This document shows, one piece after another, positions 1-64,000 of a stretch of 64,000 nucleotides of DNA. The position numbers were made by a program, and so were the translations under genes. Within the stretch, counting starts at the first letter, position 1. The number at the start of each line of letters is the position of its first letter. The notes beneath the pieces were generated by a model, which was not told the DNA's origin, searched no databases, and saw nothing but the letters and a program-made list of their open reading frames with translations. Source of the stretch: an uncultured Chloroflexia bacterium (GTDB taxonomy: Bacteria > Chloroflexota > Limnocylindria > QHBO01); contig CAWIXR010000001.1 in the NCBI GenBank assembly GCA_963840145.1, positions 42,327 through 106,326 on the forward strand, written 5' to 3'.

Positions 1-1076
1 ATCGCCATGGCGATCGCCTGGCGCACGGCCAGATCGGCCAGCGGCGACTCCTCGCCACCGTAAACTTCGGCCACACCGCTCTCCGCGCCGGCTGCGTTCT
101 CACGCGCGACCGGGTTGAGACCGAGGTAGAGGCCGTTGAACGACAGTCGCTCGACGAGGGTGAAGCCCTCGCTCTCGACCGTCTCATAGTCGGCCGGGTT
201 GACCAGGTCGAAGCCCTGGATGCTGCCGCCCTGGAGCGCCTGGAGGCGCGCCGCCGGGTCGGCGATCGGCCGGATGATCAGCCGATCGAGGTAGGCCGGG
301 TCACCCCAGTACTCCTCGTTCCGGATCAGCTGAGCGCTGTCGTCCGGGATGTAGTCCTCGAGGATGAACGGGCCCGTGCCACCCTGCACGACGTCGGTGT
401 CGAGCGTGCTCGTCTCCGACGAGTCCGCACCAGTCGACTCGAGAATCGCCGGGCTGATCATGCTGAACGGCGTCAGCGTGATGCCGAAGAGGAACGTCGG
501 GCTCGGCTCGCGGAGCGTGATCGTCACGGTCAGCTCATCGGTCGCCTCGACGCTGGTGATCAGGTTCTCGGGACCGAAGCCGTCCATCAGCGCACCGTAG
601 TAGTAGGCGCTGGCCTGGTCGGTCTCGTCGAGGTTCTGCATGCGGTCGAAGTTGATCTTGACCGCCTCGGCGTTGAATGGGGTTCCGTCGTGGAACGTCA
701 CGCCACTGCGAAGCGTGAAGACGTATTCCGTATCGCCGGGCTCACCGGTCCAGCTCTCGGCGAGCACGCCCTCGAGCTCGTTGGTGCTGCCGGGGGCGAG
801 GTCGACGAGCGGCTCGTAGACCTGCTGAAGGACCCGGAACGACTCACCGTCGCTGGTGAGTGCCGGGTCTAGGCTGGCTGCCAGGCGGGCGCCGGCAAAG
901 ACCAGCGTTCCTCCGGCTGTCGGCTCGCCCGTGCCGCCGTCGGTGGGCTCAGCGGCCGACCCTGTCGGCTCCGGCTCTTCCGACTCCTCCGCCGTCGGAC
1001 TGGCGCCCTGCTCTCCGCAGGCCGCCAGAACGAGCGCGAGGATCGACAACAGGGAGACCAATCTCCATGTACGCAT
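1..1076 (-). CDS. ABC transporter substrate-binding protein, family 5 (peptide/nickel type), lipoprotein; partial, C-terminus lies before window start
   Basis: Reverse-strand translation from the ATG at complement(1074-1076) gives MRTWRLVSLLSILALVLAACGEQ… (lipobox LAAC) followed by family-5 SBP-like sequence (…GTLVFAGARLAASLDPALTSDGESFRVLQQVYEPLVDL…). Frame stays open to position 1, which is why the ORF track does not list it. Confidence 0.8.
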   Translation of the reverse strand, partial: MRTWRLVSLLSILALVLAACGEQGASPTAEESEEPEPTGSAAEPTDGGTGEPTAGGTLVFAGARLAASLDPALTSDGESFRVLQQVYEPLVDLAPGSTNELEGVLAESWTGEPGDTEYVFTLRSGVTFHDGTPFNAEAVKINFDRMQNLDETDQASAYYYGALMDGFGPENLITSVEATDELTVTITLREPSPTFLFGITLTPFSMISPAILESTGADSSETSTLDTDVVQGGTGPFILEDYIPDDSAQLIRNEEYWGDPAYLDRLIIRPIADPAARLQALQGGSIQGFDLVNPADYETVESEGFTLVERLSFNGLYLGLNPVARENAAGAESGVAEVYGGEESPLADLAVRQAIAMA

Positions 1077-1204
1077 CCATGCTCCTCCAAGTGAATGGTT
1101 GACTCGGACCACCGCTCCTCACGCTCTGTCCGGCTGTCGGCCGGTGATCCGGGAGCTGATCCTCCGCTCAAAACGGTGCGCTAGTCTCGCACACTCCGGG
1201 AATA

Positions 1205-1945
1205 TCAGGAAGGTCCGCCGGCTGGCGGGTTGGCCGGCGGCGCCGGCTCATCGTCGGATGTGTCGGTGGAGCTCGACCCGCTCGACGCCGAGATCGTGGC
1301 CGCATCGACCGGCACCAGGCGCACGACCGACGGGCCGTGATCGACATCGTCGCCGGGGTCCGGCGCGGTCTCCACGACCTCGGTGGCGGGGGCGGCCAGC
1401 GCGGGAAAGGCCGGCGGCAGCTGCTCGGACGGGGTCGGGAACCAGACCACCGTCGGCCGGTCCTCGCGGACGAGGCCCGTTCCGGCGGCCGGCGCTCGCC
1501 CTTCCCAATGGCGGAGGCCCGCGCCGCGGTCGGCCGGGGCACTCGCGGTGATGACGCCGATGTCCGATGCCTCCGGGGACTGAAGCGGGCCGATCGGCAC
1601 CATCTCCAGGTTCAGGGCCAGCACGAGCGCGAGGCTGGCTCCGGCCATCGCGCTCCCCGCGCGCAGGAGGCCGGCCAGCCTGGCCGGCCACTGACGCGTG
1701 ACGCTCGGCTCCGGCTGGCGCATCCGGGCCAGCACGCCCTCCCAGGCGCTCGGGCTCGGCGTGGCGTCGCCGATGCGCTCGGCGAGGGCGGTCCGCAGCT
1801 GGCGGACGAGCCCGCGGTCGAGCCCGACCTCGTCACGGCAGCGCTGGCAGCCTGACAGGTGCTCGAGGTGCGGGGCCGAGCCGGCGTCGAAGTCGCCGAA
1901 TCGGACGAGCCAGAGCAGCTCGCGACGGATGCGCCGGCAGCTCAT
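1205..1945 (-). CDS. anti-sigma factor, zinc-binding (ZAS-type) N-terminus, TM segment, Pro-rich C-terminus
   Basis: Track ORF; HxxxCxxC motif (HLEHLSGCQRC). Hydrophobic stretch AGSAMAGASLALVLAL. ATGA start/stop overlap with the upstream sigma gene. Confidence 0.75.
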   Translation of the reverse strand: MSCRRIRRELLWLVRFGDFDAGSAPHLEHLSGCQRCRDEVGLDRGLVRQLRTALAERIGDATPSPSAWEGVLARMRQPEPSVTRQWPARLAGLLRAGSAMAGASLALVLALNLEMVPIGPLQSPEASDIGVITASAPADRGAGLRHWEGRAPAAGTGLVREDRPTVVWFPTPSEQLPPAFPALAAPATEVVETAPDPGDDVDHGPSVVRLVPVDAATISASSGSSSTDTSDDEPAPPANPPAGGPS

Positions 1946-2625
1946 CGGCTGATCCTGCGCATCGCGGGAGCCGGCTGCCGCACGGCGGTGACGGGGATGC
2001 GGCGCTCGACGGGCAGGCTCGCGCGCAGCGCCTTCAGCGCGTAGTGGAGGCGCGACTTCATCGTGCCCACGTTGCAGTCGGCGATCTCGGCGGACTCGGC
2101 GAGGGAGTAGCCGTGGAGGTAGTAGAGGATGACCGCGGTCTGCTGCTTCGGCGGCAGCGCGTCGATCCCGCGCTGGAGCACCTCCAGCACCTCGCGGGAC
2201 TCGACGATCTGGTCCGGGGGTGTGGTGATGTCGACCACCAGGTTCGTGATCAGGCTGGTGAGCGGCTCCGAGATCGCCTTGCGGCGGCTGACGCGGCTGT
2301 AGCAGAGGTTGATCGTCACGCGCTGGAGCCAGGGGAGCGGCGATCGCGCCGGATCGAGCCGCTCGCGGACGCGGTACGCCTTCACGAAGCAGTCCTGGAG
2401 GACCTCCTCGGCGAGGAACGGGTCGCGCGTGATCGCGAGCGCCGTCGCGTAGACCGGGCGCTTGAACGTGTTGAAGAACTCTTCGAACGCGTCGACGTCG
2501 CCGCTCTGCATCCGCTCGACGAGGTCGTCGGGCTGTCGCTGTTCCACAGGCACCTGTGCGGATCGTCCGCTGTGGGGGTTGCTCATACTACGTCGCCCCG
2601 TCCGTTTACGTTCAACCGACGCCAT
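1942..2625 (-). CDS. ECF-family RNA polymerase sigma-70 factor
   Basis: Region 2 (DAFEEFFNTFKRPVYATALAITRD…) and region 4 HTH (QQTAVILYYLHGYSLAESAEIADCNVGTMKSRLHYALKAL). True start may be an internal Met (MSNPH… or MQSGD…). Confidence 0.85.
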   Translation of the reverse strand: MASVERKRTGRRSMSNPHSGRSAQVPVEQRQPDDLVERMQSGDVDAFEEFFNTFKRPVYATALAITRDPFLAEEVLQDCFVKAYRVRERLDPARSPLPWLQRVTINLCYSRVSRRKAISEPLTSLITNLVVDITTPPDQIVESREVLEVLQRGIDALPPKQQTAVILYYLHGYSLAESAEIADCNVGTMKSRLHYALKALRASLPVERRIPVTAVRQPAPAMRRISR

Positions 2626-2648
2626 CCATACGCCGCCGGTTGCGCCGC

Positions 2649-4313
2649 TCAGGCGGTCGGCGCCTCCGGGGTCGGGGCGGATGACGGGGCCGCGGGCGCA
2701 TCGGCCTCGTCGCCGAACCGATGACGCAGGTCCGGCCGCCGAGCCGCCGCGGCCTCGTCGAGACGGCCGACCGGCGTGGTGACCGGCGCGCGCCGGATCG
2801 CGTCGGGGTCAGACGCCGCGATCGACGCGATCTCGCGCATCACGCCGACGAAGTGGTCGAGCGTCTCGAGGGTCTCCGTCTCCGTCGGCTCGACCATCAG
2901 CGCCTCGTCGACGATCAGCGGGAAGTAGACCGTCGGCGGATGGATGCCGTGGTCGAGGATGGCCTTGGCGATGTCCAGCGTCGTGATGCCGTGCTCGCGC
3001 TTCTGGCGGCGCCCACTGAAGACGACCTCGTGCTTGGAGAGGCGGTCGTAGGGCAGGTCATACACATCGTGAAGGCGCACGCGCAGGTAGTTCGCGGCGA
3101 GCACGGCGTCCTCGCTGACCGTCCGCAGGCCCGCGGAGCCGTTCGAGCGGATGTACGTGTAGGCGCGCACGAACATCCCGAAGTTGCCGTAGCAGCTGCG
3201 CACCTTGCCGATGCTCCTCGGCCGGTCCCAGTCGAGTGCGAAGCGCGCGCCATCGGTCGAGCGCAGCGCTCGCGCGTTGGCCAGCACCTCGGCGGCGTCG
3301 CCGGAGGCGAGCACCGGCATCGGTGCGGGGAGGTATGGCTCCAGGCGCTCTCCGACGCCCACCGGGCCGGCCCCGGGTCCCCCGCCGCCATGTGGCGTCG
3401 AGAAGGTCTTGTGCAGGTTGAAATGCATGACGTCGAAGCCCGCCTCGCCGGGGCGGAAGCGGCCGAGGATGGCGTTGAGATTGGCGCCGTCCATGTAGGC
3501 GATCGCGCCGGCTTCGTGGACGGCGGCGAGGACCTGGTCGATCTGATCCTCGAAGATTCCGAGCGTCGACGGATTCGTGATCATCAGCGCCGCCACGTCG
3601 GGCCCCAGCGCCTCGCGCAACGACCCGAGGTCGATCCCGCCGCGCTCGTTCGAGCGGATCGTGACCGTCTGGTAGCCGACCATCGTGGCCGTCGCGGGGT
3701 TCGTGCCGTGCGCGGAGTCCGGCACGAGCACCTTCGTCCGCTGCTCGGCCTCGCCGCGGTCGCGGTGGTAGGCGCGGGTCATCAGCATCCCGGTCAGCTC
3801 GCCGTGGGCGCCGGCCGCGGGCTGCAGGGAGACCGCTTCGAAGCCGCTGATCTCCTTCAGCAGCTCGGCGAGCAGCCACATCAGCTCCAGCGAGCCCTGG
3901 CTGAGCGCCTCCGGGTCCAGCGGATGCGAGTCGGCCAGCCCGGGAAGGCGCGCCGCCCACTCGTTGACCTTCGGGTTGTACTTCATCGTGCACGACCCGA
4001 GCGGATAGAAGTTCAGGTCGATCGCCTGGTTGAGGTGCGCGAGTCGGTTGTAGTGCCGCAGCAGCTCGAGCTCGCTCACCTCCGGGAGCCGCGGCGCATC
4101 CTTCCGAAGGACCGATGCCGGCAGCTGCGGCTGCCGGGAGGCGCGCTCGCGCGCGACGTCCGACGGTTGCGGGAAACGCACCGCCCGCCGCTCCGGACGA
4201 GATCGCTCGAAGATCAGCGGCTCGACGACCGTCAGCTCCTCGCCGGCGGTCGCGCCGGAGAAGGCGGCGCCGCGGCCGGAGGCATCGGCACGGGGCGGAT
4301 CGGCGACGCTCAC
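2649..4313 (-). CDS. gcvPB: glycine dehydrogenase (decarboxylating) subunit 2
   Basis: Full-length P-protein C-terminal subunit signature (…MHFNLHKTFSTPHGGGGPGAGPVGV…). 4-nt overlap with gcvPA. Confidence 0.92.
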   Translation of the reverse strand: MSVADPPRADASGRGAAFSGATAGEELTVVEPLIFERSRPERRAVRFPQPSDVARERASRQPQLPASVLRKDAPRLPEVSELELLRHYNRLAHLNQAIDLNFYPLGSCTMKYNPKVNEWAARLPGLADSHPLDPEALSQGSLELMWLLAELLKEISGFEAVSLQPAAGAHGELTGMLMTRAYHRDRGEAEQRTKVLVPDSAHGTNPATATMVGYQTVTIRSNERGGIDLGSLREALGPDVAALMITNPSTLGIFEDQIDQVLAAVHEAGAIAYMDGANLNAILGRFRPGEAGFDVMHFNLHKTFSTPHGGGGPGAGPVGVGERLEPYLPAPMPVLASGDAAEVLANARALRSTDGARFALDWDRPRSIGKVRSCYGNFGMFVRAYTYIRSNGSAGLRTVSEDAVLAANYLRVRLHDVYDLPYDRLSKHEVVFSGRRQKREHGITTLDIAKAILDHGIHPPTVYFPLIVDEALMVEPTETETLETLDHFVGVMREIASIAASDPDAIRRAPVTTPVGRLDEAAAARRPDLRHRFGDEADAPAAPSSAPTPEAPTA

Positions 4314-5653
4314 CTGGTCGCCTCCAGCGCCGATACCAGGCTGGCGATGTCGTCATCGGTGGTCAGCTCGGTCGTCGCAAGCAGCAGCGTGTCGCGCAGC
4401 GCCGGCTCGTCGCGTTCGGGGAGGTAGCCGGCGACGATCCCGCGCTCGGCGAGCACGGCGTGGCGACCGGCGGCATCGGGCACGCGCACGGTGACCTCCG
4501 CGAAGTAGGGACCGTCGAAGCGCGGCTCCCCCACGCCGGCATCGGTCAGGGCGCTCACGAGGTGACGGGCCTGGATCGTCGACAGCTCAGCGACCTCGCG
4601 CAGGCCCTGCGGACCGACCGCCGCGAGGTAGGCCGTTGCGGCGAGCGCCATCAACGCCTGGTTCGTGCAGATGTTGGATGCCGCCTTCTCGCGGCGGATG
4701 TGCTGCTCGCGGGCCTGGAGCGTGAGCACGTAGCCCTTGCGGCCGGCGGTGTCGCGGGTCGCGCCGACCAGGCGGCCGGGCATCTGCCGCACCGATGCCA
4801 TCCGCGCCGCCATCAGCCCGACGTACGGCCCGCCGAAGCTGGCCGGGATGCCGAGCGGCTGGCCCTCGGCGGCAACGAGGTCGGCGCCGTACGCCCCGGG
4901 CGGCTCCAGCAGCCCGAGGGAGGTCGGCTCGACGACCGCCACGAGCTGGGCGCCGGCGGCGTGTGCGGCGTCGGCAAGCTCGCGCATCGGCTCGAGCTGG
5001 CCGTAGAAGTTCGGCTGCGCGGCGACGAGGCACGCGACGTCGTCGCCGAGCGCCTCCGCGGCGGCCTCCGGCGTCGTCGTGCCGGTGCCGCCCTCGGCGA
5101 GGTCGATCGGGACGGTCACGACCTCGATCCCCGGCCCGGAGCAGTACGTCTCGAGCACGCGGCGGTAGTCGGGGTTGACGCCCGCCGACACGGCGATCCG
5201 CGAGCGACGGGTAAGCCGGCAGGCCATCAGCGCGGCCTCGGCGGTCGCGGTGGCACCGTCGTAATGCGAGGCGGTCGCGACCTCCATGCCGGTCAGCTCG
5301 CAGATCAGCGACTGGAACTCGTAGATGCTCTGGAGCGTGCCCTGCGACACCTCGGGCTGGTACGGCGTGTACGCCGTCGCGAACTCCGGGCGGCCGATGA
5401 CCTCGCCGACAACCGACGGGATCAGGTGACGGTAGACGCCCGCACCGAGGAAGCTGACCTCGGGAATCCGGTTGCGCCCCGCCAGCCGGGCCAGCTCGGC
5501 ACGCACCTCCTGCTCGGCGAGCGGCGGCGGCACGTCCCAGGCGCTCGCGCGCACGGAGGCCGGGATGTCGGCGAAGAGGTCCTCGACCGATCCGACGCCG
5601 ATCGCGCCGAGCATCTGCGCCCGGTCGGCATCGGTATGTGGCGAATAGGACAT
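4310..5653 (-). CDS. gcvPA: glycine dehydrogenase (decarboxylating) subunit 1
   Basis: N-terminal P-protein subunit (…AYTPYQPEVSQGTLQSIYEFQSLICELTGMEVA…). Confidence 0.92.
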   Translation of the reverse strand: MSYSPHTDADRAQMLGAIGVGSVEDLFADIPASVRASAWDVPPPLAEQEVRAELARLAGRNRIPEVSFLGAGVYRHLIPSVVGEVIGRPEFATAYTPYQPEVSQGTLQSIYEFQSLICELTGMEVATASHYDGATATAEAALMACRLTRRSRIAVSAGVNPDYRRVLETYCSGPGIEVVTVPIDLAEGGTGTTTPEAAAEALGDDVACLVAAQPNFYGQLEPMRELADAAHAAGAQLVAVVEPTSLGLLEPPGAYGADLVAAEGQPLGIPASFGGPYVGLMAARMASVRQMPGRLVGATRDTAGRKGYVLTLQAREQHIRREKAASNICTNQALMALAATAYLAAVGPQGLREVAELSTIQARHLVSALTDAGVGEPRFDGPYFAEVTVRVPDAAGRHAVLAERGIVAGYLPERDEPALRDTLLLATTELTTDDDIASLVSALEATR

Positions 5654-5666
5654 GGGAAGGCCGCCG

Positions 5667-6044
5667 TCAGGCGGTCTCGGCAGCGTAGCCGTCCGCGTCG
5701 AGCAGGACGTCGAGCTCGGACGTGTCCGTGAGCTCGACCTTCGCGATCCAGCCCTCGCCGAACGGGTCGGAGTTCATCAGCTCGGGGCTCTCGCGCAGCG
5801 CCTCGTTGATCTCGACCACCTCGCCGGAGATCGGCGCGTACAGGTCGCTGACGGCCTTCACGCTCTCGACGACGCCGAAGGTGGCGAACTGGCTGAGCGT
5901 GGCGCCGATCTCAGGCAGCTCGACGAAGACGATGTCGCCAAGCTCATCGGCCGCGAAGCTGGTGATGCCGATGGTCGCGCGCGAGCCCTCCTGGCGAACC
6001 CACTCGTGCTCCTTGGAGTAGGCAAGGTCGTCGGGGTAGGCCAT
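5667..6044 (-). CDS. gcvH: glycine cleavage system H protein
   Basis: 125-aa H-protein with lipoyl-lysine region (…VESVKAVSDLYAPISGEVVEIN…). Confidence 0.92.
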   Translation of the reverse strand: MAYPDDLAYSKEHEWVRQEGSRATIGITSFAADELGDIVFVELPEIGATLSQFATFGVVESVKAVSDLYAPISGEVVEINEALRESPELMNSDPFGEGWIAKVELTDTSELDVLLDADGYAAETA

Positions 6045-6080
6045 GCGCTTCGCTCGATCCTCCTGGGGCGTTTCGCCGGG

Positions 6081-7199
6081 TCAGTCGCGGGGGCGGCGAT
6101 AGAAGGGCAACTTTACCTGCTCGGCCCGGTAGGGGCGGTCGCGGACGACGACCTCGAATGCGTTGCCGATGCCGGCCATGTCCGCCTCGACGCGGGCCAT
6201 CGCAATCTTCGTACCCAGCGTCGGCGACAGCGTCCCGCTCGTCACGCGCCCGACCGACCGGCCATCGGCGTGGACCTCGTAGCCGGTTCGCGGAATCGCG
6301 TTGTCGACCATCTGGAGGCCGATGAGCTTGCGTGCCGGACCGCTCGCCTTCACCGCCTCGAGCGCAGCGCGACCGACAAAGTCGCCCTCCTTCTCGAGCT
6401 TCACGACCCGCCCGAGGGCGGCTTCGTACGGGTTCGTATCGAGGTCGAGCTCGTTGCCGTACAGCGGCATGCCCGCCTCGAGGCGCAGCGTGTCGCGCGA
6501 GCCGAGCCCGCACGGGCGCAGCCCCGTCAATTCGCCGGCCGTGGCGACCGCCTCCCACACCTCGCGTGCGCGATCGGCATCGCAGAACAGCTCGAATCCG
6601 TCTTCGCCGGTGTAGCCGGTGCGGGCAACCGTGCACGGCACCCCGGCGACCGAACCCTCCGCGGCGTGATAGTTCTCGAGGGTGTCGAGGTCGACATCGG
6701 TCAGGCCCGACAGGACCGATGCCGCCGCAGGTCCCTGCGGCGCGACCAGACCGACGTCGTCGCTGCGGTCCTCGACCACGACGTCGCGCTGCTCCAGCCC
6801 GCCGAGGTGCGCGACCACCCCGTCGCGGTTCGAGGCGTTGCAGACGACCATGAACCGATCCGCGCCGAGCCGGTAGAGGATCAGGTCGTCGATGATCCCG
6901 CCGTCAGGCTGGCAGAGCATCGAGTACTGCGCCTGGCCCTCGGAGAGCGTCGACGGGTCGCTGACGACCGCGTGCGAGAGGAAGTCCAGCGCGCCGCTAC
7001 CGCGCACCTCGATCTCGCCCATGTGCGACAGGTCGAAGAGGCCGACGGCAGAGCGAACGGTGCGGTGCTCGTCGATGATCGAGGCGTACTGGACCGGCAT
7101 CTCGTAGCCGGCGAACGGGACCATCCGCGCGCCCAGCTCCGCGTGGACGGCGTGGAGCGGAGTCCGGCGCAGCGGCGTCTCGGCCGGTGCGCCCGTCAC
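6081..7199 (-). CDS. gcvT: aminomethyltransferase (glycine cleavage T protein)
   Basis: 372 aa with T-protein motifs (…[14 protein letters not shown]…, …[11 protein letters not shown]…). GTG start overlaps the NUDIX stop. Confidence 0.92.
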
Positions 7200-7663
7200 G
7201 CGCGAGCCCCGGCGGTTACGGCATCCGGCCCGGGTCCGACGCCGAGCGCCACGGCGGCCTCCTCGACCACGGATCGCTCGGTGGCGTGGGTGAGCAGGGC
7301 CAGCGCCTCATGCAGGTCGACCCAGCGGACCTCGTCGAACTCGGCGTCGTGGTCCTCCGGGCTGCCGCCGACGGCCCGCATCAGATAGAAGTGGACGCTC
7401 TTGTTGAAGCGGGTCGTGCCGCGCACGAAGAAGTAGCGGATCGATCTCAGGCGGCTCTCGACCTCGACCTCGAGCCCGGTCTCCTCGCGCGTCTCGCGGA
7501 CGGCGGTCTCCTCGATCGTCTCGCCGGCATCGGGCGTGCCCTTCGGCAGCGCCCACAGCGGCGGGCTGCGCCGATGGGCGAGGGCGACCTGGATGCGCCC
7601 GTCGAGCTCGCGGTAGACGACGCCGCCTGCCGACGTGGCGCGCGCGGTTCGCAGGATCGGCAC
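7196..7663 (-). CDS. NUDIX hydrolase
   Basis: Nudix box [23 protein letters not shown] (GX5EX7REUXEEXGU pattern). Overlaps the gcvT start, so it is co-transcribed with gcv. Start is probably the GTG at about 7660-7663. Confidence 0.8.
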
Positions 7664-7998
7664 CCCGGGCCGCTACGCGCGGCGGGAGCGCGGCAACCCG
7701 AACGGCAGCGCGGGGCGACGGGCGGGCATGCGGGCGGCCCGGCCGACGGCGGGGAACCGGAAGCGGCTGGTCTCGGAGCGCAGCGCGTTGACGCTCACCA
7801 TCATCGGCCGCGGGCGACGCGGACGGTGGAAGACCGTCCGCGATCGGGCAAGTCCAAGCATCGACCGGTGCGCCGAACGACGGCTCGAACCGAAGTCGAT
7901 GGATGGATGGGAGACGAAGCGGGCCACCAGACTCACTCGCATGGGCGGCATTGTACGCCCGGTCGATGGGGGCGCAAGCAAATCCGCCGAAACCCTCG
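7664..7998 (-). promoter_or_regulatory. Long (~335 nt) structured non-coding leader/promoter region of the NUDIX-gcv operon. Candidate -35 TTGCGC / 16-nt spacer / -10 TACAAT (the -10 at complement 7949-7954).
   Basis: Every frame translates to Arg/Pro/Ser-rich junk. Hairpins are visible, e.g. GGACGGUCUUCCACCGUCC. No glycine-riboswitch core motifs (GGAGAG / CCGAAGG) found by eye. Confidence 0.3.
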
Positions 7999-9195
7999 TC
8001 AGCGCGCCATCGTGGCGCGGTAGATCCCCTCCATCTCGGCGACCCGAGTCGGCAGCGCGAAGCGATCGGCGTCGTCCCTCGCCCGCGCGGCCATGGCCGC
8101 CCGCTCCGCGGTGTCGGCGACCAGCGCCGCCAGCGCCTCGCCCAGACGCGCCGCGCGGGTCGTTGCCGGCTCGGCGGGGACGATCCGGCCGTCGACCCCG
8201 TCGCGCACCGAGTCGGCGACGCCTGGGCCGGCGACCGCCACGGCCGGCAGCCCCGCCGACAGCGCCTCAGCCAGGACGAGGCCCTGGGTCTCCGTCCGTG
8301 ACGCGAAGGCAAAGAGGTCCGATGCGCGGAGCCTCGCGAGGGCCTCGAGCCGCGGCAGAGCCCCGGTCAGGTGGACCCGGCCGCCGAAGTCCGCCGTGCG
8401 GCGCCGCAGCTGCTCCTCGGACGGGCCTCCACCGATGACGAGCAGCCGGGCCATCGGCTCTCGCCCGAAGACCGCCGCCGCCGCGTCGATGATGACCTCG
8501 ACGCTCTTCTCCGGCGCCAGCCTGCCCAGGGTGGCGATCACGATCGCATCGGCCGGCCAGCCGGCATCCGGCCGCGGGTCGACGGGTGCCAGTGCTCGGA
8601 TTCCGTCGACGTCGATCCCGGTCGGCACGACGTGCACCCGTTCCCGGCGGTCGGGTGCCAGGCGCCCGCGGATCTCTTCAGCCAGGTCGGCGGACGGCGC
8701 GACGATGGCCGCACAGCGGGCCCAGAAGCGCCGCAGGTAGGCATCGGTCAGTGCCGAGCCCGGCCCGGCCAGCGGACCGAGGTAGTGACCGTAGTCCGCG
8801 AAGCGGGTGTGGTGCGTGAAGACGAGGGGCGCGCCGGACGCCCGCGCCAGGTTCCGCGCGAGCAGCCCGGTGACGAACGGCGAGTGCGCGTGGACGACGT
8901 CAGGCTGCCATCGCGTCGCGTCGCGGAGCGCGCCGGCCCACGGGTTCGGCGATGGCATCCGGTACGCCGGCGGGACCAGTCGGGGCAGCTGGTACGAGGC
9001 GAGCCAGGCGATCTCGGGCTCCGGGCCCGGCGAGCCGACCGGCCGCGGCGAGTCGCCCGGCGCCGGCCGCGGGGCGAGAACCAGCACGTCGTGCCCGCGC
9101 GCGCCGAGGCCGCGGGCGAGCGCGTCGACCGAGACGGTCACGCCCGACACGTACGGGAGGTACGACTCGGTCGTCAACGCGACGCGCATCGGCAC
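7999..9195 (-). CDS. glycosyltransferase family 4 (GT-B fold; MshA/PimA-like)
   Basis: 398 aa with typical GT4 N- and C-terminal halves (…HAHSPFVTGLLA…, …FAFASRTETQGLVLAEALSAGLPAVAV…). Confidence 0.85.
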   Translation of the reverse strand: MPMRVALTTESYLPYVSGVTVSVDALARGLGARGHDVLVLAPRPAPGDSPRPVGSPGPEPEIAWLASYQLPRLVPPAYRMPSPNPWAGALRDATRWQPDVVHAHSPFVTGLLARNLARASGAPLVFTHHTRFADYGHYLGPLAGPGSALTDAYLRRFWARCAAIVAPSADLAEEIRGRLAPDRRERVHVVPTGIDVDGIRALAPVDPRPDAGWPADAIVIATLGRLAPEKSVEVIIDAAAAVFGREPMARLLVIGGGPSEEQLRRRTADFGGRVHLTGALPRLEALARLRASDLFAFASRTETQGLVLAEALSAGLPAVAVAGPGVADSVRDGVDGRIVPAEPATTRAARLGEALAALVADTAERAAMAARARDDADRFALPTRVAEMEGIYRATMAR

Positions 9196-9209
9196 AAGAG
9201 GGCGGGGAA

Positions 9210-9286
9210 TGGTGGGCGATACTGGATTCGAACCAGTGACCTCACGGATGTGAACCGTGCACTCTAACCAGCTGAGCTAATCGCCC
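9210..9286 (-). tRNA. tRNA-Val (anticodon CAC)
   Basis: Reverse complement folds as a cloverleaf: GGGCGAUUAGCUCAGCUGGUUAGAGUGCACGGUUCACAUCCGUGAGGUCACUGGUUCGAAUCCAGUAUCGCCCACCA. Anticodon loop UUCACAU; CCA is encoded. Confidence 0.9.
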
Positions 9287-9312
9287 ATTGGGGAGGCCGA
9301 GTATAGCCGCCC

Positions 9313-9561
9313 TCAGATCGGCGCGACGACCCGGACGATGGCGCTGATCAGCAGCATCGCGACGAGCGGCGCCCAGTCGATCCCGCTCGTCGGGGGCAGC
9401 ACGCGGCGGATCGGCGCCAGGATCGGCTCGGTGGCCTGGTAGATGAACGCGGTCAGCCCGCCGCCGCCCCGCGGGTTCGTCCAGCTCAGCAGGACGCGCG
9501 CGATGATGAGCAGCCAGAGGGCAATCGCCAGCAGCCAAACGAAGTTGGTGAGCACTGCCAT
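9313..9561 (-). CDS. YggT family membrane protein
   Basis: 82 aa, two hydrophobic helices. Sits in the dcw-distal position next to yggS. Confidence 0.8.
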   Translation of the reverse strand: MAVLTNFVWLLAIALWLLIIARVLLSWTNPRGGGGLTAFIYQATEPILAPIRRVLPPTSGIDWAPLVAMLLISAIVRVVAPI

Positions 9562-9582
9562 GAGTGCTGAGAATAGCAGCGA

Positions 9583-10272
9583 TCAGCCTCGTGGCCCGAA
9601 GAGCGCGGTGCCGATCCGGACGAGCGTGGCGCCCTCGGCGGCGGCCGCCTCGGCATCGGCGCTCATGCCCATCGACAGCTCCGGCAGGCCGATGCCGGAC
9701 GCCTGCTCAACGCGGTCGCGCAGCTCGCGGAGCGCCCGGAAGGACGCGCGCGCCTCCTCGTCGGTGACGTCCATCCGCCCGATCGTCATCAGGCCGACGA
9801 CGGGTTCACTCGACAGCGTCGGCGCCAGCCCGATGAGCTCGTTGGGCGTCATCCCCGCCTTCGCCGCCTCGCCGGTGACGTTGACCTGGAGCAGGAGCCG
9901 CGGTCGGTGCTCGTCATCGGCCACAAGGTGCTCGAGCAGCTTCGGGGAGTCGACCGAGTGGATGACCGCGAACGCGCGGGCCGCACGCCGCGCCTTGTTC
10001 GACTGCAGCCGGCCGACGAGGTGCCACTCGGCGTCGGGGAGCGCCGCGACCTTTGGCTCGGCCTCCTGGACTCGGCTCTCGCCGAGCATCGTCAGGCCCG
10101 CTGTAAACGCGGCCTGGGCGACCTCGACGGGCCAGCCCTTCGTGACCGCCACGATCCGCAGCCGGTCCGGGTCGTGGCCGTTCGCCTCGGCAACCGAGCG
10201 CAGGCGACGCAGTAGCCGCCCGTGGCGCTCGCGGATCTCGTCGACCTCGATGGGCGCGGTCGGATCCGTCAT
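9583..10272 (-). CDS. yggS: YggS family pyridoxal-phosphate homeostasis protein (YlmE)
   Basis: MTDPTAPIEVDEIRERHGRLLRRL…RIVAVTKGWPVEV…HLVGRLQSNKAR… The track ORF extends to 10395, but the conserved protein starts at MTDP. Confidence 0.85.
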   Translation of the reverse strand: MTDPTAPIEVDEIRERHGRLLRRLRSVAEANGHDPDRLRIVAVTKGWPVEVAQAAFTAGLTMLGESRVQEAEPKVAALPDAEWHLVGRLQSNKARRAARAFAVIHSVDSPKLLEHLVADDEHRPRLLLQVNVTGEAAKAGMTPNELIGLAPTLSSEPVVGLMTIGRMDVTDEEARASFRALRELRDRVEQASGIGLPELSMGMSADAEAAAAEGATLVRIGTALFGPRG

Positions 10273-10382
10273 CCGTGCGATCGTCCCACAGTTCAGCGTC
10301 GAGAGGCATCCACGCTGTCTTGCCGACAGGCGACTTCCCGTCGCCCGGGAGTTGCGACCAACGACTGCCCGTTGATGGCAGC

Positions 10383-10463
10383 TCTCCCGCAGCACGGGAC
10401 GTCACGCGCCTGATGTGGCTGCGTCGACCGTCAGGTTGCACGCATCTCCCGCAGCACGGGACG
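10383..10463. repeat. 19-bp perfect direct repeat tctcccgcagcacgggacg, two copies (10383-10401 and 10445-10463), in the ftsZ-yggS intergenic region
   Basis: Read directly. On the minus-strand RNA each copy forms the same hairpin, UCCCG-UGCUG-CGGGA. Confidence 0.6.
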
Positions 10464-10525
10464 CCGGGACCTCAGATTGCAGGCGGCAAGCCTCCGGCGG
10501 AACCTGGGCCCGGCATCGGCCTCGG

Positions 10526-11776
10526 TCAGTCGCTCTTGCGACGCAGGAAGCTCGGGATGTCGAGGTCCGACTCGTTGTAGGCCGGGCGCTGGTCGAGGCT
10601 GCCGGAGCTGACCGGCAGCGGCTTGCGCTCGGTGGGCTTGACCTCGGTCGCCTCGCGCTCCGTCGGCCGTGCGAACGGCGACTCGGTGCCGAGCTGCTCG
10701 GTCAGCGACTCCCGCTGCTCACGATCGCGCTCGATCTCGGCGAGGATCTCCCGGCTGCGCTCGTCAAGCGAGGTCTCGATCCCGATGCTCGCCTCGGTGC
10801 CGTACTTCGACGGCTTCGCCTTCTTGCTCGAGTCGAAGCCCGTGGCGATGACCGTGACCTTCACCTCGTCGCGCATCCTGTCGTCGATCACCGTGCCGAA
10901 GATGATGTTCGCCTCCGGATCGGCGGCTTCCTTGATCACCTCGGCCGCCTCGTTGACCTCGAACAGGCCGAGGTCCGAGCCACCGGTGACGTTGAAGAGG
11001 ATGCCGCGCGCGCCGGTGATGTTGACCTCCAGCAGCGGGCTCATGACGGCGGCGCGTGCCGCCTCGATGGCCCGGTTCTCACCGGTGCCGATGCCGATGC
11101 CCATCATCGAGCTGCCCGCCTCGCGCATGATCGTCTTCACGTCGGCGAAGTCGAGGTTGATGAGGCCGGGAACCGTGATCAGGTCGCTGATGCCCTGGAC
11201 GCCCTGGCGCAGGACGTCATCCACGACGCGGAACGCGTCGACGATCGAGGTCTTCTTGTCGACGACCTCGCGCAGGCGATCGTTCGGGATCGTGATCAGC
11301 GTGTCGACCTTCTCCTTGAGCAGCTCGGTGTACTGCTCGGCGACGAGCTTACGGCGCATGCCCTCGAAGCTGAACGGCTTCGTCACCACCGCGACGGTCA
11401 GCGAGCCGAGGTCCTTGGCGATCTCGGCGATGACCGGTGCGGCGCCGGATCCGGTGCCACCGCCCATGCCGGCGGTGATGAAGATCATGTCGGCGTCCTT
11501 GAGCGCCTCGTAGATCTTCTCGGAGTCCTCCTCGGCGGCGCGCTGCCCGACACCCGGATCGGCTCCGGCGCCCAGGCCGCGCGTCATCTTGTCGCCGATG
11601 CGGATCTTGTGCGGCGCGTCGCTCTGGAGCAGCGCCTGGGCATCGGTGTTCACGCTGATGAACTCGACGCCCATCATCTCGGCCCGGATCATTCGGTTGA
11701 CGGCGTTGCTCCCGCCGCCACCGACCCCGATGACCTTGATGAGTGCGAAGTTCTCGGAATCCGATCGGAGCGGCAT
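10526..11776 (-). CDS. ftsZ: cell division protein FtsZ
   Basis: GGGTGSG tubulin signature (…[23 protein letters not shown]…) and acidic C-terminal tail. SD GAGAGGA lies upstream of the ATG. Confidence 0.97.
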
Positions 11777-11866
11777 ATCGGGTGATCCTCTCGATGAGTG
11801 CTGGCAAACCCGAGGGCTCGACGGGTTTGACCGATTCTAACGATCGCCGTATGACGGCGTGGGACG

Positions 11867-11920
11867 TTTTCCACATCCGGGCACGGAGTTATCCACACTG
11901 CGGCATCTGAGCGTGGATAG
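11867..11920. promoter_or_regulatory. DnaA-box cluster in the ftsA-ftsZ spacer: TTTTCCACA (11867-11875), perfect TTATCCACA (11889-11897), and inverted weaker CTATCCACG (complement 11912-11920)
   Basis: Matches the E. coli TTWTNCACA consensus. Lies upstream of ftsZ. Confidence 0.45.
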
Positions 11921-11970
11921 ATCGGAACGGATGTCCACCGTGGCGAACGCACTCGCGATGGCACGCACTC

Positions 11971-13206
11971 CTAGCCGGGGAAGAGGTTTCGCACCCACTC
12001 GCCGACGCGCGAGAGCGGGTTCGTACCGTTGCCGGTGCCGTAGCCGATCGGCTCCTCGCCGAGGTGGTGGGCGCCCCACAGGAGGAGGCCGATCGGTGTC
12101 GCGAATGCCGGGTTGCCGATCTGGTCCATCAGCCCGCCGACGCCCTGCGGCGACCCGGCGCGCACCGGCATCTCGAGTGTGTCGCGGGCGAGGACGTCGA
12201 CGCCGCCGAGTCGCGCCCCGCCGCCGGTCAGAACGGCTCCGGCCGGCAGCATGCCCGCGTGCCCGGAGCGCTTCACCTCCTCGCGGATGAGGCTGAAGAT
12301 CTCCCCCATCCGCGCCTCGATGATCTCGGACAGCTTGCGGCGCTGGATCGTCTGCCCGGCCGCCTCGCCGAGCACCGCGACGTTGAGCAGCTCCTGGGGC
12401 TCGACCTCGGCGAGGTTGGCGGTGCCGTGCTTGATCTTGATCTCCTCGGCCAGGTTGAGCGACGTCCGCAGGCCGATCGCCACGTCGTTCGTGACGTTGA
12501 TCCCACCGACCGGCAGCACGGCGGTGTGGTAGACCGCGCCGTCGACGAAGATCGCGATGTCGGTCGTGCCGCCGCCGATATCGGCCACCAGCACGCCGAG
12601 CTCCTTCTCCGTATCGGTCAGGGTGGCCTCGGCCGCGGCCAGCGAGCTGATCACCATCTCGTCGATCTGGACGCCGGCGCCGGTGACGCACTTCGACAGG
12701 TTCTGGACCGATGTCGCCGCCCCGGCGACGATATGGGTCTCGACCTCGAGGCGCACGGCCGACATCCCGAGCGGGTCCTTGATCCCCTCCTGGCCGTCGA
12801 CGATGTAGCCGCGCGGCACGACGTGCAGGATCTCGCGGTTGGACGGCACCTGGACGGCCTTGGCCGCATCGGTCGCGCGGCCGACGTCCTCGCGGCTGAC
12901 CTCGCGCTTGTGCCCCGAGACCGCCACGACGCCGCGGGAGTTCTGCGAGCTGATGTGCGAGCCGCCGACGGCGACGAAGGCCGATGAGATCTTGTACCCG
13001 GAGAGGCGCTCGGCCTTCTCGACGCTCGAGGCGATCGAGTTCACGGTCTGGTCGATGTTGGCGACCATCCCCTTCTTCATCCCGACGGACGGCGCGATGC
13101 CATAGCCGATGACGTTGACGTCACCGGCCCGGCCGACCTCTCCGATGAGGGTCGTCACCTTCGTGGTGCCCGCGTCGATACCGACCAGGACAGCCTCGCG
13201 TTCCAA
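11971..13206 (-). CDS. ftsA: cell division protein FtsA
   Basis: Actin-fold motifs (…VGIDAGTTKV…, …DIGGGTTDIAIF…). Start proposed at the TTG preceded by GGGAGGT. The track's longer ORF begins at 13245. Confidence 0.9.
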   Translation of the reverse strand: MEREAVLVGIDAGTTKVTTLIGEVGRAGDVNVIGYGIAPSVGMKKGMVANIDQTVNSIASSVEKAERLSGYKISSAFVAVGGSHISSQNSRGVVAVSGHKREVSREDVGRATDAAKAVQVPSNREILHVVPRGYIVDGQEGIKDPLGMSAVRLEVETHIVAGAATSVQNLSKCVTGAGVQIDEMVISSLAAAEATLTDTEKELGVLVADIGGGTTDIAIFVDGAVYHTAVLPVGGINVTNDVAIGLRTSLNLAEEIKIKHGTANLAEVEPQELLNVAVLGEAAGQTIQRRKLSEIIEARMGEIFSLIREEVKRSGHAGMLPAGAVLTGGGARLGGVDVLARDTLEMPVRAGSPQGVGGLMDQIGNPAFATPIGLLLWGAHHLGEEPIGYGTGNGTNPLSRVGEWVRNLFPG

Positions 13207-13260
13207 GCTACCTCCCGCTCCGGGCGTGCTCGGCGAGCGCGCCATCGCTATGGGCCGAGC

Positions 13261-13584
13261 CTACAGGAAGTGACGCCGGATGAGGGCCACGTTCTGGAAG
13301 ATGCGCAGGCCGAACGCGAAGAGGGCGACGAGGTAGAGGTCGATGCCCAGCCGGTCGCCGACGAACGTCAGCGCCACCGCCACCAGGGTGTTGGTGATGA
13401 ACCCCGAGACGAAGATCCGGTTGTCGTAGTGGTCGTCCAGCTCGGAGCGGATGGCGCCGAGCACCGAGTCCAGGCCAGCGAGGATGGCCACCGCGGAGTA
13501 CCTCGCGAGGTCGGGGCTCACGTCCACGTTGAGCACCAGACCGAGCGCGATCCCGAGCGCAAGGCCAATCAGCGGAAGCCACAT
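13261..13584 (-). CDS. sbp: DUF1290 small basic membrane protein (Sbp/YlxX-like) between ftsQ and ftsA
   Basis: 107 aa starting MWLP…; hydrophobic. Conserved position between ftsQ and ftsA, as in Firmicutes. Confidence 0.75.
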   Translation of the reverse strand: MWLPLIGLALGIALGLVLNVDVSPDLARYSAVAILAGLDSVLGAIRSELDDHYDNRIFVSGFITNTLVAVALTFVGDRLGIDLYLVALFAFGLRIFQNVALIRRHFL

Positions 13585-13643
13585 CTGGGACGGTCCCGAT
13601 ACGAGGGTCTCGGCGCGTGATCGACGGCAGCCCGGCCATCACG

Positions 13644-14561
13644 TCATCCCTTGGCACGGAAATATACCTTTCCGGGGTTGCGCACATCGACCCAACCGAC
13701 CTCGTTCTCGGCGTGTGTGGCGAAGAGCGTGCGGACCGCGGTGATCTGCCGCTCGAGGCGCTCGTCGGCCTCGCCGGACGTCTCGCGCGGGTCGATGCCG
13801 TAGACGCCGAGCGCAACCTCCCAGGTCTGCTCGGTCGCGAACAGCCGGAAGCCGAACTCGTCGTCGAGCTGGACGGCCAGGCGCGTCTCGTCCGAACCGA
13901 GCAGGGCCGGGTCGAGGGCGGCGACGTCGAGGGCGGTCCGCAGCAGCGGCTCGGGGATCACGTCGCCCACCGACAGGAGGCTTGCGCTTGACCGATGGTC
14001 CCCGATCCTCGGCAGCTCCGTGAGGGCAGCGTCGGTTTCGCTGGCCCGTGGCTCGCGGGCGAAGATCGTGCCGTCGGCCGCGCCGAGGTACCGCCAGTCC
14101 GGGGTCACCCACAGGAACGCGGCGCTGTGCTCCACGACGGTCACCGACAGCCCACCGCCGATGCCCGCCGAGACCGATGCGCTCTCGACCGCCGGCAGAC
14201 GCTCGATCTCCGCTGCCAGCGCATCGGTGTCGACGGCCAGGAGGTTCATGCCGCGGTGCTCCGCGAGAGCCTGCCGCAGGTCGCGGTCGGGGGTGTAGCG
14301 CTCGCCCGCCCACGCCACGTCGGTGACGAGCAGCCACGGTCCGTACAGCAGCGCCACCAGCACCGCGGCGGCCGCGACCGCGCCGACCGCGCCGATCAGG
14401 CGGCGGATCGACGGCATGCGGGCGCCGACTCGACGCCGGAACGAGATGCCAGGCTGGCGCGCCATGCGGCCCGAGCCCCTCGACACGGCACGCGGCCGCG
14501 AGCGGCCGGTTGCCCGCGCGGCCCGCTGCTTCGTGACGCGTGGCTGCGGCTTCAGCTTCAT
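13644..14561 (-). CDS. ftsQ: cell division protein FtsQ/DivIB (POTRA domain)
   Basis: Basic N-terminus, one TM segment (AVGAVAAAAVLVALLYGPWLLV), then periplasmic POTRA-like region. In dcw-cluster position. Confidence 0.8.
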   Translation of the reverse strand: MKLKPQPRVTKQRAARATGRSRPRAVSRGSGRMARQPGISFRRRVGARMPSIRRLIGAVGAVAAAAVLVALLYGPWLLVTDVAWAGERYTPDRDLRQALAEHRGMNLLAVDTDALAAEIERLPAVESASVSAGIGGGLSVTVVEHSAAFLWVTPDWRYLGAADGTIFAREPRASETDAALTELPRIGDHRSSASLLSVGDVIPEPLLRTALDVAALDPALLGSDETRLAVQLDDEFGFRLFATEQTWEVALGVYGIDPRETSGEADERLERQITAVRTLFATHAENEVGWVDVRNPGKVYFRAKG

Positions 14562-15664
14562 CGGTCCCGCTCCATCGCCAGCTCGATCAGCCGAGCGATC
14601 AGCTCACTGAAGGAGAGGCCGGCCAGCTCGGCCTGCTTCGGGTACATGCTCGTGGCCGTGAAGCCCGGCAGCGTGTTCATCTCGGAGAGGTACGTCTCCT
14701 CGACGGTGACGAGGAAGTCGATCCGCGCCAGCCCGGCCGCGTCCACCGCGCGGTAGGCGGCCAGGGACAGCTCCTTCAGCCGAGCGGCGAGGTCGGGATC
14801 GACCCGTGCCCGCGGCTCGACGGTGGCGAGGCCGGCCACGTACTTGGCCTCGTAGTCGTAGAACTCGTGGCTCGAGCGCACCTCGCCGGGCTCGAAGACG
14901 ATCGGGTCGTCGTTGCCGAGCACCCCGCACTCCAGCTCGCGCGCGCCCTCGACGTAGGCCTCGACGATCACCTTGCTGTCGTAGGCGAACGCCTCGTCGA
15001 GCGCCGCCGGCAGCTCGCCGGGCTCGTGGACGAGGCTCATCCCGACGCTGCTGCCCAGGCGCGCCGGCTTCACGACCACCCGCGCCCCGAGCGTCTCGGC
15101 CACGGCGCGTGCGACGTGGTCCGGCTCGCGCTCCCAGGCGCGGCGCCGGAACCAGCACGACTCGACCACCGGCAGTCCGTGGCCGCGCATCAGGTCCTTG
15201 AAGACGACCTTGTCCATGGCCACGGCGCTGGCGAGCACGCCCGCGCCGGTGTACGGGATGCCGGCCAGCTCCAGGAAGCCCTGGAGCGTGCCATCCTCGC
15301 CGAACGGGCCGTGGACGACGAGGAATGCGACGTCGATCGCCTCGGCCAGGGAGCGGACCGCGGCACGGGCGGCGAGGCGCTCGTCGCCGGTCGTGGCCAG
15401 CGCGTGGCTGGCGTGGGTCCGCAGGCGGGCGACCTCCTCGGCCGGGCTCGCCGCGCCGACGAGGCCCGCCAGTGAGGCGCCGTCGCCGAGCTCGGGAGCG
15501 GGGCCGTCGGGGAGCATCCAGTGCCCGTCGCGATCGATGTAGACGAGGTACGGGTCGTACCGATCCCGGTCGATCGCGCGCAGCACCGCCTCGGCCGAGG
15601 CGACGCTCACCTCGTGCTCGGCCGATCGGCCGCCGGCGAAGACGCCGACCCGCAGGCGGCTCAT
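14558..15664 (-). CDS. ddl: D-alanine--D-alanine ligase
   Basis: [24 protein letters not shown]… and ATP-grasp motifs. The track ORF is longer (to 16180) but the upstream part is murB read in another frame. Confidence 0.92.
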   Translation of the reverse strand: MSRLRVGVFAGGRSAEHEVSVASAEAVLRAIDRDRYDPYLVYIDRDGHWMLPDGPAPELGDGASLAGLVGAASPAEEVARLRTHASHALATTGDERLAARAAVRSLAEAIDVAFLVVHGPFGEDGTLQGFLELAGIPYTGAGVLASAVAMDKVVFKDLMRGHGLPVVESCWFRRRAWEREPDHVARAVAETLGARVVVKPARLGSSVGMSLVHEPGELPAALDEAFAYDSKVIVEAYVEGARELECGVLGNDDPIVFEPGEVRSSHEFYDYEAKYVAGLATVEPRARVDPDLAARLKELSLAAYRAVDAAGLARIDFLVTVEETYLSEMNTLPGFTATSMYPKQAELAGLSFSELIARLIELAMERDR

Positions 15665-16598
15665 CGCTCGGCCTCCGGCCAGTCGCCGACGAACTCGATC
15701 TCGTAGCGCAGCTCGACGCCGAAGCGGCCGGCCACGGTGGCGCGCACGTGGTCGCCGATGGCGCGGACGTCGGCCGCGCGCCCGCCGCGATCGGTGACGA
15801 TGAAGTTCGCGTGCAGCTCGCTGACCCGCGCCGTGCCGAGGCGATGGCCCTTCAGCCCGGCCGCCTCGATCAGTCGCCCGGCGTGGTCGCCCGGCGGATT
15901 GCGGAAGACGCTGCCGGCGTTCTGGTCCGCGAGCGGCTGGGTTGCGCGCCGATGCGCCTGGTGGCCGTCGACGAGGCCGCGGATCGCGTCGGCGTTGCCG
16001 GGCTCCAGGCCGATCTTCGCGCCGCAGATGACCTCGTCGCCGTGCTTGAAGCGCGACTCGCGGTAGGCGAAGGCGCACTCGTCGGCGGCGAGGCGGCGAC
16101 GCTCGCCGTCCGCATTCAGGATGTCGACCTCGCGCACGACATGCGCCATCTCGCCGCCATGGGCGCCCGCATTCGCCCACACCGCCCCGCCGACCGTGCC
16201 CGGGATGCTGATCGCCCAGTCGAAGCCGGCCAAACCGGCGGCCGCGCAGCGCTTGGCCAGCGCCGTCATCGATGCGCCGGCGTCGGCGGTGAGAGTCGTC
16301 CCGTCGATGCTCGCCGAGTCCGCGCGGACGCGCACGACGAGGCCGCGGATACCGGCATCGGCCACGACGATGTCGCTGCCCTTGCCCAGCAGGAATGCCG
16401 GCACGCCGGCCTCCCGTGCCACGCGCAGCACGGCGACGAGCTCGTCGAGCGTCTCCGGCGCGGCCATTCGGTCCGCGGTGCCGCCGACGCGCAGCGTGGT
16501 GAGCGGTGCCAGGTCCGCGTCACGCTGAAGCTTGACGCCGCCCTCGACGGCGAGCGCATCGAGCCGGTCGAGGGCATCCGCCACGGCGGCGCTCATGC
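15661..16598 (-). CDS. murB: UDP-N-acetylenolpyruvoylglucosamine reductase
   Basis: FAD-binding MurB motifs (…[13 protein letters not shown]…, …[10 protein letters not shown]…). Overlaps both the ddl start and the murG stop. Confidence 0.9.
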
Positions 16599-17723
16599 GG
16601 CCGTCTCCGAGGGGAGCGGACGCCGCTCGGCGAGCGCCATCAGCTCGTCGGCCAGCGAGCGCGCCGCGTCCGGACGGCCGAGACGACGCGCGGCTTCGGC
16701 CATCGCGGCACGCCGGGCGTCGTCGCGCAGCGCGGACACCTCGGCGACAAGCCGTTCGGCGTCGAGAGCCTCGTCGGCGACCACCCGCGCCGCGCCCTCG
16801 TCGCCGAGGTAAGACGCGTTGTAGCGCTGGTGGGCGCCGGCGTACGGGTACGGCACGAGGATCGAGGCCACGCCGACCGCCGCCAGCTCCGCACAGGTCG
16901 ACGAGCCCGCACGGCCGACGACGAGGTCGGAGGCGACGAGCGCATCGGCCATGCGGTCGGTCATGAACGGCTCGGCGGTGTAACGCGAGCGCAGCTCGGC
17001 GGGCAGGCGCTGGCGGGCGGCGCCCGCATCGGCCATGCCGGCATCGCCCGCGAGGTGCAGGAGGTGCCAGTCGGTGAGCAGGCGCGGCAGCGCATCGGTC
17101 ACGGCGGCATTGAATCGAGTCACAGCCTGGGAGCCCCCGAAGACGAGAAGGAGGCGGTCGTCCCGGCCGAGGCCGAAGGAGCGGCGTGCGGCGTCGCGGT
17201 CGATCTCGGCGAAGGAGCGGATCGGGGTGCCGGACACGAACCCGTTGCCGGGGAAGGCATCCAGGGTCGGCGGGAAGCTGACCGCCACGCGGGTCGCGAA
17301 GCGGCCGATCGCGCGCGTCGCGCGTCCCGGCAGGACGTTGCCCTCCCAGACGAGCGTCGGAATGCCGCGCGCACGGGCGGCGAGGACGAGCGGGAGGGCC
17401 AGGTAGCCGCCGGTCGTGAACAGCGCGGCGGGTCGAAGGCGGCCGAGGAGCCACCACGCCTGCGGGACGCTGGCGGCAAGGCGCACCGGATCGGCCACCG
17501 TGTGCGGCGAGAGGCCGGCCGAGCGCAGCGAGCGCACGACGAGCTCGTGGTAGCGAAGCTCGCCGCGCATCGGGTGATCGGCCACGATTCGTCGTTCGAA
17601 GCCACGGACGCCACCCACGTAGTCGAGCTCAACGTCGCTTCGTGCGTCGCGGAGCGCTCGCGCGACGGCCAGCGCGGGGTACACGTGCCCGCCTGTCCCG
17701 CCGCCCGACACCAAACACCGCAT
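16593..17723 (-). CDS. murG: UDP-GlcNAc:undecaprenyl-PP-MurNAc-pentapeptide GlcNAc transferase
   Basis: MRCLVSGGGTGGHVYPALAVA… N-terminal G-loop typical of MurG. Confidence 0.92.
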   Translation of the reverse strand: MRCLVSGGGTGGHVYPALAVARALRDARSDVELDYVGGVRGFERRIVADHPMRGELRYHELVVRSLRSAGLSPHTVADPVRLAASVPQAWWLLGRLRPAALFTTGGYLALPLVLAARARGIPTLVWEGNVLPGRATRAIGRFATRVAVSFPPTLDAFPGNGFVSGTPIRSFAEIDRDAARRSFGLGRDDRLLLVFGGSQAVTRFNAAVTDALPRLLTDWHLLHLAGDAGMADAGAARQRLPAELRSRYTAEPFMTDRMADALVASDLVVGRAGSSTCAELAAVGVASILVPYPYAGAHQRYNASYLGDEGAARVVADEALDAERLVAEVSALRDDARRAAMAEAARRLGRPDAARSLADELMALAERRPLPSETAA

Positions 17724-18900
17724 CGAACAAGGATCCTGTCTGTGAGGTCTCGCGGCTGATCGACAGCAGGATGCCGACGGCCGCGAGGTTGATGGTCAGC
17801 GCCGATCCGCCGGCGCTGATGAACGGGAGCGGGATGCCCGTCACCGGCAGGAGCGCGGTGACGACCATCATGTTGATGCAGGCCTGGACCACGAGCCAGG
17901 TCGTGATGCCGCAGGCCACCAGGCCGGAAAACGTGTCCGGGGCACGGATCGCGATCCGGTAGCCCTGGACCGCGATGACCACGAACAGGGCCACCACCGT
18001 CAACGTGCCGACGAGGCCCCACTCCTCGCCGATGATCGCGAAGATGAAGTCGGTGGACGGCGCCGGCAGGTAGAGGAACTTCTGACGGCTCTCGCCGAGA
18101 CCGAGGCCGGTGAGCCCGCCCAGGCCGAGCGCGAGCAGTGCCTGGATCGTGTTGTAGCCGCTGCCCAGCGGGTCGCGGAAGGGGTCGAGGAAGGTCTGCA
18201 CCCGCTCGAGCTGGTAGCTCGTCGCGCTGATCATCAGCCACGCCGATGCCGCCACTCCCGCTGTGATGGCGCCCAGGTACAGCAGGTTGGCGCCGGCCAT
18301 GAAAAAGATGCTGACCGCCACGATCACGTACACGCCGGCCGTCCCGAGGTCGGGCTCGGCGGCGATGAGGAAGAAGCCCGGCGCGACGAGCATCGTGAAC
18401 GGGACGAGGCCGTTCCAGAACGAGCGGACGGCGCTGCCGCGCCGGTCGAGCCAGTGCGCGAGGTAGAGGATGACCGCCAGCTTCGCGAACTCGGCCGGCT
18501 GCAGCGTCCCGACGCCGGGGATGACGATCCAGCGTCGCGAGCCGTTGATCTCGGCGCCGATGCCCGGAATCAGCACGACGATCAGCAGGACGAGGGTGAT
18601 CACGTAGATCGGGATCGCCAGGTAGCGCAGGTGTCGGAAGTCGATCCTCATCGCCACCACCAGCCCGGTGAGGCCGATGCCGGCCCACACCAGCTGCTCG
18701 AGTCCCTGGGCCGCCGGATCGGCGCTGCTGATGTAGGAGCGCACGCTCGACGCCGAGTAGACCATCACGATGCCGATGGCGGTCAGCGCCATCACCGCCA
18801 GCAGAAGCGCGTAGGCCGGCTCGTGCCGCTCGCGGCGGACGCCGGTCTTTGCCCGCGTACCCCGGCGCGCCGCGGCGACCGGTAGCGTCGCGGCGGTCAT
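17629..18900 (-). CDS. ftsW: FtsW (SEDS-family peptidoglycan glycosyltransferase / lipid II flippase)
   Basis: Multi-TM SEDS protein (…QPAEFAKLAVILYLAHWL…, …PFISAGGSAL…). C-terminal basic tail overlaps the murG start. Confidence 0.9.
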   Translation of the reverse strand: MTAATLPVAAARRGTRAKTGVRRERHEPAYALLLAVMALTAIGIVMVYSASSVRSYISSADPAAQGLEQLVWAGIGLTGLVVAMRIDFRHLRYLAIPIYVITLVLLIVVLIPGIGAEINGSRRWIVIPGVGTLQPAEFAKLAVILYLAHWLDRRGSAVRSFWNGLVPFTMLVAPGFFLIAAEPDLGTAGVYVIVAVSIFFMAGANLLYLGAITAGVAASAWLMISATSYQLERVQTFLDPFRDPLGSGYNTIQALLALGLGGLTGLGLGESRQKFLYLPAPSTDFIFAIIGEEWGLVGTLTVVALFVVIAVQGYRIAIRAPDTFSGLVACGITTWLVVQACINMMVVTALLPVTGIPLPFISAGGSALTINLAAVGILLSISRETSQTGSLFDAVFGVGRRDRRARVPRAGRRASAPRRTKRR

Positions 18901-20327
18901 CGCCCGTCCTCCAGGCGCTCGACGGCGGCGCGGAACGCGTCGCCGCGTGCCGCGTAGTCGACGAACATGTCGAAGCTGGCTGCCGCCGGCGAGAGCAGCG
19001 CGACGTCGCCGGGCCGCGTCGCGTCGGCGGCCACCGTCACCGCCTCGTCCATCGACGCGGCGCGCCGCACGGGCACGCGGCTCCTCAGCAGGGCCTCCAG
19101 CTCGTCGGCCGTCTCCCCGATCAGCACGGCCGCCTTGCAGCGCGTCGCGATCGCGTCGGCGAAGGCGCCGTACTCGAGGCCCTTGTCCTTGCCGCCGGCG
19201 ATCAGCACGATCGGCGCGTCGAACGCCTCGAGCGCCGCGATGGCCGCCTGCGGGATCGTCGCCTGCGAGTCGTTGATCCAGCGCACGCCACCGTGCTCGG
19301 CGATCGTCTCGAGCCGGTGCGGGACGCCGGCGAAGGTTCGCGCGGCGACGCCGATCGCGGCGGCGGGGACGCCGACGAGGGTCGCGGCCAACGCCGCGCC
19401 GAGGACGTCGGCGAGCATGTGGCGCCCCGGCAGGCGCACCTGGTCCGCGGCGACGACCCGCTCCCCCGCCACGACGACCCAGCCGTCGTCGAGCCACGCC
19501 TCGGTCGGCCCGTGACCCGGCCGCTGCATGCCGTACCACGCCAGCGACGCCGGTGGCAGCCGCTCCCCGAGGTCGCGGCAGCCAGGGTCGTCGTGGTTGA
19601 GCACGACCCGTCCCGCCGGCGCGGTGAGCTCCGCCAGGAGCGCCTTGACGGCGCGGTACGCCTCCACCGTTCCGTGGCGGTCGAGGTGGTCCTCGGCGAC
19701 GTTCGTGTAGAGCGCGACGTCGACGCCGCGGCTGATCGTCGGCAGCTGGAGCTCACTCAGCTCCAGCACGACCCAGTCATCGGGTCCGAGCTCGAGGGAG
19801 CGCTCGACCAGCGGCGTCCCGATGTTGCCGCCCAGGACCGTCGAGATGCCGCCCGCCTCCAGCATCGCGGCCAGCAGCGAGGCGGTCGTGGTCTTGCCCT
19901 TCGTGCCGGTCACGCCCGCGAGTCGCGCATCGGTCAGGCGCAGGAAGAGGTCGACCTCGCTGATGACCTCCGCACCGCGCGCCTCGGCGGCGAGCAGCGC
20001 CTCGCGCAGCCAGGGGTCGGTCGTCGGGAAGCGGGCCGAGACCGATGGAGAGGTGACGAGCAGGTCGGCGTGCTCGAGCAGCGCGGCCGCCTCGGCCTCG
20101 CTCACGTCGAGGGCCAGGCGTACCGGGCGGGCCCCGAGCGCTGAGATGGCATCGGCCAGCTCGGAGGCCGGCCGCCGGTCGTAGGCGGCGACGACCGCGC
20201 CGGCATCCGCCAGGAAGCGGCAGGCGGCGATGCCGGAGCGAGCCAGGCCGAGCACGACGGTGCGCAGGCCGCGAAGGTCGTCGGCGGACCCGATCGGCGT
20301 CGATGGGGCAGTCATCATCGGTCCATC
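18897..20327 (-). CDS. murD: UDP-N-acetylmuramoylalanine--D-glutamate ligase
   Basis: Begins MMTAPSTPIG…; VLGLARSGIAACRFL Rossmann N-terminus and GVTGTKGKTTT P-loop. The track ORF extends further upstream in the same frame. Confidence 0.9.
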   Translation of the reverse strand, partial: DGPMMTAPSTPIGSADDLRGLRTVVLGLARSGIAACRFLADAGAVVAAYDRRPASELADAISALGARPVRLALDVSEAEAAALLEHADLLVTSPSVSARFPTTDPWLREALLAAEARGAEVISEVDLFLRLTDARLAGVTGTKGKTTTASLLAAMLEAGGISTVLGGNIGTPLVERSLELGPDDWVVLELSELQLPTISRGVDVALYTNVAEDHLDRHGTVEAYRAVKALLAELTAPAGRVVLNHDDPGCRDLGERLPPASLAWYGMQRPGHGPTEAWLDDGWVVVAGERVVAADQVRLPGRHMLADVLGAALAATLVGVPAAAIGVAARTFAGVPHRLETIAEHGGVRWINDSQATIPQAAIAALEAFDAPIVLIAGGKDKGLEYGAFADAIATRCKAAVLIGETADELEALLRSRVPVRRAASMDEAVTVAADATRPGDVALLSPAAASFDMFVDYAARGDAFRAAVERLEDGR

Positions 20328-21313
20328 TAGAGCTGCTGGTACGTGGCGAGGAAGAGGCTGAAGCCGAGCAGCCCGGCGAGCGCCGCGACGATCCAGAAGC
20401 GCAGCGTGATCTTCTCCTCCGCCCAGCCGATGAGCTCGAAGTGGTGGTGCAGCGGCGTCATGCGGAAGATGCGGCGCCCGCGGAAGCGGTAGCTGAGCAC
20501 CTGGATGACCACGCTCATGATCACGGCGAAGAAGACGATCCCGACGACCGCCAGGAGCGGCAGCTGGCCGTTCACGGTGGCGACGACTGCCAGCGTGGCG
20601 CCGAGGCTCAGCGACCCGGAGTCGCCCATGAAGATCTGGGCCGGGTGGACGTTGAACCAGAGGAAGCCCATCAGCGCACCGATGACGAGCGCGCAGAACA
20701 CCGCCAGCTCCGGGTGCGCGAGCTTGATGTCGGCGACCGGGACGAGGCTGATCAGCAGGTAGGCGACGAAGCTGAAGATGAGGACGCCGCCGGCGAGCCC
20801 GTCGAGGCCATCGGTCAGGTTCACCGCGTTGCTGGTGCCGACGATGACGAACGCGATGAAGCCGATGAGCAGGACCGGCGCCACCTCGATCTGGCCGACG
20901 AGCGGGATGTTCACGCCGGTCAGGTGGTAGTGGCTCCAGATGTAGACCGCGGCGAGGACCGCGACCCCGGTCTGCCACACGAGCTTCCAGCGGCCGCGCA
21001 TGCCGACGCCGCTGCGGACGTTCACGAAGTCGTCGATCGCGCCGAGGATGCCGACCCCGACCAATGTCAGCATCGGCGTCAGCGTGGCCGGACTCTCGAG
21101 TCGCAGGGCCATCGCCAGGAAGAGGACGACGACCACGACGAGCATGCCGCCCATCGTCGGCGTGCCGGCCTTGCCGTAGTGCGCCTCCGGCCCGTCGCTG
21201 CGGATCTGCTTTCCGTAGCCGAGGCGCTGGAGCAGGTTGATGTAGATCGGCGCCAGGATCACCAGGCCGACGAAGGCCAGCAGCAGCGCGACGACCATGT
21301 CGATGAGGTTCAC
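20327..21313 (-). CDS. mraY: phospho-N-acetylmuramoyl-pentapeptide transferase
   Basis: 328 aa, 10-TM MraY with the DD…D and HHH motifs (…TPLHHHFELIGW…). Confidence 0.95.
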   Translation of the reverse strand: MNLIDMVVALLLAFVGLVILAPIYINLLQRLGYGKQIRSDGPEAHYGKAGTPTMGGMLVVVVVLFLAMALRLESPATLTPMLTLVGVGILGAIDDFVNVRSGVGMRGRWKLVWQTGVAVLAAVYIWSHYHLTGVNIPLVGQIEVAPVLLIGFIAFVIVGTSNAVNLTDGLDGLAGGVLIFSFVAYLLISLVPVADIKLAHPELAVFCALVIGALMGFLWFNVHPAQIFMGDSGSLSLGATLAVVATVNGQLPLLAVVGIVFFAVIMSVVIQVLSYRFRGRRIFRMTPLHHHFELIGWAEEKITLRFWIVAALAGLLGFSLFLATYQQL

Positions 21314-22749
21314 GGCGCGCTCCCCCGCAGCAGGTCGACGGCCCGGTCGAGACCGATGCCACGCGAGCCCTTCAGCAGCACGACGTCCCCAACCCCGGGC
21401 GCGACCTCGCGCTCAAGGACCGCGACCGCCTCCTCGGCGTCCGCCGCGCTCGCGACCGGGATGGCATCGGCGCCCTCCGCGATCCAGGCGCCACGCGGCC
21501 CCACGGTGACGAGCATGTCCACGGCGGCCGCCGCCCTAGCGCCGATCTCGCGATGCAGCCGCTCCTCGTCCGGGCCAAGCTCGAGCATGTCGCCGAGCAC
21601 CGCGATCCGCCGGCGGCCGGCCGGCAGCGGAGTCTCGGCCAGGAAGTCGAGCGCGGCGGCGACGCTGACAGGCGACGCGTTGTAGGTGTCGTCGACGAGC
21701 GTCGCGCCGGAGGCGGCCTCGACGACCTGCATGCGATGGGCGGCCCGGCTGCCCGCCCCAAGCGCTTCCGCGGCGTCGTCGATCCCGATCCCCAGCCGCT
21801 CGGCGACGGCAAGGGCGGCCAGGGCATGCGGGACGAGGTGGCGGCCGGGGGTCCCGCTGCGCATTCGCCGCGTGGTCCACGGCGCGCGGACCGTGAATTC
21901 GGTGCCGGCCAGGCCGTGGCTGACGACGTCGGTTGCGCCGACGTCGGCCGACGGGCCGAGCCCGAACGTCCGCACCGCGGCCGGCGTCACCTGCGCCATG
22001 GCCGCGACGCGCGGGTCGTCCGCATTCAGCACGGCCAGGCCGTCGCGCGGCAGCGCGGCGGGGAGCTCGGCCTTGGCGGCCGCGATGCGCTCGATGCTGC
22101 CGGCGCGCTCGAGGTGCGTCGGGTGGACCGCAAGCACGACACCGACCTCCGGCCGGGCGATCTCCGCAAGCAGTGCGATCTCGCCGACGGTGTACATGCT
22201 CATCTCGAGCACGGCAGCCTCGTGGGACGGCTCGAGCCGCAGGAGCGTGATCGGCAGGCCGGTCTCCGAGTTGAGGTTGCCGTCGTTGCGCAGCGTGGTG
22301 AGGCCGCGCGACAGGACGTCGGCGGTGATCTCCTTGGCGATCGTCTTGCCCGTCGAACCGGTGATACCCACCACACGCACCGCGTGGCGAGACCGCCACC
22401 AAGCGGCGAGATCCTGGAGCGCGCGAAGCGCATCGGCCACGACGACCTGCGGGGCGGAGCGGAGGTCCTGCGGCAGGTCGATCGGCCGCTCGACGAGGGT
22501 GGCCGCGGCTCCGGCGCGGAGCGCATCGGCCACGAAGGCATGGCCGTCCGCGCGCTCACCTGGGAGCGCGACGAAGATGGAGCCGGGGGTGACGCGGCGC
22601 GAGTCGACCGACGCGCCGGTGATCGAGAACGAGGCCGCCGGAGCTGGCCCGTGCAGCCGGCCGCCGGTCGTGGCGAGCACGTCCTCGAGGCGGATGGTGG
22701 GAGGCACGCGCACCCCGCTGCGGACTTCGTTCGAGTCTAGCAAGGTCAC
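21310..22749 (-). CDS. murF: UDP-N-acetylmuramoyl-tripeptide--D-alanyl-D-alanine ligase
   Basis: GITGSTGKT P-loop and the MurF-specific NDGNLNSETGLP motif. Confidence 0.9.
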   Translation of the reverse strand: MTLLDSNEVRSGVRVPPTIRLEDVLATTGGRLHGPAPAASFSITGASVDSRRVTPGSIFVALPGERADGHAFVADALRAGAAATLVERPIDLPQDLRSAPQVVVADALRALQDLAAWWRSRHAVRVVGITGSTGKTIAKEITADVLSRGLTTLRNDGNLNSETGLPITLLRLEPSHEAAVLEMSMYTVGEIALLAEIARPEVGVVLAVHPTHLERAGSIERIAAAKAELPAALPRDGLAVLNADDPRVAAMAQVTPAAVRTFGLGPSADVGATDVVSHGLAGTEFTVRAPWTTRRMRSGTPGRHLVPHALAALAVAERLGIGIDDAAEALGAGSRAAHRMQVVEAASGATLVDDTYNASPVSVAAALDFLAETPLPAGRRRIAVLGDMLELGPDEERLHREIGARAAAAVDMLVTVGPRGAWIAEGADAIPVASAADAEEAVAVLEREVAPGVGDVVLLKGSRGIGLDRAVDLLRGSAP

Positions 22750-24536
22750 GGCTGTGCGACCGGCTCGGCGGGCCGGTCCGGCGGGATGGCGAGGTAGTCG
22801 AGCACCTGGGGCATGAGGCGGGCGTACACGTTCTCCGGGCGATCGGGCATGGTGCGTCCACCGGCGCCGGCCGGTCGATGGATGAGGACGAGCGTCACCA
22901 GCTTCCTGTCACCCGCCGGGAGGATGCCGACGAAGCTCGAGTCGACCCAGCCCTCGCGGTAGACCCAGCGCTCCACGAGCTGGCCGTCCGGGCCCTCGAC
23001 CATGATCGGTGCGGCGATCTGGGCGGTGCCCGTCTTGCCGGCCACGGTGTAGCCGGCCACCTGGGCGCCGGTCGCGATGCCGTCGTCGATCGCGTTCGTG
23101 AGCAGCTCGATCATCGTCTGGGCCGTCTCCTCCCGCATGATCCGCTCCGCGGGCGGCTGCGCGGCCTCATGGAACGTGCCATCCGGGTCGGTCCAGCCGG
23201 CGACCACGTGTGGGGTCACCAGCTCACCCCCGTTCGCGAAGGCCGCGTAGCCCGCGACGAGCTGGACGGCCGTCAGGCTCAGCCCCTGCCCGAACGAGTT
23301 CTGGGCGGCGGTCAGGTCGCCGCTGGCGTTCGCGCCGTCGGGGTCCCACACCACCCCGCTCGCCTCGCCGGCCAGCTCGATGCCGGTCTGCGCGCCGAAT
23401 CCGAAGCGCAGCAACGCCTCGTACAGCTCTCGGCGCCCGAGCTCGAGGCCGATCTTCGCGGCGCCGACGTTGTTCGATAGCGCCAGCACATCGGCCGCCG
23501 TGACGGGCCCGTGGCCGTACGGGCGGTCCCAGCGGTCGGCATTCTGGATGCGGATGACGCCGACGCGCAGGTTGTTGTCGTCGAGGAAGGTGTCATCGGT
23601 GTCGATCGCCCCGGCGTCGAGCGCGGCGGCCACGGTGAAGGCCTTCATCACCGATCCGGGCTCGTACTGCCGCGCAACCGCCGGGTTGCTGAACAGCTCG
23701 CCGTCGGTGACGGCGAAGTCGTTGGCGTCGTACGACGGGTAGCTGGCCATCGCCAGGATCGCGCCGGTCTCGGCGTCCATGATCACGCCGGTCGCGCCTG
23801 CCGCGCGATTCATCCGGTAGGTGTCCCAGATCTCCTGCTCGAGCATGTGCTGGACGCCGAGGTCGATCGTGAGGCTGAGGTCGGCGCCGTCGACCGGCTC
23901 GAGGAGCAGCGTCGCGGAGTCCGCGATCCTCCGGCCGATGACGTCCTCCTGCGCGCTCACCGCGCCAGGCGTCCCAGCCAGCAGCGCGTTCTCGCCGGCC
24001 TCGATCCCGTACTGGCCATGCCCGTCGACGTCGACGAAGCCGAGCAGCTGGGCCGCCAGCGTCGTGTCGTTGGCGACGCCCTGGACCGGGTAGACGCGCT
24101 GCGTCTCGGGCAGCAGGCCGATGCCGCGCAGGTCGAGCGAACGGATCCGCTCAGCCGCCTCTGGCGTGATGCGCCGCTTGAGCCAGACCCAGTCGCGCTC
24201 GCCGTCGAGGCTGGCGCGAAGCTGGGCCGAGGAGATGTCGAGGATCGGCGCGAGGATCCGCGCCGTCTTCCCCGGGTCGTCGATCAGCGGCGGGGTGGCG
24301 AAAACCGACTGCAGCTCGATCGAGGTGGCCAGCAGCGCCCCGTTGGCATCGGTGATCTCGCCACGCTCGGCCGGGATCTGCTCCTGCTGCGAGAGCTGGC
24401 CGAGCGCCATCGTCGACAGCCACGGCTGCTGGACGACCTGCCACCAGACGAGGCGCGCGCCGATCGCCGTCGCCACGAATGCGACGAGGATGAGGAGGAC
24501 CATGGCGCGGGCACGGCTGTCGGTCCTGGCGAGCAT
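22746..24536 (-). CDS. ftsI: penicillin-binding protein 2x / FtsI (peptidoglycan D,D-transpeptidase)
   Basis: N-terminal TM, PBP dimerisation domain, and transpeptidase motifs (SVMK…, SNN, KTGT). Confidence 0.9.
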   Translation of the reverse strand: MLARTDSRARAMVLLILVAFVATAIGARLVWWQVVQQPWLSTMALGQLSQQEQIPAERGEITDANGALLATSIELQSVFATPPLIDDPGKTARILAPILDISSAQLRASLDGERDWVWLKRRITPEAAERIRSLDLRGIGLLPETQRVYPVQGVANDTTLAAQLLGFVDVDGHGQYGIEAGENALLAGTPGAVSAQEDVIGRRIADSATLLLEPVDGADLSLTIDLGVQHMLEQEIWDTYRMNRAAGATGVIMDAETGAILAMASYPSYDANDFAVTDGELFSNPAVARQYEPGSVMKAFTVAAALDAGAIDTDDTFLDDNNLRVGVIRIQNADRWDRPYGHGPVTAADVLALSNNVGAAKIGLELGRRELYEALLRFGFGAQTGIELAGEASGVVWDPDGANASGDLTAAQNSFGQGLSLTAVQLVAGYAAFANGGELVTPHVVAGWTDPDGTFHEAAQPPAERIMREETAQTMIELLTNAIDDGIATGAQVAGYTVAGKTGTAQIAAPIMVEGPDGQLVERWVYREGWVDSSFVGILPAGDRKLVTLVLIHRPAGAGGRTMPDRPENVYARLMPQVLDYLAIPPDRPAEPVAQP

Positions 24537-24579
24537 GTCGGTCTCCGTGCTGCGGCCGCGTTCGGCCGCGTGAGATGGG

Positions 24580-24993
24580 TCAATCGGCGGACGTATCCGC
24601 GGGCTTGGCGAACGTGACGGCCGCGCCGTCGAGGTGCTGAAGGCCGAGCTGGAAGCGCGCGCGCCGGATGATCTCCGCCGGCGAGCGGGCCTGCGCGACC
24701 GCGGTGATCAGCTGCTGCTGCTCGGCGCGGCGATCGGCCAGGCTGAGGGCGAGGTTGTCGATCTCGTAGCCGCGTGCAGCGACGCCGGTCGATTGGCTGA
24801 GGTAGAAGATGGCGAGGGCGGCGGCGACCACGATCGCCACCAGGAACGGCCGAACGTCAACCGATGCGGCCAGCCGGATGCGGCCCGCGCGACGCGTTCG
24901 GCGCGCGGGGCGGCTGGCCTTGCGGCTTCGGACTCGCGACCGCCCGCCCAGAAACCACGGGCTCGTGGCGGGTCGGGCGCCCATGACGGCCAT
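24580..24993 (-). CDS. ftsL: cell division protein FtsL-like (basic N-terminus, single TM, coiled coil)
   Basis: Position between rsmH and ftsI. TM segment FLVAIVVAAALAIFYL followed by a heptad-like region. Confidence 0.65.
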   Translation of the reverse strand: MAVMGARPATSPWFLGGRSRVRSRKASRPARRTRRAGRIRLAASVDVRPFLVAIVVAAALAIFYLSQSTGVAARGYEIDNLALSLADRRAEQQQLITAVAQARSPAEIIRRARFQLGLQHLDGAAVTFAKPADTSAD

Positions 24994-25017
24994 TGCTCGG
25001 TACCCCTCGGTCGGTGA

Positions 25018-25230
25018 CTAGGCCGCGGTCGCGCGGCGGCGGGCCGAGATGGCGAAGGTGGTCGGCGCCTCGAAGTTGGCACCCTCCTCGATCTCGATGG
25101 CAGCGACCTGGTCGCTGAGCCAGTAGGCCTCCTCGCTCGCCGCGCGAAGGCGCCGCTCGCGAAGGTCGCGCTGCCGAGCCGAATACATCCGGCGGCGGCT
25201 GGCCTGGTGACGCGTACGTCCCTTGCTCAC
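25018..25230 (-). CDS. small hypothetical protein (70 aa) between rsmH and ftsL
   Basis: Track ORF with high GC3, consistent with coding. Basic N-terminus, acidic C-terminus. No recognisable family. Confidence 0.4.
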   Translation of the reverse strand: MSKGRTRHQASRRRMYSARQRDLRERRLRAASEEAYWLSDQVAAIEIEEGANFEAPTTFAISARRRATAA

Positions 25231-25259
25231 TCGGGTGACCCTCCTGCTCGTGCTCGCGC

Positions 25260-26219
25260 CTACGCGAGCTTCTCGGCGACGCGCAGCTTCGCGCTGCGCG
25301 CGCGGCGATTCCGCCGGACCTCGTCTGGGCCCGCGGTGACGACGCCCTTGGTGATCGCGCGCAGCTGCGCGCGGTGGCCGCAGGTGCAGACCGGCGGCAA
25401 CGGATCCTCGATGCAGTCGCGGCTCTCGCGAGCGACGAAGCGCTTGACGATCCGGTCCTCGAGGCTGTGATAGCTGATGACGGCCATCCGGCCGCCGGGT
25501 CGGAGCGCGGCGAGCGCGCCGGCCAGGCCCGACGAGAGGACCTCCACCTCGCGGTTGACCGCGATGCGCAGCGCCTGGAAGGTCCGGGTTGCCGGGTGGA
25601 TGCGGCCGGCATCGGCGCCGCCCGGGCGCGAGGGCGAGGCCGCGGCGACGACCGACGCCAGGTCGGCGGCGGTCACGAGCCGACCCTCCGCGCGCGCCGC
25701 CACGATCGCCTTCGCGATGCGGCCTGCACGGCGCTCTTCACCAAACGTCGCGAGGATTCCGGCGAGCTCTCGCTCCGAGGAGCGGTCGATGAGCTCGAGA
25801 GCCGATACACCACTGGTTTCATCGAATCTCATGTCCGGCGGCGCATCGGCCGCAAAGCTGAATCCCCGGCCGGGATCGGCAAGCTGGTAGCTGCTGAGGC
25901 CGAGGTCGAAGAGAACGCCGTCCAGTGGCGCCACGCCGGAGGCGATCGCCGCGTCGTAGATCGCCTCGAAGTTGGCGTGGCGCAGCACGACCCGGTCACC
26001 AAATGGGGCCAGCACGGAGGTCGCCTCCGCGATGGCCGCCCGGTCGGCATCGATGCCGAGCAGGCGGCCATGCGGAGACGTCGCCTCCAGAATCCGCTCG
26101 GCGTGCCCACCGCCGCCGACCGTGCAGTCCGCCACGGAGCTGCCAGGACCCAGCGCGAGCGAGGCAATGACCTCGTCGACCAGGACCGGCAGGTGCCCTT
26201 CTCCCATGGCGCGTCGCAC
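25260..26219 (-). CDS. rsmH: 16S rRNA (cytosine1402-N4)-methyltransferase
   Basis: HLPVLVDEV…DCTVGGGGHAERIL… SAM-binding motifs typical of MraW/RsmH. Confidence 0.92.
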   Translation of the reverse strand: MRRAMGEGHLPVLVDEVIASLALGPGSSVADCTVGGGGHAERILEATSPHGRLLGIDADRAAIAEATSVLAPFGDRVVLRHANFEAIYDAAIASGVAPLDGVLFDLGLSSYQLADPGRGFSFAADAPPDMRFDETSGVSALELIDRSSERELAGILATFGEERRAGRIAKAIVAARAEGRLVTAADLASVVAAASPSRPGGADAGRIHPATRTFQALRIAVNREVEVLSSGLAGALAALRPGGRMAVISYHSLEDRIVKRFVARESRDCIEDPLPPVCTCGHRAQLRAITKGVVTAGPDEVRRNRRARSAKLRVAEKLA

Positions 26220-26277
26220 CTCTGTTGTCGAACGGCGGGCCGACCGGCCCGGAGACGCATGAATGGCCGGGGCACCG

Positions 26278-26727
26278 TCAGATGCCCAGGTCGGCGAGGT
26301 GCTCGGCGAGCGCCTCCGGCTCGTTCTCGATCTGGGACCGATACGGTCCCCACCGCGTCGGCGCCCAGATCTCGAGTCGGTTCAGCGCGCCGACCACGAC
26401 CACCTCGCTCTCGGTCAGGCCGGCGTACTCGCGGAGATAGCTCGGGACGAGGACCCGCCCCTGGCGATCGAGCTCCACCTCGACCGCCCCCGAGCTCATG
26501 AAGCGGCCGAACTGTCGCGCGGCCGCGTTTGTCGTCGGCAGGCCCTGGATTCGGGCCGCCAGCTCTTCCCAGGTGTCCGACGGAAAGATCGCCAGGCAGC
26601 CATCCAGCCAGCGCGCCAGCGTGGCGCCCTGTGCCAGCCGCGGGCGGAAGCGGACCGGGACCGCCACTCGGCCCCGATCGTCCAGTGCGTGCCGGAACTC
26701 CCCGGTGAGGAAGGTCGCCCGCTCCAT
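26278..26727 (-). CDS. mraZ: transcriptional regulator MraZ
   Basis: 149 aa with the duplicated MraZ fold motifs (…DDRGRVAVP…, …DRQGRVLVP…). Confidence 0.92.
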   Translation of the reverse strand: MERATFLTGEFRHALDDRGRVAVPVRFRPRLAQGATLARWLDGCLAIFPSDTWEELAARIQGLPTTNAAARQFGRFMSSGAVEVELDRQGRVLVPSYLREYAGLTESEVVVVGALNRLEIWAPTRWGPYRSQIENEPEALAEHLADLGI

Positions 26728-26740
26728 CTGGCCTGTCTTT

Positions 26741-26770
26741 CACCACTAGTCCCCATTTGGCCCCATTTGG
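26741..26770 (-). promoter_or_regulatory. MraZ operator: three direct repeats with 10-bp phasing (ccaaaTGGGG / ccaaaTGGGG / actagTGGTG on the minus strand)
   Basis: Read directly. Lies between the predicted Pmra -10 and the mraZ start, as in E. coli, where MraZ binds TGGGN direct repeats. Confidence 0.6.
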
Positions 26771-26784
26771 AACCACAGGGCGCC

Positions 26785-26813
26785 ACTATACAGGTCGCAA
26801 GGTGCCCGTCAAG
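26785..26813 (-). promoter_or_regulatory. Pmra-like sigma-70 promoter: -35 TTGACG (complement 26808-26813), 17-nt spacer, -10 TATAGT (complement 26785-26790)
   Basis: Read directly on the minus strand: ccccTTGACGggcaccttgcgacctgTATAGTggcg. Confidence 0.55.
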
Positions 26814-26943
26814 GGGTTTTGCGCATCGGCGCATGGGAGATTTCGGCCAGGACGCCTGCGGGCGCCGCCCGACAGATCGGGCAAGTGGAGCGAGCGAGGC
26901 TTCCTGCGGGACTCCGCCCGATGGATCGGCCGAGAGCGCCGGT

Positions 26944-27903
26944 CTACGGAGCCGGGGTCGCCTCGGGAAACTCGGTCAGCTCGTCCTCGGAGAGGTAGGC
27001 GGAGCGTCGCTCCCCGTCGGAATTGAGGAAGACGGCACGGACCCGGAAGGGGCCGGAATCGGGATAGAGGTACGACCAGCCCTCGAGGCCGCCCTCCGCG
27101 GTCTCCCAGAACACCGGTTCGTCGGCGCCGCGGCGCGGGACGGCGCGCGCATACGAGAACCCGCCGAACGATGCGTCGCGCTGGCCGATGACCTCGCCGT
27201 CGTCGTTGAGCAGGTACAGCGTGTAGCCCTCCGGACCGACCGAGACCTCGTAGAACTCGAAGGTGTCGCCCGACTGGGGAGTCGGCTCCGGAGTGGGCGT
27301 GGCCGGGCCGGAGCCCGAGGCGCTCGTCGGTTCCGCGGTCGGCTCGACGGTGGCGGTCGGGGCGGAGGTGCTGGACGGCGTCGGCTCTGACGTCACCACC
27401 GGCGTCGGCGATGGCGAGCTCGACTCGACCGCCACGGGCGGGAAGAGCCCGCGACCCCAGATCAGGTATCCGACCGCGCCACCACCGATCAGCAGGAGGA
27501 GCAGCAGGAGGAGAATCGGGACAGCGCGGCGTCGCCGCCGCCTGGCGGGAACCGCTGCCGGGCGCGGCGGCTCGGCGAGCGGCGCGCGTGGACGGCGGAG
27601 CGCCTCGAGCTCCTCCGTCGGGATGACCAGCACGCCGCGCAGATAGCGTGGGCAGTTGCCGTACCCGCGCTCCTGGCAGACCCGCGTCTGCTGCTCGGCC
27701 GAAAGCGGCGCGGGATCGCCGAACGCGTAGCAGCGATGGTCGTCGCTGATGCCCTCGATGTATCCGGCGCGCTCCCCCGCCAGGCCGAGGAAGGGGCAGA
27801 CGTGCTCGGGGCGCTCCGCCAGCTGGGCGAACAGGGCGTGGCGCTCAGCCTCGCGAGCCGCCTCCGCGGCCGCCTCCTCCCGGCGCTTGCGTCGACCGAA
27901 CAC
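26944..27903 (-). CDS. membrane protein: N-terminal cytoplasmic Cys4 domain, single TM (poly-Leu), Pro/Ser/Thr-rich linker, ~130-aa extracytoplasmic domain
   Basis: Start chosen at the GTG preceded by AGGAGGTG. Cys motif: CPFLG…HRCYAFGD…CQERGYGNCPRY. TM segment AVPILLLLLLLLIGGGAVGYLIW. The longer track ORF (to 28299) would run into rnpB. Confidence 0.6.
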   Translation of the reverse strand: MFGRRKRREEAAAEAAREAERHALFAQLAERPEHVCPFLGLAGERAGYIEGISDDHRCYAFGDPAPLSAEQQTRVCQERGYGNCPRYLRGVLVIPTEELEALRRPRAPLAEPPRPAAVPARRRRRRAVPILLLLLLLLIGGGAVGYLIWGRGLFPPVAVESSSPSPTPVVTSEPTPSSTSAPTATVEPTAEPTSASGSGPATPTPEPTPQSGDTFEFYEVSVGPEGYTLYLLNDDGEVIGQRDASFGGFSYARAVPRRGADEPVFWETAEGGLEGWSYLYPDSGPFRVRAVFLNSDGERRSAYLSEDELTEFPEATPAP

Positions 27904-28338
27904 GGCACCTCCTGGCGTGGCAGCAGCACCGCGCACGCGGCAACTGAGCGTGAGTCTAGCGCGCCGGACCTCGCCGGCATCAGGGCGCAAGGCGGTGTCC
28001 GGCCGATGGTACGAACGCGCCATTGTTGACAGGACGCGACGGTCGGTAGCCTGCGCCACACGGAGTACCGACCACACGCGAGACGGGGCCACGCTGATGG
28101 CGCTGAACCCGATCGAGGGGAACGAAGCACGCCGACCGATCCCACGATCAGGTCGGATCCGGCGCTGCTCGGTGCGCCACGTGAGCATCCTCCCCGGCGA
28201 GCCGCCCTCGGTCCAGGTCGACTGCCTCCTCGGCGGCATCGAGCACCCGCTTCCGCTCGGCACGATGGACGAGGCGCGCCCGGTGTGCAACGCCTGCACG
28301 GCGAGATCGGTCTGGCGCGAGGACGAGGATTAGGCGAG

Positions 28339-28688
28339 GTCCCTGGAGAGCGGCCTGTAAGCCGAGTTCTGTCGTGAGCCGATGGATCGCCAATCGGTCA
28401 CGGACGGTCATCCATCTGTGCGACCTACCCGGGAGCTGAGCGAGCAACCTGCTGCGGCCGAAGCCGCCTTGCGCTCCCCTATTCGGTCTTGCTCCGGCTA
28501 GAGCTTGCCGCGTTTCACTCCCGCCGGCCCGGCCTCGTTGGCTGGGGGCGGGCATCGTCACTGTGGCGCTATTCCTCGCCTCACGGCGGACGGGCGTTAC
28601 CCGCTAGCCTGCTCTGAGGAGCTCGGACTTTCCTCGGACGCGGCCTTTCGACCGATGCGCCCGCGACCATCCGGCCGCCTCCAGGGAG
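28339..28688 (-). ncRNA. rnpB: RNase P RNA, bacterial type A
   Basis: Minus-strand RNA contains GAGGAAAGUCCGAGCUCC (P4 5' strand), GGGUAACGCCCG, GGGAGUGAAA, and ACAGAACUCGGCUUACAGG (P4 3' strand with compensatory CCGAG/CUCGG). P1 pairs CCCUGGAGGCGGCC…GGCCGCUCUCCAGGG. Confidence 0.9.
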
Positions 28689-28783
28689 AAACAGTGTACC
28701 CGACTCGAACATGCGTTCGACCTGGCTCCTGGCCGATGCGCCCGATGCGCAAGTGCGCCGCGTACGCGGCGCGAAGGACCAAC

Positions 28784-29203
28784 CTACCAGGGCGTCGCGC
28801 CATCTCCCGGCCCGTCGATGGCCACGTTGCTGAGCCGGTCGGCATCCTTGTTCAGCTCGCGCGGGACGTGGCCGACGGTATAGCCCTCGAGCTCGCGCAG
28901 CAACGACATCGTCGCCTCGTGGATCGGCTTCAGGTCTGGGTGCTTCACCTTATAGATACCGCTGATCTGGCGGGCGACGAGCTCGGAGTCCATCCGCAGG
29001 TCGACGTGCGTGGCGCCGAGCCGGCGTGCCTCCTCGAGCGCCAGCAGCACGGCGGTCCACTCCGCGACGTTGTTCGTGGCATGCCCGAGCGGCTCGGCGA
29101 TCTCCGCCACGGTCCGCCCGTCGGCGTCTCGCAGGATCGCGCCGGCGCCGGCAGGCCCGGGATTGCCGCGCGCCGCGCCATCGGTGTAGATCAGCAGCCT
29201 CAC
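28784..29203 (-). CDS. rnhA: ribonuclease HI
   Basis: VRLLIYTDGAARGNPGPAGAG…NNVAEWTAVLLALE…; catalytic D/E/D residues present. GTG start overlaps the sdhB TGA (GTGA). Confidence 0.88.
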   Translation of the reverse strand: MRLLIYTDGAARGNPGPAGAGAILRDADGRTVAEIAEPLGHATNNVAEWTAVLLALEEARRLGATHVDLRMDSELVARQISGIYKVKHPDLKPIHEATMSLLRELEGYTVGHVPRELNKDADRLSNVAIDGPGDGATPW

Positions 29204-29904
29204 GAGATGCCGGCGCCCCGGATCTCGTTCGTGACCTCGAGGATCGCGCGGGTGATCTTGATGTCGCGCGGGCAGGCCTCGACGCAATTGAACGTCGTGC
29301 GGCAACGCCACACGCCGTCGGGGTCGGCCATGATCTGCAGCCGCTCCTCGTGGGCGGTGTCGCGCGAATCGACGATGAACCGATGCGCGTTCACGATCGC
29401 CGCCGGCCCGACGTACTGCTGGTCGGACCAGAACACCGGGCAGCTCGTCGTGCACGCCGCGCACAGGATGCAGCGGCTGGTGTCCTCGTAGCGTTCGCGA
29501 TCGGCCTGCGACTGGCGGCGCTCCTTGCCGTCGGCGGGGATCTCGTCGTTGACGAGGTACGGCATCACCTGCTTGAACGAGTCCCAGAACGGCTCCATGT
29601 CGACGAGCAGGTCCTTGACGATGCCCATGCCGCGGATCGGCTCGACGGTGATCTTCGTCCCTGCGTCGCGCACGAGGAACTCGCAGGCGAGCCGGTTGCG
29701 GCCGTTGATCAGCATCGCGTCCGAGCCGCACACGCCGTGGGCGCAGGATCGGCGGAAGGTGAGCGTGCCGTCCTGGTACCACTTCACCTGGTGCAGGAGG
29801 TCGAGCACTCGGTCCGTCGGCTCGGCCTCGACCGCGTACTCCTCCCAGTGCGGCTCGCGGTCGAGCTCCGGGTTGTAGCGGAGAATCCGCAGCGTGACCT
29901 CCAT
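29200..29904 (-). CDS. sdhB: succinate dehydrogenase / fumarate reductase iron-sulfur subunit
   Basis: MEVTLRILRYNPE…; 2Fe-2S cluster cysteines (CAHGVCGSDAMLINGRNRLAC) and 4Fe-4S/3Fe-4S cysteines (CILCAACTTSCP…CVEACP). Confidence 0.92.
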   Translation of the reverse strand: MEVTLRILRYNPELDREPHWEEYAVEAEPTDRVLDLLHQVKWYQDGTLTFRRSCAHGVCGSDAMLINGRNRLACEFLVRDAGTKITVEPIRGMGIVKDLLVDMEPFWDSFKQVMPYLVNDEIPADGKERRQSQADRERYEDTSRCILCAACTTSCPVFWSDQQYVGPAAIVNAHRFIVDSRDTAHEERLQIMADPDGVWRCRTTFNCVEACPRDIKITRAILEVTNEIRGAGIS

Positions 29905-31697
29905 CAGTAGGTCCTCGCCTTCGGCTCGAACTTCGTAATCGTCACCGGCTTGTAGTCGAGGCCGATCTCCCCCGTCTGCGGCGAGCGCGTCACAAAGGTG
30001 TGCTTCAGCCACTGCTCGTCGTCGCGCTCGGGGAAGTCCTCGCGGGCGTGGCCGCCACGCGACTCCTTACGGGCCAGGGCCGAGGCCACGGTCGCCTCGG
30101 CGGTGTCGAGGAGGAACCCGAGCTCGAGGGCATCGGTCAGGTCCGTGTTGTAGCGGCAGCCGCGGTCGTCGACGCGCAGCGTCCGCGCCCGCTCCCGCAG
30201 CGACGCGACCTCGTCGCGCGCCTCGGTCAGCAGCCCCTCCGTGCGGTAGACGCCGCACTTCGTGAACATCGTCTCCTGGAGCTCGGTGCGGATGACGGCC
30301 GGCCGTTCGCCGTCGTGGCCAGCCAGCAGGCCGGAGACCAGCGCCTGGACCGATGCCTCCGCCTCGCGGTCGTCGGCGGGATCCGGCAACCCGGCCAGGT
30401 CAGCGGCCATCCGCTTCCCGGCGCGCCGCCCGAACACGAGGATGTCGAGCAGCGAGTTCGTCCCGAGTCGATTCGCGCCGTGAACGCTCACGCAGGCGAC
30501 CTCGCCCGCGGCGTACAGCCCGGGGATCGCCGTCCCGGCGGCGTCGGCCAGGGCGCGGCCGTCGATGTCGGTCGGGACGCCGCCCATCGCGTAGTGGGCG
30601 GTCGGCTGGATCGGCACGAGATCGGTCAGCGGCTCGAGGCCGAAGTAGGTCCGGATGAAGCCGCTCATGTCGGGGAGCTTCTTGTCGAGCACCTCGGCGC
30701 CGAGGTGGCGGACGTCGAGATGGACGTAGTCCTTGCCGCCGATCCCCCGCCCCTCGGCGACCTCCAGGTAGATGGAGCGCGAGACGACGTCGCGGGAGGC
30801 GAGGTCCTTCATCGTCGGGGCGTAGCGCTCCATGAATCGCTCGCCGGTGTCGTTGACGAGGAAGCCGCCCTCGCCACGCATCGCCTCACTGAGCAGGAAG
30901 CCGAGCTTGTACATGCCGGTCGGGTGGAACTGGAAGAACTCCATGTCCTCGAGCGGGAGGCCGCGGCGGTACGGGATCGCCATCCCGTCGCCGGTCAGGG
31001 TGTGCGCGTTCGAGGTGACCTTGAAGACCTTGCCGTAGCCGCCGGTCGCGAAGAGGACCGCCTTCGCGCGGAAGGCGTGGATCTCCGACGTCGCCAGCTG
31101 GAGGGCGAGCACCCCGCTCACCGGGCCGCCCAGGCCCTCGGGCAGGACCAGGTCGAGGACCTGGTACTCGTCGAAGAAGGCGACCTCGCGCCGGATGCAC
31201 TGCTGGAAGAGGGTCTGGAGAATCGCGTGCCCGGTGCGGTCGGCGGCGAAGCACGAGCGCCGAACCGGTCCCTCACCGTAGTTGCGGGTGTGTCCGCCGA
31301 ATCGGCGTTGGTTGATCAGCCCTTCGGGAGTGCGGTCGAACGGCAGGCCGAGGTGCTCGAGGTTGATGATCGTCTCGACCGCGTCCCGGCACATCACCTC
31401 GGCCGCGTCCTGGTCGACGAGGTAGTCACCGCCCTTGACGGTGTCGAACCAGTGCCACTCCCAGTGGTCCTCCTCGGTGTTGCCGAGCGCGGCGCACACC
31501 CCACCCTGCGCCGCCCCGGTGTGCGAACGAGACGGATAGAGCTTGGAGATCACACCGATGCGGGCCTCCGGCCCGAGCTCCTGCTTCAGCTCGAGCGCCG
31601 CGTACAGGCCGGCGCCCCCGGCGCCGACCACGACCGCGTCGAGATCGTGCACCCGGCTCGGCGGGATGACCGGGCTGCCGGTGGTGAAGAGGGTCAC
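29904..31697 (-). CDS. sdhA: succinate dehydrogenase flavoprotein subunit
   Basis: VVVGAGGAGLYAALE FAD-binding site, …RSHTGAAQGG… covalent FAD histidine region. GTG start overlaps the sdhD stop. Confidence 0.93.
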   Translation of the reverse strand: MTLFTTGSPVIPPSRVHDLDAVVVGAGGAGLYAALELKQELGPEARIGVISKLYPSRSHTGAAQGGVCAALGNTEEDHWEWHWFDTVKGGDYLVDQDAAEVMCRDAVETIINLEHLGLPFDRTPEGLINQRRFGGHTRNYGEGPVRRSCFAADRTGHAILQTLFQQCIRREVAFFDEYQVLDLVLPEGLGGPVSGVLALQLATSEIHAFRAKAVLFATGGYGKVFKVTSNAHTLTGDGMAIPYRRGLPLEDMEFFQFHPTGMYKLGFLLSEAMRGEGGFLVNDTGERFMERYAPTMKDLASRDVVSRSIYLEVAEGRGIGGKDYVHLDVRHLGAEVLDKKLPDMSGFIRTYFGLEPLTDLVPIQPTAHYAMGGVPTDIDGRALADAAGTAIPGLYAAGEVACVSVHGANRLGTNSLLDILVFGRRAGKRMAADLAGLPDPADDREAEASVQALVSGLLAGHDGERPAVIRTELQETMFTKCGVYRTEGLLTEARDEVASLRERARTLRVDDRGCRYNTDLTDALELGFLLDTAEATVASALARKESRGGHAREDFPERDDEQWLKHTFVTRSPQTGEIGLDYKPVTITKFEPKARTY

Positions 31698-32140
31698 GAG
31701 AACGGACCTGTCGGCGGCGCGGTGTTCGGGTCGAAGAAGACGATGACCGCCATGCCGAGGATCAGCCAGATCGCGCTGATCGCCAACAGGATCCCGACGA
31801 GGAGGCTTCGCAGCCCGCGGTGGGTCACGTAGTCGCCGATCACGACCCGCGTGCCGTTCGCGCCGTGGACGAACGCCAGCAGCAGCAGGAGGAAGTCGTA
31901 GATCCGCCAGAACGGCGTCCCCCATCGGCTCTGCACGAAGGCGAAGTTGATCTCGTTGCCGGTCAGCTCGACGAGCACGTGCATGATGAACATGTGGCCG
32001 AGGGCCAGGATCACCAGCGCCAGGCCCGAGAGGCGCATGAAGTACCACCAGAACCGCTCGCGGCCGGATGCCTCGGGACGCGGGCGCGCGGCGCGCGAGG
32101 GGTTCGCGTAGATGACGCGCGGGCGGCGGACGGCGGTCAT
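31694..32140 (-). CDS. sdhD: succinate dehydrogenase hydrophobic membrane anchor subunit
   Basis: 148 aa, three TM helices. Second gene of the sdhCDAB-order operon. Confidence 0.75.
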   Translation of the reverse strand: MTAVRRPRVIYANPSRAARPRPEASGRERFWWYFMRLSGLALVILALGHMFIMHVLVELTGNEINFAFVQSRWGTPFWRIYDFLLLLLAFVHGANGTRVVIGDYVTHRGLRSLLVGILLAISAIWLILGMAVIVFFDPNTAPPTGPFS

Positions 32141-32144
32141 CGGC

Positions 32145-32546
32145 TCAGCCCCATGGCATGAACGGGCGGGTCATGATGAAGGCCAGCGGGATCATCGCCA
32201 CGACCGTCGCGCCGATCACGCCGTAGGTCAGCGGCCGGTAGTAGACGGTCAGCCCCGGCCAGAAGTCCATGGCGATCACCCGCAGCCCGTTGAGCGCGTG
32301 GTAGACGAGAGCCGCCATCAGCACGACCTCGCCGAGCCGCGCGGGCAGGTTCTTGAAGATGCCGACCGCGGCGTCGTAGACCTCCGGACCGAAGAGGACC
32401 GTCGAGGTCTCGACGACATGCATGAACAGGTAGAAGAGCACGCCGAGCCCGCTGACGCGGTGGCCGAACCAGGCCAGCTCGGCCCATGACACGCGGTATC
32501 CGAAGACGGTGATCACGTCGGCGAAAACGATCCTCCCACGGGGCAC
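32145..32546 (-). CDS. sdhC: succinate dehydrogenase cytochrome b subunit
   Basis: 133 aa, three TM helices with a conserved His. First gene of the sdh operon. Confidence 0.75.
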   Translation of the reverse strand: MPRGRIVFADVITVFGYRVSWAELAWFGHRVSGLGVLFYLFMHVVETSTVLFGPEVYDAAVGIFKNLPARLGEVVLMAALVYHALNGLRVIAMDFWPGLTVYYRPLTYGVIGATVVAMIPLAFIMTRPFMPWG

Positions 32547-32583
32547 CGCCCATCAGGCGACACAGGCGAGCGGCCCCTCGATT

Positions 32584-33591
32584 CTATCGCGCCAACCGGG
32601 CCGCCACCGCCTCGGCGAACTCGCGGGTGCCTGCGGCCCCGCCCAGATCGTAGGTCACCGTCGTGCCCTCGGCGATCACGTCGCGAGTGGCCGTCTCGAC
32701 GGCGTCGGCCGCATCGGTTTCGCCGAGGTGGCGCAGCATCAGCGCGCCGGACAGGATCAGTGCGGTGGGGTTCGCCTTGTTCTGGCCCGCGTACTTCGGG
32801 GCCGATCCGTGGACGGGCTCGAAGACGGCCGCCTTCTCGCCGATGTTCGCCCCCGGCGCGACTCCCAGCCCGCCGACGAGCCCGGCCGCCAAGTCGCTGA
32901 CGATGTCGCCGTAGAGGTTCGGAAGGACGAGCACGTCGTAGAGCTCGGGCTTCTGGACGAGCTGCATGCACATGTTGTCGACGATGCGGTCCTCGAACTC
33001 GACTCTGCCCGCGTACTCCGTGGCGACCTGCTGGCAGCTCTCGAGGAAGAGGCCGTCCGACAGCTTCATGATGTTCGCCTTGTGCACCGCGGTGACCTTG
33101 CGCCGGCCGTTCTTGACGGCGTACTCGAAGGCGTAGCGCGCGATCCGCTGCGACGCAGCGCGGGTGATGATCTTGATGCTCTCGGCCGCGTCCGGTCCGA
33201 CACGGTGCTCGATCCCCGCGTACAGGTCCTCGGTGTTCTCGCGGACGATGATCAGGTCGACGTCCTCGTAGCGACTCTCGACGCCGGCCATCGTGCGCGC
33301 GGGCCGGACGTTGGCATACAGCTCGAGCGCCTGGCGCAGGCCGACGTTGACGGAGCGGAACCCGGAGCCGACGGGCGTCGTGATCGGTCCCTTCAGAGCG
33401 ATGCTGTTGGCGCGAATGGACTCGAGCACCCGCTCCGGCAGCGGCGTTCCCTCGCTGGCGATCGTCGCCTCGCCGGCCTCCTGGACATCCCACTCGAAGC
33501 CGATGCCGGTCGCCTCCAGCACCCTCCTGGCCGCCACGGCCAGCTCTGGACCGATCCCGTCCCCGGGGATCAGCGTGACGGTGTAGCTCAC
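32584..33591 (-). CDS. icd: isocitrate dehydrogenase, NAD-dependent type (isocitrate/isopropylmalate dehydrogenase family)
   Basis: [16 protein letters not shown]…, …[19 protein letters not shown]… Start taken at the GTG preceded by GAGGTGAT; the track ORF extends to 33663. TCA-cycle context argues for IDH rather than LeuB. Confidence 0.8.
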
Positions 33592-33696
33592 CGGGTGATC
33601 ACCTCGCGTGGGGCCGGTCAAAGCGCCGGCGTACGGTTCCCGAGTGTAGCGGTCCGTGGGCATTGGCCTGCGAGTCGCCGGGGTCGGCGACCCTGT

Positions 33697-33815
33697 GTTG
33701 CGCCGAGTGCAACCAAGTGCGAAGGAAAGGCCGCTCGTTCAACCTGGGTTGCGTCCGGTGCACCACGCGTCGAAGGAACGACCGTTCGCTCGGAATTGGT
33801 TGCACCGCATGCAAC
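33697..33815. promoter_or_regulatory. Three palindromic sites GTTGC-N7-GCAAC, 51 bp apart (33697-33713, 33748-33764, 33799-33815), each within a degenerate ~51-bp repeat unit, in the icd/sucC divergent promoter region. The third site lies next to a -10-like TAGAAT (33841-33846).
   Basis: Read directly: GTTGCgccgagtGCAAC, GTTGCgtccggtGCACC, GTTGCaccgcatGCAAC. Confidence 0.55.
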
Positions 33816-33886
33816 TCTCGGGGTCGGGCACGAACCCCGCTAGAATCGGGCTCCCCGAGTCATTCCGTTCAGAGGAGCCTGCCGGC

Positions 33887-35027
33887 GTGAAGCTCCAGGA
33901 GTATCGGTCCAAGGAGATCCTCGCCCGTCACGGCGTCCCGCTGACCGCCGGCGAGACGGCGACGACGCCGGCGGACGCGCGCGCCGCGGCCGAGCGGATC
34001 GGCGGCCCGGTGGTGATCAAGGCCCAGGTGCTCGTCGGCGGCCGCGGCAAGGCCGGCGGCGTGAAGGTCGCGCAGACGCCGGCCGAGGCGGAAGAGCGGG
34101 CGCGCGAGATCATCGGCCTCGACATCAAGGGCACGACCGTGAAGACCGTGCTCGTCGCGCCGGCGGCGAAGATCGCAAAGGAGTTCTACCTCGGGCCTGA
34201 TCCTCGACCGCGCGGCGAAGGCGATCACCGTGATCGCGAGCGCCGAGGGCGGCGTCGAGATCGAGGAGACGGCGCGGACGAACCCCGAGGCGATCCTGCG
34301 GCTGTCGCTGCACCCGCTCATCGGCCTCCAGGAGCACGAGGTGCGGCGCATCGGCTTCTTCCTGGGCATCCCGGCCGAGCTGCGCAAGGACTTCGCATCG
34401 ATGATGCGCGGGCTGTACCGGGCCTTCGTCGAGTCCGACGCCGACCTCGCCGAGATCAACCCGCTGGTCCTGACCGATGCGGGCCAGCTCGAGGCCCTCG
34501 ACGCGAAGATCGTGCTCGACGACTCGGCGCTCCCCCGCCACCCCGACCTGGAGGAAATGCGCGACCTCAACGAGGAGGAGCCATCCGAGATCGCGGCGCG
34601 CGAGGCGGGCATCAGCTTCATCAAGCTCGACGGGTCCATCGGCTGCATGGTCAACGGTGCCGGCCTGGCGATGACGACGATGGACCTCGTCAAGCTGGCC
34701 GGCGGCGAGCCCGCGAACTTCCTCGACATCGGCGGTGGCGCCAAGGCCGATCGGGTGGCCGCGGCCTTCAAGATCATCCTCGACGATCAGAACGTGAAGG
34801 CCATCCTCATCAACATCTTCGGCGGCATCACCCGCGGCGACGAGGTCGCCCGCGGCATCGTCGAGGCCCGCTCGAAGCTCACGCGCGATGTGCCGATGGT
34901 CGTCCGCATCGTCGGCACGAACGCCGAAGAGGCGAAGCCGATCCTCGCGAAGGCGAACCTCATCACCGCCGACTCGCTCGACGACGCGGCGGCCAAGGCG
35001 GTGGCTGCGGTCGGGGGTGCGGCGTGA
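33887..35027 (+). CDS. sucC: succinyl-CoA synthetase (ADP-forming) beta subunit, interrupted by a 1-nt frameshift in the GGG run at 34193-34195
   Basis: N-terminus [19 protein letters not shown]…AKEFYLG is in frame 2. The continuation [25 protein letters not shown]… through the C-terminus is in frame 0. Deleting one G restores a full-length SucC. GTG start is preceded by AGAGGAG. Confidence 0.85.
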
Positions 35028-35905
35028 GCATCCTCGTCAACCGCGACACCCGGCTGCTGGTCCAGGGCATCACCGGTCGCGAGGGCGAGTTCCACTCGAC
35101 GGCGATGCTCGAGTACGGCACGGACATCGTGGCCGGCGTGACGCCCGGCAAGGGCGGGCAGTCGGCGCTGGACGGTCGCGTGCCGGTGTTCGACACCGTG
35201 GCCGATGCGGTCGCCCAGACCGGCGCGAACGCCTCGTGCATCTTCGTCCCGGCGGCCTTCGCCCCCGACGCGATGCTCGAGGCGGCGGACGCGGGCGTCC
35301 CGCTGGTCGTCTGCATCACCGAGGGCGTCCCCGCGCTCGACATGCTCACCGTCTACCACGTGCTGCGCGCGAAGGGCGTGCGGCTGATCGGCCCGAACTG
35401 CCCGGGGCTGACCTCGGTCGGCGAGGCCAAGGTCGGGATCATCCCCGGCAACATCCACGCGCGCGGGCCGGTCGGCCTGGTGTCCCGTTCCGGGACGCTG
35501 ACCTACGAGGTCGTCCAGGCCATGACCGATGCGGGCATGGGCCAGACGACGACCCTCGGGATCGGCGGCGACCCGATCGTCGGCACGAGCTTCATCGACG
35601 CCCTCGACCTCTTCAACCAGGACCCCGAGACCGAGGCGATCGTGATGATCGGCGAGATCGGCGGCGAGGAGGAGGAGAAGGCGGCGGCCTTCGTTGCCCG
35701 CGAGGTGCGCAAGCCGATGGCCGCCTTCATCGCCGGCCGCACCGCCCCGCCCGGACGGCGGATGGGCCACGCCGGGGCGATCATCTCGACCACTGGCGGC
35801 GGGACCGCCGAGTCGAAGCGGGCCGCGCTCGAGGAGGCCGGCGTGCGCGTCGCCGACTCGCCTTCGCAGATCCCGCAGCTGCTGCGAGACGCCGGCGTCG
35901 GCTAG
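35024..35905 (+). CDS. sucD: succinyl-CoA synthetase alpha subunit
   Basis: [21 protein letters not shown]…, with the CoA-binding and phosphohistidine regions. GTGA overlap with the sucC stop. Confidence 0.93.
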
Positions 35906-35974
35906 GCGGTCGGGCTGCGCCCCGACTGGCGGATCCGCGCGGTCCGCGCCATCAGCAGCTCGAAACCGCATCCA

Positions 35975-36397
35975 TCAGGGCCGCTCCTGCACGTCGAGCA
36001 GCTCCCAGAGGACGCCGTTGAGCGAGCGCGGGTGGACGAAGGCGACCGTGCCATGGGCTCCGGGCCGCGGCTCGCGATCGATCAGCTCGGCCTCGGCGGC
36101 GGCCAGCGCCTCGAGCGAGGCCGGCAGGTCATCGGTCAGGAAGCAGACATGGTGGACGCCCTCGCCATGAGTGGCGAGGTAGCGGGCGACGCCGCCCTCG
36201 TCGTCGATCGGCTCGACCAGCTCGATCCGCGCCGACGGATCGGGGCCGGTCGGCAGGAAGACGAGGCGCACGCGCTGGGGAGCGAACGTCATCGGCGGCC
36301 CCTCTGGCTCGAGGCCGAATAGCTCCCGGTAGCGGGGCAGCGCCTCGTCGATCGAGCGGACGACGATCGCGACGTGATGGATCGGCCCGATGCTCAC
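35975..36397 (-). CDS. mce: methylmalonyl-CoA epimerase (VOC/glyoxalase fold)
   Basis: [28 protein letters not shown]…[12 protein letters not shown]… GTG start overlaps the mutase TGA stop. Confidence 0.75.
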
Positions 36398-37995
36398 GGG
36401 CGGTGCTCGCCCCACACGCCGCGCAGCGCGGTGGCGATCTCGCCGAGAGTGACGTCCGCCTCGACGGCGGTGCGGATGCGGGGCAGGACGTTCTCGGTGC
36501 CGGTCGCCGCGGAGGTCAGCGCGGCCAGGGCGGCGTCGGCGGCGGCCCGGTCGCGTCGCGCGCGGACGGCTCGCGTCCGCTCGACCTGCTGCTCCTCGAG
36601 CTCGGGGTCGATCGCCTGCGGGGCCGGGCGCTGCTCGTCACCCTCGTCGGCGAATGCGTTGACGCCGACGATGACCCGCTCCCCGGCCTCGATCGCCCGC
36701 TGTACCGCGTACGCCGCGTCGCCGATCGCATCGGGCTGGTAGCCGGCCTCCAGCGCGACGAGCGTGCCGCCGAGCTCGTCGATGTGCGCCAGCTCGGCGA
36801 CGGCGCCGGCGAAGATCGTCTCGGTCAGGGTCTCGACGTAGTACGAGCCCGCCAGCGGGTCGACGGTCGCTGCGACGCCGGCCTCGTGATACAGCACTTG
36901 TTGTGTTCGGAGGGCGAGGCGGGCAGTCGCCGGCGTGGGTAGGCCGAGCGCCTCGTCCAGGGCATTCGTGTGCAGCGACTGCGTCCCGCCGAGGACCGCG
37001 GCCAGCGCCTGGACGGTCGTGCGCACGACGTTGACGTCCGGCTGCTGCGCGGTGAGCGTCGAGCCGCCGGTCTGGACGTGGAATCGCATCGCCAGGCTCT
37101 TTGGATCCTTCGCCCCGAACCTGTCGCGGGCGACGGTCGCCCAGGTGCGCCGAGCGGCGCGAAACTTCGCGACCTCCTCGAGCAGGTCGCCGTGGGCGGC
37201 GAAGAAGAAGGAGAGGCGCGGCGCGAAGTCGTCGAAGGCCATCCCGGCGGCCAGCGCCGCATCGGCATAGGCGATCGCGTTGGCGACCGTGAAGGCAACC
37301 TCCTGGATCGCCGTGGATCCCGCCTCGCGCATGTGGTAGCCGCTGATGCTGATCGTGTTCCATGCCGGCAGCTCAGTGCGGCAGTAGGCGAAGGTGTCGG
37401 TCACCAGGCGCATCGAAGGGCCGGGCGGGAAGATGTAGGTGCCCCGCGCGATGTACTCCTTGAGGACGTCGTTCTGGATCGTCCCACGAAGCCGATGCGG
37501 GTCGACGCCGCGGCGGCGCGCCACCGTCTCGTACAGCATCAGCAGGATCGCGGCGGTGGCGTTGATCGTCATCGAGGTGGAGACCTCGCCCGGGTCGATC
37601 CCGTCGAGGAGCAGCTCCATGTCGTCGATCGAGTCGATCGGCACCCCGGTCCGCCCCACCTCGCCGACCGCCATCGGGTCGTCGGAGTCGTACCCCATCT
37701 GGGTCGGCAGGTCGAAGGCGACCGACAGGCCGGTCTGGCCGCTGGCGAGGAGGTAGCGGAAGCGGCGGTTCGTCTCCTCGGCCGAGCCGAAGCCGGCGTA
37801 CTGGCGCATCGTCCACGGCCGGCCCCGATAGCCGTCCGGCCGAATGCCGCGGGTATACGGGAACGCGCCGGGCTCTCCCAGCGCGGCCGCCGGATCGAAG
37901 TCGGTGAGGTCCGCCGGGCCATAGACCGGCTCGATCTCGATGCCGGACGCGGACCGATGCGGACGGCGCCGCTCCGGCGCGTCGGGCTCGCTCAT
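36394..37995 (-). CDS. methylmalonyl-CoA mutase large subunit, catalytic (TIM-barrel) domain only; no B12-binding domain
   Basis: …[61 protein letters not shown]… The 533-aa product ends before any B12-binding domain. Confidence 0.88.
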
Positions 37996-38017
37996 CGGCC
38001 TCCGATTGTAGCCGTGC

Positions 38018-38482
38018 CTATTCGAGCCGCAGCAGCCCCGCGCCCGTGGCGACGGTCTGGCCGGGGACGACCTCGACCTCGATGACGCGGCCGTCGCGCG
38101 GGGCGCGAACCTCGTTCTGCATCTTCATCGCCTCGATCGTGAGCAGTGGTTGGCCGTCGGTCACCTCGTCGCCGGCGGCCACCCCGACGGTAACGATCAG
38201 CCCGGGCAGGGTCGCGCGCACTTCGACCGGGCCGGAGTGGGTGCGCGCCTCGGTCTCGGCCTCGGCCAGGACCCGCTCCCGCCAGGAACGGACGGTGACG
38301 GGGATCCGACGGCCACGAAGAGTCACCGTCCAGTCAGTCCCCTGTCCTTCCACAAGGACAGGCAGCGAGCGCTCGCCGTCGGACAGGCGGGCCACGCCGT
38401 GGGCGCGGTCGATCCAGTCGAGCCGCCAGCCATCCGGCGTGGGAATTGGCTCACCGTCGACGCGAGTCTCGAGTTCGCTCAC
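38018..38482 (-). CDS. biotin carboxyl carrier / biotin-requiring subunit (separate gene)
   Basis: 154 aa. C-terminal biotinyl domain ends …[29 protein letters not shown]…. GTG start overlaps the TGA of the upstream biotin carboxylase (GTGA). Confidence 0.75.
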
Positions 38483-39999
38483 TCGCGCAGTCCCTCGCGC
38501 CGGCCGAGCTCGCCCCAGGCCGAGCCGCGTTCCGGGACGGCGGCCCAACCGGATCGGGCGCTGGCGCGTCGCGCGGTCGTCGCCGCGACGGCCGACAACG
38601 CGCGATCCTCGTCGGTGAGCGATGGACCGTTCCCCCATCGGTCGGCGATGAGGCCGGTGTCGTAATCGCCGGCGACGAATGCCGCGTCGTCGACGAGCCA
38701 GCGCAGGAATCCGGCATCGGTCTGGAGCCCGCCGATCTGCGTCTCGTCGAGCGCTCGGCGCAGGCGGTCGATGGCGCTCGGCCGGTCGTCGGCGTGGACC
38801 ATCAGCTTGGCAAGCAGCGGGTCGTACTCGGGCCGCAGGTCCGTATCGCCCTCGATGCCCGCGTCGACGCGCACGCCCGGCCCCGACGGCATCACCCAGG
38901 CACCGATGCGTCCGGCGGTCGGTCGGAAGCCGTCGTACGGATCCTCGGCGTAGAGGCGGACCTCGATTGCGTGCCCGCGGCGCGGGGCATCCAGCACCTC
39001 GGGCGTCAGCCGCTCTCCTGCCGCGATGCGAATCTGCCACGCGACAAGGTCGAGTCCGGTGGTGAGCTCGGTGACGCCGTGCTCGACCTGGAGGCGAGTG
39101 TTCATCTCGAGGAAGTAGTGGCTGCCGTCGGCGACGAGGAACTCGACGGTGGCCGCGTTGTGGAACTCGACGGTTCCGGCGACGCGGCGCGCGGAGTCGA
39201 ACAGGGCCTCGCGCAGCGCGTTGTCCACCGCCGGTGACGGGGACTCCTCGACGAGCTTCTGGTGGCGGCGCTGGACGGAGCAGTCGCGCTCCCCGAGGAC
39301 GGCGAGGTTTCCGTGCCGGTCGCCGAGCAGCTGGACCTCGACGTGCCGGGCGGGGGCGACGAGGCGCTCGACGTAGATCGTGCCGTCGCCGAACGCCGCC
39401 TCGGCCTCTCGGCGCGCGGCCTCCATCGCCGGCCGCAGTTCTTCCGCTCCATCGACGCGGCGCATGCCTCGGCCGCCGCCGCCCGCCGCGGCCTTCAGCA
39501 TCACCGGATAGCCGATGTCGCCGACCGCGTCGACGTCGTCCTCCAGCGCGACCGTCGTGCCCGGAACGATCGGGACCCCCGCCTCGGCTGCCGACCGGCG
39601 CGCGGCCAGCTTGTTGCCGAGGGCCTCGAGGGCGGACGGCGGCGGGCCGACGAAGGCGATGCCCGCCGACTCGACTGCGCGCGCGAACGCCGCATCCTCG
39701 CTGAGGAACCCGTAGCCGGGATGGATCGCTTCGGCGCCACTCCGTTTCGCCGCCGCGATCACGGCGTCGACCGACAGGTACGAATCGCGCGCGGCGGGCG
39801 GGCCGATCCGCTCCGACCGGTCCGCCAGCCGGACGTGCAGCGCGTCGGCATCGGCGTCGGAATGAATCGCGATCGGCGAGATGCCCAGCTCCCGGCACGC
39901 GCGAATCACGCGGATCGCGATCTCGCCACGGTTCGCGATCAGCAGCCGCCCAAACGGCGGTCCTGCGGTGTCCGTGCGCAAAGACGCCGGGTCGCTCAA
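38479..39999 (-). CDS. accC: biotin carboxylase (acyl-CoA carboxylase alpha, BC domain only)
   Basis: …RLLIANRGEIAIRVIRACRELGI…, ATP-grasp motifs, …LEMNTRLQVEHGVTE… TTG start overlaps the pccB TGA. The track ORF's extra N-terminus is pccB in the wrong frame. Confidence 0.9.
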   Translation of the reverse strand: MSDPASLRTDTAGPPFGRLLIANRGEIAIRVIRACRELGISPIAIHSDADADALHVRLADRSERIGPPAARDSYLSVDAVIAAAKRSGAEAIHPGYGFLSEDAAFARAVESAGIAFVGPPPSALEALGNKLAARRSAAEAGVPIVPGTTVALEDDVDAVGDIGYPVMLKAAAGGGGRGMRRVDGAEELRPAMEAARREAEAAFGDGTIYVERLVAPARHVEVQLLGDRHGNLAVLGERDCSVQRRHQKLVEESPSPAVDNALREALFDSARRVAGTVEFHNAATVEFLVADGSHYFLEMNTRLQVEHGVTELTTGLDLVAWQIRIAAGERLTPEVLDAPRRGHAIEVRLYAEDPYDGFRPTAGRIGAWVMPSGPGVRVDAGIEGDTDLRPEYDPLLAKLMVHADDRPSAIDRLRRALDETQIGGLQTDAGFLRWLVDDAAFVAGDYDTGLIADRWGNGPSLTDEDRALSAVAATTARRASARSGWAAVPERGSAWGELGRREGLRE

Positions 40000-41546
40000 A
40001 GCGGGATGTTGCCGTGCTTCTTCGGCGGCAGCGACTGGCGCTTGTTCTCCAGCATCGCCAGCGCACCGACAACTCGCGCGCGCGACTCGGACGGCTGGAT
40101 GACTTCGTCGACGTAGCCGCGCGCCGCGGCGATGTACGGATTCGCGAATCGTTCCTCGTACTCGGCGACGAGACGGGCGCGTTCCGCATCGGCGTCCTCG
40201 GCCTCGGCGATTCGGTCGCGGAAGATGATGTTCACCGCACCCTCGACGCCCATCACCGCGATCTCGGCCGTCGGCCAGGCAAAGTTCATGTCGCCGCGCA
40301 CATGCTTGCTGCTCATGACGTCGTACGCGCCGCCATACGCCTTGCGCGTGATGATCGTGACCTTTGGGACCGTCGCCTCGCAATAGGCGTACAGCAGCTT
40401 CGCGCCGTGCCGGATGATGCCGCGATGCTCCTGGTCGACGCCGGGCAGGAAGCCTGGCACGTCGACGAGTGTCAGCAGCGGCACGTTGAACGCGTCGCAG
40501 GTGCGAACGAATCGCGCGGCCTTGTCGGACGCGTCGATGTCGAGAACCCCGGCAAGCACCTCCGGCTGCTGCGCGACGATGCCCACGCTGCGGCCCTCGA
40601 TCCGCGCGAAGCCGCAGACGATGTTTCGCGCGAAGTGCTCATGGACTTCGGTGAACGAACCGCGGTCGACGATCCCGGCGATGACCGAGTGCATGTCGTA
40701 CGACTGCTTGGCGGAATCGGGGATCAACGCGTCGAGCGAGGCACCGTCATTCGATGGCGCCTCCCACTCCGCCCGCCGTGGCGTCAGGTCGACGTTGTTC
40801 TGCGGCAGGTAGCCGATCAACGTTCGCGCCAGCTCGAGCGCCTGCGGCTCACCCGGCGCGAGAAAGTGCGCGACGCCGCTTGACTCGTTGTGGACTCGCG
40901 CGCCGCCGAGCCCCTCGAAGTCGATCTCCTCGTGCGTCACCGTCTTCACCACGTTCGGCCCGGTGACGAACATGTAGCTCGTTCCCTCGACCATGACGAC
41001 GAGATCGGTGATGGCCGGCGAGTAGACCGCGCCGCCAGCGCATGGCCCCATCACCAGTGACAGCTGCGGTACGACACCGGACGCCAGGGTGTTGCGCAGG
41101 AAGATGTCGGCATAGCCGCCGAGGCTGACGACACCTTCCTGGATGCGCGCACCTCCGGAGTCGGAGAGGCCGATGATCGGCGCGCCGTTCTCCATCGCCA
41201 GGTCCATGACCTTGCAGATCTTCTCGGCGTGCGCCTCGGACAGCGAGCCGCCGAACACGGTGAAGTCCTGGCTGTACACAAAGACGAGCCGATCGTCGAT
41301 GCGACCGTAGCCGGTGACGACGCCGTCACCGAGATAGCGTTCCTCGTCGAGCCCGAACTCGCTGGCGCGATGCGTCACGAACGCATCGATTTCGGTGAAG
41401 CTGTCCTCGTCGAGCAGGAGGTCGAGCCGTTCGCGCGCCGAGAGCTTGCCGCGCGCGTGCTGCTGGTCGAGCCGTTTCGCTCCCCCACCCTGTCGCGCCT
41501 CCGTGCGCAATGTCGCCAGTCGCTGCAGCTTGTCGGCCGTCGACAC
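39996..41546 (-). CDS. pccB: propionyl-CoA carboxylase beta subunit / methylmalonyl-CoA carboxyltransferase
   Basis: Carboxyltransferase N- and C-halves (…GGARIQEG…, …RKAYGGAYDVM…). Start taken at the GTG preceded by AAGGAG. The track ORF's N-terminus (…VAQWLEQPAHNRTVAGSIPAG…) is actually a translated tRNA gene. Confidence 0.92.
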   Translation of the reverse strand: MSTADKLQRLATLRTEARQGGGAKRLDQQHARGKLSARERLDLLLDEDSFTEIDAFVTHRASEFGLDEERYLGDGVVTGYGRIDDRLVFVYSQDFTVFGGSLSEAHAEKICKVMDLAMENGAPIIGLSDSGGARIQEGVVSLGGYADIFLRNTLASGVVPQLSLVMGPCAGGAVYSPAITDLVVMVEGTSYMFVTGPNVVKTVTHEEIDFEGLGGARVHNESSGVAHFLAPGEPQALELARTLIGYLPQNNVDLTPRRAEWEAPSNDGASLDALIPDSAKQSYDMHSVIAGIVDRGSFTEVHEHFARNIVCGFARIEGRSVGIVAQQPEVLAGVLDIDASDKAARFVRTCDAFNVPLLTLVDVPGFLPGVDQEHRGIIRHGAKLLYAYCEATVPKVTIITRKAYGGAYDVMSSKHVRGDMNFAWPTAEIAVMGVEGAVNIIFRDRIAEAEDADAERARLVAEYEERFANPYIAAARGYVDEVIQPSESRARVVGALAMLENKRQSLPPKKHGNIPL

Positions 41547-41575
41547 GCAAGCACTCCTTCGCGTGATCGGTGGTG

Positions 41576-41648
41576 TGGGCCCGGCAGGAATCGAACCTGC
41601 GACCGTCCGGTTATGAGCCGGTTGCTCTAACCATTGAGCTACGGGCCC
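41576..41648 (-). tRNA. tRNA-Met (anticodon CAT); elongator-like, although an Ile-lysidine tRNA cannot be excluded
   Basis: Reverse complement: GGGCCCGUAGCUCAAUGGUUAGAGCAACCGGCUCAUAACCGGACGGUCGCAGGUUCGAUUCCUGCCGGGCCCA. G1-C72 is paired, so it is not an initiator. The 3' CCA is not encoded in register. Confidence 0.85.
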
Positions 41649-41720
41649 GCGAGCAAGACGGTGGACAAGTCCGAGTATAGACGGATGTCTTTGCACAACG
41701 ACATCGACATTTCTCCACGT

Positions 41721-41729
41721 TGTGGATAA
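41721..41729 (-). promoter_or_regulatory. Perfect DnaA box (TTATCCACA on the minus strand), 80 bp upstream of parA
   Basis: Read directly on the plus strand as tgtggataa. Confidence 0.4.
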
Positions 41730-41807
41730 CCCGGATGCCCGTTTCGGGGTCGAGCGCCTATCATCGGTTTCGTTCCTCCCGCCCCTGTCGCACGGAAGGT
41801 GTTGCGT

Positions 41808-42574
41808 TGACCAAGGTCATATCGATCGCGAATCAGAAGGGCGGTGTGGGCAAGACCACCTGCTCCATCAACCTGGGCGGCGCATTGGCGGAACGCGGTT
41901 ACCGCGTCCTCTGCGTCGACATGGATCCGCAGGCAAATCTCACCGTCGGCCTGGGCGTTTCCCTCTCGGACGTGCGCGTGTCGATGGCCGACGTCCTCTC
42001 CGACGATCGCGTTGGTCTTGACGAGATCGTCCGCGAGACCGAGACGCAGGGTCTGTGGGTCGCACCCGCAACGCTCGAGCTCGCGTCGACCGAGGTCGAG
42101 CTGTTCACCGCCATCGGCCGCGAGATGGTGCTTCGCGACGCGCTGGACGGCTGGGCGGACCGCCAATTCGACGTCGTCATCATCGACTGCCCGCCGACGC
42201 TCGGTCTGCTGACCATCAACTCGCTGGTGGCGTCGAACCGCGTGATCATCCCGGTGCAGACGCAGTACTACGCGATCAAGGGCCTGACCGCGCTCATCAA
42301 GGTCATCAACACGATCAAGATCAAGCTGAACCACGACCTCGAGGTGCTCGGCCTGCTGCCGACCTTCTTCGACGGCCGCACGGTGCTCGCCCGCGAGATG
42401 CTCGCCAACCTCAAGCAGCTCGGCGATCACCGGGTCTTCAACACGATGATCAAGCAGACGGTGAAGCTCGGCGAGGCGCCGCTCACCGGCAAGCCGGTCA
42501 CCGAGTACGCGACGAACTCATCGGCCGCCCGCGCATTCCGTGACCTGGCACAGGAGGTGATCGAGCTTGGGTAG
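41808..42574 (+). CDS. parA: chromosome partitioning ATPase ParA/Soj
   Basis: Starts at the TTG after GGAAGGTG; KGGVGKTT deviant Walker A. Confidence 0.9.
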
Positions 42575-43565
42575 CAAGGGTCCCGCATTCCGGGAGAACA
42601 TCCACCGACTCTTCGACGAGGCCCAGGCGACCGACCTCGCCCCGGGCATCGTGTCGCTCATCGAGTCACGCGGCACACACGCGCAGATCCGCGAGGTGCC
42701 GGTCAGCAAGATCCTGCCGAACCCGGCGCAGCCGCGGCTCTCCTACGACGAGGAATCGCTGACCGAGCTGGCCGACTCGATCAGAGAGCACGGCGTTCTC
42801 CAGCCGATCCTCGTGCGGCCCAGCGGCTCGAAGTTCGAGCTCATCGCCGGGGAGCGGCGCTGGCGCGCGTCGACAATGGCCGAGCGCGAGACGATCCCCG
42901 CAATCGTCGCCGAGTTCGACGACCAGACCGCGCTCGAGGTCAGCATCATCGAGAACCTCCAGCGCGAGGACGTCTCGCCGCTCGAGGAGGCGGTGATGTT
43001 CCGCAAGATGACCGAGACATTCGGCTATTCGCTGCGCCAGCTGGCGCAGAAGGTCGGCAAGGACAAGGGGTACATCGAGAACCGGCTGCGCCTTACCGAT
43101 GCGCCTGCCGACGTCCGCGAGCTCGTGTCCGTGCGCAAGGACACGATCAGCCACGCCTACGAGCTGATGAAGATCGGCGACGAGCGAAAGCGTCGACGGC
43201 TCGAGAAGCGGATCATCGCCGGCGAACTGTCGCTGGCCAAGCTACGGCTGATCACCGGCACGACCGGCCATCCCGAGGAAGAGAACGGTCACGCCGAGCA
43301 CAAGCCGCGACGACGGGCGAAGACCGCGGCCGGGCGCGCGGCCGAGGTGCGGGCCGCGGACGATGCGCTGATGGGCGCTCGCTCGAAGCTCGCCGAGGGC
43401 ATCGATGACCTCGTCGACATCCTCCGCCAGCCGGAGCTCATGGAGCAGATTCCCGAGGTCAACCGGGCGAACTTCGCGAAGCACCTCACGATCACGAAGC
43501 TCAAGATCGAGAACGCGATCGCGATCATCCGCGCCGGGACGCCCGCATCAGCCGAGGGCGAGTGA
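42567..43565 (+). CDS. parB: chromosome partitioning protein ParB/Spo0J
   Basis: ParB N-terminal domain (…LQPILVRPSGSKFELIAGERRWRAS…) and HTH region. Start overlaps the parA stop. Confidence 0.9.
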   Translation: MGSKGPAFRENIHRLFDEAQATDLAPGIVSLIESRGTHAQIREVPVSKILPNPAQPRLSYDEESLTELADSIREHGVLQPILVRPSGSKFELIAGERRWRASTMAERETIPAIVAEFDDQTALEVSIIENLQREDVSPLEEAVMFRKMTETFGYSLRQLAQKVGKDKGYIENRLRLTDAPADVRELVSVRKDTISHAYELMKIGDERKRRRLEKRIIAGELSLAKLRLITGTTGHPEEENGHAEHKPRRRAKTAAGRAAEVRAADDALMGARSKLAEGIDDLVDILRQPELMEQIPEVNRANFAKHLTITKLKIENAIAIIRAGTPASAEGE

Positions 43566-43578
43566 CCGGCCCCGCCGG

Positions 43579-43935
43579 TCAGGCGACGTAACTCATCACC
43601 TCGCGGTTCGCGACGAGAAAGTCGATCAGCTTCTCCTGCGCCCTCGGATCGATGCGGCGCAGGCCGGCGATCGCCTTCGGCAGCTCGAAGATCGGTGCCG
43701 CCAGGTTCCCGGCGGTGTCGATCCCGACGACGTGGTCCGGTCCCCCGCCGACGAGGAAGGCGCGCTGGAATCCGCGCTCGTCGAGCCCGGTCGCCCGGCG
43801 GAACGAGGCGATCGCGGTCCCGACACCCAGGCGCTTGGCGTAGTCCATGAACAGGTCTGCCGCCCAGGCATCGACCTGGGTGGCATCCTGGGCGGTCACC
43901 ATCTCGCGGTAGCTGGACTCGTCGACCTCGCTCAT
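43579..43935 (-). CDS. hypothetical protein (118 aa)
   Basis: Track ORF with high GC3 and a non-junk amino-acid composition. No recognisable family. Confidence 0.5.
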   Translation of the reverse strand: MSEVDESSYREMVTAQDATQVDAWAADLFMDYAKRLGVGTAIASFRRATGLDERGFQRAFLVGGGPDHVVGIDTAGNLAAPIFELPKAIAGLRRIDPRAQEKLIDFLVANREVMSYVA

Positions 43936-44013
43936 CGCGACCGATTCTAGCGAGCAGCGGACGCGCCGCGGGAGGCCGCGCGACCGCCCGGCGCTGCGTT
44001 ATCCTCGCCGCGG

Positions 44014-44583
44014 ATGATGGACCAGCGTACGGACCCGCGGACCGACGACACGCTCGTCTTCGAGTTGCTCCGCACCGAGCGCGGGGCGTCCCGCCCAGAG
44101 GTCGTCGGCCGCGCGGTCTTCCGCGGCGGGCAGTCGACCGTCGAGGCCGATGAGGCCGTCAAGGTCGCCGTCGAGGAGCAGCTCGAGCGGGCCTTCGTCG
44201 ACCGCGTCCGGGCCGACGAGCGTCCGCGCGGGTATCGGCGCACCGGCAGCGGCATCGTCGACCTGCTCGTGCCCGGGATGCCGGAGCACTTCATCGCCCG
44301 GATGCGTGGGCTCTGGCTCAGCTACCCCGACGGGTCGGTCATCACCGCCCGCAGCGCGACCGCCGGCGCCTCCACCGCCGTGGCCCTGCCAGAGTCGACG
44401 GACGTCGGCCCGCCGGTGACAGATGCCCGCACCCGCCGGGCGACGCTCGGCGCGGCCGACAGGACTCTCGGTACCCGGCCGCTGGTCCTCAGCCACCCAC
44501 CGGAGACCGGGATCCGGCCCTCGGGTGAGGCCACCATCGGCGTCGCCCCCGTAAGCCGGACCGACTGCGGCTGGCTGGTCTGA
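44014..44583 (+). CDS. hypothetical protein (189 aa)
   Basis: Track ORF with high GC3. No recognisable family. Confidence 0.5.
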   Translation: MMDQRTDPRTDDTLVFELLRTERGASRPEVVGRAVFRGGQSTVEADEAVKVAVEEQLERAFVDRVRADERPRGYRRTGSGIVDLLVPGMPEHFIARMRGLWLSYPDGSVITARSATAGASTAVALPESTDVGPPVTDARTRRATLGAADRTLGTRPLVLSHPPETGIRPSGEATIGVAPVSRTDCGWLV

Positions 44584-44602
44584 GCATGGGTATCATCGGG
44601 TC

Positions 44603-44812
44603 ATGAATCTTCTGGCGCGGCTGGCAATCCCGGTCCTCATCCTGATCACCGCGGTCGTGTACTGGTTCCTGAGCTACGAGGTGGCTGGCACGGTGCTGCT
44701 CCTCATCTTCTCGATCGCCATGGGGGTGATGATCTGGGTGCTCGGACCGACCTTCAACGACGTCGGCCCGACCGCCCCCGTTGACCCCGACTGGCACGAG
44801 CGACGCGGGTGA
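44603..44812 (+). CDS. small two-TM membrane protein (69 aa)
   Basis: Two hydrophobic helices (LAIPVLILITAVVYWFL; VLLLIFSIAMGVMIWVL). High GC3. Confidence 0.5.
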   Translation: MNLLARLAIPVLILITAVVYWFLSYEVAGTVLLLIFSIAMGVMIWVLGPTFNDVGPTAPVDPDWHERRG

Positions 44813-44836
44813 CGACGGTCCGGCGGGCACGGAAAG

Positions 44837-44888
44837 GCCGGACACTGCGGCTGCCCTGGCGGCGTGAGCCGCCAACGCAGTGTCCGGC
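44837..44888 (+). terminator. Long bipartite hairpin: 13-bp perfect outer stem (GCCGGACACUGCG…CGCAGUGUCCGGC) enclosing an inner GGCGGC-GUGA-GCCGCC stem-loop. No U-tract follows.
   Basis: Read directly. Lies between the small membrane protein gene and the MOSC gene. Confidence 0.3.
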
Positions 44889-44981
44889 ACAAAGGTACTA
44901 ACGGAGGATGGGCCATAGCGTTAGTCCTGCCTCGACGATTGGCGGGCGACCGGGCCCATCGGATCAGCTGGAGGGCTGGAG

Positions 44982-45422
44982 ATGACGGTCGTCGCCATTC
45001 ACCTCGGCGCCGAGCACGGCGCGCCGGTCGAGCCGGTGCCATCGGTCCGGGCCCGGGCGGGCATGGGCCTCGAGGGCGACCGGCACTTCTTCCCCGATGG
45101 CGACGCGGAGCCCGGTGAGGCGCTGACCCTGGTCGAGGAGGAGGTCGTCGGCGAGGTCGGCCTGCCGCAGGGCGGCACCCGCCGCCAGGTCACCGTCCGT
45201 GGCGTGCGCCTGAACGAGCTCGTCGGCCGCCGCTTCCGGGTCGGCGAGGTCGAGTGCTACGGCGTCAAGATCTGCGAGCCGTGCCTGACCCTCGAGCGGA
45301 ACACCCGCCCAGGGATCATCAAGGACCTCGTGCACCGAGCCGGCATCAACGCCGACATCCTCAACGACGGGGCGATCTCCGTCGGCGACGAGATCATCAC
45401 GCTCGACTCTTCTGGCCGATGA
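44982..45422 (+). CDS. MOSC domain-containing protein
   Basis: 146 aa; …GLEGDRHF…, …CYGVKICEPC… are typical of MOSC beta-barrel proteins. Confidence 0.8.
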   Translation: MTVVAIHLGAEHGAPVEPVPSVRARAGMGLEGDRHFFPDGDAEPGEALTLVEEEVVGEVGLPQGGTRRQVTVRGVRLNELVGRRFRVGEVECYGVKICEPCLTLERNTRPGIIKDLVHRAGINADILNDGAISVGDEIITLDSSGR

Positions 45423-45771
45423 CGACCTCGTTGCCGTCGGGATCCAGCACCCGCGCCGTGCGTTCGCCCCACGGCTGCTCCGCGGGCTCCTCGGTGATCG
45501 CCCCGCCGGCCACCCGGATGCGCTCGACGAGGGCGTCGCAGTCATCGGCGTAGACCCAGAGGCTCACGGCGCGCGGCCGCGCGACGTCCACGAGGCCCGC
45601 GTCGAGGGCGATCCCGAGGTGCGAGGCGCCGAGGTCGACGCCGACGTAGACGGGCGCGCCGTCGTCACCGGGGAATGAGAACGTCAGCGTTCCGCCGAGC
45701 AGGTCGCGGTAGAAGCCAAGCGCCCGCTCGAGGTCTCGGGTGGCGACGATCGGGAAGAGCTCGCTGATCAC
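45397..45771 (-). CDS. VOC family protein (glyoxalase / bleomycin-resistance fold)
   Basis: 124 aa. 3' end overlaps the convergent MOSC gene by about 26 nt. Confidence 0.75.
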   Translation of the reverse strand: MISELFPIVATRDLERALGFYRDLLGGTLTFSFPGDDGAPVYVGVDLGASHLGIALDAGLVDVARPRAVSLWVYADDCDALVERIRVAGGAITEEPAEQPWGERTARVLDPDGNEVVIGQKSRA

Positions 45772-46280
45772 GGTCCGTCGAAGCGGAACCGCGTCGGGTC
45801 CCGGGTGATGTCCGTCCAGGCGATGACCTTGCGGAGCCGGATGGCGATCGCCCCGTTGCGCCGGTAGAAGGCGGCCGTCATGCCGTACTCGGGGAACTTC
45901 GCGTTCGACGCGGCAGCCAGCCGCTCGCCGAGCGCGGTGTCCACGGAGCCGAGGACCTCGGCATCGCCCTCGATCAGCACGACGTCATCGGTGCCGTCGA
46001 GGTGGATCGAGACCGCGGGATTGGCCTTCACGTCGTGGACCCAGCGCGTCTCGCCGCTGCCGCCGACAAAGATCGCCCCGTCGAGATAGAGCCCGTCGAT
46101 CGGGCGGACGCGGGGCCGCCCATCGGCGCCGACCGCCGTCAGCCAGTAGACGCGGTCGGTCGCGAGGCGCTCCTCGACGTGGCTCCACTCGACGAACGCG
46201 GTCGCGCGGCTCATGCCGTAGGAGCCGGGAATCCCCGGGCGGTCGACGCGTGGCGCCGCGAGCGATGGAGTGTCGGTCAT
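45768..46280 (-). CDS. pyridoxamine 5'-phosphate oxidase-like FMN-binding protein
   Basis: 170 aa; PPOX-like split-barrel signature (…VYWLTAVGADGRPRVRPI…). Confidence 0.7.
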   Translation of the reverse strand: MTDTPSLAAPRVDRPGIPGSYGMSRATAFVEWSHVEERLATDRVYWLTAVGADGRPRVRPIDGLYLDGAIFVGGSGETRWVHDVKANPAVSIHLDGTDDVVLIEGDAEVLGSVDTALGERLAAASNAKFPEYGMTAAFYRRNGAIAIRLRKVIAWTDITRDPTRFRFDGP

Positions 46281-46308
46281 CAGTCAATCTCGCCGGGTTC
46301 GGCGAAGG

Positions 46309-46384
46309 TGGCTCCGGCGGTAGGACTCGAACCTACGACCAAGTGATTAACAGTCACCCGCTCTACCAACTGAGCTACGCCGGA
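46309..46384 (-). tRNA. tRNA-Asn (anticodon GTT)
   Basis: Reverse complement: UCCGGCGUAGCUCAGUUGGUAGAGCGGGUGACUGUUAAUCACUUGGUCGUAGGUUCGAGUCCUACCGCCGGAGCCA. CCA is encoded. Confidence 0.9.
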
Positions 46385-46753
46385 ACGCGCGCGAACCGAC
46401 GATCAGGCGTGACCGTGGGTCGGCCGGCCGATGATACCGTCGCCTCCGAGGACCGGTCAAAACGGAGAATGTCCCGTGGTGCCCTCGCGCACTCGCGTCT
46501 GAGTCCTATTGACGCGCGTCCTGTATCGGTTCAACAATTACTGGTCCATAAAGGCTAGGGACTTCCGACCCGAACGTCCCATGATTCCTCTGATCCGAGA
46601 CGGAGGAGAAGAGCCTAGCTGCCGGCTCGCGGCGGGTTCTCTCATCGATCTCAGTGCCACTGTCCGTGCCCATTCGCGGTGCCACACCGCCGGGGTGTCA
46701 ACCGGCAGGTTGGAGCGGCTGTCGCTCCGTGCAACGCGAAGGGGGGTGATGGG

Positions 46754-48274
46754 ATGTCCGTCAGGGTAGACGAAGCCCCACAAGAGGGCATCACCGACGA
46801 GGTCGCGACGCCGCTCTCCGGCGAGGCGCGGGGGCGCGCGTCTCCCAGATGGTTCGGGGCTGCGCGCAGCACCCGCACGAGGATCCTGGCCTCCTACGTC
46901 GTCCTTCTCGCTCTATCCGTCATCATCGGCCTGGTCGGTCTCCGCGAGGTCCTGCTGATCAGCCTCAACGACCGCGTCCAGGAGGACCTCGAGCAGGAGG
47001 TCACCGAGCTCGACCGGCTCGCGACCGAAGGCAACGACCCGCAGACCGGCCAGCCCTTCGACAGCCTGGAGCGCGTCTTCGAGGTCTTCCTCTTCCGCAA
47101 CCTGCCTGGCAACGGTGAGGCACTGCTGACGTTCGTCGAGGGCCAGCAAACCGATCGCAACGTCGAGCAGTTCCCGCTCGAGACCTTTCCTGCGGAGCGG
47201 CTGGCCGAGTGGGAAAGCCTGAGCGAGCCCAGCGGTGGCATCAGCCGCGTCGTCGTCGACAGCTACGGCACCGAGATCGGCGACGTCCACTACCACGCGG
47301 CGCGCGTCCGGCTCGGCGACGAGGTCGGCTCGTTCGTCGTCGCCATCCTCCCGGCCAGCGAGCTCGTCGTCATCGAGGAGCTTCAGACCTATGGTCTGCT
47401 GGCAGCGCTCGGCGTCCTCCTCATCAGCTCGATCGCGGCCTACTTCCTGGCTGGGCGGGTCCTGCGGCCGGTGCAGGAGCTGACCGATACCGCACGCTCG
47501 ATCTCCCAGTCCGACCTGACCCGGCGGATCAGCGCGAGCGGGGGTGACGAGGCCTCCGAGATGGCGCGAAGCTTCAACGCGATGCTCGACCGGCTCGAGG
47601 CCGTGATGCGCAGCCAGCGCGAGTTCGTCCACGACGCCAGCCATGAGCTGCGCGACCCGCTCACGATCATCGGCGGCCACCTCGAGCTCCTCAGCGAGGA
47701 GCCGGAGGAACGCGACGCGACGATCGCGCTGGTCGTCGATGAGCTCGACCGAATGGCCCGCATCGTCGACGACCTCCAGCTCCTGGCCGATGCCCAGCAG
47801 CCCGACTTCCTGCGCCCGACGTGGATCGACATGGAGCCGTTCACCAACGAGTTGATCGCCAAGGCCGCGGCGATGGCGCCCCGGACGTGGGAGCTGGACG
47901 GCGCAGCCGATGCCGAGGCGTTCGTCGACCGCCACCGCCTCACCGAGGCAGTCATGAACCTGGTCCACAACGCCGTGCAGCACACCGTCGGGCACGACAC
48001 GATCGCCATCGGCTCGTCGGTGGCCGGCGGCGAGATCCGGCTCTGGGTCCGCGACACCGGCTTCGGCATTGCCGAGTCCGACCAGGCCCGGGTCTTCGAT
48101 CGGTTCCGGCGCGGGCGCAGCGCCCACCGGCGCTACCGCGGCAGCGGCCTCGGCCTGGCGATCGTGCGGACGATCGCCGAGTCCCACAATGGCCACATCG
48201 AGCTGATCAGCAAGCTCGGCGAGGGGTCGACGTTCACGATGGTGCTGCCGGCCCGGGCGGGAGGCGCGAGGTGA
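46754..48274 (+). CDS. two-component sensor histidine kinase (TM sensor, HAMP, HisKA, HATPase_c)
   Basis: MSVRVDEAPQEG… preceded by GAAGGGGGGTGAT. H-box HELRDPLT; N/G-box region …RDTGFGIAESDQARVFDRF…GSGLGLAIV…. Confidence 0.88.
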   Translation: MSVRVDEAPQEGITDEVATPLSGEARGRASPRWFGAARSTRTRILASYVVLLALSVIIGLVGLREVLLISLNDRVQEDLEQEVTELDRLATEGNDPQTGQPFDSLERVFEVFLFRNLPGNGEALLTFVEGQQTDRNVEQFPLETFPAERLAEWESLSEPSGGISRVVVDSYGTEIGDVHYHAARVRLGDEVGSFVVAILPASELVVIEELQTYGLLAALGVLLISSIAAYFLAGRVLRPVQELTDTARSISQSDLTRRISASGGDEASEMARSFNAMLDRLEAVMRSQREFVHDASHELRDPLTIIGGHLELLSEEPEERDATIALVVDELDRMARIVDDLQLLADAQQPDFLRPTWIDMEPFTNELIAKAAAMAPRTWELDGAADAEAFVDRHRLTEAVMNLVHNAVQHTVGHDTIAIGSSVAGGEIRLWVRDTGFGIAESDQARVFDRFRRGRSAHRRYRGSGLGLAIVRTIAESHNGHIELISKLGEGSTFTMVLPARAGGAR

Positions 48275-48930
48275 CGCGCATCCTGATCGCCGAGGACGAC
48301 GGCCTGATCAGCTCGTTCATCGACAAGGGCCTGCGGGCCAGCGGCTTCTCGACGCTGATCGCCAGCGACGGCGAGGAGGCCGAGCAGTACGGGATGACCG
48401 ACGAGTTCGACCTCATCATCCTGGACATGGGCCTCCCCGAGCGCGACGGCCTCCAGGTCCTGAAGTCGCTGCGCGCGCGCGGTAAGCAGATGCCGATCCT
48501 CATCCTCACCGGGCGGCCCGAGCGCGACGTCGTGACCTGCCTCGACGCCGGCGCCGACGACTACATGCGCAAGCCCTTCCGTTTCGAGGAGCTGCTTGCC
48601 CGCGTCCGTACCAGGCTGCGCGACCGCGGCTCGCGAGAGTCGTCGGCCCTGACGGTCGGACAGGTGCACCTCGACCTTCGGACCCGCCGCGTGACGATCG
48701 ACGACCGCGTGGTCGACCTGACCGCCCGCGAGTTCAGCCTGCTCGAGACGCTCCTCCGGCATCCGGACCAGGTTCTGAGCCGGGAGCAGCTGCTATCCCA
48801 GGTGTGGGGCTACTTCTTCGACCCCACCTCGAACCTCGTCAACGTTTACGTCAACGCGCTGCGGCGGAAGCTCGGCGCCGACGTCATCGAGACGGTCCGC
48901 GGCGCGGGGTATCGGCTGCCGAAGCGCTGA
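48271..48930 (+). CDS. OmpR/PhoB-family response regulator
   Basis: VTRILIAEDDGLI…DLIILDMGLPERDG… receiver domain, then a winged-helix domain (…LTAREFSLLETLL…GYRL). GTG start overlaps the HK TGA. Confidence 0.92.
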   Translation: MTRILIAEDDGLISSFIDKGLRASGFSTLIASDGEEAEQYGMTDEFDLIILDMGLPERDGLQVLKSLRARGKQMPILILTGRPERDVVTCLDAGADDYMRKPFRFEELLARVRTRLRDRGSRESSALTVGQVHLDLRTRRVTIDDRVVDLTAREFSLLETLLRHPDQVLSREQLLSQVWGYFFDPTSNLVNVYVNALRRKLGADVIETVRGAGYRLPKR

Positions 48931-49118
48931 TCGGTCCGATCGCGGACGGTGCGCGGACGCACCGTGCCGGAGTTCAATTGTAAGGACGTTCTCACGAAAC
49001 CCTTACCGCTGACTGATGGCGCCCTTACCGAATCCTGATCGCTGACCACGAATGTCAGCGTGTGCTGAAATCATCCTCACCCCGACCCGTCCAGCTGCCG
49101 GACGTCACGCGCATCGGC

Positions 49119-52100
49119 GTGATCGTCCGGGAGCTCCTCCGCCGTGCAGGAACGTCCCCTACCGCGGCACTGGAGGTCGGGGCTGATTCGAGCTGCCTGC
49201 TTTCCGATTGCGGGCGCCCGCTGACTTCGGCTGACGACAGCTACTGCAGCCGAGCCTGTCTGCGGCGCGCGGGTCGCATCGCGCAGGCCGCCGAGCTGGC
49301 GGGACAGAGCTGCGCCAGGGACGGCTGCGAGAACCTCTTCGACGCCCGCACGAGCGGTCACCGCTTCTGCAGCAGCGCGTGTGGGATCGAGGCCCGCCGG
49401 ACCGATCGGGCACCATGGACCCACGGCCTGACGGCCGCCCCCACTCGCCTTCCCGCCAACATCCCAGCCCCCGGCCTCGTCGCCGGGGGCGTTGCACGTC
49501 TCGGCCGCGGCGCGACGCAGGTCGGTGCCGCGATCGCCGCGGGGACGGCCGCCATTGCGCGGCCCATCCGATCGGGCGTCTCGCGCGCCGGCACCGTCCT
49601 CGTTGCGGCCACGCGTCCGGTCCGGGCCGGGGTCAGTCGCGCACTGGGCCCGATTGCCCGGCGCCTCGAGCCGGTGGTGAGCCCGGTGCGCCGGTGGCTC
49701 GGAGCCCTGTACGCCAGGACGGCGCCGGCCAGGGCCGTCATCGGCCGACCACTCAGCCTTGCATGGCGCCGCACACCGCGGCGCGTTCGTGTGCCTGGCG
49801 CCCTTCTCGTCGCGACCGCATCGGTCATGGTGCTCGTGCTCTCCTTCGCGGCCGCGTCGGACTTCACCGTCAACGACACGAGCGACCGCGTCGACGCGGT
49901 CGTCGGCAATGGCGTCTGCGACGTCAACACCAGCACGTCCGGCAGCCAGTGCACCCTGCGCGCCGCCATCCAGGAGGCGAATGCGCACCCCGGCCACGAC
50001 AAGATCACGATCGAGCCGGGCCTCTACCAGCTCGCGATCCCGCCGATCAACGAGAACGCCGCGAACGTCGGCGACTTCGAGCTCCTCGACACGGTGACCA
50101 TCGAGAAGCAATGGTTCACCCTCGGCGACGTCATCATCGACGGCGGCAATCCCCTGCCGAGCGCGCCGGTCATCGCCCGCGGCATCGACCGCCTCTTCGA
50201 GGTCCACCCCGGCGCCGGTGACGTCACCATGCGCGACGTCACCCTCCAGAACGGCTTCAGCCCCGAAGAGGGCGGCGCGATCCAGAACTGGTCGCTCGGC
50301 AAGCTGACCCTCGACGGCGTGACAGTCCGCGACAACTTCGCCGAGAAGGCCGGCGGCGGCCTCAACCATGGCGACCTCAACGACTACGAGTGGGCCACCG
50401 ATCCGCCGAACCTCGACCTGCTGCCCCACGGGCGCGTCGAGGTCATCGACTCGTTCTTCACCGGCAACGGCTCGGCCGGCGGCAGCGGTGCCGCCATCAA
50501 CAACGTGTCGGGCGGCACGATCACGATCACCGGCAGCACGTTCACCCTGAACCCCGGCGCGATCATGCCGGACCCGCTCGACCCTGAGGAGTTCCTCCTC
50601 GTCGACCCGGCCGACTACCCGCTCGACGCCAGCACGATCGCCAACCAGGCCCGCTGGGAGAAGGTCGGCACGCTGCGGATCAGCAACTCGACGATCTCGC
50701 TGAACGCGGCCGAGGGCAACGGCGCCGGCATCCTCAACGAGGGCGACAGCATCGTCGAGCTCGCGAACGTCGTCCTGACCCAGAACCGCACCGGCGCCAG
50801 CGGCGGCGGCCTCTACACCGAGGGCGGCAAGGTCACGATCACCGGCGGCACGGTCTCAAAGAACCAGGCGGCGAACGGCGGCGGCCTCTACGGCGGCGGC
50901 CATGTCTCGCAGTTCGGCCTCCGCGGGACGTTCACGTTGTCGGGCGTCCAGGTCGCCGACAATATCGCCGAGAACGGCGGCGGCCTGTACAACGACGGCG
51001 ACGCCCACATGGTCGTGACCAACACGACCTTCGCGCGCAACCACTCGTCCGACCACGGCGGCGCGCTCGTCAGCGATGGCCGCGCCAGCCTTCTGCTCAG
51101 CCACGTCACGGTCACGGCCAACACCTCGAACGGCGAGGGCGGCGGCATCTGGCTGCACAGCGAGCGGATGCAGACGATCGCCGACTCGACGGTCACGCTC
51201 AACAGGGCGGGCGTCCCGGTCGTCGAGGAGGACGGCACGCTGAGCGACGACATCGCCGGCGGTGGCGGCATCCACACCGATGGCGGCCCGACGACGATCC
51301 TGCGCACCCTCATCGACAGCAACGAGGCGAATGATGAGGGCGGCGGACTCAGCCTCAACAACGCGGGCGACCTCCTGATCGCGGACAGCACGATCTCGAA
51401 CAACCGGGCATTCGACGGCGGCGGCATGGAGAACAGCGCTCGGGAGGTGACCTTCGAGCGGCTCACGGTCACCGGCAACCGTGCGGCCTCGGCCGGCGGC
51501 GGCATCCACAACACCTCGAGCGGCGAGTTCTTCATCCTCGACACGACGGTCCGCGGCAACACCGCCCAGATCGGCGGCGGGCTTGCCAACGCGCCGGACA
51601 ACAGGATCACGATCCGCGGCTCGCTCTTCCTCAATAACACGGCGCGCCTGGGGACGCCCGGCGAGGACGGCGAGCTGCCCGAGGAGGCCGGCTACGGCGG
51701 CGGCATCATGAGCTACGCCGACGGCGACTCGCTCATCGAGAACACCACGATCTCCGGCAACAAGGCCGCGGTGGCCGGCGGCGGCCTGTTCCACGACGCC
51801 GACGGCGAGCTGCGCATCGTGCACACCACGGTCTGGCGCAACTCGGCGCCGGCCGGCGGCGGCATCGGCGTCAAGGAATCCGACTTCGTGCCCGACATCC
51901 CGCCGAAGACGAACGAGGCCGTCGTCCTGAAGAACTCGATCGTCGGCGGCAGCATCCGCGGCGGCAACTGCGACTGGTACATCCGGTCGGAGGGCGGCAA
52001 CCTCGAGAGTGGCGGCGTCAACACCTGCTTCCTGGCCGTCACCCACGAGACGGCGCAGAGCCCGATTGAGCTCGGCGTCCGCGACCGCCGCGGCGACCCG

Positions 52101-55100
52101 AAGCTGCTGGCCATCGCCGACAACGGCGGGCCGACCCTGACCCACGCGCTCCTGTACGGCAGCCTCGCCATCGACTCGAGCCCCGAGCCGTGCTCGGTCG
52201 ACGACCAGCGCGGCGTCGAGCGCCCCGCGCCGAACGACACGGTCCATGACGAGATGAACCGATGCGACGCCGGCGCCTACGAGTTCGTCGGTCCGCCGCC
52301 GCCGTACGACAACGTCGCCCCCGAGACGATCTTCAACTACCCCGAGGACGGTCCTGTCCAGGATTCCCTCGAGACGATGGCGTTCACCTTCCGCGGCGAG
52401 GATCCCGCGGTCGACGCGAACAACGTCCCGGTCAACTTCACCTCGCCCGATGAGCTGAACTTCGAGTGCCGCTTCCTCGAGATCGAGCTGACCGAGGAGC
52501 CCGAGCCCGTTCCGCCGTGGGAGCCGACGCCGCCCGAGGAGATGTGGAACGGCTGCTCGAGCCCGTGGTCCGTGCCGCTGACCGAGGAAGGTCTCTTCCG
52601 CCTGGAGATCCGGGCGATCGACCGCGCCGACAACATGGACGAGACGCCGGTCAGCGTGATCATCAGCGACGTCGGCCTGGAGCCGCCCGACACCCAGATC
52701 GTCGAGGCGCCCGGCCTGACCCCCGGCACCGTCGTGCCGCCCGCTCCGGCGGAGACGCCGCAGACCAACAGCCGCGCCGCACTGTTCAGCTTCCGCGCGG
52801 TGAGCGACTTCACCCCGTCGCAGTTCGCCGAGTACGAGTGCCGCCTCGACAGCCGCGACCCGGAGCAGTGGCTCGAATGCTTCAACCCCGTGATGTACTC
52901 CGACCTGACCACGGGCCTGCACACCTTCGAGGTGCGCGCCATCGGCACCGAGCTCGGCGGCCCCGATCCGACGCCGGCCCGGTACACCTGGCGCGTCGGC
53001 CCGGATCCGGCCGGCGGAGTGCCGTTCAGCTGCGATGAGGCGAACATCACCCTGACGCCCAACGCCGACGGCTGGGCGGACCAGGTCAACCCGCTCGAGA
53101 ACTACAAGTTCGAGACGGAGCTCGACGTCCGGTCCGAGGCCAATGTGCCCGAGTCCGGCCCGACCGAGCACCGGAACGCGCGGGCCTTCATCCGCTTCGC
53201 GCTCCAGGCTGACACCGACTGCGAGCTGCAGTCGGCCACGCTGCGCATGTTCTCCGAGGGCCACACCGAGGGACGAACCCTCGTCGCGGTTCCGCTCGCC
53301 GGGCCGTTCAAGGAGAGCACGCTCACCTGGGTCAGCGCGCCGCTCGAGGTCCCGGGCGCCGTCCCGGCGCCGGTCCCCGCGGGCGAGGGCTATCGCGACT
53401 TCGACGTCACCGACCACGTGAGGGACATCCTCGCCGGCACACTGGTGAACCATGGCTGGCTCATCCGCGACGCGGTGGAGTCCGATCCCGAGGGCGGCGA
53501 CCAGACCTTCGCGTCACGCGAGCTGCCACAGGATCCGCCGGAGATCACCCTGCCTGAGCTCGAGCTGCGCTTCGCGCCGGTCGCAAGCCCGCCGCCGGCC
53601 GAGCGTGACCAGACGCTCGTCGACAAGTACGTCGAGTGCGGTGAGGTCATCACCGAGAGCGTTCGGCTCCTGGGCGACGTGACCGGCTGCCTCACCGAGG
53701 GCATCGCCATCGGCGCCCCGAACATCATCCTCGACCTGAACGGCAAGATCGTCTCGAGCGGCTTCATCCTTGAGCCGGGCGAGGAGGACAACCTCACGCC
53801 GGGCATCCGCAGCGGATACCCGAACGTCGAGATCCGCAACGGCACCGTCACGAACTTCGGCTACGGCATCCTGCTCGGTCCTGGGTCGGTGCACAGCGAA
53901 GTCCACCACATGACCCTGACCCGCAACGCCCTGACCGGCCTGCAGCTGTTCGACGCCGATAACGGGCGCCTCGGCAACACGGTCCGCGACAGCACGTTCG
54001 ACTCGAACGGCGAGACGGGCCTGCAGCTGATGAGCGGCACCGAGGGCAGCCTCATCGAGAACAACTTCTTCATCAGCAACGGGATGTCGATCCACCTCTT
54101 CGACTCCCACCGCAACACGATCCGCAACAACACGATCAGCGGGATCATCCTCGACCCGACCCTCGACTCCGACGCCGGAATCGTGGTCGAGAACGGCTCG
54201 CGCGATAACGTCCTGATCGACAACGACGTCAGCGAAACCGGTGACGCCGGCATTGTCATCCACCAGGGCTCGCACGGGAACACCGTCGTCGGCGGCATCC
54301 TCGTCCGGAACGGCGACGCCGGCGTGATCGTCCAGGATTCGGACCGCATCACGGTCGACGGCGTCCTCGCCCACCAGCAGTCGGACGGCGGCGTCGTGCT
54401 GTCGAACTCGAGCAACAGCGTCGTCAAGAACAGCGACCTGGGCTACAACCCCTCCGGCGTCGACGCATCGGGCGTGAACAACCTGCTCGTCTACAACAAC
54501 GACGTGTCGCACTCGCTCCAGGCCGGCATCGAGCTCGGCGAGGGTGTGAACATGGTCGTCACCTGCAACACGGCCAACCTGAGCGGCGGCAGCGGCATCT
54601 CGATCGAGGGCGCCACGTTCGACTCGCTGGGCGTCGCCGTCGGCGGCGCCCTGGTCACGGGCAACACGGCCAACGAGAACGCCGAGTCCGGCCTCTCGAT
54701 CGCCGTCGGCCGCCACCGGGTCGGTGGTCCGGTCATCTGCCCGGGTGGCGAGGTCATCGGCAACAACGCGAACAACAACGCCGGCTACGGCATCGACGCC
54801 GGCGAGGACCCCGTTCCGGGCGAGCCGCTCGACCCGAACCGCAACATCGACGGCGGCGGGAACCGCGCGAGCGGCAACCACGCCGACGTCGGCGTGGCCG
54901 TCGGCCTGCCGGACGCCATCCAGTGCGTGGGCGTGGTCTGCGCCGCCGGCGACGACGTGCCGATGACGCCTGAGGACCTCACCGCGCCCGAGACGATCCT
55001 TCTCGCCGGCCCGGTCGGCTCGATCCTTCCGCTGCCCGCGGGCGTTTCCACGAACAGCGAGCGCGCCGTCTTCGAGTTCACCGGCAACGACGGCCCGCAG

Positions 55101-58100
55101 GGCGACGCCCCCACCGCGCTCATCTTCGAGTGCCGCGTGGACGCGCCGCCGGATCCGGTGATCATCGAGGAGCCTGAGCTCGAGCCGCCCGATCCGGGCG
55201 AGCCGCCGGAGCTGCCCGAGCCGCCCGAGGGCGAGTTCTGGGTCGCGTGCTCCAGCCCGCTCACCTACCTGGCCCTCGAGTCCTCGATGACGCACACCTT
55301 CGAGGTGCGAGCCGTCGACCAGGCCGGGAACTTCGACCTGACCCCGATCACGTACACGTGGACGATCGAGGCTGGCGTCGAGGAGGACGGCAGCGAGGAG
55401 TGCCTGCTCGGCGAGCCGATCAGCGACACGTGCTCCGTCCTCGGGCAGGCGCCCGACACGCGGATCAGCGCCGCCCCGGGCGAGCTGATCACCGATGAGG
55501 CCGGCACCCGCTACGACACCACGAACCGCTCGGCCACGTTCCGGTTCACCGGCAGCGACAACGTCACCGCCGGGTACAACCTGGCCTACGAGTGCCGCAC
55601 CTGGTACAGCGAGCTCAACGACGCGCTCACGCCGGCGGACATCCCCTCCGACGTCGACTTCGTCCCGTGCGAGTCGCCGAAGCAGTACATCGAGCTTCCA
55701 TACGGCGGCCACATCTTCGAAGTGCGCGCGACCGATCGCGGCGGCAACACCGACGCGGAGCCTGCCTGGCACGCCTGGTGGGTCCATCCCCCGCCGCCCG
55801 ACACGACGCCTCCGGACACGGAGATCCAGTCGGGTCCCGATCCGATCACCGTGCGGACGAACGCCACGTTCACCTTCACGGGAAGCGACAACCAGACGCC
55901 GACCGGCGACCTGCTCTTCGAGTGCCGCCTCGACGGCGCGATGGATCCGCTCGCCCCGGCCGTGCCGCTATGGACCCTGTGCACCTCCGGTCACGTCGTC
56001 AACGGCCTCACCCCGGGCGATCACGTCCTGCAGGTCCGCGCCAAGGACCAGAGCGGCAACGTGGACGACGTCAACGGGCTGGTCGACGCCACCGTGACCC
56101 CTGGGGAGATGGATCCCAGCGACGGCGTGCCCGCCGCCTACACCTGGACGGTCGGCCCGACGCCGATCGCAAGGACGGTCTTCTGCGGCCAGAAGATCAC
56201 GATCAGCATCGTGCTCAACAACAACCTGGGCGATTGCATCGGCCATGGCCTGATCATCGGTGCCAACAACATCACGATCGACCTGAACGGCAAGACGATC
56301 GACGGCAAGTCGATCGGTGCGGCCATCCTGAACAACGGCTACGACTCGGTCACGATCCGCAACGGCCGACTCACCGACTTCGACTACGGCGTCATGCTCA
56401 ACAACGGCGCCCAGAACAACATCGTCGAGGGAATCACCGTCGACCTCGCCCAGGAAGCCGGCATCAGCCTCGGCCACGGCACCTTCCCGGAGGATCCGAC
56501 ACTGGCACCCAGTGAGCCCGTGCCCGGATACCAGTCCGGCGTCGACAACACGATCCTGCGTGGCAACACCATCGTCTCGAACAAGCGCGGCGTGTGGCTG
56601 GTGAACGGTGCCCGCGACAACGTCGTGCGCGGCAACCTCATCGGCGCCACGAGTGGCCCGGCCGTGTTCATCGAGCGCGCCACGGCCACCCTCGTCGAGA
56701 GCAACGACATCCAGGTCTCCAGCGACGCCGGCGTCCTGCTTGAGGGCGCGACCAACAACGTCATCCGCAACAACACGATCGCCGAGGCCGGCACCGGCGT
56801 CGAGATCAGCGACACGACGTCCGGGCCGACGGTCGGCATCGAGTCGAGCGACAACGTCGTCCAGGGCAACCACATCAGCGAGACGAGCGGTGCCGCCGTG
56901 GATATCGTCCACTCGCGCCGCAACCAGATCCTCGACAACGTCGGCACGCTGACGAACTCCGACGCGATCGAGCTGTTCTACGGGTTCGACAACGTGATCA
57001 AGGGCAACGACGTCCGTGGCAACAAGGGCGGCATCAGCCTGAAGAACTCGACCGGCAACACGATCGAGGCCAACAACACCAGCAACTCGGATGGGACGGG
57101 AATCTCGCTCGAGTCGCAGTCGTTCGCCAACGTGATCGTCAACAACATCTCGAACAACAACGTCGGCGGCGGCATCTACATCGGTGACGAGACGCCGGCC
57201 GGCCAGGGAACCCTCGTCCAAGGCAACACCACGAACGGGAACAAGGAAGCCGGCATCAAGGCAACGAAGCCGGCCCACATCTTCAAGGACAACGTCTCGT
57301 TCGACAACGACAGCTGGGGCATCTACGTCGGCGACCCGTCGAACGGGCGCGCCAACATCGACGGCGGCGGCAACCGCGCGCAGGGCAACCTCGGCCCACT
57401 CGGCATCGACCTGAAGCCGCAGCAGTGCTACAACATCACCTGCCTCGGCGGCGAGGGCGGCGGCGACGGGATCCCGCCGAACACGAACATCCTCGAGGGA
57501 CCGATCCAGCCTGTCAGCAGCGAGAGCCTCGCCACCTTCCGCTTCAGCGGCGCCGACAACGCCAGCCCGGTTACCTTCGAGTGCCGCTTTGACAGCGCCC
57601 TCGAGACCGCCTGGGAGGCCTGCGCCAGCCCGAAGACCTACACGAACCTCGTCAACGACACGTACACCTTCGAGGTGCGCGCCGTCGACTTCTCCGGCAA
57701 CACCGATGAGACGCCCGCCAGCTACACGTTCGCCGTGGAGCTTGGCGACTTCGAGGCCTTCATCGACGCGAGCCCGGACAGGGCGACCGTCGAGACGAGC
57801 GCGACCTTCGAGTTCTCGTCCAACCGCCAGAGCGGTGTCACCTTCCAGTGCCTGCTCGTCGACCCGCTGACCGTCCTCACGACGGCGACGTGGGCTGCAG
57901 CGCCTGTCTGCACCTCACCGATCAGCTACACCGATCTCGCGGTCGGCGGCCACGAGTTCTGGCTGCGCGCGACCGGTCCGTCGGACGCCTACAGCACGAA
58001 GATGTACGCCTGGACCATCGGTCCTGCGCCCGTCCCGGCCGAGGTCTCGTGCGGCCAGGTCCTCATGCAGAGCACGCGCGTGCTCAACGACCTCGTCGAC

Positions 58101-61100
58101 TGCGGCGGCTACGCCCTGATCGTCGGCGCGCCCGGCATCACGATCGACCTCGACGGGCACGTCCTCGACGGCCTCGGGCTCGACGCCGGCGTCCTGAACA
58201 ACGGGCATGACGACGTCACGATCAAGAACGGGCTCATCACCCAGTTCCTGTACGGCGTCCAGCTCAACGCGGGCACCGCGCGCAACGTCGTGCACTCGCT
58301 GCGGCTCGAGGCGAACGAGGAGGCGGCGATCGCCCTCTCCGACGCCGACCAGGGCGCCGACGGCAACCTGATCCGCGACAACTCGATCGTCGGCAACGAG
58401 GTCGGCATCGCCCTCTACACCGGGACGCGGCACGCCGTGATCCGCAACAACGACCTGGGCGCCAACCAGGGCGAGGGCGGCATCTATCTCGAGTTCGCCA
58501 GCGACAACCTCATCGAGCACAACGAGATCTCGATGAGCGGCGGCGGCGGCATCTTCATGATCGGCGGCGGCAACAACGTCGTCACCGACAACGTGCTCAA
58601 GGAGAACGGCGGCTACGGGATCGTGGCCGGCGAGGAGCTGCTGCCCTCCAACAACAACCTCATCCAGCGCAACGAGGTCGAGGGCGGCCAGGGCGGCGTC
58701 CTCGTCGGCGGCAACAACAACACCGTCATCAACAACTCGATCACCGGCGTGACGGGCCCCGGCGTCGCCGTCGAGCTCGCCAACAACACCCTGGTCAAGG
58801 GCAACGACTTCATGGGCAGCGCCGGCGGCGTCTCGGTCGGCGAGGCGAACGGCACGACGATCGTCGCCAACAACGCCAGCGGCACGCTGGGCGCGGGCAT
58901 CGAGATCGGCGAGCTGTCGCTCGACACGATCGTCCGCGACAACACGGCCAGCGGTAACGGCGGCGCCGGCATCGAGATCACCGAGTCCTCCGTCCTCGAT
59001 CGCGGCTCGCTCGTCGAGAACAACACGGCCGACGCCAACGGCGGCGACGGCATCTACGTCGAGGGCGCCGGTCACCGCGTCGTGAACAACGAGGCCAAGC
59101 TGAACGGCGGATGGGGCATCTACTCCGTCGGCGCCGTCGATGGCGGAGGCAACCTCGCCGCGGGCAACATGGAGCCCGAGCAGTGCTTCGGCATCGTCTG
59201 CGAGCTCGGCACGGTCCCCGGCGCTCCGGAGACCTGGATCATCGCCAAGCCGGCCGACTGGAACGCGGGCGTCGAGGGCGTCCAGAGCCCGAGCCGCAAC
59301 GTCAGCTTCACGTACATGGCCTCGGACGACTTCTCGCCGATCACCGACATCGTCTTCGAGTGCCGTCTCGACAACGACAACCCGCTCGCGTGGGAGGACT
59401 GCGAGTACCCCGCCGAGTACCTGAACCTCGGTCCGGGCACCCACAAGTTCGAGGTCCGCGCGATCGACATGCTGGGCCAGGGCCTGGCCGATCCCACGCC
59501 GGCCGTGTTCGAGTGGGCGTACGAGCCGCTGCCGAGCGGCGTCGCGCCCGAGGTGACGATCGACGTCACCCCGGTCGACACCGACCCGCTGAAGCCCGGC
59601 GTGCAGACGTGGATGGTCGACTCGATCTTCACCTTCTCCGCGAACGAGCCCGACGTCACCTTCCAGTGCAAGGTCGACGCGAACGGCTACGAGCCGTGCG
59701 GGTTCGAGGCGGCGCAGTTCATGAACCAGGGCGCCTTCGAGTGGGGCCTGAACGAGACCGAGGTCGGGAACCACACCTTCTTCGTCCGCGCCATCGACTT
59801 CGAGGGCAACGTCAGCGCGCCTGAGACCTTCGTCTGGGAGCTGCTCGGCGTCAACGTCGTCTTCACGAGCGGCCCGGGCTTCACCCCGGCCACCGGCGGC
59901 CCGGCGGGCGACCCCGCCACCGGCGGCATGACCTCCAGCACCTCGGCGATGATCGAGTTCGAGGCCAACGTCGGCGACGCGACCTTCTGGTGCCGGTTCG
60001 ACAGCATCGATCCGGGCGGGTACTTCCCGTGCGAGTCGCCGTTCCTGGCCGGGCCGGCCTTCGCCGCCCAGACGGAGTTCCCGGAGCCGCTGCTGGCCGG
60101 CGACCACACCCTCGAGGTGTACGGCGAGTCCGAGCTCTACGGCTCGGCGGCCGAGCTCGAGCCCGCGATCTACGAGTGGGAGGTCGTCGACCCGGTTGAC
60201 GGCAGCCCGCCCAACACGACGATCGAGCGCGCCCCGGCGGGCCAGGTCACCAACCCGGACAACACGCTGAGCTCCACGACGTTCGAGTTCGTCGGTCTCG
60301 ACGACCTCACGCCGGACTTCCTGCTCCTGTTCGAGTGCCAGGTCACCAACGGCACCGAGCTGCCCAACGAGCTCGAGTGGATCGAGTGCACGAGCCCGTT
60401 CAACCTGCTCGACGTCTACTCGTACGCCGATCCGCAGATGGCAATCGGCGTGGAGCACACCTTCTGGGTGCGCGCCGTCGATACCTTCGAGCCGGAGTTC
60501 CCGGATCCGACGCAGCCCGAGTTCGAGGGCAACCCCGATCCGACCCCGGACTTCCACACCTGGACGCCGATCGCCGACACGCGCGGCCCGATCACCACGA
60601 TCTCCGCCGGACCGGCGAATGGCGCCACCGTCGGTGAGGAGGTCGAGCCGTACATGTTCTTCGGCCTCGACGACGCGACCCCGCTGCACCTGCTCACGTT
60701 CGAGTGCCAGGCCTACGTCACGGCGGCCGGCCCCGACCCGCAGGGCTGGGAGACGTGCGAGACCACGGTCGACAGCGGCTGGGAGCTCAGCGTGCCTGAG
60801 CCGGGCGCCTACACCGTCGCGATCCGCGCCACCGACATGGCCAACAACGTGGGCATCGCCGCCACGCGACTCGTGACCGTCGCGGCCGCCCCCGTCGTGA
60901 CCTTCATCACCGGCCCGGCCGGCCGGCTCGATCCGGTCTCCGGCGAGCCCGACGGCGCCAGCCAGACCGAGAACGCGGTCTTCACCTTCACCTCAGACCA
61001 GCCCGGCTCGACGTTCGAGTGCTCCTTCGAGGGCGACTTCCTGCCCTGCGGCGGCCTCAGCGACCCGGCGACGGGCGCGGCATGGGTCGTCGAGACCGGC

Positions 61101-64000
61101 GAGAACGAGTTCATCGTTCGCGCGACGAACCCGCAGGGCATCGTCGGCGAGGAGGCGGTCTACGCCTGGCTGACCGAGCTCGGTCCCGACGTCGTCGAGC
61201 CCAACTCGAGCTTCACGTTCGGGCCCGAGAGCGGCACGCTGTTGCAGGAGGCGACCTTCGTCTTCAGCGGCACCGACAACCGGACGCCGGCGGGCGACCT
61301 GAGCTTCGAGTGCGCGCTCGACTCCACGACCGCGTGGAACTCGTGCACCTCGCCCGAGATGTTCAGCGACCTGACCCGCGGCTCCCACACGCTCCGCCTG
61401 CGCGCGGTCGACGCGGCCGGCAACATCGAGTCCACCCCGGATACGTACACCTGGGTCGTGGCACCGCCGCCGGTGGCGACGATCCTGTCCGGGCCTGGCG
61501 TCGACATCGAAGAGACGCAGGACCGCGACGCCACGTTCACGTTCAGCTCGGACGTGCCCGGCTCGACCTTCCATTGCTGGCTCGACGGCAAGTACAACCC
61601 CGGCACGCCTGGCGGCGTCCTGGGCACCGAGCCGCTGCCGTGCACCTCTCCGATCACCTACGAGAACCTCGGCTACGGCGAGCACCTGTTCGCGGTCATC
61701 GCAATCGATCCGTTCGGCAACATGGGCCTGGAGTGGGAGGATGCCGAGTTCATCGTGACCCCGCCGGATGCCCGGATCCTCTCCGCGCCGGCAAGCGGCA
61801 CGACCACGACCGCGGTGTTCGAGTTCACCAGCGAACCGTTCGAGGCCGATTCGGTCTTCTACTGCTCGCTCGACGATCGGCCCTTCGGCCTCTGCACGGC
61901 CGAGCCGGTCGCCGGCCAGCCGGGCGTCTACCGCAAGACGTACACGAACCTGCACCCGGGTGAGCACGTCTTCCAGGTCCAGACCCTCTTCACCGGCCTC
62001 GACTGGATGGGTCTGCCCTTCGAGTTCGAGCCGATCCCCGCGATGCACACCTGGACGGTGCAGGACTTCACCGATCCGGACACGGCCATCGACTTCGGCC
62101 CACCGGCCACGACGCTCAGCACGAGCGCCTACCTGATGGTCAGCTCCGACGACCCGACCGCGACGATCGAGTGCGAGCTGACCGGTCCCACGGGCACCGA
62201 GTCCGGCGAGTGCGAGCCCGGCGTGGTGACCGAGTTCACCGACCTCGTGCCAGGCGACTACACGTTCAGCGCGGTCGCCACCGACCTCTCCGGCAACGTC
62301 GACGAGACCCCAGCGACCCATTCGTGGACGATCCAGGTCGCCGGCGCCCCGAACACCAACGTCGGCGAGAACGTGATCGTCACGATCGGGAACGTCAGCG
62401 TCTCCTTCTTCAGCGTCGACACGGCCGGCACCACGATCGCCGATCGCATCTTCGCGGGCCCGCCGCTGCCCGAGGGCTACGCCGGCGCCAGCACGCACAT
62501 CTACGACATCCAGACCTCGGCCGAGTACTCGGAGCCGATCAACATCTGCATCAGCTACGACCCGGCCGACTTCGAGGGTGCACAGTCTCTGCGCCTGCTC
62601 CAGTTCGATAGCGAGCTGTGGATCGACGTCACGACCCTCCACAACCCGTTCGTGTCGCCGGCCCGCATCTGCAGCAACATCGCCGAGGACTTCGGGCTCT
62701 TCGCGATCGCGATCGCCTCGACCGGCTCGGCGCCGGAAACCTCGATCTTCTCCGGTCCGGAGGGTCCGCTCGGGCCTGAGGGCGTGCCCACCTCGACCAG
62801 CGGCTCGGCGACGTTCGAGTTCTGGACCGATCAGCCCAACGCGATCACGCAGTGCTCGCTCGACGGCGATCCGTGGTTCTACTGCGAGTCGCCGCTGACC
62901 GTCGGCCCGCTCGAGGAGGGCGGCCACGAGTTCTGGGTCCAGGCGATCAACGAGTTCGGCTGGATGGACCTGACGCCTGCCATCTTCGAGTGGGAGGTTC
63001 TCGGGCCCGACGTCACCCCGCCGACGACGATCATCACCGGCGGCCCGCCGGAGGGCTCGTCCACCCCGAACTTCATCAGCATGTTCACCTTCAGCGGCGC
63101 CGATGACATGACGCCGTCCCTCGAGCTCGACTTCGAGTGCACGCTCGACGGCGTGAACCTGGGCGGCTGCGATCCGCTCCTCGAAGAGATCGAGGTGGAG
63201 ACCCCTGGCCCGCACCAGCTCATCGTTCAGGCGATCGATGCCGCGGACAACATGGACCCGGTCGGCGCCATCCGGAACTGGACCGTCATCGACATGTCAG
63301 GTCCCGACACGGAGATCATCCTCGGTCCTGAGGAGGAGACGACCGAGACGAGCGCCACGTTCGAGTTCGAGGGCTTCGAGCTCCTGAACGACCTGCCCGT
63401 CAACGAGTTCGAGTGCGCCCTGGACGACGGCGAGTTCACGCCGTGCACCACCCCGCACGTCATCCCCGGCCCGCTGGGCGGCGGCGTGCACGTCTTCCAC
63501 GTTCGCGCGGTCGATCCCGACGGCAACCGCGACATCTCGCCGGCCTTCTACGAGTGGCTGATCCTCGGCCCCGAGGACACCACGCCGCCGGAGACCTTCA
63601 TCCACGTGTTCCCGGATCAGGCCAACTCCGGCCCGGACGTCATCTTCGGCTTCGCCAGCAATGAGCCGGTCGAGAGCTTCGAGTGCGCGTACGGCGACGG
63701 CCCGCCGCCGGCAGAGATGCCGACGCAGTGGGAAGAGTGCGATGTCGTCTGGGTGCTCGAGGCGCTCGATTCCGGCCCGCACTGGCTGTGGGTCCGTGCC
63801 CTCGACGTCGCCGAGATCCCGAATGTCGATCCGACGCCCGCCGGCGCAAGCCGTGGCTTCCCGGCCGGCAGCGTCGACACCGCACCGTTCGTGTGGGTCA
63901 CGACCGGCGAGCCCGAGACCTTCATCGACGATGGTCCGGACGACCCGACGGGCGCCTACACCGCGACCTTCCACTTCCACTCCGACCAGGCCGACGCGAC
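49119..64000 (+). CDS. Giant multi-modular surface protein, partial (frame 0 open from the stop at 49014-49016 to beyond the window end; >4,900 aa here). The start is uncertain: in-frame GTGs at 49062, 49119 or 49791.
   Basis: No frame-0 stop anywhere from 49017 to 64000; frame continuity checked at 49863, 52461, 55125 and 63408. Consistent sense-strand homology-like motifs throughout. The ORF track omits it because it has no stop in the window. Confidence 0.8.
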   Translation, partial: MIVRELLRRAGTSPTAALEVGADSSCLLSDCGRPLTSADDSYCSRACLRRAGRIAQAAELAGQSCARDGCENLFDARTSGHRFCSSACGIEARRTDRAPWTHGLTAAPTRLPANIPAPGLVAGGVARLGRGATQVGAAIAAGTAAIARPIRSGVSRAGTVLVAATRPVRAGVSRALGPIARRLEPVVSPVRRWLGALYARTAPARAVIGRPLSLAWRRTPRRVRVPGALLVATASVMVLVLSFAAASDFTVNDTSDRVDAVVGNGVCDVNTSTSGSQCTLRAAIQEANAHPGHDKITIEPGLYQLAIPPINENAANVGDFELLDTVTIEKQWFTLGDVIIDGGNPLPSAPVIARGIDRLFEVHPGAGDVTMRDVTLQNGFSPEEGGAIQNWSLGKLTLDGVTVRDNFAEKAGGGLNHGDLNDYEWATDPPNLDLLPHGRVEVIDSFFTGNGSAGGSGAAINNVSGGTITITGSTFTLNPGAIMPDPLDPEEFLLVDPADYPLDASTIANQARWEKVGTLRISNSTISLNAAEGNGAGILNEGDSIVELANVVLTQNRTGASGGGLYTEGGKVTITGGTVSKNQAANGGGLYGGGHVSQFGLRGTFTLSGVQVADNIAENGGGLYNDGDAHMVVTNTTFARNHSSDHGGALVSDGRASLLLSHVTVTANTSNGEGGGIWLHSERMQTIADSTVTLNRAGVPVVEEDGTLSDDIAGGGGIHTDGGPTTILRTLIDSNEANDEGGGLSLNNAGDLLIADSTISNNRAFDGGGMENSAREVTFERLTVTGNRAASAGGGIHNTSSGEFFILDTTVRGNTAQIGGGLANAPDNRITIRGSLFLNNTARLGTPGEDGELPEEAGYGGGIMSYADGDSLIENTTISGNKAAVAGGGLFHDADGELRIVHTTVWRNSAPAGGGIGVKESDFVPDIPPKTNEAVVLKNSIVGGSIRGGNCDWYIRSEGGNLESGGVNTCFLAVTHETAQSPIELGVRDRRGDPKLLAIADNGGPTLTHALLYGSLAIDSSPEPCSVDDQRGVERPAPNDTVHDEMNRCDAGAYEFVGPPPPYDNVAPETIFNYPEDGPVQDSLETMAFTFRGEDPAVDANNVPVNFTSPDELNFECRFLEIELTEEPEPVPPWEPTPPEEMWNGCSSPWSVPLTEEGLFRLEIRAIDRADNMDETPVSVIISDVGLEPPDTQIVEAPGLTPGTVVPPAPAETPQTNSRAALFSFRAVSDFTPSQFAEYECRLDSRDPEQWLECFNPVMYSDLTTGLHTFEVRAIGTELGGPDPTPARYTWRVGPDPAGGVPFSCDEANITLTPNADGWADQVNPLENYKFETELDVRSEANVPESGPTEHRNARAFIRFALQADTDCELQSATLRMFSEGHTEGRTLVAVPLAGPFKESTLTWVSAPLEVPGAVPAPVPAGEGYRDFDVTDHVRDILAGTLVNHGWLIRDAVESDPEGGDQTFASRELPQDPPEITLPELELRFAPVASPPPAERDQTLVDKYVECGEVITESVRLLGDVTGCLTEGIAIGAPNIILDLNGKIVSSGFILEPGEEDNLTPGIRSGYPNVEIRNGTVTNFGYGILLGPGSVHSEVHHMTLTRNALTGLQLFDADNGRLGNTVRDSTFDSNGETGLQLMSGTEGSLIENNFFISNGMSIHLFDSHRNTIRNNTISGIILDPTLDSDAGIVVENGSRDNVLIDNDVSETGDAGIVIHQGSHGNTVVGGILVRNGDAGVIVQDSDRITVDGVLAHQQSDGGVVLSNSSNSVVKNSDLGYNPSGVDASGVNNLLVYNNDVSHSLQAGIELGEGVNMVVTCNTANLSGGSGISIEGATFDSLGVAVGGALVTGNTANENAESGLSIAVGRHRVGGPVICPGGEVIGNNANNNAGYGIDAGEDPVPGEPLDPNRNIDGGGNRASGNHADVGVAVGLPDAIQCVGVVCAAGDDVPMTPEDLTAPETILLAGPVGSILPLPAGVSTNSERAVFEFTGNDGPQGDAPTALIFECRVDAPPDPVIIEEPELEPPDPGEPPELPEPPEGEFWVACSSPLTYLALESSMTHTFEVRAVDQAGNFDLTPITYTWTIEAGVEEDGSEECLLGEPISDTCSVLGQAPDTRISAAPGELITDEAGTRYDTTNRSATFRFTGSDNVTAGYNLAYECRTWYSELNDALTPADIPSDVDFVPCESPKQYIELPYGGHIFEVRATDRGGNTDAEPAWHAWWVHPPPPDTTPPDTEIQSGPDPITVRTNATFTFTGSDNQTPTGDLLFECRLDGAMDPLAPAVPLWTLCTSGHVVNGLTPGDHVLQVRAKDQSGNVDDVNGLVDATVTPGEMDPSDGVPAAYTWTVGPTPIARTVFCGQKITISIVLNNNLGDCIGHGLIIGANNITIDLNGKTIDGKSIGAAILNNGYDSVTIRNGRLTDFDYGVMLNNGAQNNIVEGITVDLAQEAGISLGHGTFPEDPTLAPSEPVPGYQSGVDNTILRGNTIVSNKRGVWLVNGARDNVVRGNLIGATSGPAVFIERATATLVESNDIQVSSDAGVLLEGATNNVIRNNTIAEAGTGVEISDTTSGPTVGIESSDNVVQGNHISETSGAAVDIVHSRRNQILDNVGTLTNSDAIELFYGFDNVIKGNDVRGNKGGISLKNSTGNTIEANNTSNSDGTGISLESQSFANVIVNNISNNNVGGGIYIGDETPAGQGTLVQGNTTNGNKEAGIKATKPAHIFKDNVSFDNDSWGIYVGDPSNGRANIDGGGNRAQGNLGPLGIDLKPQQCYNITCLGGEGGGDGIPPNTNILEGPIQPVSSESLATFRFSGADNASPVTFECRFDSALETAWEACASPKTYTNLVNDTYTFEVRAVDFSGNTDETPASYTFAVELGDFEAFIDASPDRATVETSATFEFSSNRQSGVTFQCLLVDPLTVLTTATWAAAPVCTSPISYTDLAVGGHEFWLRATGPSDAYSTKMYAWTIGPAPVPAEVSCGQVLMQSTRVLNDLVDCGGYALIVGAPGITIDLDGHVLDGLGLDAGVLNNGHDDVTIKNGLITQFLYGVQLNAGTARNVVHSLRLEANEEAAIALSDADQGADGNLIRDNSIVGNEVGIALYTGTRHAVIRNNDLGANQGEGGIYLEFASDNLIEHNEISMSGGGGIFMIGGGNNVVTDNVLKENGGYGIVAGEELLPSNNNLIQRNEVEGGQGGVLVGGNNNTVINNSITGVTGPGVAVELANNTLVKGNDFMGSAGGVSVGEANGTTIVANNASGTLGAGIEIGELSLDTIVRDNTASGNGGAGIEITESSVLDRGSLVENNTADANGGDGIYVEGAGHRVVNNEAKLNGGWGIYSVGAVDGGGNLAAGNMEPEQCFGIVCELGTVPGAPETWIIAKPADWNAGVEGVQSPSRNVSFTYMASDDFSPITDIVFECRLDNDNPLAWEDCEYPAEYLNLGPGTHKFEVRAIDMLGQGLADPTPAVFEWAYEPLPSGVAPEVTIDVTPVDTDPLKPGVQTWMVDSIFTFSANEPDVTFQCKVDANGYEPCGFEAAQFMNQGAFEWGLNETEVGNHTFFVRAIDFEGNVSAPETFVWELLGVNVVFTSGPGFTPATGGPAGDPATGGMTSSTSAMIEFEANVGDATFWCRFDSIDPGGYFPCESPFLAGPAFAAQTEFPEPLLAGDHTLEVYGESELYGSAAELEPAIYEWEVVDPVDGSPPNTTIERAPAGQVTNPDNTLSSTTFEFVGLDDLTPDFLLLFECQVTNGTELPNELEWIECTSPFNLLDVYSYADPQMAIGVEHTFWVRAVDTFEPEFPDPTQPEFEGNPDPTPDFHTWTPIADTRGPITTISAGPANGATVGEEVEPYMFFGLDDATPLHLLTFECQAYVTAAGPDPQGWETCETTVDSGWELSVPEPGAYTVAIRATDMANNVGIAATRLVTVAAAPVVTFITGPAGRLDPVSGEPDGASQTENAVFTFTSDQPGSTFECSFEGDFLPCGGLSDPATGAAWVVETGENEFIVRATNPQGIVGEEAVYAWLTELGPDVVEPNSSFTFGPESGTLLQEATFVFSGTDNRTPAGDLSFECALDSTTAWNSCTSPEMFSDLTRGSHTLRLRAVDAAGNIESTPDTYTWVVAPPPVATILSGPGVDIEETQDRDATFTFSSDVPGSTFHCWLDGKYNPGTPGGVLGTEPLPCTSPITYENLGYGEHLFAVIAIDPFGNMGLEWEDAEFIVTPPDARILSAPASGTTTTAVFEFTSEPFEADSVFYCSLDDRPFGLCTAEPVAGQPGVYRKTYTNLHPGEHVFQVQTLFTGLDWMGLPFEFEPIPAMHTWTVQDFTDPDTAIDFGPPATTLSTSAYLMVSSDDPTATIECELTGPTGTESGECEPGVVTEFTDLVPGDYTFSAVATDLSGNVDETPATHSWTIQVAGAPNTNVGENVIVTIGNVSVSFFSVDTAGTTIADRIFAGPPLPEGYAGASTHIYDIQTSAEYSEPINICISYDPADFEGAQSLRLLQFDSELWIDVTTLHNPFVSPARICSNIAEDFGLFAIAIASTGSAPETSIFSGPEGPLGPEGVPTSTSGSATFEFWTDQPNAITQCSLDGDPWFYCESPLTVGPLEEGGHEFWVQAINEFGWMDLTPAIFEWEVLGPDVTPPTTIITGGPPEGSSTPNFISMFTFSGADDMTPSLELDFECTLDGVNLGGCDPLLEEIEVETPGPHQLIVQAIDAADNMDPVGAIRNWTVIDMSGPDTEIILGPEEETTETSATFEFEGFELLNDLPVNEFECALDDGEFTPCTTPHVIPGPLGGGVHVFHVRAVDPDGNRDISPAFYEWLILGPEDTTPPETFIHVFPDQANSGPDVIFGFASNEPVESFECAYGDGPPPAEMPTQWEECDVVWVLEALDSGPHWLWVRALDVAEIPNVDPTPAGASRGFPAGSVDTAPFVWVTTGEPETFIDDGPDDPTGAYTATFHFHSDQADA
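49209..49380 (+). other. Giant protein N-terminal cytoplasmic module: two YacG-like zinc-ribbon repeats (C-x4-C…YCSRAC and C-x3-C…FCSSAC)
   Basis: Frame-0 translation: …CLLSDCGRPLTSADDSYCSRACLRRAGRIAQAAELAGQSCARDGCENLFDARTSGHRFCSSACGIEARR…. Confidence 0.5.
49791..49862 (+). other. Giant protein single TM / signal-anchor segment, preceded by a ~130-aa Ala/Arg/Gly-rich low-complexity linker (49440-49790)
   Basis: …WRRTPRRVRVPGALLVATASVMVLVLSFAAASDFTVNDTS…. Confidence 0.55.
49863..52290 (+). other. Giant protein module 1: ~800-aa right-handed beta-helix with Pmp-like GGG(L/I) repeats. It has choice-of-anchor-Q-like boundaries (N-terminal G-x-C-T-L-R-A-A-I-x-E-A-N; C-terminal DQRGVERP…CDAGAYEF).
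   Basis: About 14 GGGL/GGGI turns (AGGGLNHGD, GGGLYTEGG, NGGGLYGGG, GGGIWLHS, GGGGIHTDG, GGGLSLNN, GGGMENS, GGGIHNTS, GGGLANAP, GGGIMSYA, GGGLFHDA, GGGIGVKE…). Confidence 0.65.
53630..54960 (+). other. Giant protein NosD-like parallel beta-helix block A (PbH1 repeats)
   Basis: Entry motif VECGEVITESVRLLGDVTGC…IILDLNGKIV…NVEIRNGTVTNFGYGILL. Exit cap NIDGGGNRASGNHADVGVAV…IQCVGVVCA. Confidence 0.65.
56180..57470 (+). other. Giant protein NosD-like parallel beta-helix block B
   Basis: VFCGQKITISIVLNNNLGDCIGHGLIIGANNITIDLNGKTIDG…VTIRNGRLTDFDYGVML. Exit cap NIDGGGNRAQGNLGPLGIDLKPQQCYNITCLGG. Confidence 0.65.
58040..59215 (+). other. Giant protein NosD-like parallel beta-helix block C
   Basis: VSCGQVLMQSTRVLNDLVDCGGYALIVGAPGITIDLDGHVLDG…VTIKNGLITQFLYGVQL. 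Exit cap VDGGGNLAAGNMEPEQCFGIVCELG. Confidence 0.65.
59220..64000 (+). repeat. Tandem array (>14 copies here; further copies at 52330-53010, 54960-56150 and 57470-58020) of an ~85-aa two-cysteine module with signature (A/V)(T/V)FxF(S/T)x(S/N)D…(F/L)EC(R/x)(L/V)D…(W/F)xxC(T/S)SP…LxxGxHxFxVRA(I/V)DxAGNxDxTPAxYxWxV
   Basis: Protein-level repeats read in frame 0. Examples: ATFRFSGADNASPVTFECRFDSALETAWEACASPKTYTNLVNDTYTFEVRAVDFSGNTDETPASYTF (57510-57740) and ATFEFEGFELLNDLPVNEFECALDDGEFTPCTTPHVIPGPLGGGVHVFHVRAVDPDGNRDISPAFYEWLI (63350-63570). Confidence 0.7.

Follow-up and report, generated by a model that had tools for sequence, protein, structure and literature searches.

A conserved two-component system and a phased promoter-like element beside a giant surface-protein gene: a predicted dedicated switch

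Introduction

In pho boxes, the two repeats nearest the promoter take the place of the -35 region, with their end about 10 bp before the -10 hexamer. The mtrAB genes are arranged in the order mtrA-mtrB-lpqB, with the regulator first. Boxes of actinomycete OmpR-family regulators have been described as gTnAc-n6-GaAAc for GlnR (a-b-a-b) and as GTnAC-n6-GTnAC (PMC10704036). The SaeRS system of group B Streptococcus, with PbsP/BvaP, is devoted in essence to one or two surface or secreted proteins (PMC11389388), and a preprint presents pneumococcal RR06 with CbpA as an adhesin-dedicated two-component system (bioRxiv 10.64898/2026.07.15.738638). The giant genes of Omnitrophota encode very large secreted or surface proteins and have conserved neighbours, and the paper on them describes no dedicated two-component system (bioRxiv 10.1101/2023.11.21.568195).

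Here we analysed a two-component gene pair lying next to a giant surface-protein gene within one stretch of 64,000 nucleotides (the window), for which an initial annotation had proposed a dedicated regulatory unit.

Results

Three genes follow one another on the same strand:

46754-48274, + strand: sensor histidine kinase (HK), 506 aa (translation, Pfam)
48271-48930, + strand: OmpR/PhoB-family response regulator (RR), 219 aa (Pfam Response_reg and Trans_reg_C)
49062-64000, + strand: gene for a giant secreted/surface protein (more than 4,979 codons; continues beyond the window)

The first two genes are complete and intact, and their initial description as a kinase and an OmpR-type regulator overlapping by GTGA (48271-48274), where the RR start meets the HK stop, on the strand of the giant gene, agrees in every part with the sequence. 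HK contains HAMP (residues 231-283), HisKA (288-349, with His297) and HATPase_c (392-501) domains in Pfam, and its two transmembrane helices, at about residues 44-66 and 211-233, enclose an extracytoplasmic alpha/beta sensor domain of ~145 aa. Database protein P0121 is 100% identical to HK over the 289 N-terminal residues that served as the query, and its length of 506 aa fits a start at ATG 46754. An in-frame GTG at 46679 is an alternative HK start. The AlphaFold model of the entire kinase had a pLDDT of 80; the sensor domain modelled alone reached a pLDDT of 90 and a pTM of 0.84, and its best fold matches were the WalK extracellular domain and Cache/PAS-like sensors, at TM scores of only 0.43-0.53. 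In RR the receiver residues are D9/D10, D52, T80 and K101, the Trans_reg_C domain is of the winged-helix type, and the closest solved structures are M. tuberculosis PrrA (1ys6, E 1.7e-47) and MtrA (2gwr). Against NCBIfam, the best match of RR was MtrA (192.6 bits), and HK matched the heavy-metal sensor subfamily TIGR01386 best and MtrB second (162.6 bits), scores far lower than the MtrA/MtrB equivalog cut-offs of 300 and 450 bits. Neither protein reached a PhoR or PhoB cut-off.

The giant protein begins with a cytoplasmic extension that carries two CxxxxC...(F/Y)CSxxC zinc-ribbon motifs, and it has one hydrophobic segment (49797-49859). Its domains are a CSLREA-type N-domain with a PMP-repeat beta-helix, CBM96, three NosD/beta-helix blocks and many Ig-like repeats.

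The arrangement of these genes was compared with that in relatives, and the synteny suggested by the initial annotation was indeed found. When loci were retrieved by their kinase, a same-strand homologue of the giant gene followed the HK-RR pair in 13 of the 14 evaluable loci. These results include 12 loci with kinases 49-88% identical to HK (L001, at 88%, being the closest relative), among which all 11 having downstream DNA showed this order, and two further HK look-ups (L133 and L134) with the same arrangement. Look-ups starting from the giant gene also revealed an orthologous HK-RR pair at L126, L127, L129 and L131. The pair followed by a giant-gene homologue is thus present at 17 loci besides the window, a set that is not phylogenetically independent and that includes several error-prone long-read MAGs with frameshifts. 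Carriers of the module include Acidimicrobiia, Gaiellaceae, Humibacillus and Ornithinibacter, and its upstream context is unrelated between lineages. The window itself appears to belong to Chloroflexota. In Humibacillus xanthopallidus SLM-627, the one carrier in this set with a record that names a strain and not a MAG, the module lies at 1,320,606-1,342,054 of NZ_CP084995.1. Identity to RR is 99% in L001 and 60-74% across the remaining module loci.

Whether the system and the giant gene can be separated has a two-sided answer. The system was found without the giant gene only in the most divergent pair (L135) and in paralogous pairs, but the giant gene does occur without this system at seven loci: L049, L125 (75% identical) and L128 have no adjacent two-component system, and L045, L046, L050 and L132 have a NarL-type system instead. 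The adjacency of this particular system is therefore not needed for the giant gene.

On the upstream side, two features precede HK:

46309-46384, - strand: tRNA-Asn (GTT) (ARAGORN; Rfam tRNA, 73 bits)
46385-46753, + strand: spacer 5' of HK, 64% G+C, with a candidate sigma-70-like promoter

Both had been noted before, the spacer as AT-richer DNA, and both were recovered. The same tRNA-Asn lies upstream of the module in L001 and in none of L002-L012, and it marks the left boundary of the module in the lineage of the window only. A generic sigma-70 scan gave the candidate TTGACG-18-AACAAT at 46509-46538. An nhmmer scan of the window with the gap element described below found no copy in this spacer, and thus there is no sign of the autoregulation that many such systems show. 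The suggestion that 46.3-64 kb is an accessory segment survives only in part: its G+C and GC3 equal those of the rest of the window, giving no sign of an island, and the tRNA-Asn junction is syntenic in L001, but elsewhere the module does occupy unrelated contexts, in two phyla.

No stop interrupts the giant frame between 49017 and the window end, and near its beginning only GTG 49062 and GTG 49119 are available as in-frame starts; consequently the gap after RR measures 131 or 188 bp, as in the earlier estimate of ~130-190 bp. The gap is also AT-richer as claimed (58-60% G+C, against 70% for the whole window). GTG 49062 is the probable start, with GTG 49119 as the alternative; L001 shares the GTG-CTn codons, and its frame runs uninterrupted from that GTG into the Cys motifs that are conserved. 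The following features were identified in the gap:

48946-48965, + strand: GC-rich hairpin, ACGGTGCG-cgga-CGCACCGT, 3' of the RR stop, without a T run
48980-49040, + strand: predicted RR binding array; six sites of 5-6 bp, their T-n-A cores at an exact 11-bp spacing
Sites of the array: GTAAGG 48980, TCTCAC 48990, CTTACC 49002, CTGATG 49013, CTTACC 49024, CTGATC 49035
49050-49055, + strand: -10-like hexamer GAATGT, A at position 2 and T at position 6, from comparison with relatives

The array is a candidate for the OmpR-type direct-repeat sites that the initial annotation had proposed to search for in the gap. Its T residues are at 48981, 48992, 49003, 49014, 49025 and 49036. Relatives have four sites (A-B-C-D), and in the window and L001 the C-D unit is duplicated. 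Aligned with L001, the element stands out at ~94% identity against ~45% in the surrounding sequence. With a profile built from 10 other loci, 48980-49021 was the best match in the 64-kb window, significant but modest (E 0.004, 13.8 bits; next match E 2), and the held-out L011 gave E 2e-8. When 1.32 Mb were scanned with the profile, every match at E<0.01 either directly followed an RR stop or directly preceded the giant gene. Among 22 instances the T.A cores are invariant and the period is exactly 11 bp (information-content autocorrelation 0.68 at lag 11), with the four-site consensus aTAAa / yTCAy / yTnAy / cTgAt. The element is also present in L004, the sequence of which is too short to show the downstream gene. 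No conserved RNA structure was predicted for the element and it had no Rfam match.

The promoter-like hexamers reported earlier fared less simply: the generic sigma-70 scan found no site in the gap, but comparison with relatives revealed GAATGT. It starts 14 nt after the T of the last array site, L001 has GATCGT at the identical offset, and the other relatives have cAnnCT hexamers in the same geometry; A53 and T57 of the element alignment are invariant. GTG 49062 lies six nucleotides after this hexamer, so the mRNA would be leaderless. Sites over a -35 region and spacer could equally mediate repression, and the element could be bound by a different OmpR-family protein that prefers similar sites.

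The hairpin at 48946-48965 was considered as a terminator and is not convincing: it is without a T run, the 55 nt surrounding it have a folding z-score of -1.5 (0 for the L001 equivalent), and the terminator scan found nothing there.

Discussion

The three-gene unit and its conserved row of sites recur in many soil bacteria, and therefore they most likely constitute a dedicated on/off switch for the giant protein. We consider it probable that an uncharacterised OmpR/PhoB-type two-component system controls, and activates, the adjacent giant gene through the phased array. This reading comes from genome comparison, and the dedicated unit of the initial annotation is upheld by linkage across distant lineages, by the co-divergence of HK and the giant protein, and by an operator- or promoter-like element in the gap, with the qualification that the giant gene also exists without this system. 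In the proposed mechanism, the membrane kinase would sense an extracytoplasmic cue, perhaps through its single PAS/Cache-like domain, autophosphorylate at His297 and pass the phosphate to Asp52 of RR. Phosphorylated RR would then bind head-to-tail on the T-n-A sites of 48980-49040, one helical turn (11 bp) apart, so placed that the two promoter-proximal sites would cover the -35 region and end about 9 nt before the -10-like hexamer. RR may thereby recruit RNA polymerase in the manner of a pho box and turn on transcription of the giant gene, probably starting at or next to GTG 49062. Such a switch would be an ordinary kind of gene control.

It is unlikely, given where the element is found, that the genes are linked and the element is nonetheless an alternative-sigma core promoter or the box of another regulator (a GlnR-like global one, for example), or that the giant gene is expressed mainly by read-through from the HK promoter as part of one operon. 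Read-through is conceivable because the element and the RR stop codon overlap at four loci, where no spacer is left that could hold a terminator, and the window itself has no convincing one. Moreover, T-n-A cores at 11 bp are common to several actinomycete OmpR-family regulators, so the specificity of the element for this RR is only predicted, and L125 has a weak copy (E 0.36) though it has no adjacent two-component system. However, the element lies 3' of the RR gene at every orthologous locus, and before the giant gene it is absent where a NarL-type system replaces the pair: L045, L046 and L050 gave no match there at E<=1, and the sole match in L132 (E 0.012) is upstream of its OmpR-type RR. 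In L006 and L012 a related site also follows a paralogous RR, before that regulator's own downstream gene, a pattern more in keeping with a family-specific than with a global operator. GGAAC-like ECF-type -35 motifs are not conserved among the element instances.

With the same module and array, RR might instead repress the giant gene by occluding the -35 region and spacer until the signal arrives, which we regard as quite improbable. The -35 region and the greater part of the spacer do lie under sites C and D; in many loci TTGAC occurs within site C, so that a basal promoter could exist, and expressing a gene of some 15 kb or more is expensive, so it might be off by default. But this TTGAC stands 20 nt away from the -10-like hexamer, too long a spacing for a good sigma-70 promoter, and the window has CTTACC at the corresponding sites. 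PhoB-type activation classically uses phased direct repeats that end ~10 bp from the -10 and stand in for a weak -35.

The initial annotation also raised coupled sensing, in which the zinc-ribbon N-terminus of the giant protein would signal to or with HK or RR as part of the sensor; as a property of the module this is very improbable. The extension is real coding sequence, as judged by its GC3 frame signal and by all eight Cys being conserved in L001 despite diverged surrounding residues. However, among the homologues checked it is present in the window and L001 only (tblastn finds L001 alone); the others start with a short basic region and an ordinary signal peptide, and L006 has a different, longer N-terminus. 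Its motif family is rare, with 17 matches among 1.84 billion representatives, and is otherwise found as tandem arrays in proteins of 111-631 aa. An extension so restricted cannot explain the conserved linkage.

Finally, it is scarcely credible that these are coincidental neighbours, with the two-component system controlling unrelated genes and its position meaningless. Two-component genes are common in these genomes, and some giant-gene homologues have no adjacent system. However, 13 of 14 HK-first loci keep the linkage despite unrelated flanks, two MAGs carry two complete modules apiece, the module being duplicated as a unit, the identities of HK and of the giant protein rise and fall together (rho 0.76, p 0.002, n 13), and 10 of 13 giant-first loci have some two-component gene immediately upstream.

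Among known systems, MtrAB/PrrAB of Mycobacterium are the closest relatives of the pair in sequence and structure. Unlike MtrAB, however, the pair scores far under the equivalog cut-offs, has HK before RR and is followed by no lpqB-like gene. SaeRS and RR06 belong to Firmicutes, with experimentally defined regulons and adhesins of ordinary size, whereas here a predicted target of more than 4,979 aa is carried by uncultured soil Chloroflexota and Actinomycetota. The Omnitrophota giants differ in adjoining secretion-system loci and in having SecA-like domains, many transmembrane segments and more than 30,000 aa.

The layout of the gap matches operators of the pho-box and GlnR-box type, in which the -35 region is bound by the regulator. 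GlnR/AfsQ1-type boxes likewise consist of four consecutive 5-bp sites with a T-n-A core, separated by 6-bp spacers (PMC10704036). In contrast to the a-b-a-b boxes of GlnR, an orphan regulator of nitrogen genes, the four sites of the element are all of the 'a' type, and the element is tied to one two-component system and one target. With PhoR-PhoB of E. coli and the PhoP PHO boxes of Streptomyces, the module shares an OmpR/PhoB-family regulator, a HisKA kinase and 11-bp direct repeats; it differs in the large extracytoplasmic sensor domain of HK, in scores below the PhoR/PhoB cut-offs of NCBIfam, and in a predicted target that is the single adjacent giant gene rather than a phosphate regulon.

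The two-component pair

The pair had been described in the initial annotation as a sensor kinase and an OmpR-type regulator overlapping by GTGA. The coordinates and features of both genes hold on translation and by their Pfam domains, and the overlap was confirmed in the sequence.

46309-46384, minus strand: tRNA-Asn
46754-48274, plus strand: sensor histidine kinase (HK), 506 aa, with HAMP, HisKA and HATPase_c domains (Pfam)
48271-48930, plus strand: response regulator (RR), 219 aa, with Response_reg and Trans_reg_C domains (Pfam)

By its Pfam domains, His297, structure model and fold matches, HK is a class I (HisKA) transmembrane kinase. Two transmembrane helices flank an extracytoplasmic domain of ~145 residues, followed by HAMP, the H-box (His297) and the ATPase domain. 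AlphaFold modelling was confident, with a pLDDT of 80 for the whole kinase and 90 for the sensor domain alone, and the cytoplasmic part matches the HK853, WalK and CusS cores in fold. The sensor domain, modelled with the topology H-H-E-E-H-E-E-E-H, has no Pfam match and gave weak fold matches to the WalK extracellular domain and to Cache and KinD sensors (TM 0.43-0.53, none at E<=0.001).

RR combines the receiver pocket and the Trans_reg_C domain of the OmpR/PhoB family. Its receiver (Response_reg, E 7e-26) retains D9, D10, D52, T80 and K101 on translation, and the C-terminal winged helix spans residues 146-216 (Trans_reg_C, E 4e-26). The family binds tandem direct repeats about a helical turn apart; the candidate here is a conserved array of exact 11-bp period adjoining the RR gene, to which RR is predicted to bind. 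The closest regulators are PrrA and MtrA of M. tuberculosis. All NCBIfam equivalog scores, however, fall under the curated cut-offs: for MtrAB (NF040689 / NF040691) RR scores 192.6 against 300 and HK 162.6 against 450; for the heavy-metal systems CopRS/CusRS/CzcRS (TIGR01386/TIGR01387) HK scores 175.8 against 292.6 and RR 188.3 against 279.2; and for PhoR/PhoB, on whole-protein scores, HK reaches 156.8 against 334.2 and RR 178.7 against 296.2. The named families were therefore rejected, and we treat HK and RR as an unnamed OmpR-type pair.

Linkage of the pair to the giant gene

A search starting from HK, in which one genome per species was scanned, returned 12 loci with kinases 49-88% identical, in carriers labelled Acidimicrobiia, Gaiellaceae, Humibacillus, Ornithinibacter and others. 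A same-strand homologue of the giant surface-protein gene follows HK-RR in all of the 11 loci that have downstream DNA, and these homologues are 33-86% identical in the N-domain and collinear across thousands of residues. Additional HK look-ups added two loci with the same order (L133 and L134) and the most divergent pair, L135 (44% identical in the sensor region, 57% in RR), where an acetyltransferase stands downstream instead of the giant gene. The boundary of orthology (49% against 48% HK identity) is provisional. HK and giant-protein identities co-vary (rho 0.76) among loci that are related to each other and come in part from long-read metagenome-assembled genomes (MAGs) prone to frameshifts.

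The converse search, starting from the giant gene, gave 13 loci that were inspected for upstream two-component genes. An orthologous, co-oriented HK-RR pair was found in L126, L127, L129 and L131; a divergent OmpR-type pair in L130 and an OmpR-type RR in L053; NarL-type or other two-component genes in L045, L046, L050 and L132; and no two-component genes within about 6 kb of the giant gene in L049, L125 and L128. Taken together, the two surveys indicate that this HK clade essentially always accompanies the giant gene, and that the giant gene also lives with another system or none nearby. Occurrence of one without the other, which the initial annotation had counted against the unit, gave a divided result: the pair stands alone only in L135 and as paralogous pairs, and the giant gene occurs without this pair at several loci.

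Several of these loci have features of their own. In L045 (461-2871), L050 (662-4095) and L132 (640-4926), NarL/GerE-type regulators with HisKA or HisKA_3 kinases precede giant homologues that are 45-48% identical in the N-domain and have no 11-bp element before the giant gene; this is a non-orthologous replacement of the adjacent system. A paralogous, divergent HK-RR pair adjoins the module in L006 (6004-9391), L012 (305-3723) and L134 (2824-5518), on the minus strand in each, and is present too in L007 and L011. An APH-family phosphotransferase gene follows it in the loci checked, L006, L012 and L134 (279 aa in L006 and L012). Two MAGs have two complete HK-RR-giant modules each (L001 and L008 in CAWGIY01; L005 and L006 in CAWALC01), with components only 53-58% identical to the window for HK, which suggests modules duplicated or independently acquired and mutually insulated within one genome. 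Between RR and the giant gene, L002 (11969-12610) and L126 (4766-5467) have a truncated kinase gene. Its product, about 233 aa, consists only of DHp and ATPase domains, lacks any membrane or sensor portion and shares 57-62% identity with the C-terminus of HK. Element copies lie after RR and before the giant gene in L002, and before the truncated kinase, after it and before the giant gene in L126. This protein might serve for feedback, as a soluble kinase induced by RR.

A phased array in the gap between RR and the giant gene

The gap after RR had been noted as AT-richer, and this was borne out (58-60% G+C against 70% in the window). Between the window and its closest relative, L001, the 3' end of RR is identical and identity then falls to about 45%, from which a block of ~62 bp (48978-49039) stands out at ~94%. 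A matching series of motifs follows the RR stop in the other loci, and in L002, L004, L009 and L010 the stop codon itself falls inside the first site. The 22 aligned instances share invariant T.A cores at profile columns 5-7, 16-18, 27-29 and 38-40, at an exact 11-bp period (information-content autocorrelation 0.68 at lag 11), and a cAnnCT hexamer with invariant A and T starts 14 nt after the last core T. In the window the core T positions are 48981, 48992, 49003, 49014, 49025 and 49036; there are six sites because the C-D unit of the A-B-C-D row seen in relatives is duplicated. The -10-like hexamer GAATGT (49050-49055) lies exactly at the expected offset from the last site. For the OmpR-type direct repeats sought in the gap, this conserved array is the candidate, and RR is predicted to bind it.

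Ten loci, with the window, L001 and L011 left out, served to build a profile HMM. Its best match on both strands of the 64-kb window was 48980-49021 (E 0.004, the next being E 2), a modest score, and the held-out L011 was found at E 2e-8. Across the 1.32 Mb of loci scanned, all matches at E<0.01 lie just past the RR stop or just ahead of the giant gene. The same scan gave no match at E<=1 in the NarL-type loci L045, L046 and L050, and the sole match in L132 is upstream of its OmpR-type regulator.

Variants of the array were also seen. In L007 a tandem duplication of ~110 bp in the gap (12115-12330) doubles the first half of the element (GATAAAGAAGTCTTCATCACC), unlike the window and L001, where the duplicated stretch is a 22-bp unit with two sites; the number of copies in the operator region seems to change easily. 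Past the stop of the paralogous RR there is a related, element-like site in both L006 and L012, the L012 match (E 0.98) being weaker than that in L006 (E 0.006). L125, whose giant gene is 75% identical to that of the window, lacks two-component genes over the 6 kb upstream of that gene and still has a weak match to the element (E 0.36) in TAAGGAGATTCTCATC...CACGCT (5892-5953); this suggests a regulator located elsewhere that acts in trans.

Other signals in the gap and upstream of HK

The promoter-like hexamers proposed for the gap fared unevenly: a generic sigma-70 scan of the gap found none, and the -10-like GAATGT surfaced only through comparison with relatives. A terminator scan found no intrinsic terminator between RR and the giant gene. 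The hairpin at 48946-48965 was rejected as one, having no T run, an unexceptional z of -1.5 and no conservation in L001. A structured RNA or riboswitch in the gap was likewise rejected (Rfam matched only tRNA, and RNAalifold gave 0 pairs on 14 instances), as was the reading of site A as an ECF-type GGAAC -35, which is not conserved across instances. A perfect inverted repeat, CGCTGAC-N7-GTCAGCG (49040-49060), overlaps the -10-like hexamer and is not conserved in L001. Upstream of HK, no profile match pointed to an autoregulatory copy of the element, and an ATAAAGG there, shared with L001, carries no information, since conservation between the two extends over the entire spacer.

Start and N-terminus of the giant protein

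On the plus strand an open frame extends from 49017 up to the window's end, which truncates the gene; early in-frame start codons are limited to GTG 49062 and GTG 49119. The first lies six nt past the -10-like hexamer. L001 conserves its GTG-CTn, and the L001 frame, read from this GTG, reaches the Cys motifs. Since no Shine-Dalgarno-like run precedes either GTG, a putative leaderless start at GTG 49062 is preferred.

The protein carries a domain with the motif CTLRAAIQEAN, PMP-type and NosD/beta-helix repeats, a CBM96 domain and many Ig-like repeats (Pfam matches Chlam_PMP, NosD, Beta_helix and CBM96), and NCBI names its close homologues CSLREA, choice-of-anchor Q and right-handed parallel beta-helix proteins. 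An NCBIfam scan of the N-terminal 460 aa in the window gave no family. The first ~245 residues (region 49062-49860) make up a cytoplasmic extension in front of a single hydrophobic segment (49797-49859); the extension contains two zinc-ribbon motifs of the form CxxxxC...(F/Y)CSxxC. All eight cysteines are conserved in L001. The motif family is rare, with 17 hits in 1.84 billion representatives, and most of these are proteins of 111-631 aa in which the motif is repeated in tandem, up to nine times. A Pfam assignment was rejected as noise-level (zf-CGNR, E 2.4), and no small zinc-ribbon genes were found between the pair and the giant gene in other loci. The giant homologue of L006 has a different, longer N-terminus.

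Composition, host and possible transfer

The stretch beginning at the tRNA gene had been proposed as an accessory segment. Its G+C is 0.685 against 0.707, its GC3 (0.92-0.94) is like that elsewhere, and no integrase-like gene was seen between tRNA-Asn and HK; a genomic island at the tRNA gene was rejected, the compositional test being negative. L001, the sole close relative in the presence/absence comparison, has the same tRNA-Asn/TCS/giant junction (TCS, the HK-RR pair) and shares with the window parA, parB, small enzyme genes and the tRNA-Asn (77-95% protein identity). The proposal therefore stands only in part: composition is ordinary and the junction in L001 is the same, but flanks elsewhere are unrelated from lineage to lineage and the carriers' labels fall in two phyla. 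In the skew and codon-usage comparison, GC3 was ordinary and the GC skew of the giant gene negative. From 50000 to 64000 the GC skew is persistently negative (-0.04 to -0.11) and the AT skew mostly positive, unlike the rest of the window, which probably reflects the Thr/Asp/Pro/Asn-rich repeat composition of the giant gene rather than replication or foreign origin.

A housekeeping gene, methylmalonyl-CoA mutase (36394-37995, minus strand), whose top named matches, at 81-85%, belong to Chloroflexota / Candidatus Limnocylindria, points to a host of that lineage. The MAG of L001 is labelled Chloroflexia and the other carriers Actinomycetota, and the giant protein shares 61-72% identity, across 3,000 residues, with the copy in a Gaiellaceae MAG. 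Transfer of the module between phyla is therefore plausible, to the extent that MAG labels can be relied on. At 41720-43565, 3-5 kb upstream of the module, lie parA (AAA_31/CbiA) and parB (ParB_N, HTH_ParB), with a tRNA-Met at 41575-41648 nearby, and this region may be near a replication origin.

Interpretation

Conserved linkage, co-variation and the conserved gap element make the initial proposal of a dedicated regulatory unit for the giant gene the best-supported reading. The module is probably a dedicated switch, in which HK would pick up an extracytoplasmic cue, phosphorylated RR would bind the phased array in the gap, and bound RR would activate the giant gene's own promoter.

It is unlikely that the element serves another regulator or sigma factor, or that read-through from an HK promoter dominates. 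A broader proposal is quite improbable in our view: that HK, RR, operator and giant gene form a self-contained 'sense-and-deploy' cassette, horizontally mobile between soil Chloroflexota and Actinomycetota and stackable as insulated copies, in which the HK sensor would monitor the giant protein or its substrate in a feedback loop and the double zinc ribbon of the window's lineage would be a second, direct line into the cell. Repression of the giant gene by RR, which would equally place RR on the array, is distinctly unlikely. The coupled sensing once proposed for the zinc-ribbon and transmembrane N-terminus is not supported for the module: the extension is conserved in L001, but at the N-terminus of the other homologues checked, apart from that of L006, a signal peptide follows a short basic stretch instead, and the extension cannot account for the conserved linkage, so that its coupling to sensing by the pair is very unlikely. 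That the pair and the giant gene are neighbours by coincidence is hardly credible.

Few products of bacterial genes are as poorly understood as giant surface proteins, which are expensive to make, and we know of almost nothing on the timing of their expression, especially in uncultured soil phyla. An apparently dedicated, conserved two-component system with a predicted operator offers a concrete handle on giant-gene expression, with an RR site testable in vitro. In Humibacillus the giant gene would be turned on for functional study by a mutant kept kinase-on, and the HK sensor domain points toward the cue that triggers deployment. The loci also display regulatory rewiring around one target: the neighbouring system is of the OmpR type, of the NarL type or absent, a genome may have two modules, and the module occurs in two phyla.

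Comparison with known systems

Our literature search found nothing on the module or the giant-protein family. By curated thresholds the module lies outside MtrAB, PhoRB and CopRS; the two-component clade is undescribed, as are the predicted operator and the giant target, the regulatory logic is conventional, and the principles of two-component signalling are left unchanged. In the pho-box layout a pair of repeats stands in for the -35 region, some 10 bp away from the -10. For GlnR-type boxes of actinomycete OmpR-family regulators, rows of four T-n-A sites have been documented, each site five bp long and set off from the next by a 6-bp spacer (PMC10704036). The module, known here from its sequence, would work much as promoters controlled by pho boxes or GlnR boxes do, and much as systems specialised for an adhesin do, SaeRS-PbsP of group B Streptococcus (PMC11389388) being an example.

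Follow-up and report, generated by a model that had tools for sequence, protein, structure and literature searches.

Long tandem arrays of Ig/FN3-like extender domains combined with ligand-binding regions are found in SiiE of Salmonella, in the 1.5-MDa ice-binding protein MpIBP, in the LapA-type RTX adhesins and in Giant1-5 of Apilactobacillus kunkeei. The DNA analysed here, a stretch of 64,000 nucleotides from an uncultured Chloroflexia bacterium (the window), carries a large part of a gene for a protein of similar build, and the extenders of SiiE and MpIBP match its tandem modules in Foldseek searches. Unlike the giant RTX adhesins, however, the window protein contains neither RTX repeats nor a C-terminal signal for type I secretion and appears instead to be equipped with an N-terminal Sec signal. 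Moreover, whereas giant adhesins have near-identical repeats, its modules are old and divergent (mean identity 32%) and are interspersed with parallel beta-helix blocks.

Several other described systems share parts of this architecture. Methanosarcina surface proteins and disaggregatase also combine DNRLRE/CBM96 domains with parallel beta-helix repeats and are secreted or located at the surface, but they are archaeal, much shorter and devoid of an Ig-like array, and the Disaggr_repeat model leaves only a trace in the CBM96 region of the window protein (13.5 bits against a cut-off of 33.9, E 0.059). The chlamydial Pmp proteins have the Chlam_PMP repeat in common with its N-terminal helix, yet the window protein lacks an autotransporter barrel and its host is apparently monoderm. 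The domain model named for OmpL47 of Leptospira is matched by the window protein as a whole (122 bits), whereas the OmpL47 equivalog is clearly missed (17.7 bits vs 250). Finally, Actinomycetota proteins annotated as CSLREA, choice-of-anchor Q or 'right-handed parallel beta-helix repeat-containing' show the same domain order at 48-72% identity; different from these orthologues, the window copy alone has an in-frame zinc-ribbon extension.

Our literature search found no experimental work on proteins of this family. The giant protein is large and unstudied, yet it is not a new kind of system but a giant modular extracellular protein, whose major module types all belong to named families and whose orthologues are already public under automatic names. 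An earlier note on this DNA, made from the sequence alone, had considered the protein impossible to place as a whole and possibly not catalogued, which was overstated; its proviso that all domains might turn out to be already described nearly applies at the domain level. All but a few module types have their match among the curated Pfam or NCBIfam families. NRPS/PKS assembly-line domains are the most abundant ones in Actinobacteria proteins of more than 5,000 aa (PMC11573180), and a conserved, non-enzymatic-looking protein of ~6,900 aa is a less common type for this group. As the family is present in cultured Nocardioides strains it could be amenable to genetic study. The gene also exemplifies how long-read metagenome assemblies shatter genes of this size, which illustrates why they are missed; on a contig of 99.3% identity described below, it is divided among at least four gene calls. 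In addition, the protein points to two gaps in the curated models, namely a divergent two-cysteine Ig-like module and an unmodelled domain, here called X. Interest in the family would rise if its beta-helix blocks were catalytic or if the zinc-ribbon fusion were real.

Extent of the giant gene and its orthologues

The window carries the first ~70% of one real giant gene (Table 1). As the earlier note had stated, its reading frame is free of stops from 49017 to the window end, by which it is cut; the nearest in-frame stop upstream ends at 49016. With a G+C content of 70% in the window, GC by codon position in this frame amounts to 0.63, 0.49 and 0.94 for the first, second and third position, respectively, a pattern that strongly indicates coding sequence. 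In other frames over the giant gene, shadow ORFs reach at most 924 aa, and the longest antisense ones stay below 930 aa.

Table 1. Features of the giant gene and of the region upstream of it. Positions are those of the window; residues are numbered in the 49017 frame.
Feature	Position	Strand	Residues	Basis or remark
Two-component system (HK + RR)	46679..48930	+		Pfam; orthologous pairs upstream of homologues
HAMP/HisKA histidine kinase	46679-48274	+		Pfam
OmpR-type response regulator	48271-48930	+		Pfam; GTGA overlap with kinase gene
Giant-gene open reading frame	49017..63998	+		4,994 codons, stop-free; GC3 0.94; colinear with orthologues L001, L002, L003, L004, L006, L007
Two tandem Cys4 motifs, putative zinc-ribbon pair	49194..49382	+		C-x4-C-x11-YCSxxC and C-x4-C-x13-FCSxxC; lineage-specific, translation uncertain
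Alternative GTG starts 49674, 49677, 49686	49674..49688	+		Start list; a start here would give the family-typical N-terminus
Basic RRTPRRVR, hydrophobic VPGALLVATASVMVLVLSF, then AAA↓S	49767..49874	+	~251-286	Putative Sec signal peptide (or a signal anchor, should the long N-terminus be real)
CSLREA-like N-cap	49863-49982	+		CSLREA_Nterm 19.1 bits vs 25
Pmp-like parallel beta-helix, ~800 aa	49875..52301	+	287-1095	Chlam_PMP, NosD, choice_anch_Q HMMs; homologue names
Choice-of-anchor Q C-cap	52095-52286	+	1027-1090 (match)	choice_anch_Q 60 bits vs 25
FEC (two-cysteine Ig-like) modules M1-M2	52320..52997	+		Module HMM
CBM96/DNRLRE beta-sandwich	53031..53549	+	1339-1511	PF24517 57.2 bits; NF033679 54.7 bits
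PbH block A, NosD/CASH-type, Cys-pair entry and exit caps	53637..54941	+	1541-1975	Beta_helix 125 bits, NosD 75.5 bits, motifs
FEC modules M3-M5	55011..56153	+		Module HMM
PbH block B	56184..57443	+	2390-2809	Beta_helix 102 bits, NosD 85.8 bits, motifs
FEC modules M6-M7	57477..58019	+		Module HMM
PbH block C	58050..59201	+	3012-3395	Motifs, HMMs, AlphaFold2 model
FEC modules M8-M17	59226..62333	+		Module HMM; M17 modelled as all-beta sandwich, pLDDT 83-96
X domain, 133 aa, all-beta, one Cys pair	62334..62732	+	4440-4572	Between M17 and M18; without curated HMM match
FEC modules M18-M21 and start of M22 (cut by window end)	62733..63998	+		Module HMM

Near-identical DNA tandem repeats were not found in the giant gene, the repeats present being two short arrays and, within the N-terminal helix, an 81-nt repeat of 1.9 copies, and collapse during assembly is therefore unlikely. 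An independent assembly, contig_29634 of the ENA metagenome ERZ25039541 (L011), is 99.3% identical to window positions 43580-58925 with 24 indels; on this contig the giant gene is broken into at least four gene calls and the gene caller placed its start at ATG 49827. We reject a repeat assembly artefact in view of the lack of near-identical repeats, the low mutual identity of the modules (14-47%) and the agreement of the second assembly. Likewise, the concern raised in the earlier note that an overlooked stop or frameshift might have joined several genes did not materialise, since at least five genomes contain colinear, unbroken orthologues across the same span.

A genome scan identified orthologues in Nocardioides gansuensis WSJ-1, N. 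astragali CGMCC 4.7327, a Thermoleophilaceae MAG and other MAGs. Over 3,802 alignment columns, residues 1202-4994 of the window protein are colinear with the N. gansuensis ORF and 72% identical to it, and the colinear orthologues of L006 and L007 are 60% and 48% identical, so that identity ranges overall from 48 to 72% over 2,400-3,800 aa; L003 and L004 are colinear as well but frameshifted. The single modules are closer to their counterparts in an orthologue (54-84% identity for L001) than to their paralogues in the same protein (maximum 47%), which argues for an ancient, positionally conserved module array.

The orthologues extend ~1,919 aa past the window edge, a tail that adds 15-16 modules, another copy of X and two CBM96 domains, one of which forms the end of the protein. 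By extrapolation, ~5.7 kb more of the gene are expected beyond the window end, and the complete window protein is predicted to measure ~6,900 aa (~700 kDa) and to contain ~37 modules. The C-termini of five orthologues end in '...LVLTF(R/K)PAP' or similar, which does not conform to LPXTG, and the orthologue C-termini show no LPXTG motif, SLH domain, RTX repeat, C-terminal transmembrane segment or barrel domain. Neither the window protein nor the C-terminal 1,971 aa of an orthologue contain an autotransporter beta-barrel translocator; SLH or other S-layer anchor domains are equally absent from the window protein and the orthologue tail; and as regards RTX, there is no HemolysinCabind match and Ca_tandemer scores 21 bits against 50, the orthologues ending in CBM96 instead. 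We reject an assignment to the autotransporters, RTX adhesins, LPXTG proteins or S-layer proteins, as the defining domains or signals were not found in the window part of the protein or in the orthologue C-termini.

Architecture of the encoded protein

FEC modules were located by an HMM iterated from a single module, which finds 21 complete copies in the window and one that is truncated by the window end (M22). From the N- to the C-terminus the protein consists of the Pmp-like helix, M1-M2, CBM96, PbH-A, M3-M5, PbH-B, M6-M7, PbH-C, M8-M17, X, M18-M21 and the partial M22. This is exactly the order read in the earlier note (two modules, sandwich, block A, three, block B, two, block C and an array of at least 14 broken by an insert), and the distinct insert it had seen within the module array corresponds to X. 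Downstream of the hydrophobic segment there are 68 cysteines, which lie in close local twos and add up to an even number in each module or cap; pairing of this kind suggests that they may be disulfide-bonded. The ectodomain is acidic (pI ~4.05) and poor in lysine (0.9% overall).

The N-terminal helix scores 37.3 bits against Chlam_PMP (PF02415) when scanned alone (cut-off 20.6) and 32.3 bits against the NosD model, and it carries a choice_anch_Q domain (NF041518) by a match that more than doubles the required score. CSLREA_Nterm (TIGR04214), in contrast, stays below its cut-off (E 8.7e-4), although homologues of this block with 50-65% identity are automatically named CSLREA domain-containing or choice-of-anchor Q in NCBI and JGI. 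A PDB sequence search with the block gave no significant match. These scores agree with the earlier description of a Pmp-type helix delimited by choice-of-anchor-Q-like caps, and all three cap motifs named there are located in this helix (CTLRAAI at aa 312, DQRG at aa 1063 and CDAGAYE at aa 1083).

PbH-A, -B and -C qualify as members of the right-handed parallel beta-helix or NosD-CASH superfamily (PF13229, PF05048), with 102-125 bits for Beta_helix (cut-off 25.9) and 75-101 bits for NosD (cut-off 23.6), and both models exceed their cut-offs in each of the blocks, as the HMM check proposed in the earlier note had anticipated. Each block also has the entry motif (CGE/CGQ ... LDLNG/IDLNG/IDLDG; at aa 1541, 2390 and 3012) and the exit motif (DGGGN ... 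QC..(V/I).C; at aa 1945, 2782 and 3375) that had been noticed before. The blocks are 31-37% identical in pairwise comparison, which, together with the shared caps, fits an old duplication of one capped cassette as already proposed. The AlphaFold2 model of PbH-C, obtained along the lines of the structure prediction suggested earlier, is a 397-residue parallel beta-helix with a pLDDT of 96.3, whose fold neighbours comprise polysaccharide depolymerases, AlgE4, NosD, PL6 lyases and the adhesin PfbA. The blocks are not orthologues of NosD, the periplasmic maturation protein of nitrous oxide reductase, because the score for the family model TIGR04247 (NosD_copper_fam) is 80.4 bits against a cut-off of 300; in addition, no nos genes were seen among the scanned neighbours in the window (ParAB, HK/RR, MOSC).

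The FEC modules follow the consensus P.T.I...P...A.F.F...FEC.LD...C..P...L..G.H.F.VRA.D..GN.D..PA..W, in which the two cysteines are invariant in every module. The OmpL47-type domain model (NF047446), for which the whole protein exceeds the cut-off of 40 bits threefold, is matched by only 3 of the 21 single modules (E<=0.01). Big_13 and Y_Y_Y are matched by the modules collectively but more weakly than the OmpL47-type domain, single modules remaining below the Pfam cut-offs. The scarcity of single-module matches leads us to regard FEC as a divergent Ig-like subfamily that is poorly covered by curated models. In an AF2 model of M17-X-M18 both modules are confident beta-sandwiches (pLDDT 80-96) of Ig/FN3-like type, which answers the structural check proposed for them in the earlier note, and the best Foldseek matches of this model in the PDB are tandem Ig/FN3 arrays including SiiE, MpIBP and the Y_Y_Y domain of BT4663.

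The beta-sandwich-like module of ~190 aa described in the earlier note turned out to be a CBM96/DNRLRE domain according to two HMMs (PF24517, cut-off 26; NF033679, cut-off 34), both of which score well above threshold. The founding member of CBM96 binds to internal alginate chains, and lyases for alginate, hyaluronate and pectate as well as disaggregatase carry DNRLRE/CBM96 domains (PMC9971899); the first descriptions of DNRLRE and PbH1-type repeats came from cell-surface and S-layer proteins of archaea (PMC2447325; PMC9971899). It is doubtful that the window domain binds polyanions as the founding member does, because it is acidic and the ectodomain contains so little lysine. A PDB sequence search with the window CBM96 returned no match and hence no alignment to the ligand-binding lysines of the founding member.

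X has no match in Pfam or NCBIfam, nothing usable appearing even at E<=10, and its AF2 model is all-beta but of low confidence (pLDDT 55-75), too low to assign it a fold. In a library of 1.84 billion proteins, by contrast, matches with E<=1e-3 occur in 1,922 cluster representatives, frequently at several places in one protein, and the matching proteins also carry TSP_3, SpaA, Big_13 or CBM96. Judged by these matches, X is a widespread, presumably extracellular domain without a curated model. It is kept in all orthologues, the second copy lying further downstream.

N-terminus, proposed function and alternatives

In relatives of the giant protein a basic tail and a hydrophobic segment are followed by an AxA site directly before (F/L)TVNxTxDxxDA, and the family-wide N-terminus thus looks like a short cleavable Sec signal peptide rather than the TM/signal anchor proposed in the earlier note. 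The closest metagenome relative (L012) is similar from about 'PVRRW' onwards, where the cluster of alternative GTG starts is located. The stretch further upstream, for which the earlier note had claimed YacG-like zinc ribbons, did not live up to this description: Pfam and NCBIfam scans of the N-terminus gave no significant match even at E<=10, the best match of the zinc-ribbon region in a PDB sequence search has an E value of 0.45 and is not significant, and a metagenome scan with this N-terminus found no relative. Codon usage of the stretch is only marginally coding.

What, then, might such a protein do? We give an even chance to the reading that it is an extracellular, Sec-exported and disulfide-stabilised fibre that attaches to or organises polysaccharide. 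According to this proposal a monoderm, high-GC soil bacterium would export a protein of ~6,900 aa through the Sec pathway, in which a signal peptide, presumably cleaved off, precedes a string of independently folded domains held by disulfide bonds. The Pmp-like helix, the three NosD/CASH-type beta-helices and three CBM96 domains, two of them predicted from the orthologues, would present polysaccharide-recognising surfaces, the ~37 Ig/FN3-like two-cysteine modules would act as rigid spacers, and two copies of the unnamed X domain would be included. What the extended fibre attaches to or organises may be the matrix of the cell itself or soil polymers of plant, fungal or microbial origin. The link to carbohydrate is drawn from the fold neighbours of the PbH blocks, from alginate binding by the founding CBM96 and from the occurrence of DNRLRE domains in lyases, disaggregatase and S-layer proteins (PMC9971899; PMC2447325). 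Since no attachment device was found in the window protein or in the orthologue C-termini, the protein may be released instead of being bound to the surface. The giant polysaccharide-interacting surface protein envisaged in the earlier note agrees with the fold searches as a general reading, its S-layer-like variant being unsupported, as no SLH domain was found.

Would the beta-helices merely bind polysaccharide, or could they cleave or modify it? At least one of the four beta-helix blocks might be an active depolymerase, lyase or C5-epimerase, with the CBM96 domains targeting it and the Ig-like modules as spacers, in the manner of AlgE epimerases, PL6 lyases, archaeal disaggregatase or phage tailspike depolymerases. 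Such a multi-catalytic polysaccharide enzyme, which we consider rather unlikely, would be in keeping with the prevalence of enzymes among the structural neighbours of the PbH block, with the faint trace of Disaggr_repeat in the CBM96 region and with the lyases and disaggregatase to which CBM96/DNRLRE domains are joined elsewhere (PMC9971899). Identity to each enzyme neighbour is however only 10-20% (12-18% for the AlgE4 A-module, AlgG, PL6 lyases and phage capsule depolymerases), DPHD-type and related epimerase motifs occur in none of the blocks, and the blocks match the generic NosD and Beta_helix models but no enzyme-family model in Pfam or NCBIfam. Moreover, NosD and PfbA, neither of which is a glycan-cleaving enzyme, are equally good fold neighbours, and solved beta-helix structures are biased to enzymes, which further weakens the argument from structural neighbourhood. 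A different arrangement is conceivable as well, in which the protein is the building block of an S-layer or sheath and self-assembles into a lattice around the cell. The acidity of the protein is a trait common to S-layer proteins, among which DNRLRE and PbH1-type repeats were first described, along with archaeal cell-surface proteins (PMC2447325; PMC9971899). Then again, an S-layer anchoring domain such as SLH was not found, a ~700 kDa beads-on-a-string protein with 37 spacers is typical of fibrous adhesins and not of lattice subunits, and several relatives have a tandem paralogue of different architecture (in L002, L005 and L006 a second large paralogue with Chlam_PMP, CBM96, NosD or Big_13 follows directly). 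We therefore hold this arrangement to be extremely improbable.

A fibre could also stay with the cell if translation began further upstream. With a GTG start at 49062 or 49119 the product would be a type II membrane protein made up of a cytoplasmic double zinc ribbon, a basic linker (pI ~11.7), one TM helix and the ectodomain, an arrangement by which the fibre would be anchored or else linked to a partner in the cytoplasm and which would account for retention at the cell without LPXTG or SLH. Such a start would lie 132-189 nt past the stop of the response regulator gene, a normal intergenic distance. The two Cys4 motifs, which match in their spacing and share the signature [YF]CSxxC, are the sole motifs of this kind in the six frames of the 64-kb window and lie in the frame of the giant ORF with no stop between; the second assembly (L011) shows no difference in this stretch, and frame +0 is the best of six by codon usage across 49062-49826. 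Yet the codon log-odds over this region are ~0 as compared to 0.6 downstream, and GC3 is 0.73-0.90 as opposed to at least 0.93 after 49797. The zinc ribbon is missing from 38 of 38 related loci checked (L008-L010, L012-L046), in many of which an in-frame stop precedes the match by 26-184 codons, and it has no relative among HMMs, PDB sequences or metagenomes. In addition, the start chosen by the gene caller on the near-identical contig lies downstream of it, and the hydrophobic segment is followed by a site of the AAA↓S cleavage type. Genuine translation of the double zinc ribbon as part of the giant protein thus ranges, in our estimate, from unlikely to a tentative possibility, and the type II arrangement as a whole, anchoring and coupling included, we judge decidedly unlikely. 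Were the ribbon translated, an ectodomain of ~6,600 aa would be tethered by the TM helix to a cytoplasmic metal-binding module and might serve as a receptor or anchor that couples the fibre to its partner, which is likewise a long shot.

Upstream two-component system

Whichever start is used, the giant gene lies directly downstream of the genes for a histidine kinase and an OmpR-type response regulator. Orthologous pairs are located upstream of giant-gene homologues at L009 and L008, the arrangement thus recurring in three lineages including that of the window, with identities of 73% and 63%, respectively, for the response regulator and of 58% and 51% for the kinase. This synteny makes the pair a candidate for the control of the fibre protein, whose expression it probably, or at least possibly, governs. 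At L010 a different two-component system is found at the same place.

Translation signals and the second assembly of the locus

Upstream of the giant gene, the stop codon of the histidine kinase gene overlaps the start of the response regulator gene (GTGA, window 48260-48274), and a GGAGG Shine-Dalgarno sequence is located 7 nt upstream of this overlap. The kinase/regulator junction offers a clean case of translational coupling. The giant gene, in contrast, has no recognisable Shine-Dalgarno sequence before any of its candidate starts. A second assembly of the locus (L011; ENA ERZ25039541 contig_29634, 129 kb) was compared with window positions 38376-58925 and proved to be near-identical: identity is 99.3%, and 15 kb of alignment contain 24 indels. 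The giant gene is broken into at least four gene calls on this contig, the first of which begins at the equivalent of ATG 49827. L011 provides a concrete case in which long-read indels hide giant genes.

The X domain, Pro-rich loops and neighbouring paralogues

The X domain, inserted between FEC modules M17 and M18, has no Pfam or NCBIfam model, and orthologues of the giant protein hold a second copy of it, for example at amino acids 4391-4486 in the orthologue L001. It is matched by 1,922 cluster representatives at E<=1e-3, and the matching proteins often carry two to five copies each, beside TSP_3, SpaA, Big_13 or CBM96 domains. We regard it as a candidate for curation as a new domain family. 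Among the two-cysteine Ig-like FEC modules, M1 also contains acidic Pro-rich insertions, which resemble the Pro/Glu-rich loop of M3.

In three related loci (L002, L005 and L006) the giant gene is directly followed by a second large paralogous gene encoding Chlam_PMP, CBM96, NosD or Big_13 domains, and in a fourth (L008) an inverted Big_13/CBM96 gene lies upstream of the giant-gene homologue. Members of this family tend to occur in clusters.

Features of the window and of related loci
Feature	Position	Strand	Remark
FtsZ	10526-11836	-	within dcw-type cluster
FtsA, bona fide	11971-13260	-	PF14450 at 1.2e-40; SHS2_FTSA at 9.5e-32
ParA and ParB partition genes	41681-43565	+	~5.5 kb upstream of giant gene
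9-nt repeat, 5.4 copies, inside M3	55181-55229	+	encodes Pro/Glu-rich loop PELEPPDPGEPPELPEPPEG
X domain, 133 aa	62334-62732	+	all-beta, one Cys pair
Paralogue after giant gene	L002 17421-21281		
Paralogue after giant gene	L005 10129-13434		
Paralogue after giant gene	L006 17015-18817		

Genomic setting and host

With ParA and ParB nearby, the giant-gene locus may be origin-proximal. FtsA is not known from the class Actinomycetes, and its presence in the window therefore suggests that the host may be a deep-branching member of the Actinomycetota (e.g. Thermoleophilia) or belong to another monoderm phylum. Given such a host, lateral transfer could be the source of the 72% identity between the giant gene and its Nocardioides orthologues. 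MurG, MraY and an FtsI-type PBP accompany FtsZ and FtsA (10526-13260, minus strand) in the dcw-type cluster.

Follow-up and report, generated by a model that had tools for sequence, protein, structure and literature searches.

The window analysed here is a 64,000-nucleotide stretch of DNA from an uncultured Chloroflexia bacterium, in which genes for ParA, ParB, one unknown product, MOSC and PNPOx proteins, a sensor histidine kinase and an OmpR-family response regulator occupy 41.7 to 48.9 kb and lead up to a giant open reading frame (Table 1). The order of kinase, regulator and giant gene is common to three related loci (L001, L004 and L005); at another, L002, only the regulator adjoins the giant gene, and the best histidine-kinase match, at 41% identity, lies on the opposite strand. 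The response regulator is 95% identical in L001, and the energy of the Shine-Dalgarno-like (SD-like) pairing before its GTG start at 48271 is -11.7.

Table 1. Features of the regulator-to-giant-gene region, in window coordinates.
Feature	Coordinates	Strand	Remarks
Sensor histidine kinase	46679..48274	+	HAMP, HisKA and HATPase_c (Pfam); opens the conserved kinase-regulator-giant trio
OmpR-family response regulator	48271..48930	+	Response_reg and Trans_reg_C (Pfam); start overlaps the kinase stop codon
Conserved non-coding block	48978..49046	.	Repeats GTAAGG (48980) and CCTTAC (49002, 49023), ~21-22 bp spacing
Candidate long-form start, GTG	49062..49064	+	Best candidate; without SD, may be leaderless
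Predicted zinc finger 1	49194..49259	+	C-x4-C-x11-C-x3-C, CLLSDCGRPLTSADDSYCSRAC, then helix
Predicted zinc finger 2	49311..49382	+	C-x4-C-x13-C-x3-C, CARDGCENLFDARTSGHRFCSSAC, then helix
Basic linker	49413..49790	+	Ala/Arg/Gly/Pro/Val-rich, 126 aa
SD-like GGTGGTGAG, then GTG 49686	49673..49688	+	Candidate internal start of a short precursor
Hydrophobic segment and AAS/DF site	49791..49862	+	Signal peptide in orthologues; here would serve as internal signal-anchor
Mature giant extracytoplasmic protein	49863..64000	+	Continues past the window end

Between the regulator and the giant gene lies a non-coding block in which the window and L001 are about 95% identical, against about 55-60% in its flanks, and which is kept in part in Jiangella aurantiaca; its conservation and repeats suggest that it is likely a response-regulator site together with a promoter region. 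The sequence-only reading that preceded this work had also proposed a weak promoter here, TGACCA-17-TGAAAT. The string does stand at 49043-49071, where it overlaps the GTG at 49062, but it fails a sigma-70 scan because of the G at position 2 of its -10 hexamer and is not conserved in L001, so that we reject it as a promoter; the sigma-70 and terminator scan returned 0 sites, and an Rfam search of 48800-50000 found no RNA family.

The giant frame follows the TGA at 49014-49016, which we confirm as the frame-0 stop placed there earlier, and is open for 4994 codons up to the end of the window. Over 49017-49862 frame 0 is the sole stop-free frame of the six, the other five carrying 2 to 6 stops, and the two predicted zinc fingers share the frame of the giant protein, no stop codon separating them from it. 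Composition in this early part differs from that of the gene body: GC3 over 49209-49862 is 0.83, matching the earlier estimate of about 80%, where the body has 0.95; GC2, at 0.69 compared with 0.48 in the body, is unusually high. The mature protein has a CSLREA-like N-terminus followed by PMP/NosD/Beta_helix blocks, a choice-of-anchor Q domain, CBM96 and Ig-like repeats. Its assignment to proteins that combine choice-of-anchor Q with right-handed beta-helix repeats rests on NF041518 (62 bits, cut-off 25) and Beta_helix (184.8 bits), with NosD and Chlam_PMP also matching. The CSLREA-like stretch right after the signal peptide reaches 21.1 bits on TIGR04214 (E 2e-4), below the cut-off of 25, and several orthologues are labelled CSLREA domain-containing by their sources.

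The N-terminal part holds a single hydrophobic segment, ALLVATASVMVLVLSFAAA (Kyte-Doolittle 2.38), in keeping with the one transmembrane helix read there before. An alignment with six orthologues places it opposite their predicted signal peptides and shows the two to be homologous. The features expected of a Sec substrate of signal peptidase I are all present, with RRTPRRVRVP as the basic n-region, GALLVATASVMVLVLSF as the h-region and AAS/DF providing small residues at -3 and -1. This signal peptide forms the extreme N-terminus if translation starts at GTG 49686 and is internal if it starts at 49062 or 49119. The J. aurantiaca protein and L002 align to the window from 49863 onward only.

What precedes the signal peptide has a narrow distribution. 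Orthologues of the CSLREA/choice-of-anchor Q type occur in J. aurantiaca and in Actinomycetota MAGs, with bodies 65-87% identical to that of the window; at least 10 of the more distant ones, including that of J. aurantiaca, are without the extension and begin with an ordinary Sec signal peptide. As they lack it and the hydrophobic segment aligns with their signal peptides, the extension is a lineage-specific addition ahead of a signal peptide. L001, the nearest relative (body 85% identical), keeps both zinc ribbons with conservation at the amino-acid level, and none of four further orthologous loci, L003 to L006, carries the fingers; the carriers found are two sequences only, the window and L001. 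Neither of two word-indexed searches against 5.8 billion proteins, one with the lone extension sequence and one with the window and L001 alignment, returned anything, and scanning JGI metagenomes with the aligned extension likewise gave nothing; the architecture was not found among 1.84 billion representative proteins, and a phage tblastn and viral-contig scan with the fingers gave no close relative. Orthologues that begin at the hydrophobic segment, with the DNA upstream unconserved as protein, had been named beforehand as evidence for a non-coding leader. The outcome is mixed, as orthologues no more than 80% identical do begin with a plain signal peptide and lack the ribbons, but in L001 the ribbons are conserved; this pattern argues for lineage-specific coding sequence and not a leader.

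Both Cys motifs of the sequence-only reading are present, its feature start at 49209 falling within finger 1, and all eight Cys are conserved between the window and L001 and invariant in a 13-sequence alignment. A profile made from unrelated database proteins alone, the hits of an exhaustive HMMER search, scores 63.6 bits on the window frame and 54.6 bits on the L001 frame, all other six-frame pieces reaching at most 9.5 bits. The search itself gave 20 matches (best E 1.3e-11), all arrays of the same finger module; these were soluble arrays only, and no protein with the extension was among them. A further match of finger 2 is to PHROG 1271, a family of HNH endonucleases (E 3e-7); searches of the 267-aa N-terminus with Pfam, NCBIfam and PADLOC returned no significant family. 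AF2 models the fingers (pLDDT 80.6) as a knuckle and helix, two times over, with a hairpin and then a helix beginning at the third Cys; a single-sequence AF2 run on the whole N-terminus was unusable (pLDDT 45). Profile scores and conserved Cys bear out the proposal of two zinc-binding modules upstream of the hydrophobic segment, and the conservation shows the two Cys4 motifs to be genuine protein domains with predicted zinc ligands under selection. The fingers are treble clefs of the CGNR/FCS/DUF2116 kind; by analogy with their relatives, nucleic acid or a partner protein is their most likely ligand. The YacG-like label given to them earlier is not borne out, as there is neither a Pfam YacG match nor a close structural match.

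Constraint on the extension is weak overall. The frame-specific BLOSUM score is 163, versus 24-70 in other frames, and codon-position identities on a frame-blind alignment are 0.63/0.65/0.52 (p=0.009), positions 1 and 2 thus lying barely above position 3. The linker, in which Tandem Repeats Finder detected no repeats, matches its L001 counterpart in the frame of the giant (BLOSUM score 206 versus at most 161 in other frames), its third codon position is the least conserved, and its indels of 21, 6 and 3 nt keep the frame; the stretch 49413-49673 taken alone is not significant (p=0.34), and 49062-49193 has no coding signature, forming an unconserved tail of about 44 aa from GTG 49062. Frame conservation, frame-keeping indels and the sole stop-free frame together uphold the earlier view that the DNA upstream of the hydrophobic segment is coding. 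Since the extension is strongly basic (the linker has 21 K+R versus 1 D+E, pI 12 and a net charge of about +20), it should be cytoplasmic, and the earlier placement of this region on the cytoplasmic side is supported accordingly.

Where translation begins is ambiguous, as the sequence-only reading held. The in-frame GTGs that it listed (49062, 49119, 49674, 49677, 49686 and 49791) and the first ATG (49827) are all confirmed. Its alternative start at 49791 is excluded, being GTC in L001, where the basic RRTPRRVRVP just upstream is conserved. The fingers are translatable from 49062 or 49119 only. GTG 49062 is the sole start upstream of finger 1 that is matched in position and frame in L001 (GTG 5241), with GAATGT/GATCGT 6 nt upstream of it and its L001 counterpart; GTG 49119 has no L001 equivalent. 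Neither has a Shine-Dalgarno sequence (energies -1.4 and -1.5). GTG 49686, by contrast with these two, has the region's only strong one, with an anti-SD duplex energy of -11.0, which falls within the region's 1st percentile and is comparable to those of the regulator start and the J. aurantiaca orthologue start; L001 keeps the GTG and the GGTGG of this site (energy -6.9). The gene may therefore yield an ordinary short precursor as well.

These observations bear on the possibility that the giant is made from GTG 49686 as an ordinary pre-protein whose basic n-region is long, the fingers and linker being a 5' leader that contains the decaying remnant of a captured gene and is not usefully translated. 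The strength of that site, the lack of an SD at either upstream GTG, and the retention in L001 of both the CTCGAGCCGGTGG block and the GTG all fit such a leader, as do GC3 and GC2 values atypical of this genome's genes, the absence of the extension from the protein databases searched, and the plain signal peptides of all other orthologues, whose n-regions do not exceed about 45 aa (only about 4 aa in one, P0043). However, DNA drifting neutrally at about 55-60% nucleotide identity would not have retained all eight Cys with their spacing and the family-typical residues in both lineages, and both score above 54 bits on the independent profile, with frame-preserving indels and frame 0 alone free of stops. 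We consider a leader of this kind unlikely, if with an appreciable chance of being right; it is also compatible with a model of two starts, and it would rule out a long form only if the fingers were non-functional.

As assembled, L001 has its fingers out of frame, in frame +2 relative to linker, signal peptide and giant body, and its kinase and regulator genes are free of frameshifts; these observations would suit two genes, one for a small zinc-finger protein and a separate one for the giant. However, L001 is an error-prone MAG, and the frame change looks like an assembly error because at least eight further single-base frameshifts interrupt the highly conserved DNA of its giant-gene body. 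The window shows no stop between fingers and giant; in L001 the finger frame would continue through about 170 Arg-rich out-of-frame codons and past the signal peptide, and linker conservation there follows the frame of the giant rather than that of the fingers. Two genes are thus very improbable, and we dropped this reading of L001 given its many other frameshifts.

The explanation that we favor, and hold to be rather probable, is that the first ~800 nt of the giant frame encode a lineage-specific cytoplasmic extension placed before the segment that serves the orthologues as an ordinary Sec signal peptide. A long form would initiate without an SD at GTG 49062 (or 49119), on an mRNA that may be leaderless; its basic N-terminus would be kept in the cytoplasm (N-in), and the hydrophobic segment would engage Sec as an internal signal-anchor, much as in RodZ. 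Signal peptidase I would probably still cut after AAS and free the passenger, a beta-helix/Ig-like protein of more than 4,700 aa, leaving a membrane zinc-finger stub of about 27-28 kDa, and the SD-preceded GTG 49686 would probably also give the ordinary short precursor.

Such a stub might itself have a function. Some retroviral and arenaviral glycoproteins have stable signal peptides that act in eukaryotic cells, and by analogy the extension could be a functional long signal peptide whose ~27-kDa stub, after cleavage, would stay in the membrane or be freed by intramembrane proteolysis and bind nucleic acid or a partner, coupling export of the giant to gene expression or to localization of its own mRNA; we regard this as a speculative and quite unlikely addition to the favored explanation. 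Less likely still, and improbable in our estimate, is a signalling protein tethered to the membrane, whether an anti-sigma factor or a ToxR-like regulator, with the fingers as output and the giant as sensor; the sequence-only reading had compared the architecture to anti-sigma factors and signalling receptors, a comparison that the results do not support. Fingers on the N-in side, a single transmembrane segment and a large extracytoplasmic part do fit a signalling protein; related fingers occur in HNH and endonuclease VII nucleases, CGNR fingers have been proposed to bind DNA (PMC2954205), which by analogy might hold here, and transmembrane regulators are widespread (PMC10269533). However, HxxxCxxC is absent from the translation, neither zf-HC2 nor any other anti-sigma family was found with Pfam, and no sigma gene, ECF type included, is among the 41.7 to 48.9 kb neighbours. 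Moreover, the transmembrane segment corresponds to a conserved cleavable signal peptide in orthologues that function without fingers, and a beta-helix/CBM passenger that is adhesin-like and exceeds 4,700 aa is atypical for a sensor.

Architecturally, the finger extension before the signal peptide makes this protein a new variant. Should the long form be produced, it would show that the Sec signal peptide of a very large secreted protein can be preceded by a folded cytoplasmic zinc-finger domain, and the locus would offer a natural test case for internal signal-anchor targeting of giants, for cutting by signal peptidase and for stub function. Its present importance is modest, the extension being confined to two close relatives. 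For annotation, homology-guided gene callers would start about 620 nt late (49686 versus 49062) and drop the finger domain, and longest-ORF callers would keep it.

Among known domains, zf-CGNR (PF11706; structure 3H0N, Jann_2411) shares with the window fingers the four-Cys plan of a C-x4-C knuckle and a C-x3-C at the helix N-terminus, as well as a third Cys preceded by an aromatic residue, and basic helix residues. Jann_2411, with ligands Cys147/152/168/172, supplies the reference spacing (PMC2954205), and both fingers have this Cys arrangement. The link to the family is transitive only, as judged by profile matches: the window fingers give no zf-CGNR match even at E<=1 and stay below the gathering threshold of 24 bits, while of the 11 nearest homologous segments 6 do qualify as zf-CGNR, and the finger profile matches 3h0n at E 0.026 and a TOX4 finger at 6e-4. 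The fingers also differ from zf-CGNR in lacking the CGNR signature, with C-LRRAGR and C-GIEARR after the fourth Cys, in being tandem, N-terminal and without ABATE, whereas zf-CGNR sits C-terminal to an ABATE domain, and in being fused to a transmembrane segment and a secreted giant. The best sequence relatives are the tandem [FY]CSxxC arrays returned by the HMMER and PHROG searches, which have the same module and spacing; unlike the window protein, these are soluble proteins, probably of mobile elements, that carry 3 to 12 fingers and no transmembrane segment, and some of them include HNH or endonuclease VII domains.

The CSLREA/choice-of-anchor Q giants share the position of the signal peptide and mature N-terminus and differ in having no finger and linker extension. 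In regulators of the ToxR/CadC type, a cytoplasmic N-terminal DNA-binding domain of a known family is joined through one transmembrane segment to a periplasmic sensor domain; in the window protein one transmembrane segment and N-in topology are predicted, finger DNA binding would hold by analogy, and the extracytoplasmic part is adhesin-like. Long N-extended signal peptides are known from autotransporters (ESPR) and from vertebrate and viral proteins ('NtraC'). As in these and in RodZ, an N-terminal domain would lie in the cytoplasm ahead of the targeting helix; RodZ is targeted cotranslationally by SecA (PMC5674894), and long signal peptides can act after targeting (PMC2447879, PMC2649029). 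The known bacterial signal-peptide extensions are about 20-50 aa long and unfolded, whereas the one described here would span about 245 aa and include predicted folded fingers.

The frame of the giant gene is open for 4994 codons from the TGA at 49014-49016 to the window end, and over 49017-49862 it alone of the six frames is stop-free, each other frame holding 2 to 6 stops. Within it, the extension ahead of the hydrophobic segment encodes two Cys4 motifs (see table) and a basic linker. The first in-frame ATG (49827) lies inside the hydrophobic segment, and the canonical starts ahead of that segment are the GTGs at 49062, 49119, 49674, 49677, 49686 and 49791. Inspection of the sequence bears out the open frame, start-codon list and Cys motifs described in the sequence-only reading, and computation its GC3 of ~80% (0.83 over 49209-49862, vs 0.95 in the gene body); GC2 over the same interval is unusually high, at 0.69 vs 0.48. 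Codon statistics shift sharply at the signal peptide, from GC3 of 0.81-0.84 and GC2 of 0.67-0.72 in the extension (49062-49790) to 0.95 and 0.48 in the body (49863-64000), a shift compatible with an extension that is recent, foreign or weakly selected.

Two-component genes and Cys4 motifs upstream of the giant-protein body
Feature	Coordinates	Sequence or evidence
Histidine kinase	46679-48274	Pfam match
OmpR-type response regulator	48271 (start GTG) to 48930	Pfam match; SD duplex energy -11.7
Cys4 motif 1	49194-49259	CLLSDCGRPLTSADDSYCSRAC
Cys4 motif 2	49311-49382	CARDGCENLFDARTSGHRFCSSAC

The 267-aa N-terminus has no significant match in the curated libraries Pfam, NCBIfam and PADLOC, nor the extension any match in a word-indexed search of 5.8 billion proteins. 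Exhaustive HMMER searching of 1.84 billion representatives (query 49119-49424) returned 20 proteins at E<=1e-3 (best 1.3e-11 and 7e-11), all of them soluble tandem arrays of the window's module, C-x2-4-C...[RK][FY]CSxxC, which Pfam names zf-CGNR, DUF2116 ('probable treble clef') or zf-FCS; some of these arrays carry an HNH or endonuclease VII domain at their end, and residues 41-115 match PHROG 1271, an HNH endonuclease family (E 3e-7). Only the eight Cys are invariant in a 13-sequence finger alignment. From that alignment with its L001 row removed, AF2 (pLDDT 80.6) modelled, twice over, a hairpin knuckle and then a helix beginning at the third Cys; this predicted geometry is that of a treble clef, in common with the CGNR finger of Jann_2411 (C-x4-C-x15-C-x3-C; PMC2954205). 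By analogy with CGNR fingers and nuclease-associated arrays, the pair may bind nucleic acid or a partner protein.

Orthologues were sought in one genome per species, and two loci were found: the closest relative, L001, a long-read MAG whose giant body is 85% identical to that of the window, and Jiangella aurantiaca (L002, 73%). L001 has both fingers, CARDGCGSAFEPSRSHQRFCSRAC and CIRDACGVVFMPRGAGHRYCSATC, together with a linker that can still be recognised and a signal peptide almost identical to the window's. The J. aurantiaca locus runs from the response regulator through ~200 nt of spacer to a GTG behind an SD and then a plain signal peptide (…RRRRRHLIIAVLATALVLAG…AAAS), its alignment to the window beginning only at 49863. 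Ordinary K/R-rich signal peptides stand directly ahead of xFxVNDTxD in the metagenomic proteins P0023, P0024, P0025, P0031 and P0043 (36-72% identity to the query) and likewise in four further loci (L003-L006), and the Cys4 motif is absent from all nine. Since L001 alone among these orthologues has fingers and the others begin at a plain signal peptide, the extension, as far as these sequences indicate, is confined to the window and L001, and the window's hydrophobic segment is, on alignment, homologous to a cleavable signal peptide. The comparison proposed in the sequence-only reading thus divides: distant orthologues start without ribbons, and the closest one keeps both at the amino-acid level.

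In L004 (3830-4300) and L005 (2100-2700), 480-640 nt without Cys motifs separate the response-regulator stop from the signal peptide, with one frame conserved between both (…RGARRFGMQRA…LPPGVGRLLPM.DGRRHPL…); long 5' regions with lineage-specific content may be a recurring feature of the family. The L001 MAG carries the deposited label 'uncultured Chloroflexia bacterium', yet its kinase, regulator and giant gene share 87-95% identity with the window, and Jiangella (Actinomycetota) comes next among the relatives; its taxonomic label or contig binning may be wrong, or the locus may have moved horizontally.

Across the extension, window and L001 share only about 55-63% of their DNA, about as much as in the unconstrained spacer that follows the response-regulator stop, and overall constraint is weak. 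A finger profile built from 11 database segments only, with no part for L001 in their choice, nevertheless scores the window frame-0 ORF at 63.6 bits and the L001 finger-frame ORF at 54.6, the best other six-frame piece from the window and six loci reaching 9.5. Local BLOSUM scores are 163 for the finger region in the finger frame (24-70 in all other pairings) and 206 for the linker in its own (<=161 in others). Codon-position identity in a frame-blind MAFFT alignment is 0.63/0.65/0.52 over 49194-49790 (p=0.009); the linker stretch 49413-49673 taken alone falls short of significance (p=0.34), and no coding signal is seen in 49062-49193. Indels of 1+5, 6, 21, 6 and 3 nt all preserve the frame, the exception being a single 7-nt gap (6+1) near 49460. 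The earlier impression that the region looks coding is therefore upheld. As zinc ligands and family-typical residues are kept despite the low DNA identity, we consider it rather probable that the fingers are translated, within a long form of the protein. The weak constraint, together with codon statistics unlike the rest of the gene, suggests that the extension was added recently.

In L001 as assembled, the fingers are out of frame with the linker, the signal peptide and the body, as would be expected of two separate genes. That difference is not good evidence for such a division. The L001 giant gene changes frame relative to the window at least eight more times in 8.5 kb (at least nine in all, 5533-13855), and each of six junctions examined is a single-base indel in highly conserved coding DNA, a pattern that points to consensus errors; the absence of frameshifts from the L001 kinase and regulator (2.25 kb) is unremarkable at ~1 error per kb (P~0.1). 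Taken as assembled, moreover, the finger frame would continue through ~170 codons of out-of-frame Arg-rich sequence. The 15-kb window ORF is intact, with fingers and giant protein in one frame and no stop between, and any ribosome translating the fingers proceeds into the giant protein. L003-L006, all from one ENA sample, are frameshifted much like L001, and in public databases these giant genes are represented by fragmentary gene calls of <=720 aa.

Only GTG 49062 or 49119 can include finger 1, and both are without a Shine-Dalgarno sequence (duplex energies -1.4 and -1.5; regional mean -3.5). In L001, GTG 5241 holds the position and frame of GTG 49062, and 6 nt upstream of each stands a -10-like hexamer (GAATGT in the window, GATCGT in L001; A at position 2, T at position 6), an arrangement that may reflect a long form made from leaderless mRNA. 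GTG 49119 has no L001 equivalent; an L001 ATG stands six codons ahead of finger 1. The previously proposed promoter, TGACCA-17-TGAAAT, exists as a string, but fails a sigma-70 scan, is not conserved in L001 and overlaps GTG 49062. GTG 49686 is preceded by GGTGGTGAG, with an energy of -11.0 (1st percentile for the region), on par with the starts of the response regulator (-11.7) and the J. aurantiaca orthologue (-10.4); the GTG and GGTGG are retained in L001 (-6.9). Because of this strong SD, its conservation and an n-region of ~37 aa as in orthologues, a short ordinary precursor from 49686, made alongside the long form, is plausible. All the GTGs listed earlier exist and the choice stays ambiguous between 49062, 49119 and 49686; 49791 is ruled out, being GTC in L001 with the basic RRTPRRVRVP just upstream conserved.

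Upstream of the kinase lie genes for ParA, ParB, a MOSC protein and a PNPOx-like protein. The ParA (AAA_31/CbiA) and ParB (ParB_N, HTH_ParB) pair, at 41681-43565, is ~5 kb from the two-component system, and the giant gene may thus lie near a chromosomal partition/origin region. The regulator's start overlaps the kinase stop codon (48271-48274) and has a strong SD, an arrangement that suggests translational coupling; the stop-to-stop ORF for the regulator, 47821-48930, is far too long at its 5' side. A non-coding block at 48978-49046 (L001 5157-5225, L002 ~5724-5790, L004 ~3870-3915) is ~95% identical between window and L001, vs ~55-60% in both flanks. It repeats GTAAGG (48980) and CCTTAC (49002, 49023) at about 21-22 bp; J. 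aurantiaca keeps TAAGGA…TCAC…CTCTTA, and in L004 and L005 GATAAGrGCTT occurs twice as a direct repeat, at a spacing of 22 bp. The neighbouring OmpR-type regulator probably binds here, and the block is probably also the giant-gene promoter.

Beyond the hydrophobic segment, a CSLREA-like motif that falls short of the TIGR04214 cut-off (21.1 vs 25 bits) is followed by PMP/NosD/Beta_helix blocks, a choice-of-anchor Q domain scoring 62 bits, CBM96 and Ig-like repeats, domains that mark the giant protein as extracytoplasmic, of beta-helix and carbohydrate-binding type. The anti-sigma or signalling role suggested earlier fares poorly: anti-sigma fails every test applied, including the search for a sigma factor gene, none being among the genes upstream of the giant gene in the window, and a ToxR-like transmembrane regulator finds little support. 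The parts are each of known kind (treble-clef finger, Sec signal peptide, CSLREA/beta-helix giant protein); their combination, not found in the word-indexed search, the HMMER search or a JGI metagenome scan, is known only from two close relatives, the window and L001.

The long form has a single hydrophobic segment, preceded by a 126-aa linker with 21 K+R vs 1 D+E and followed by an acidic mature N-terminus. It would insert N-in/C-out, with the hydrophobic segment as an internal signal-anchor; signal peptidase I probably cuts between the conserved AAS and DF, and a zinc-finger stub of ~27 kDa would then stay behind in the membrane. That this stub is a functional, domain-bearing signal peptide strikes us as improbable. 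For such an internal signal-anchor, RodZ offers a model: its targeting helix likewise lies far from the N-terminus (>100 residues), and it is targeted cotranslationally by SecA (PMC5674894).
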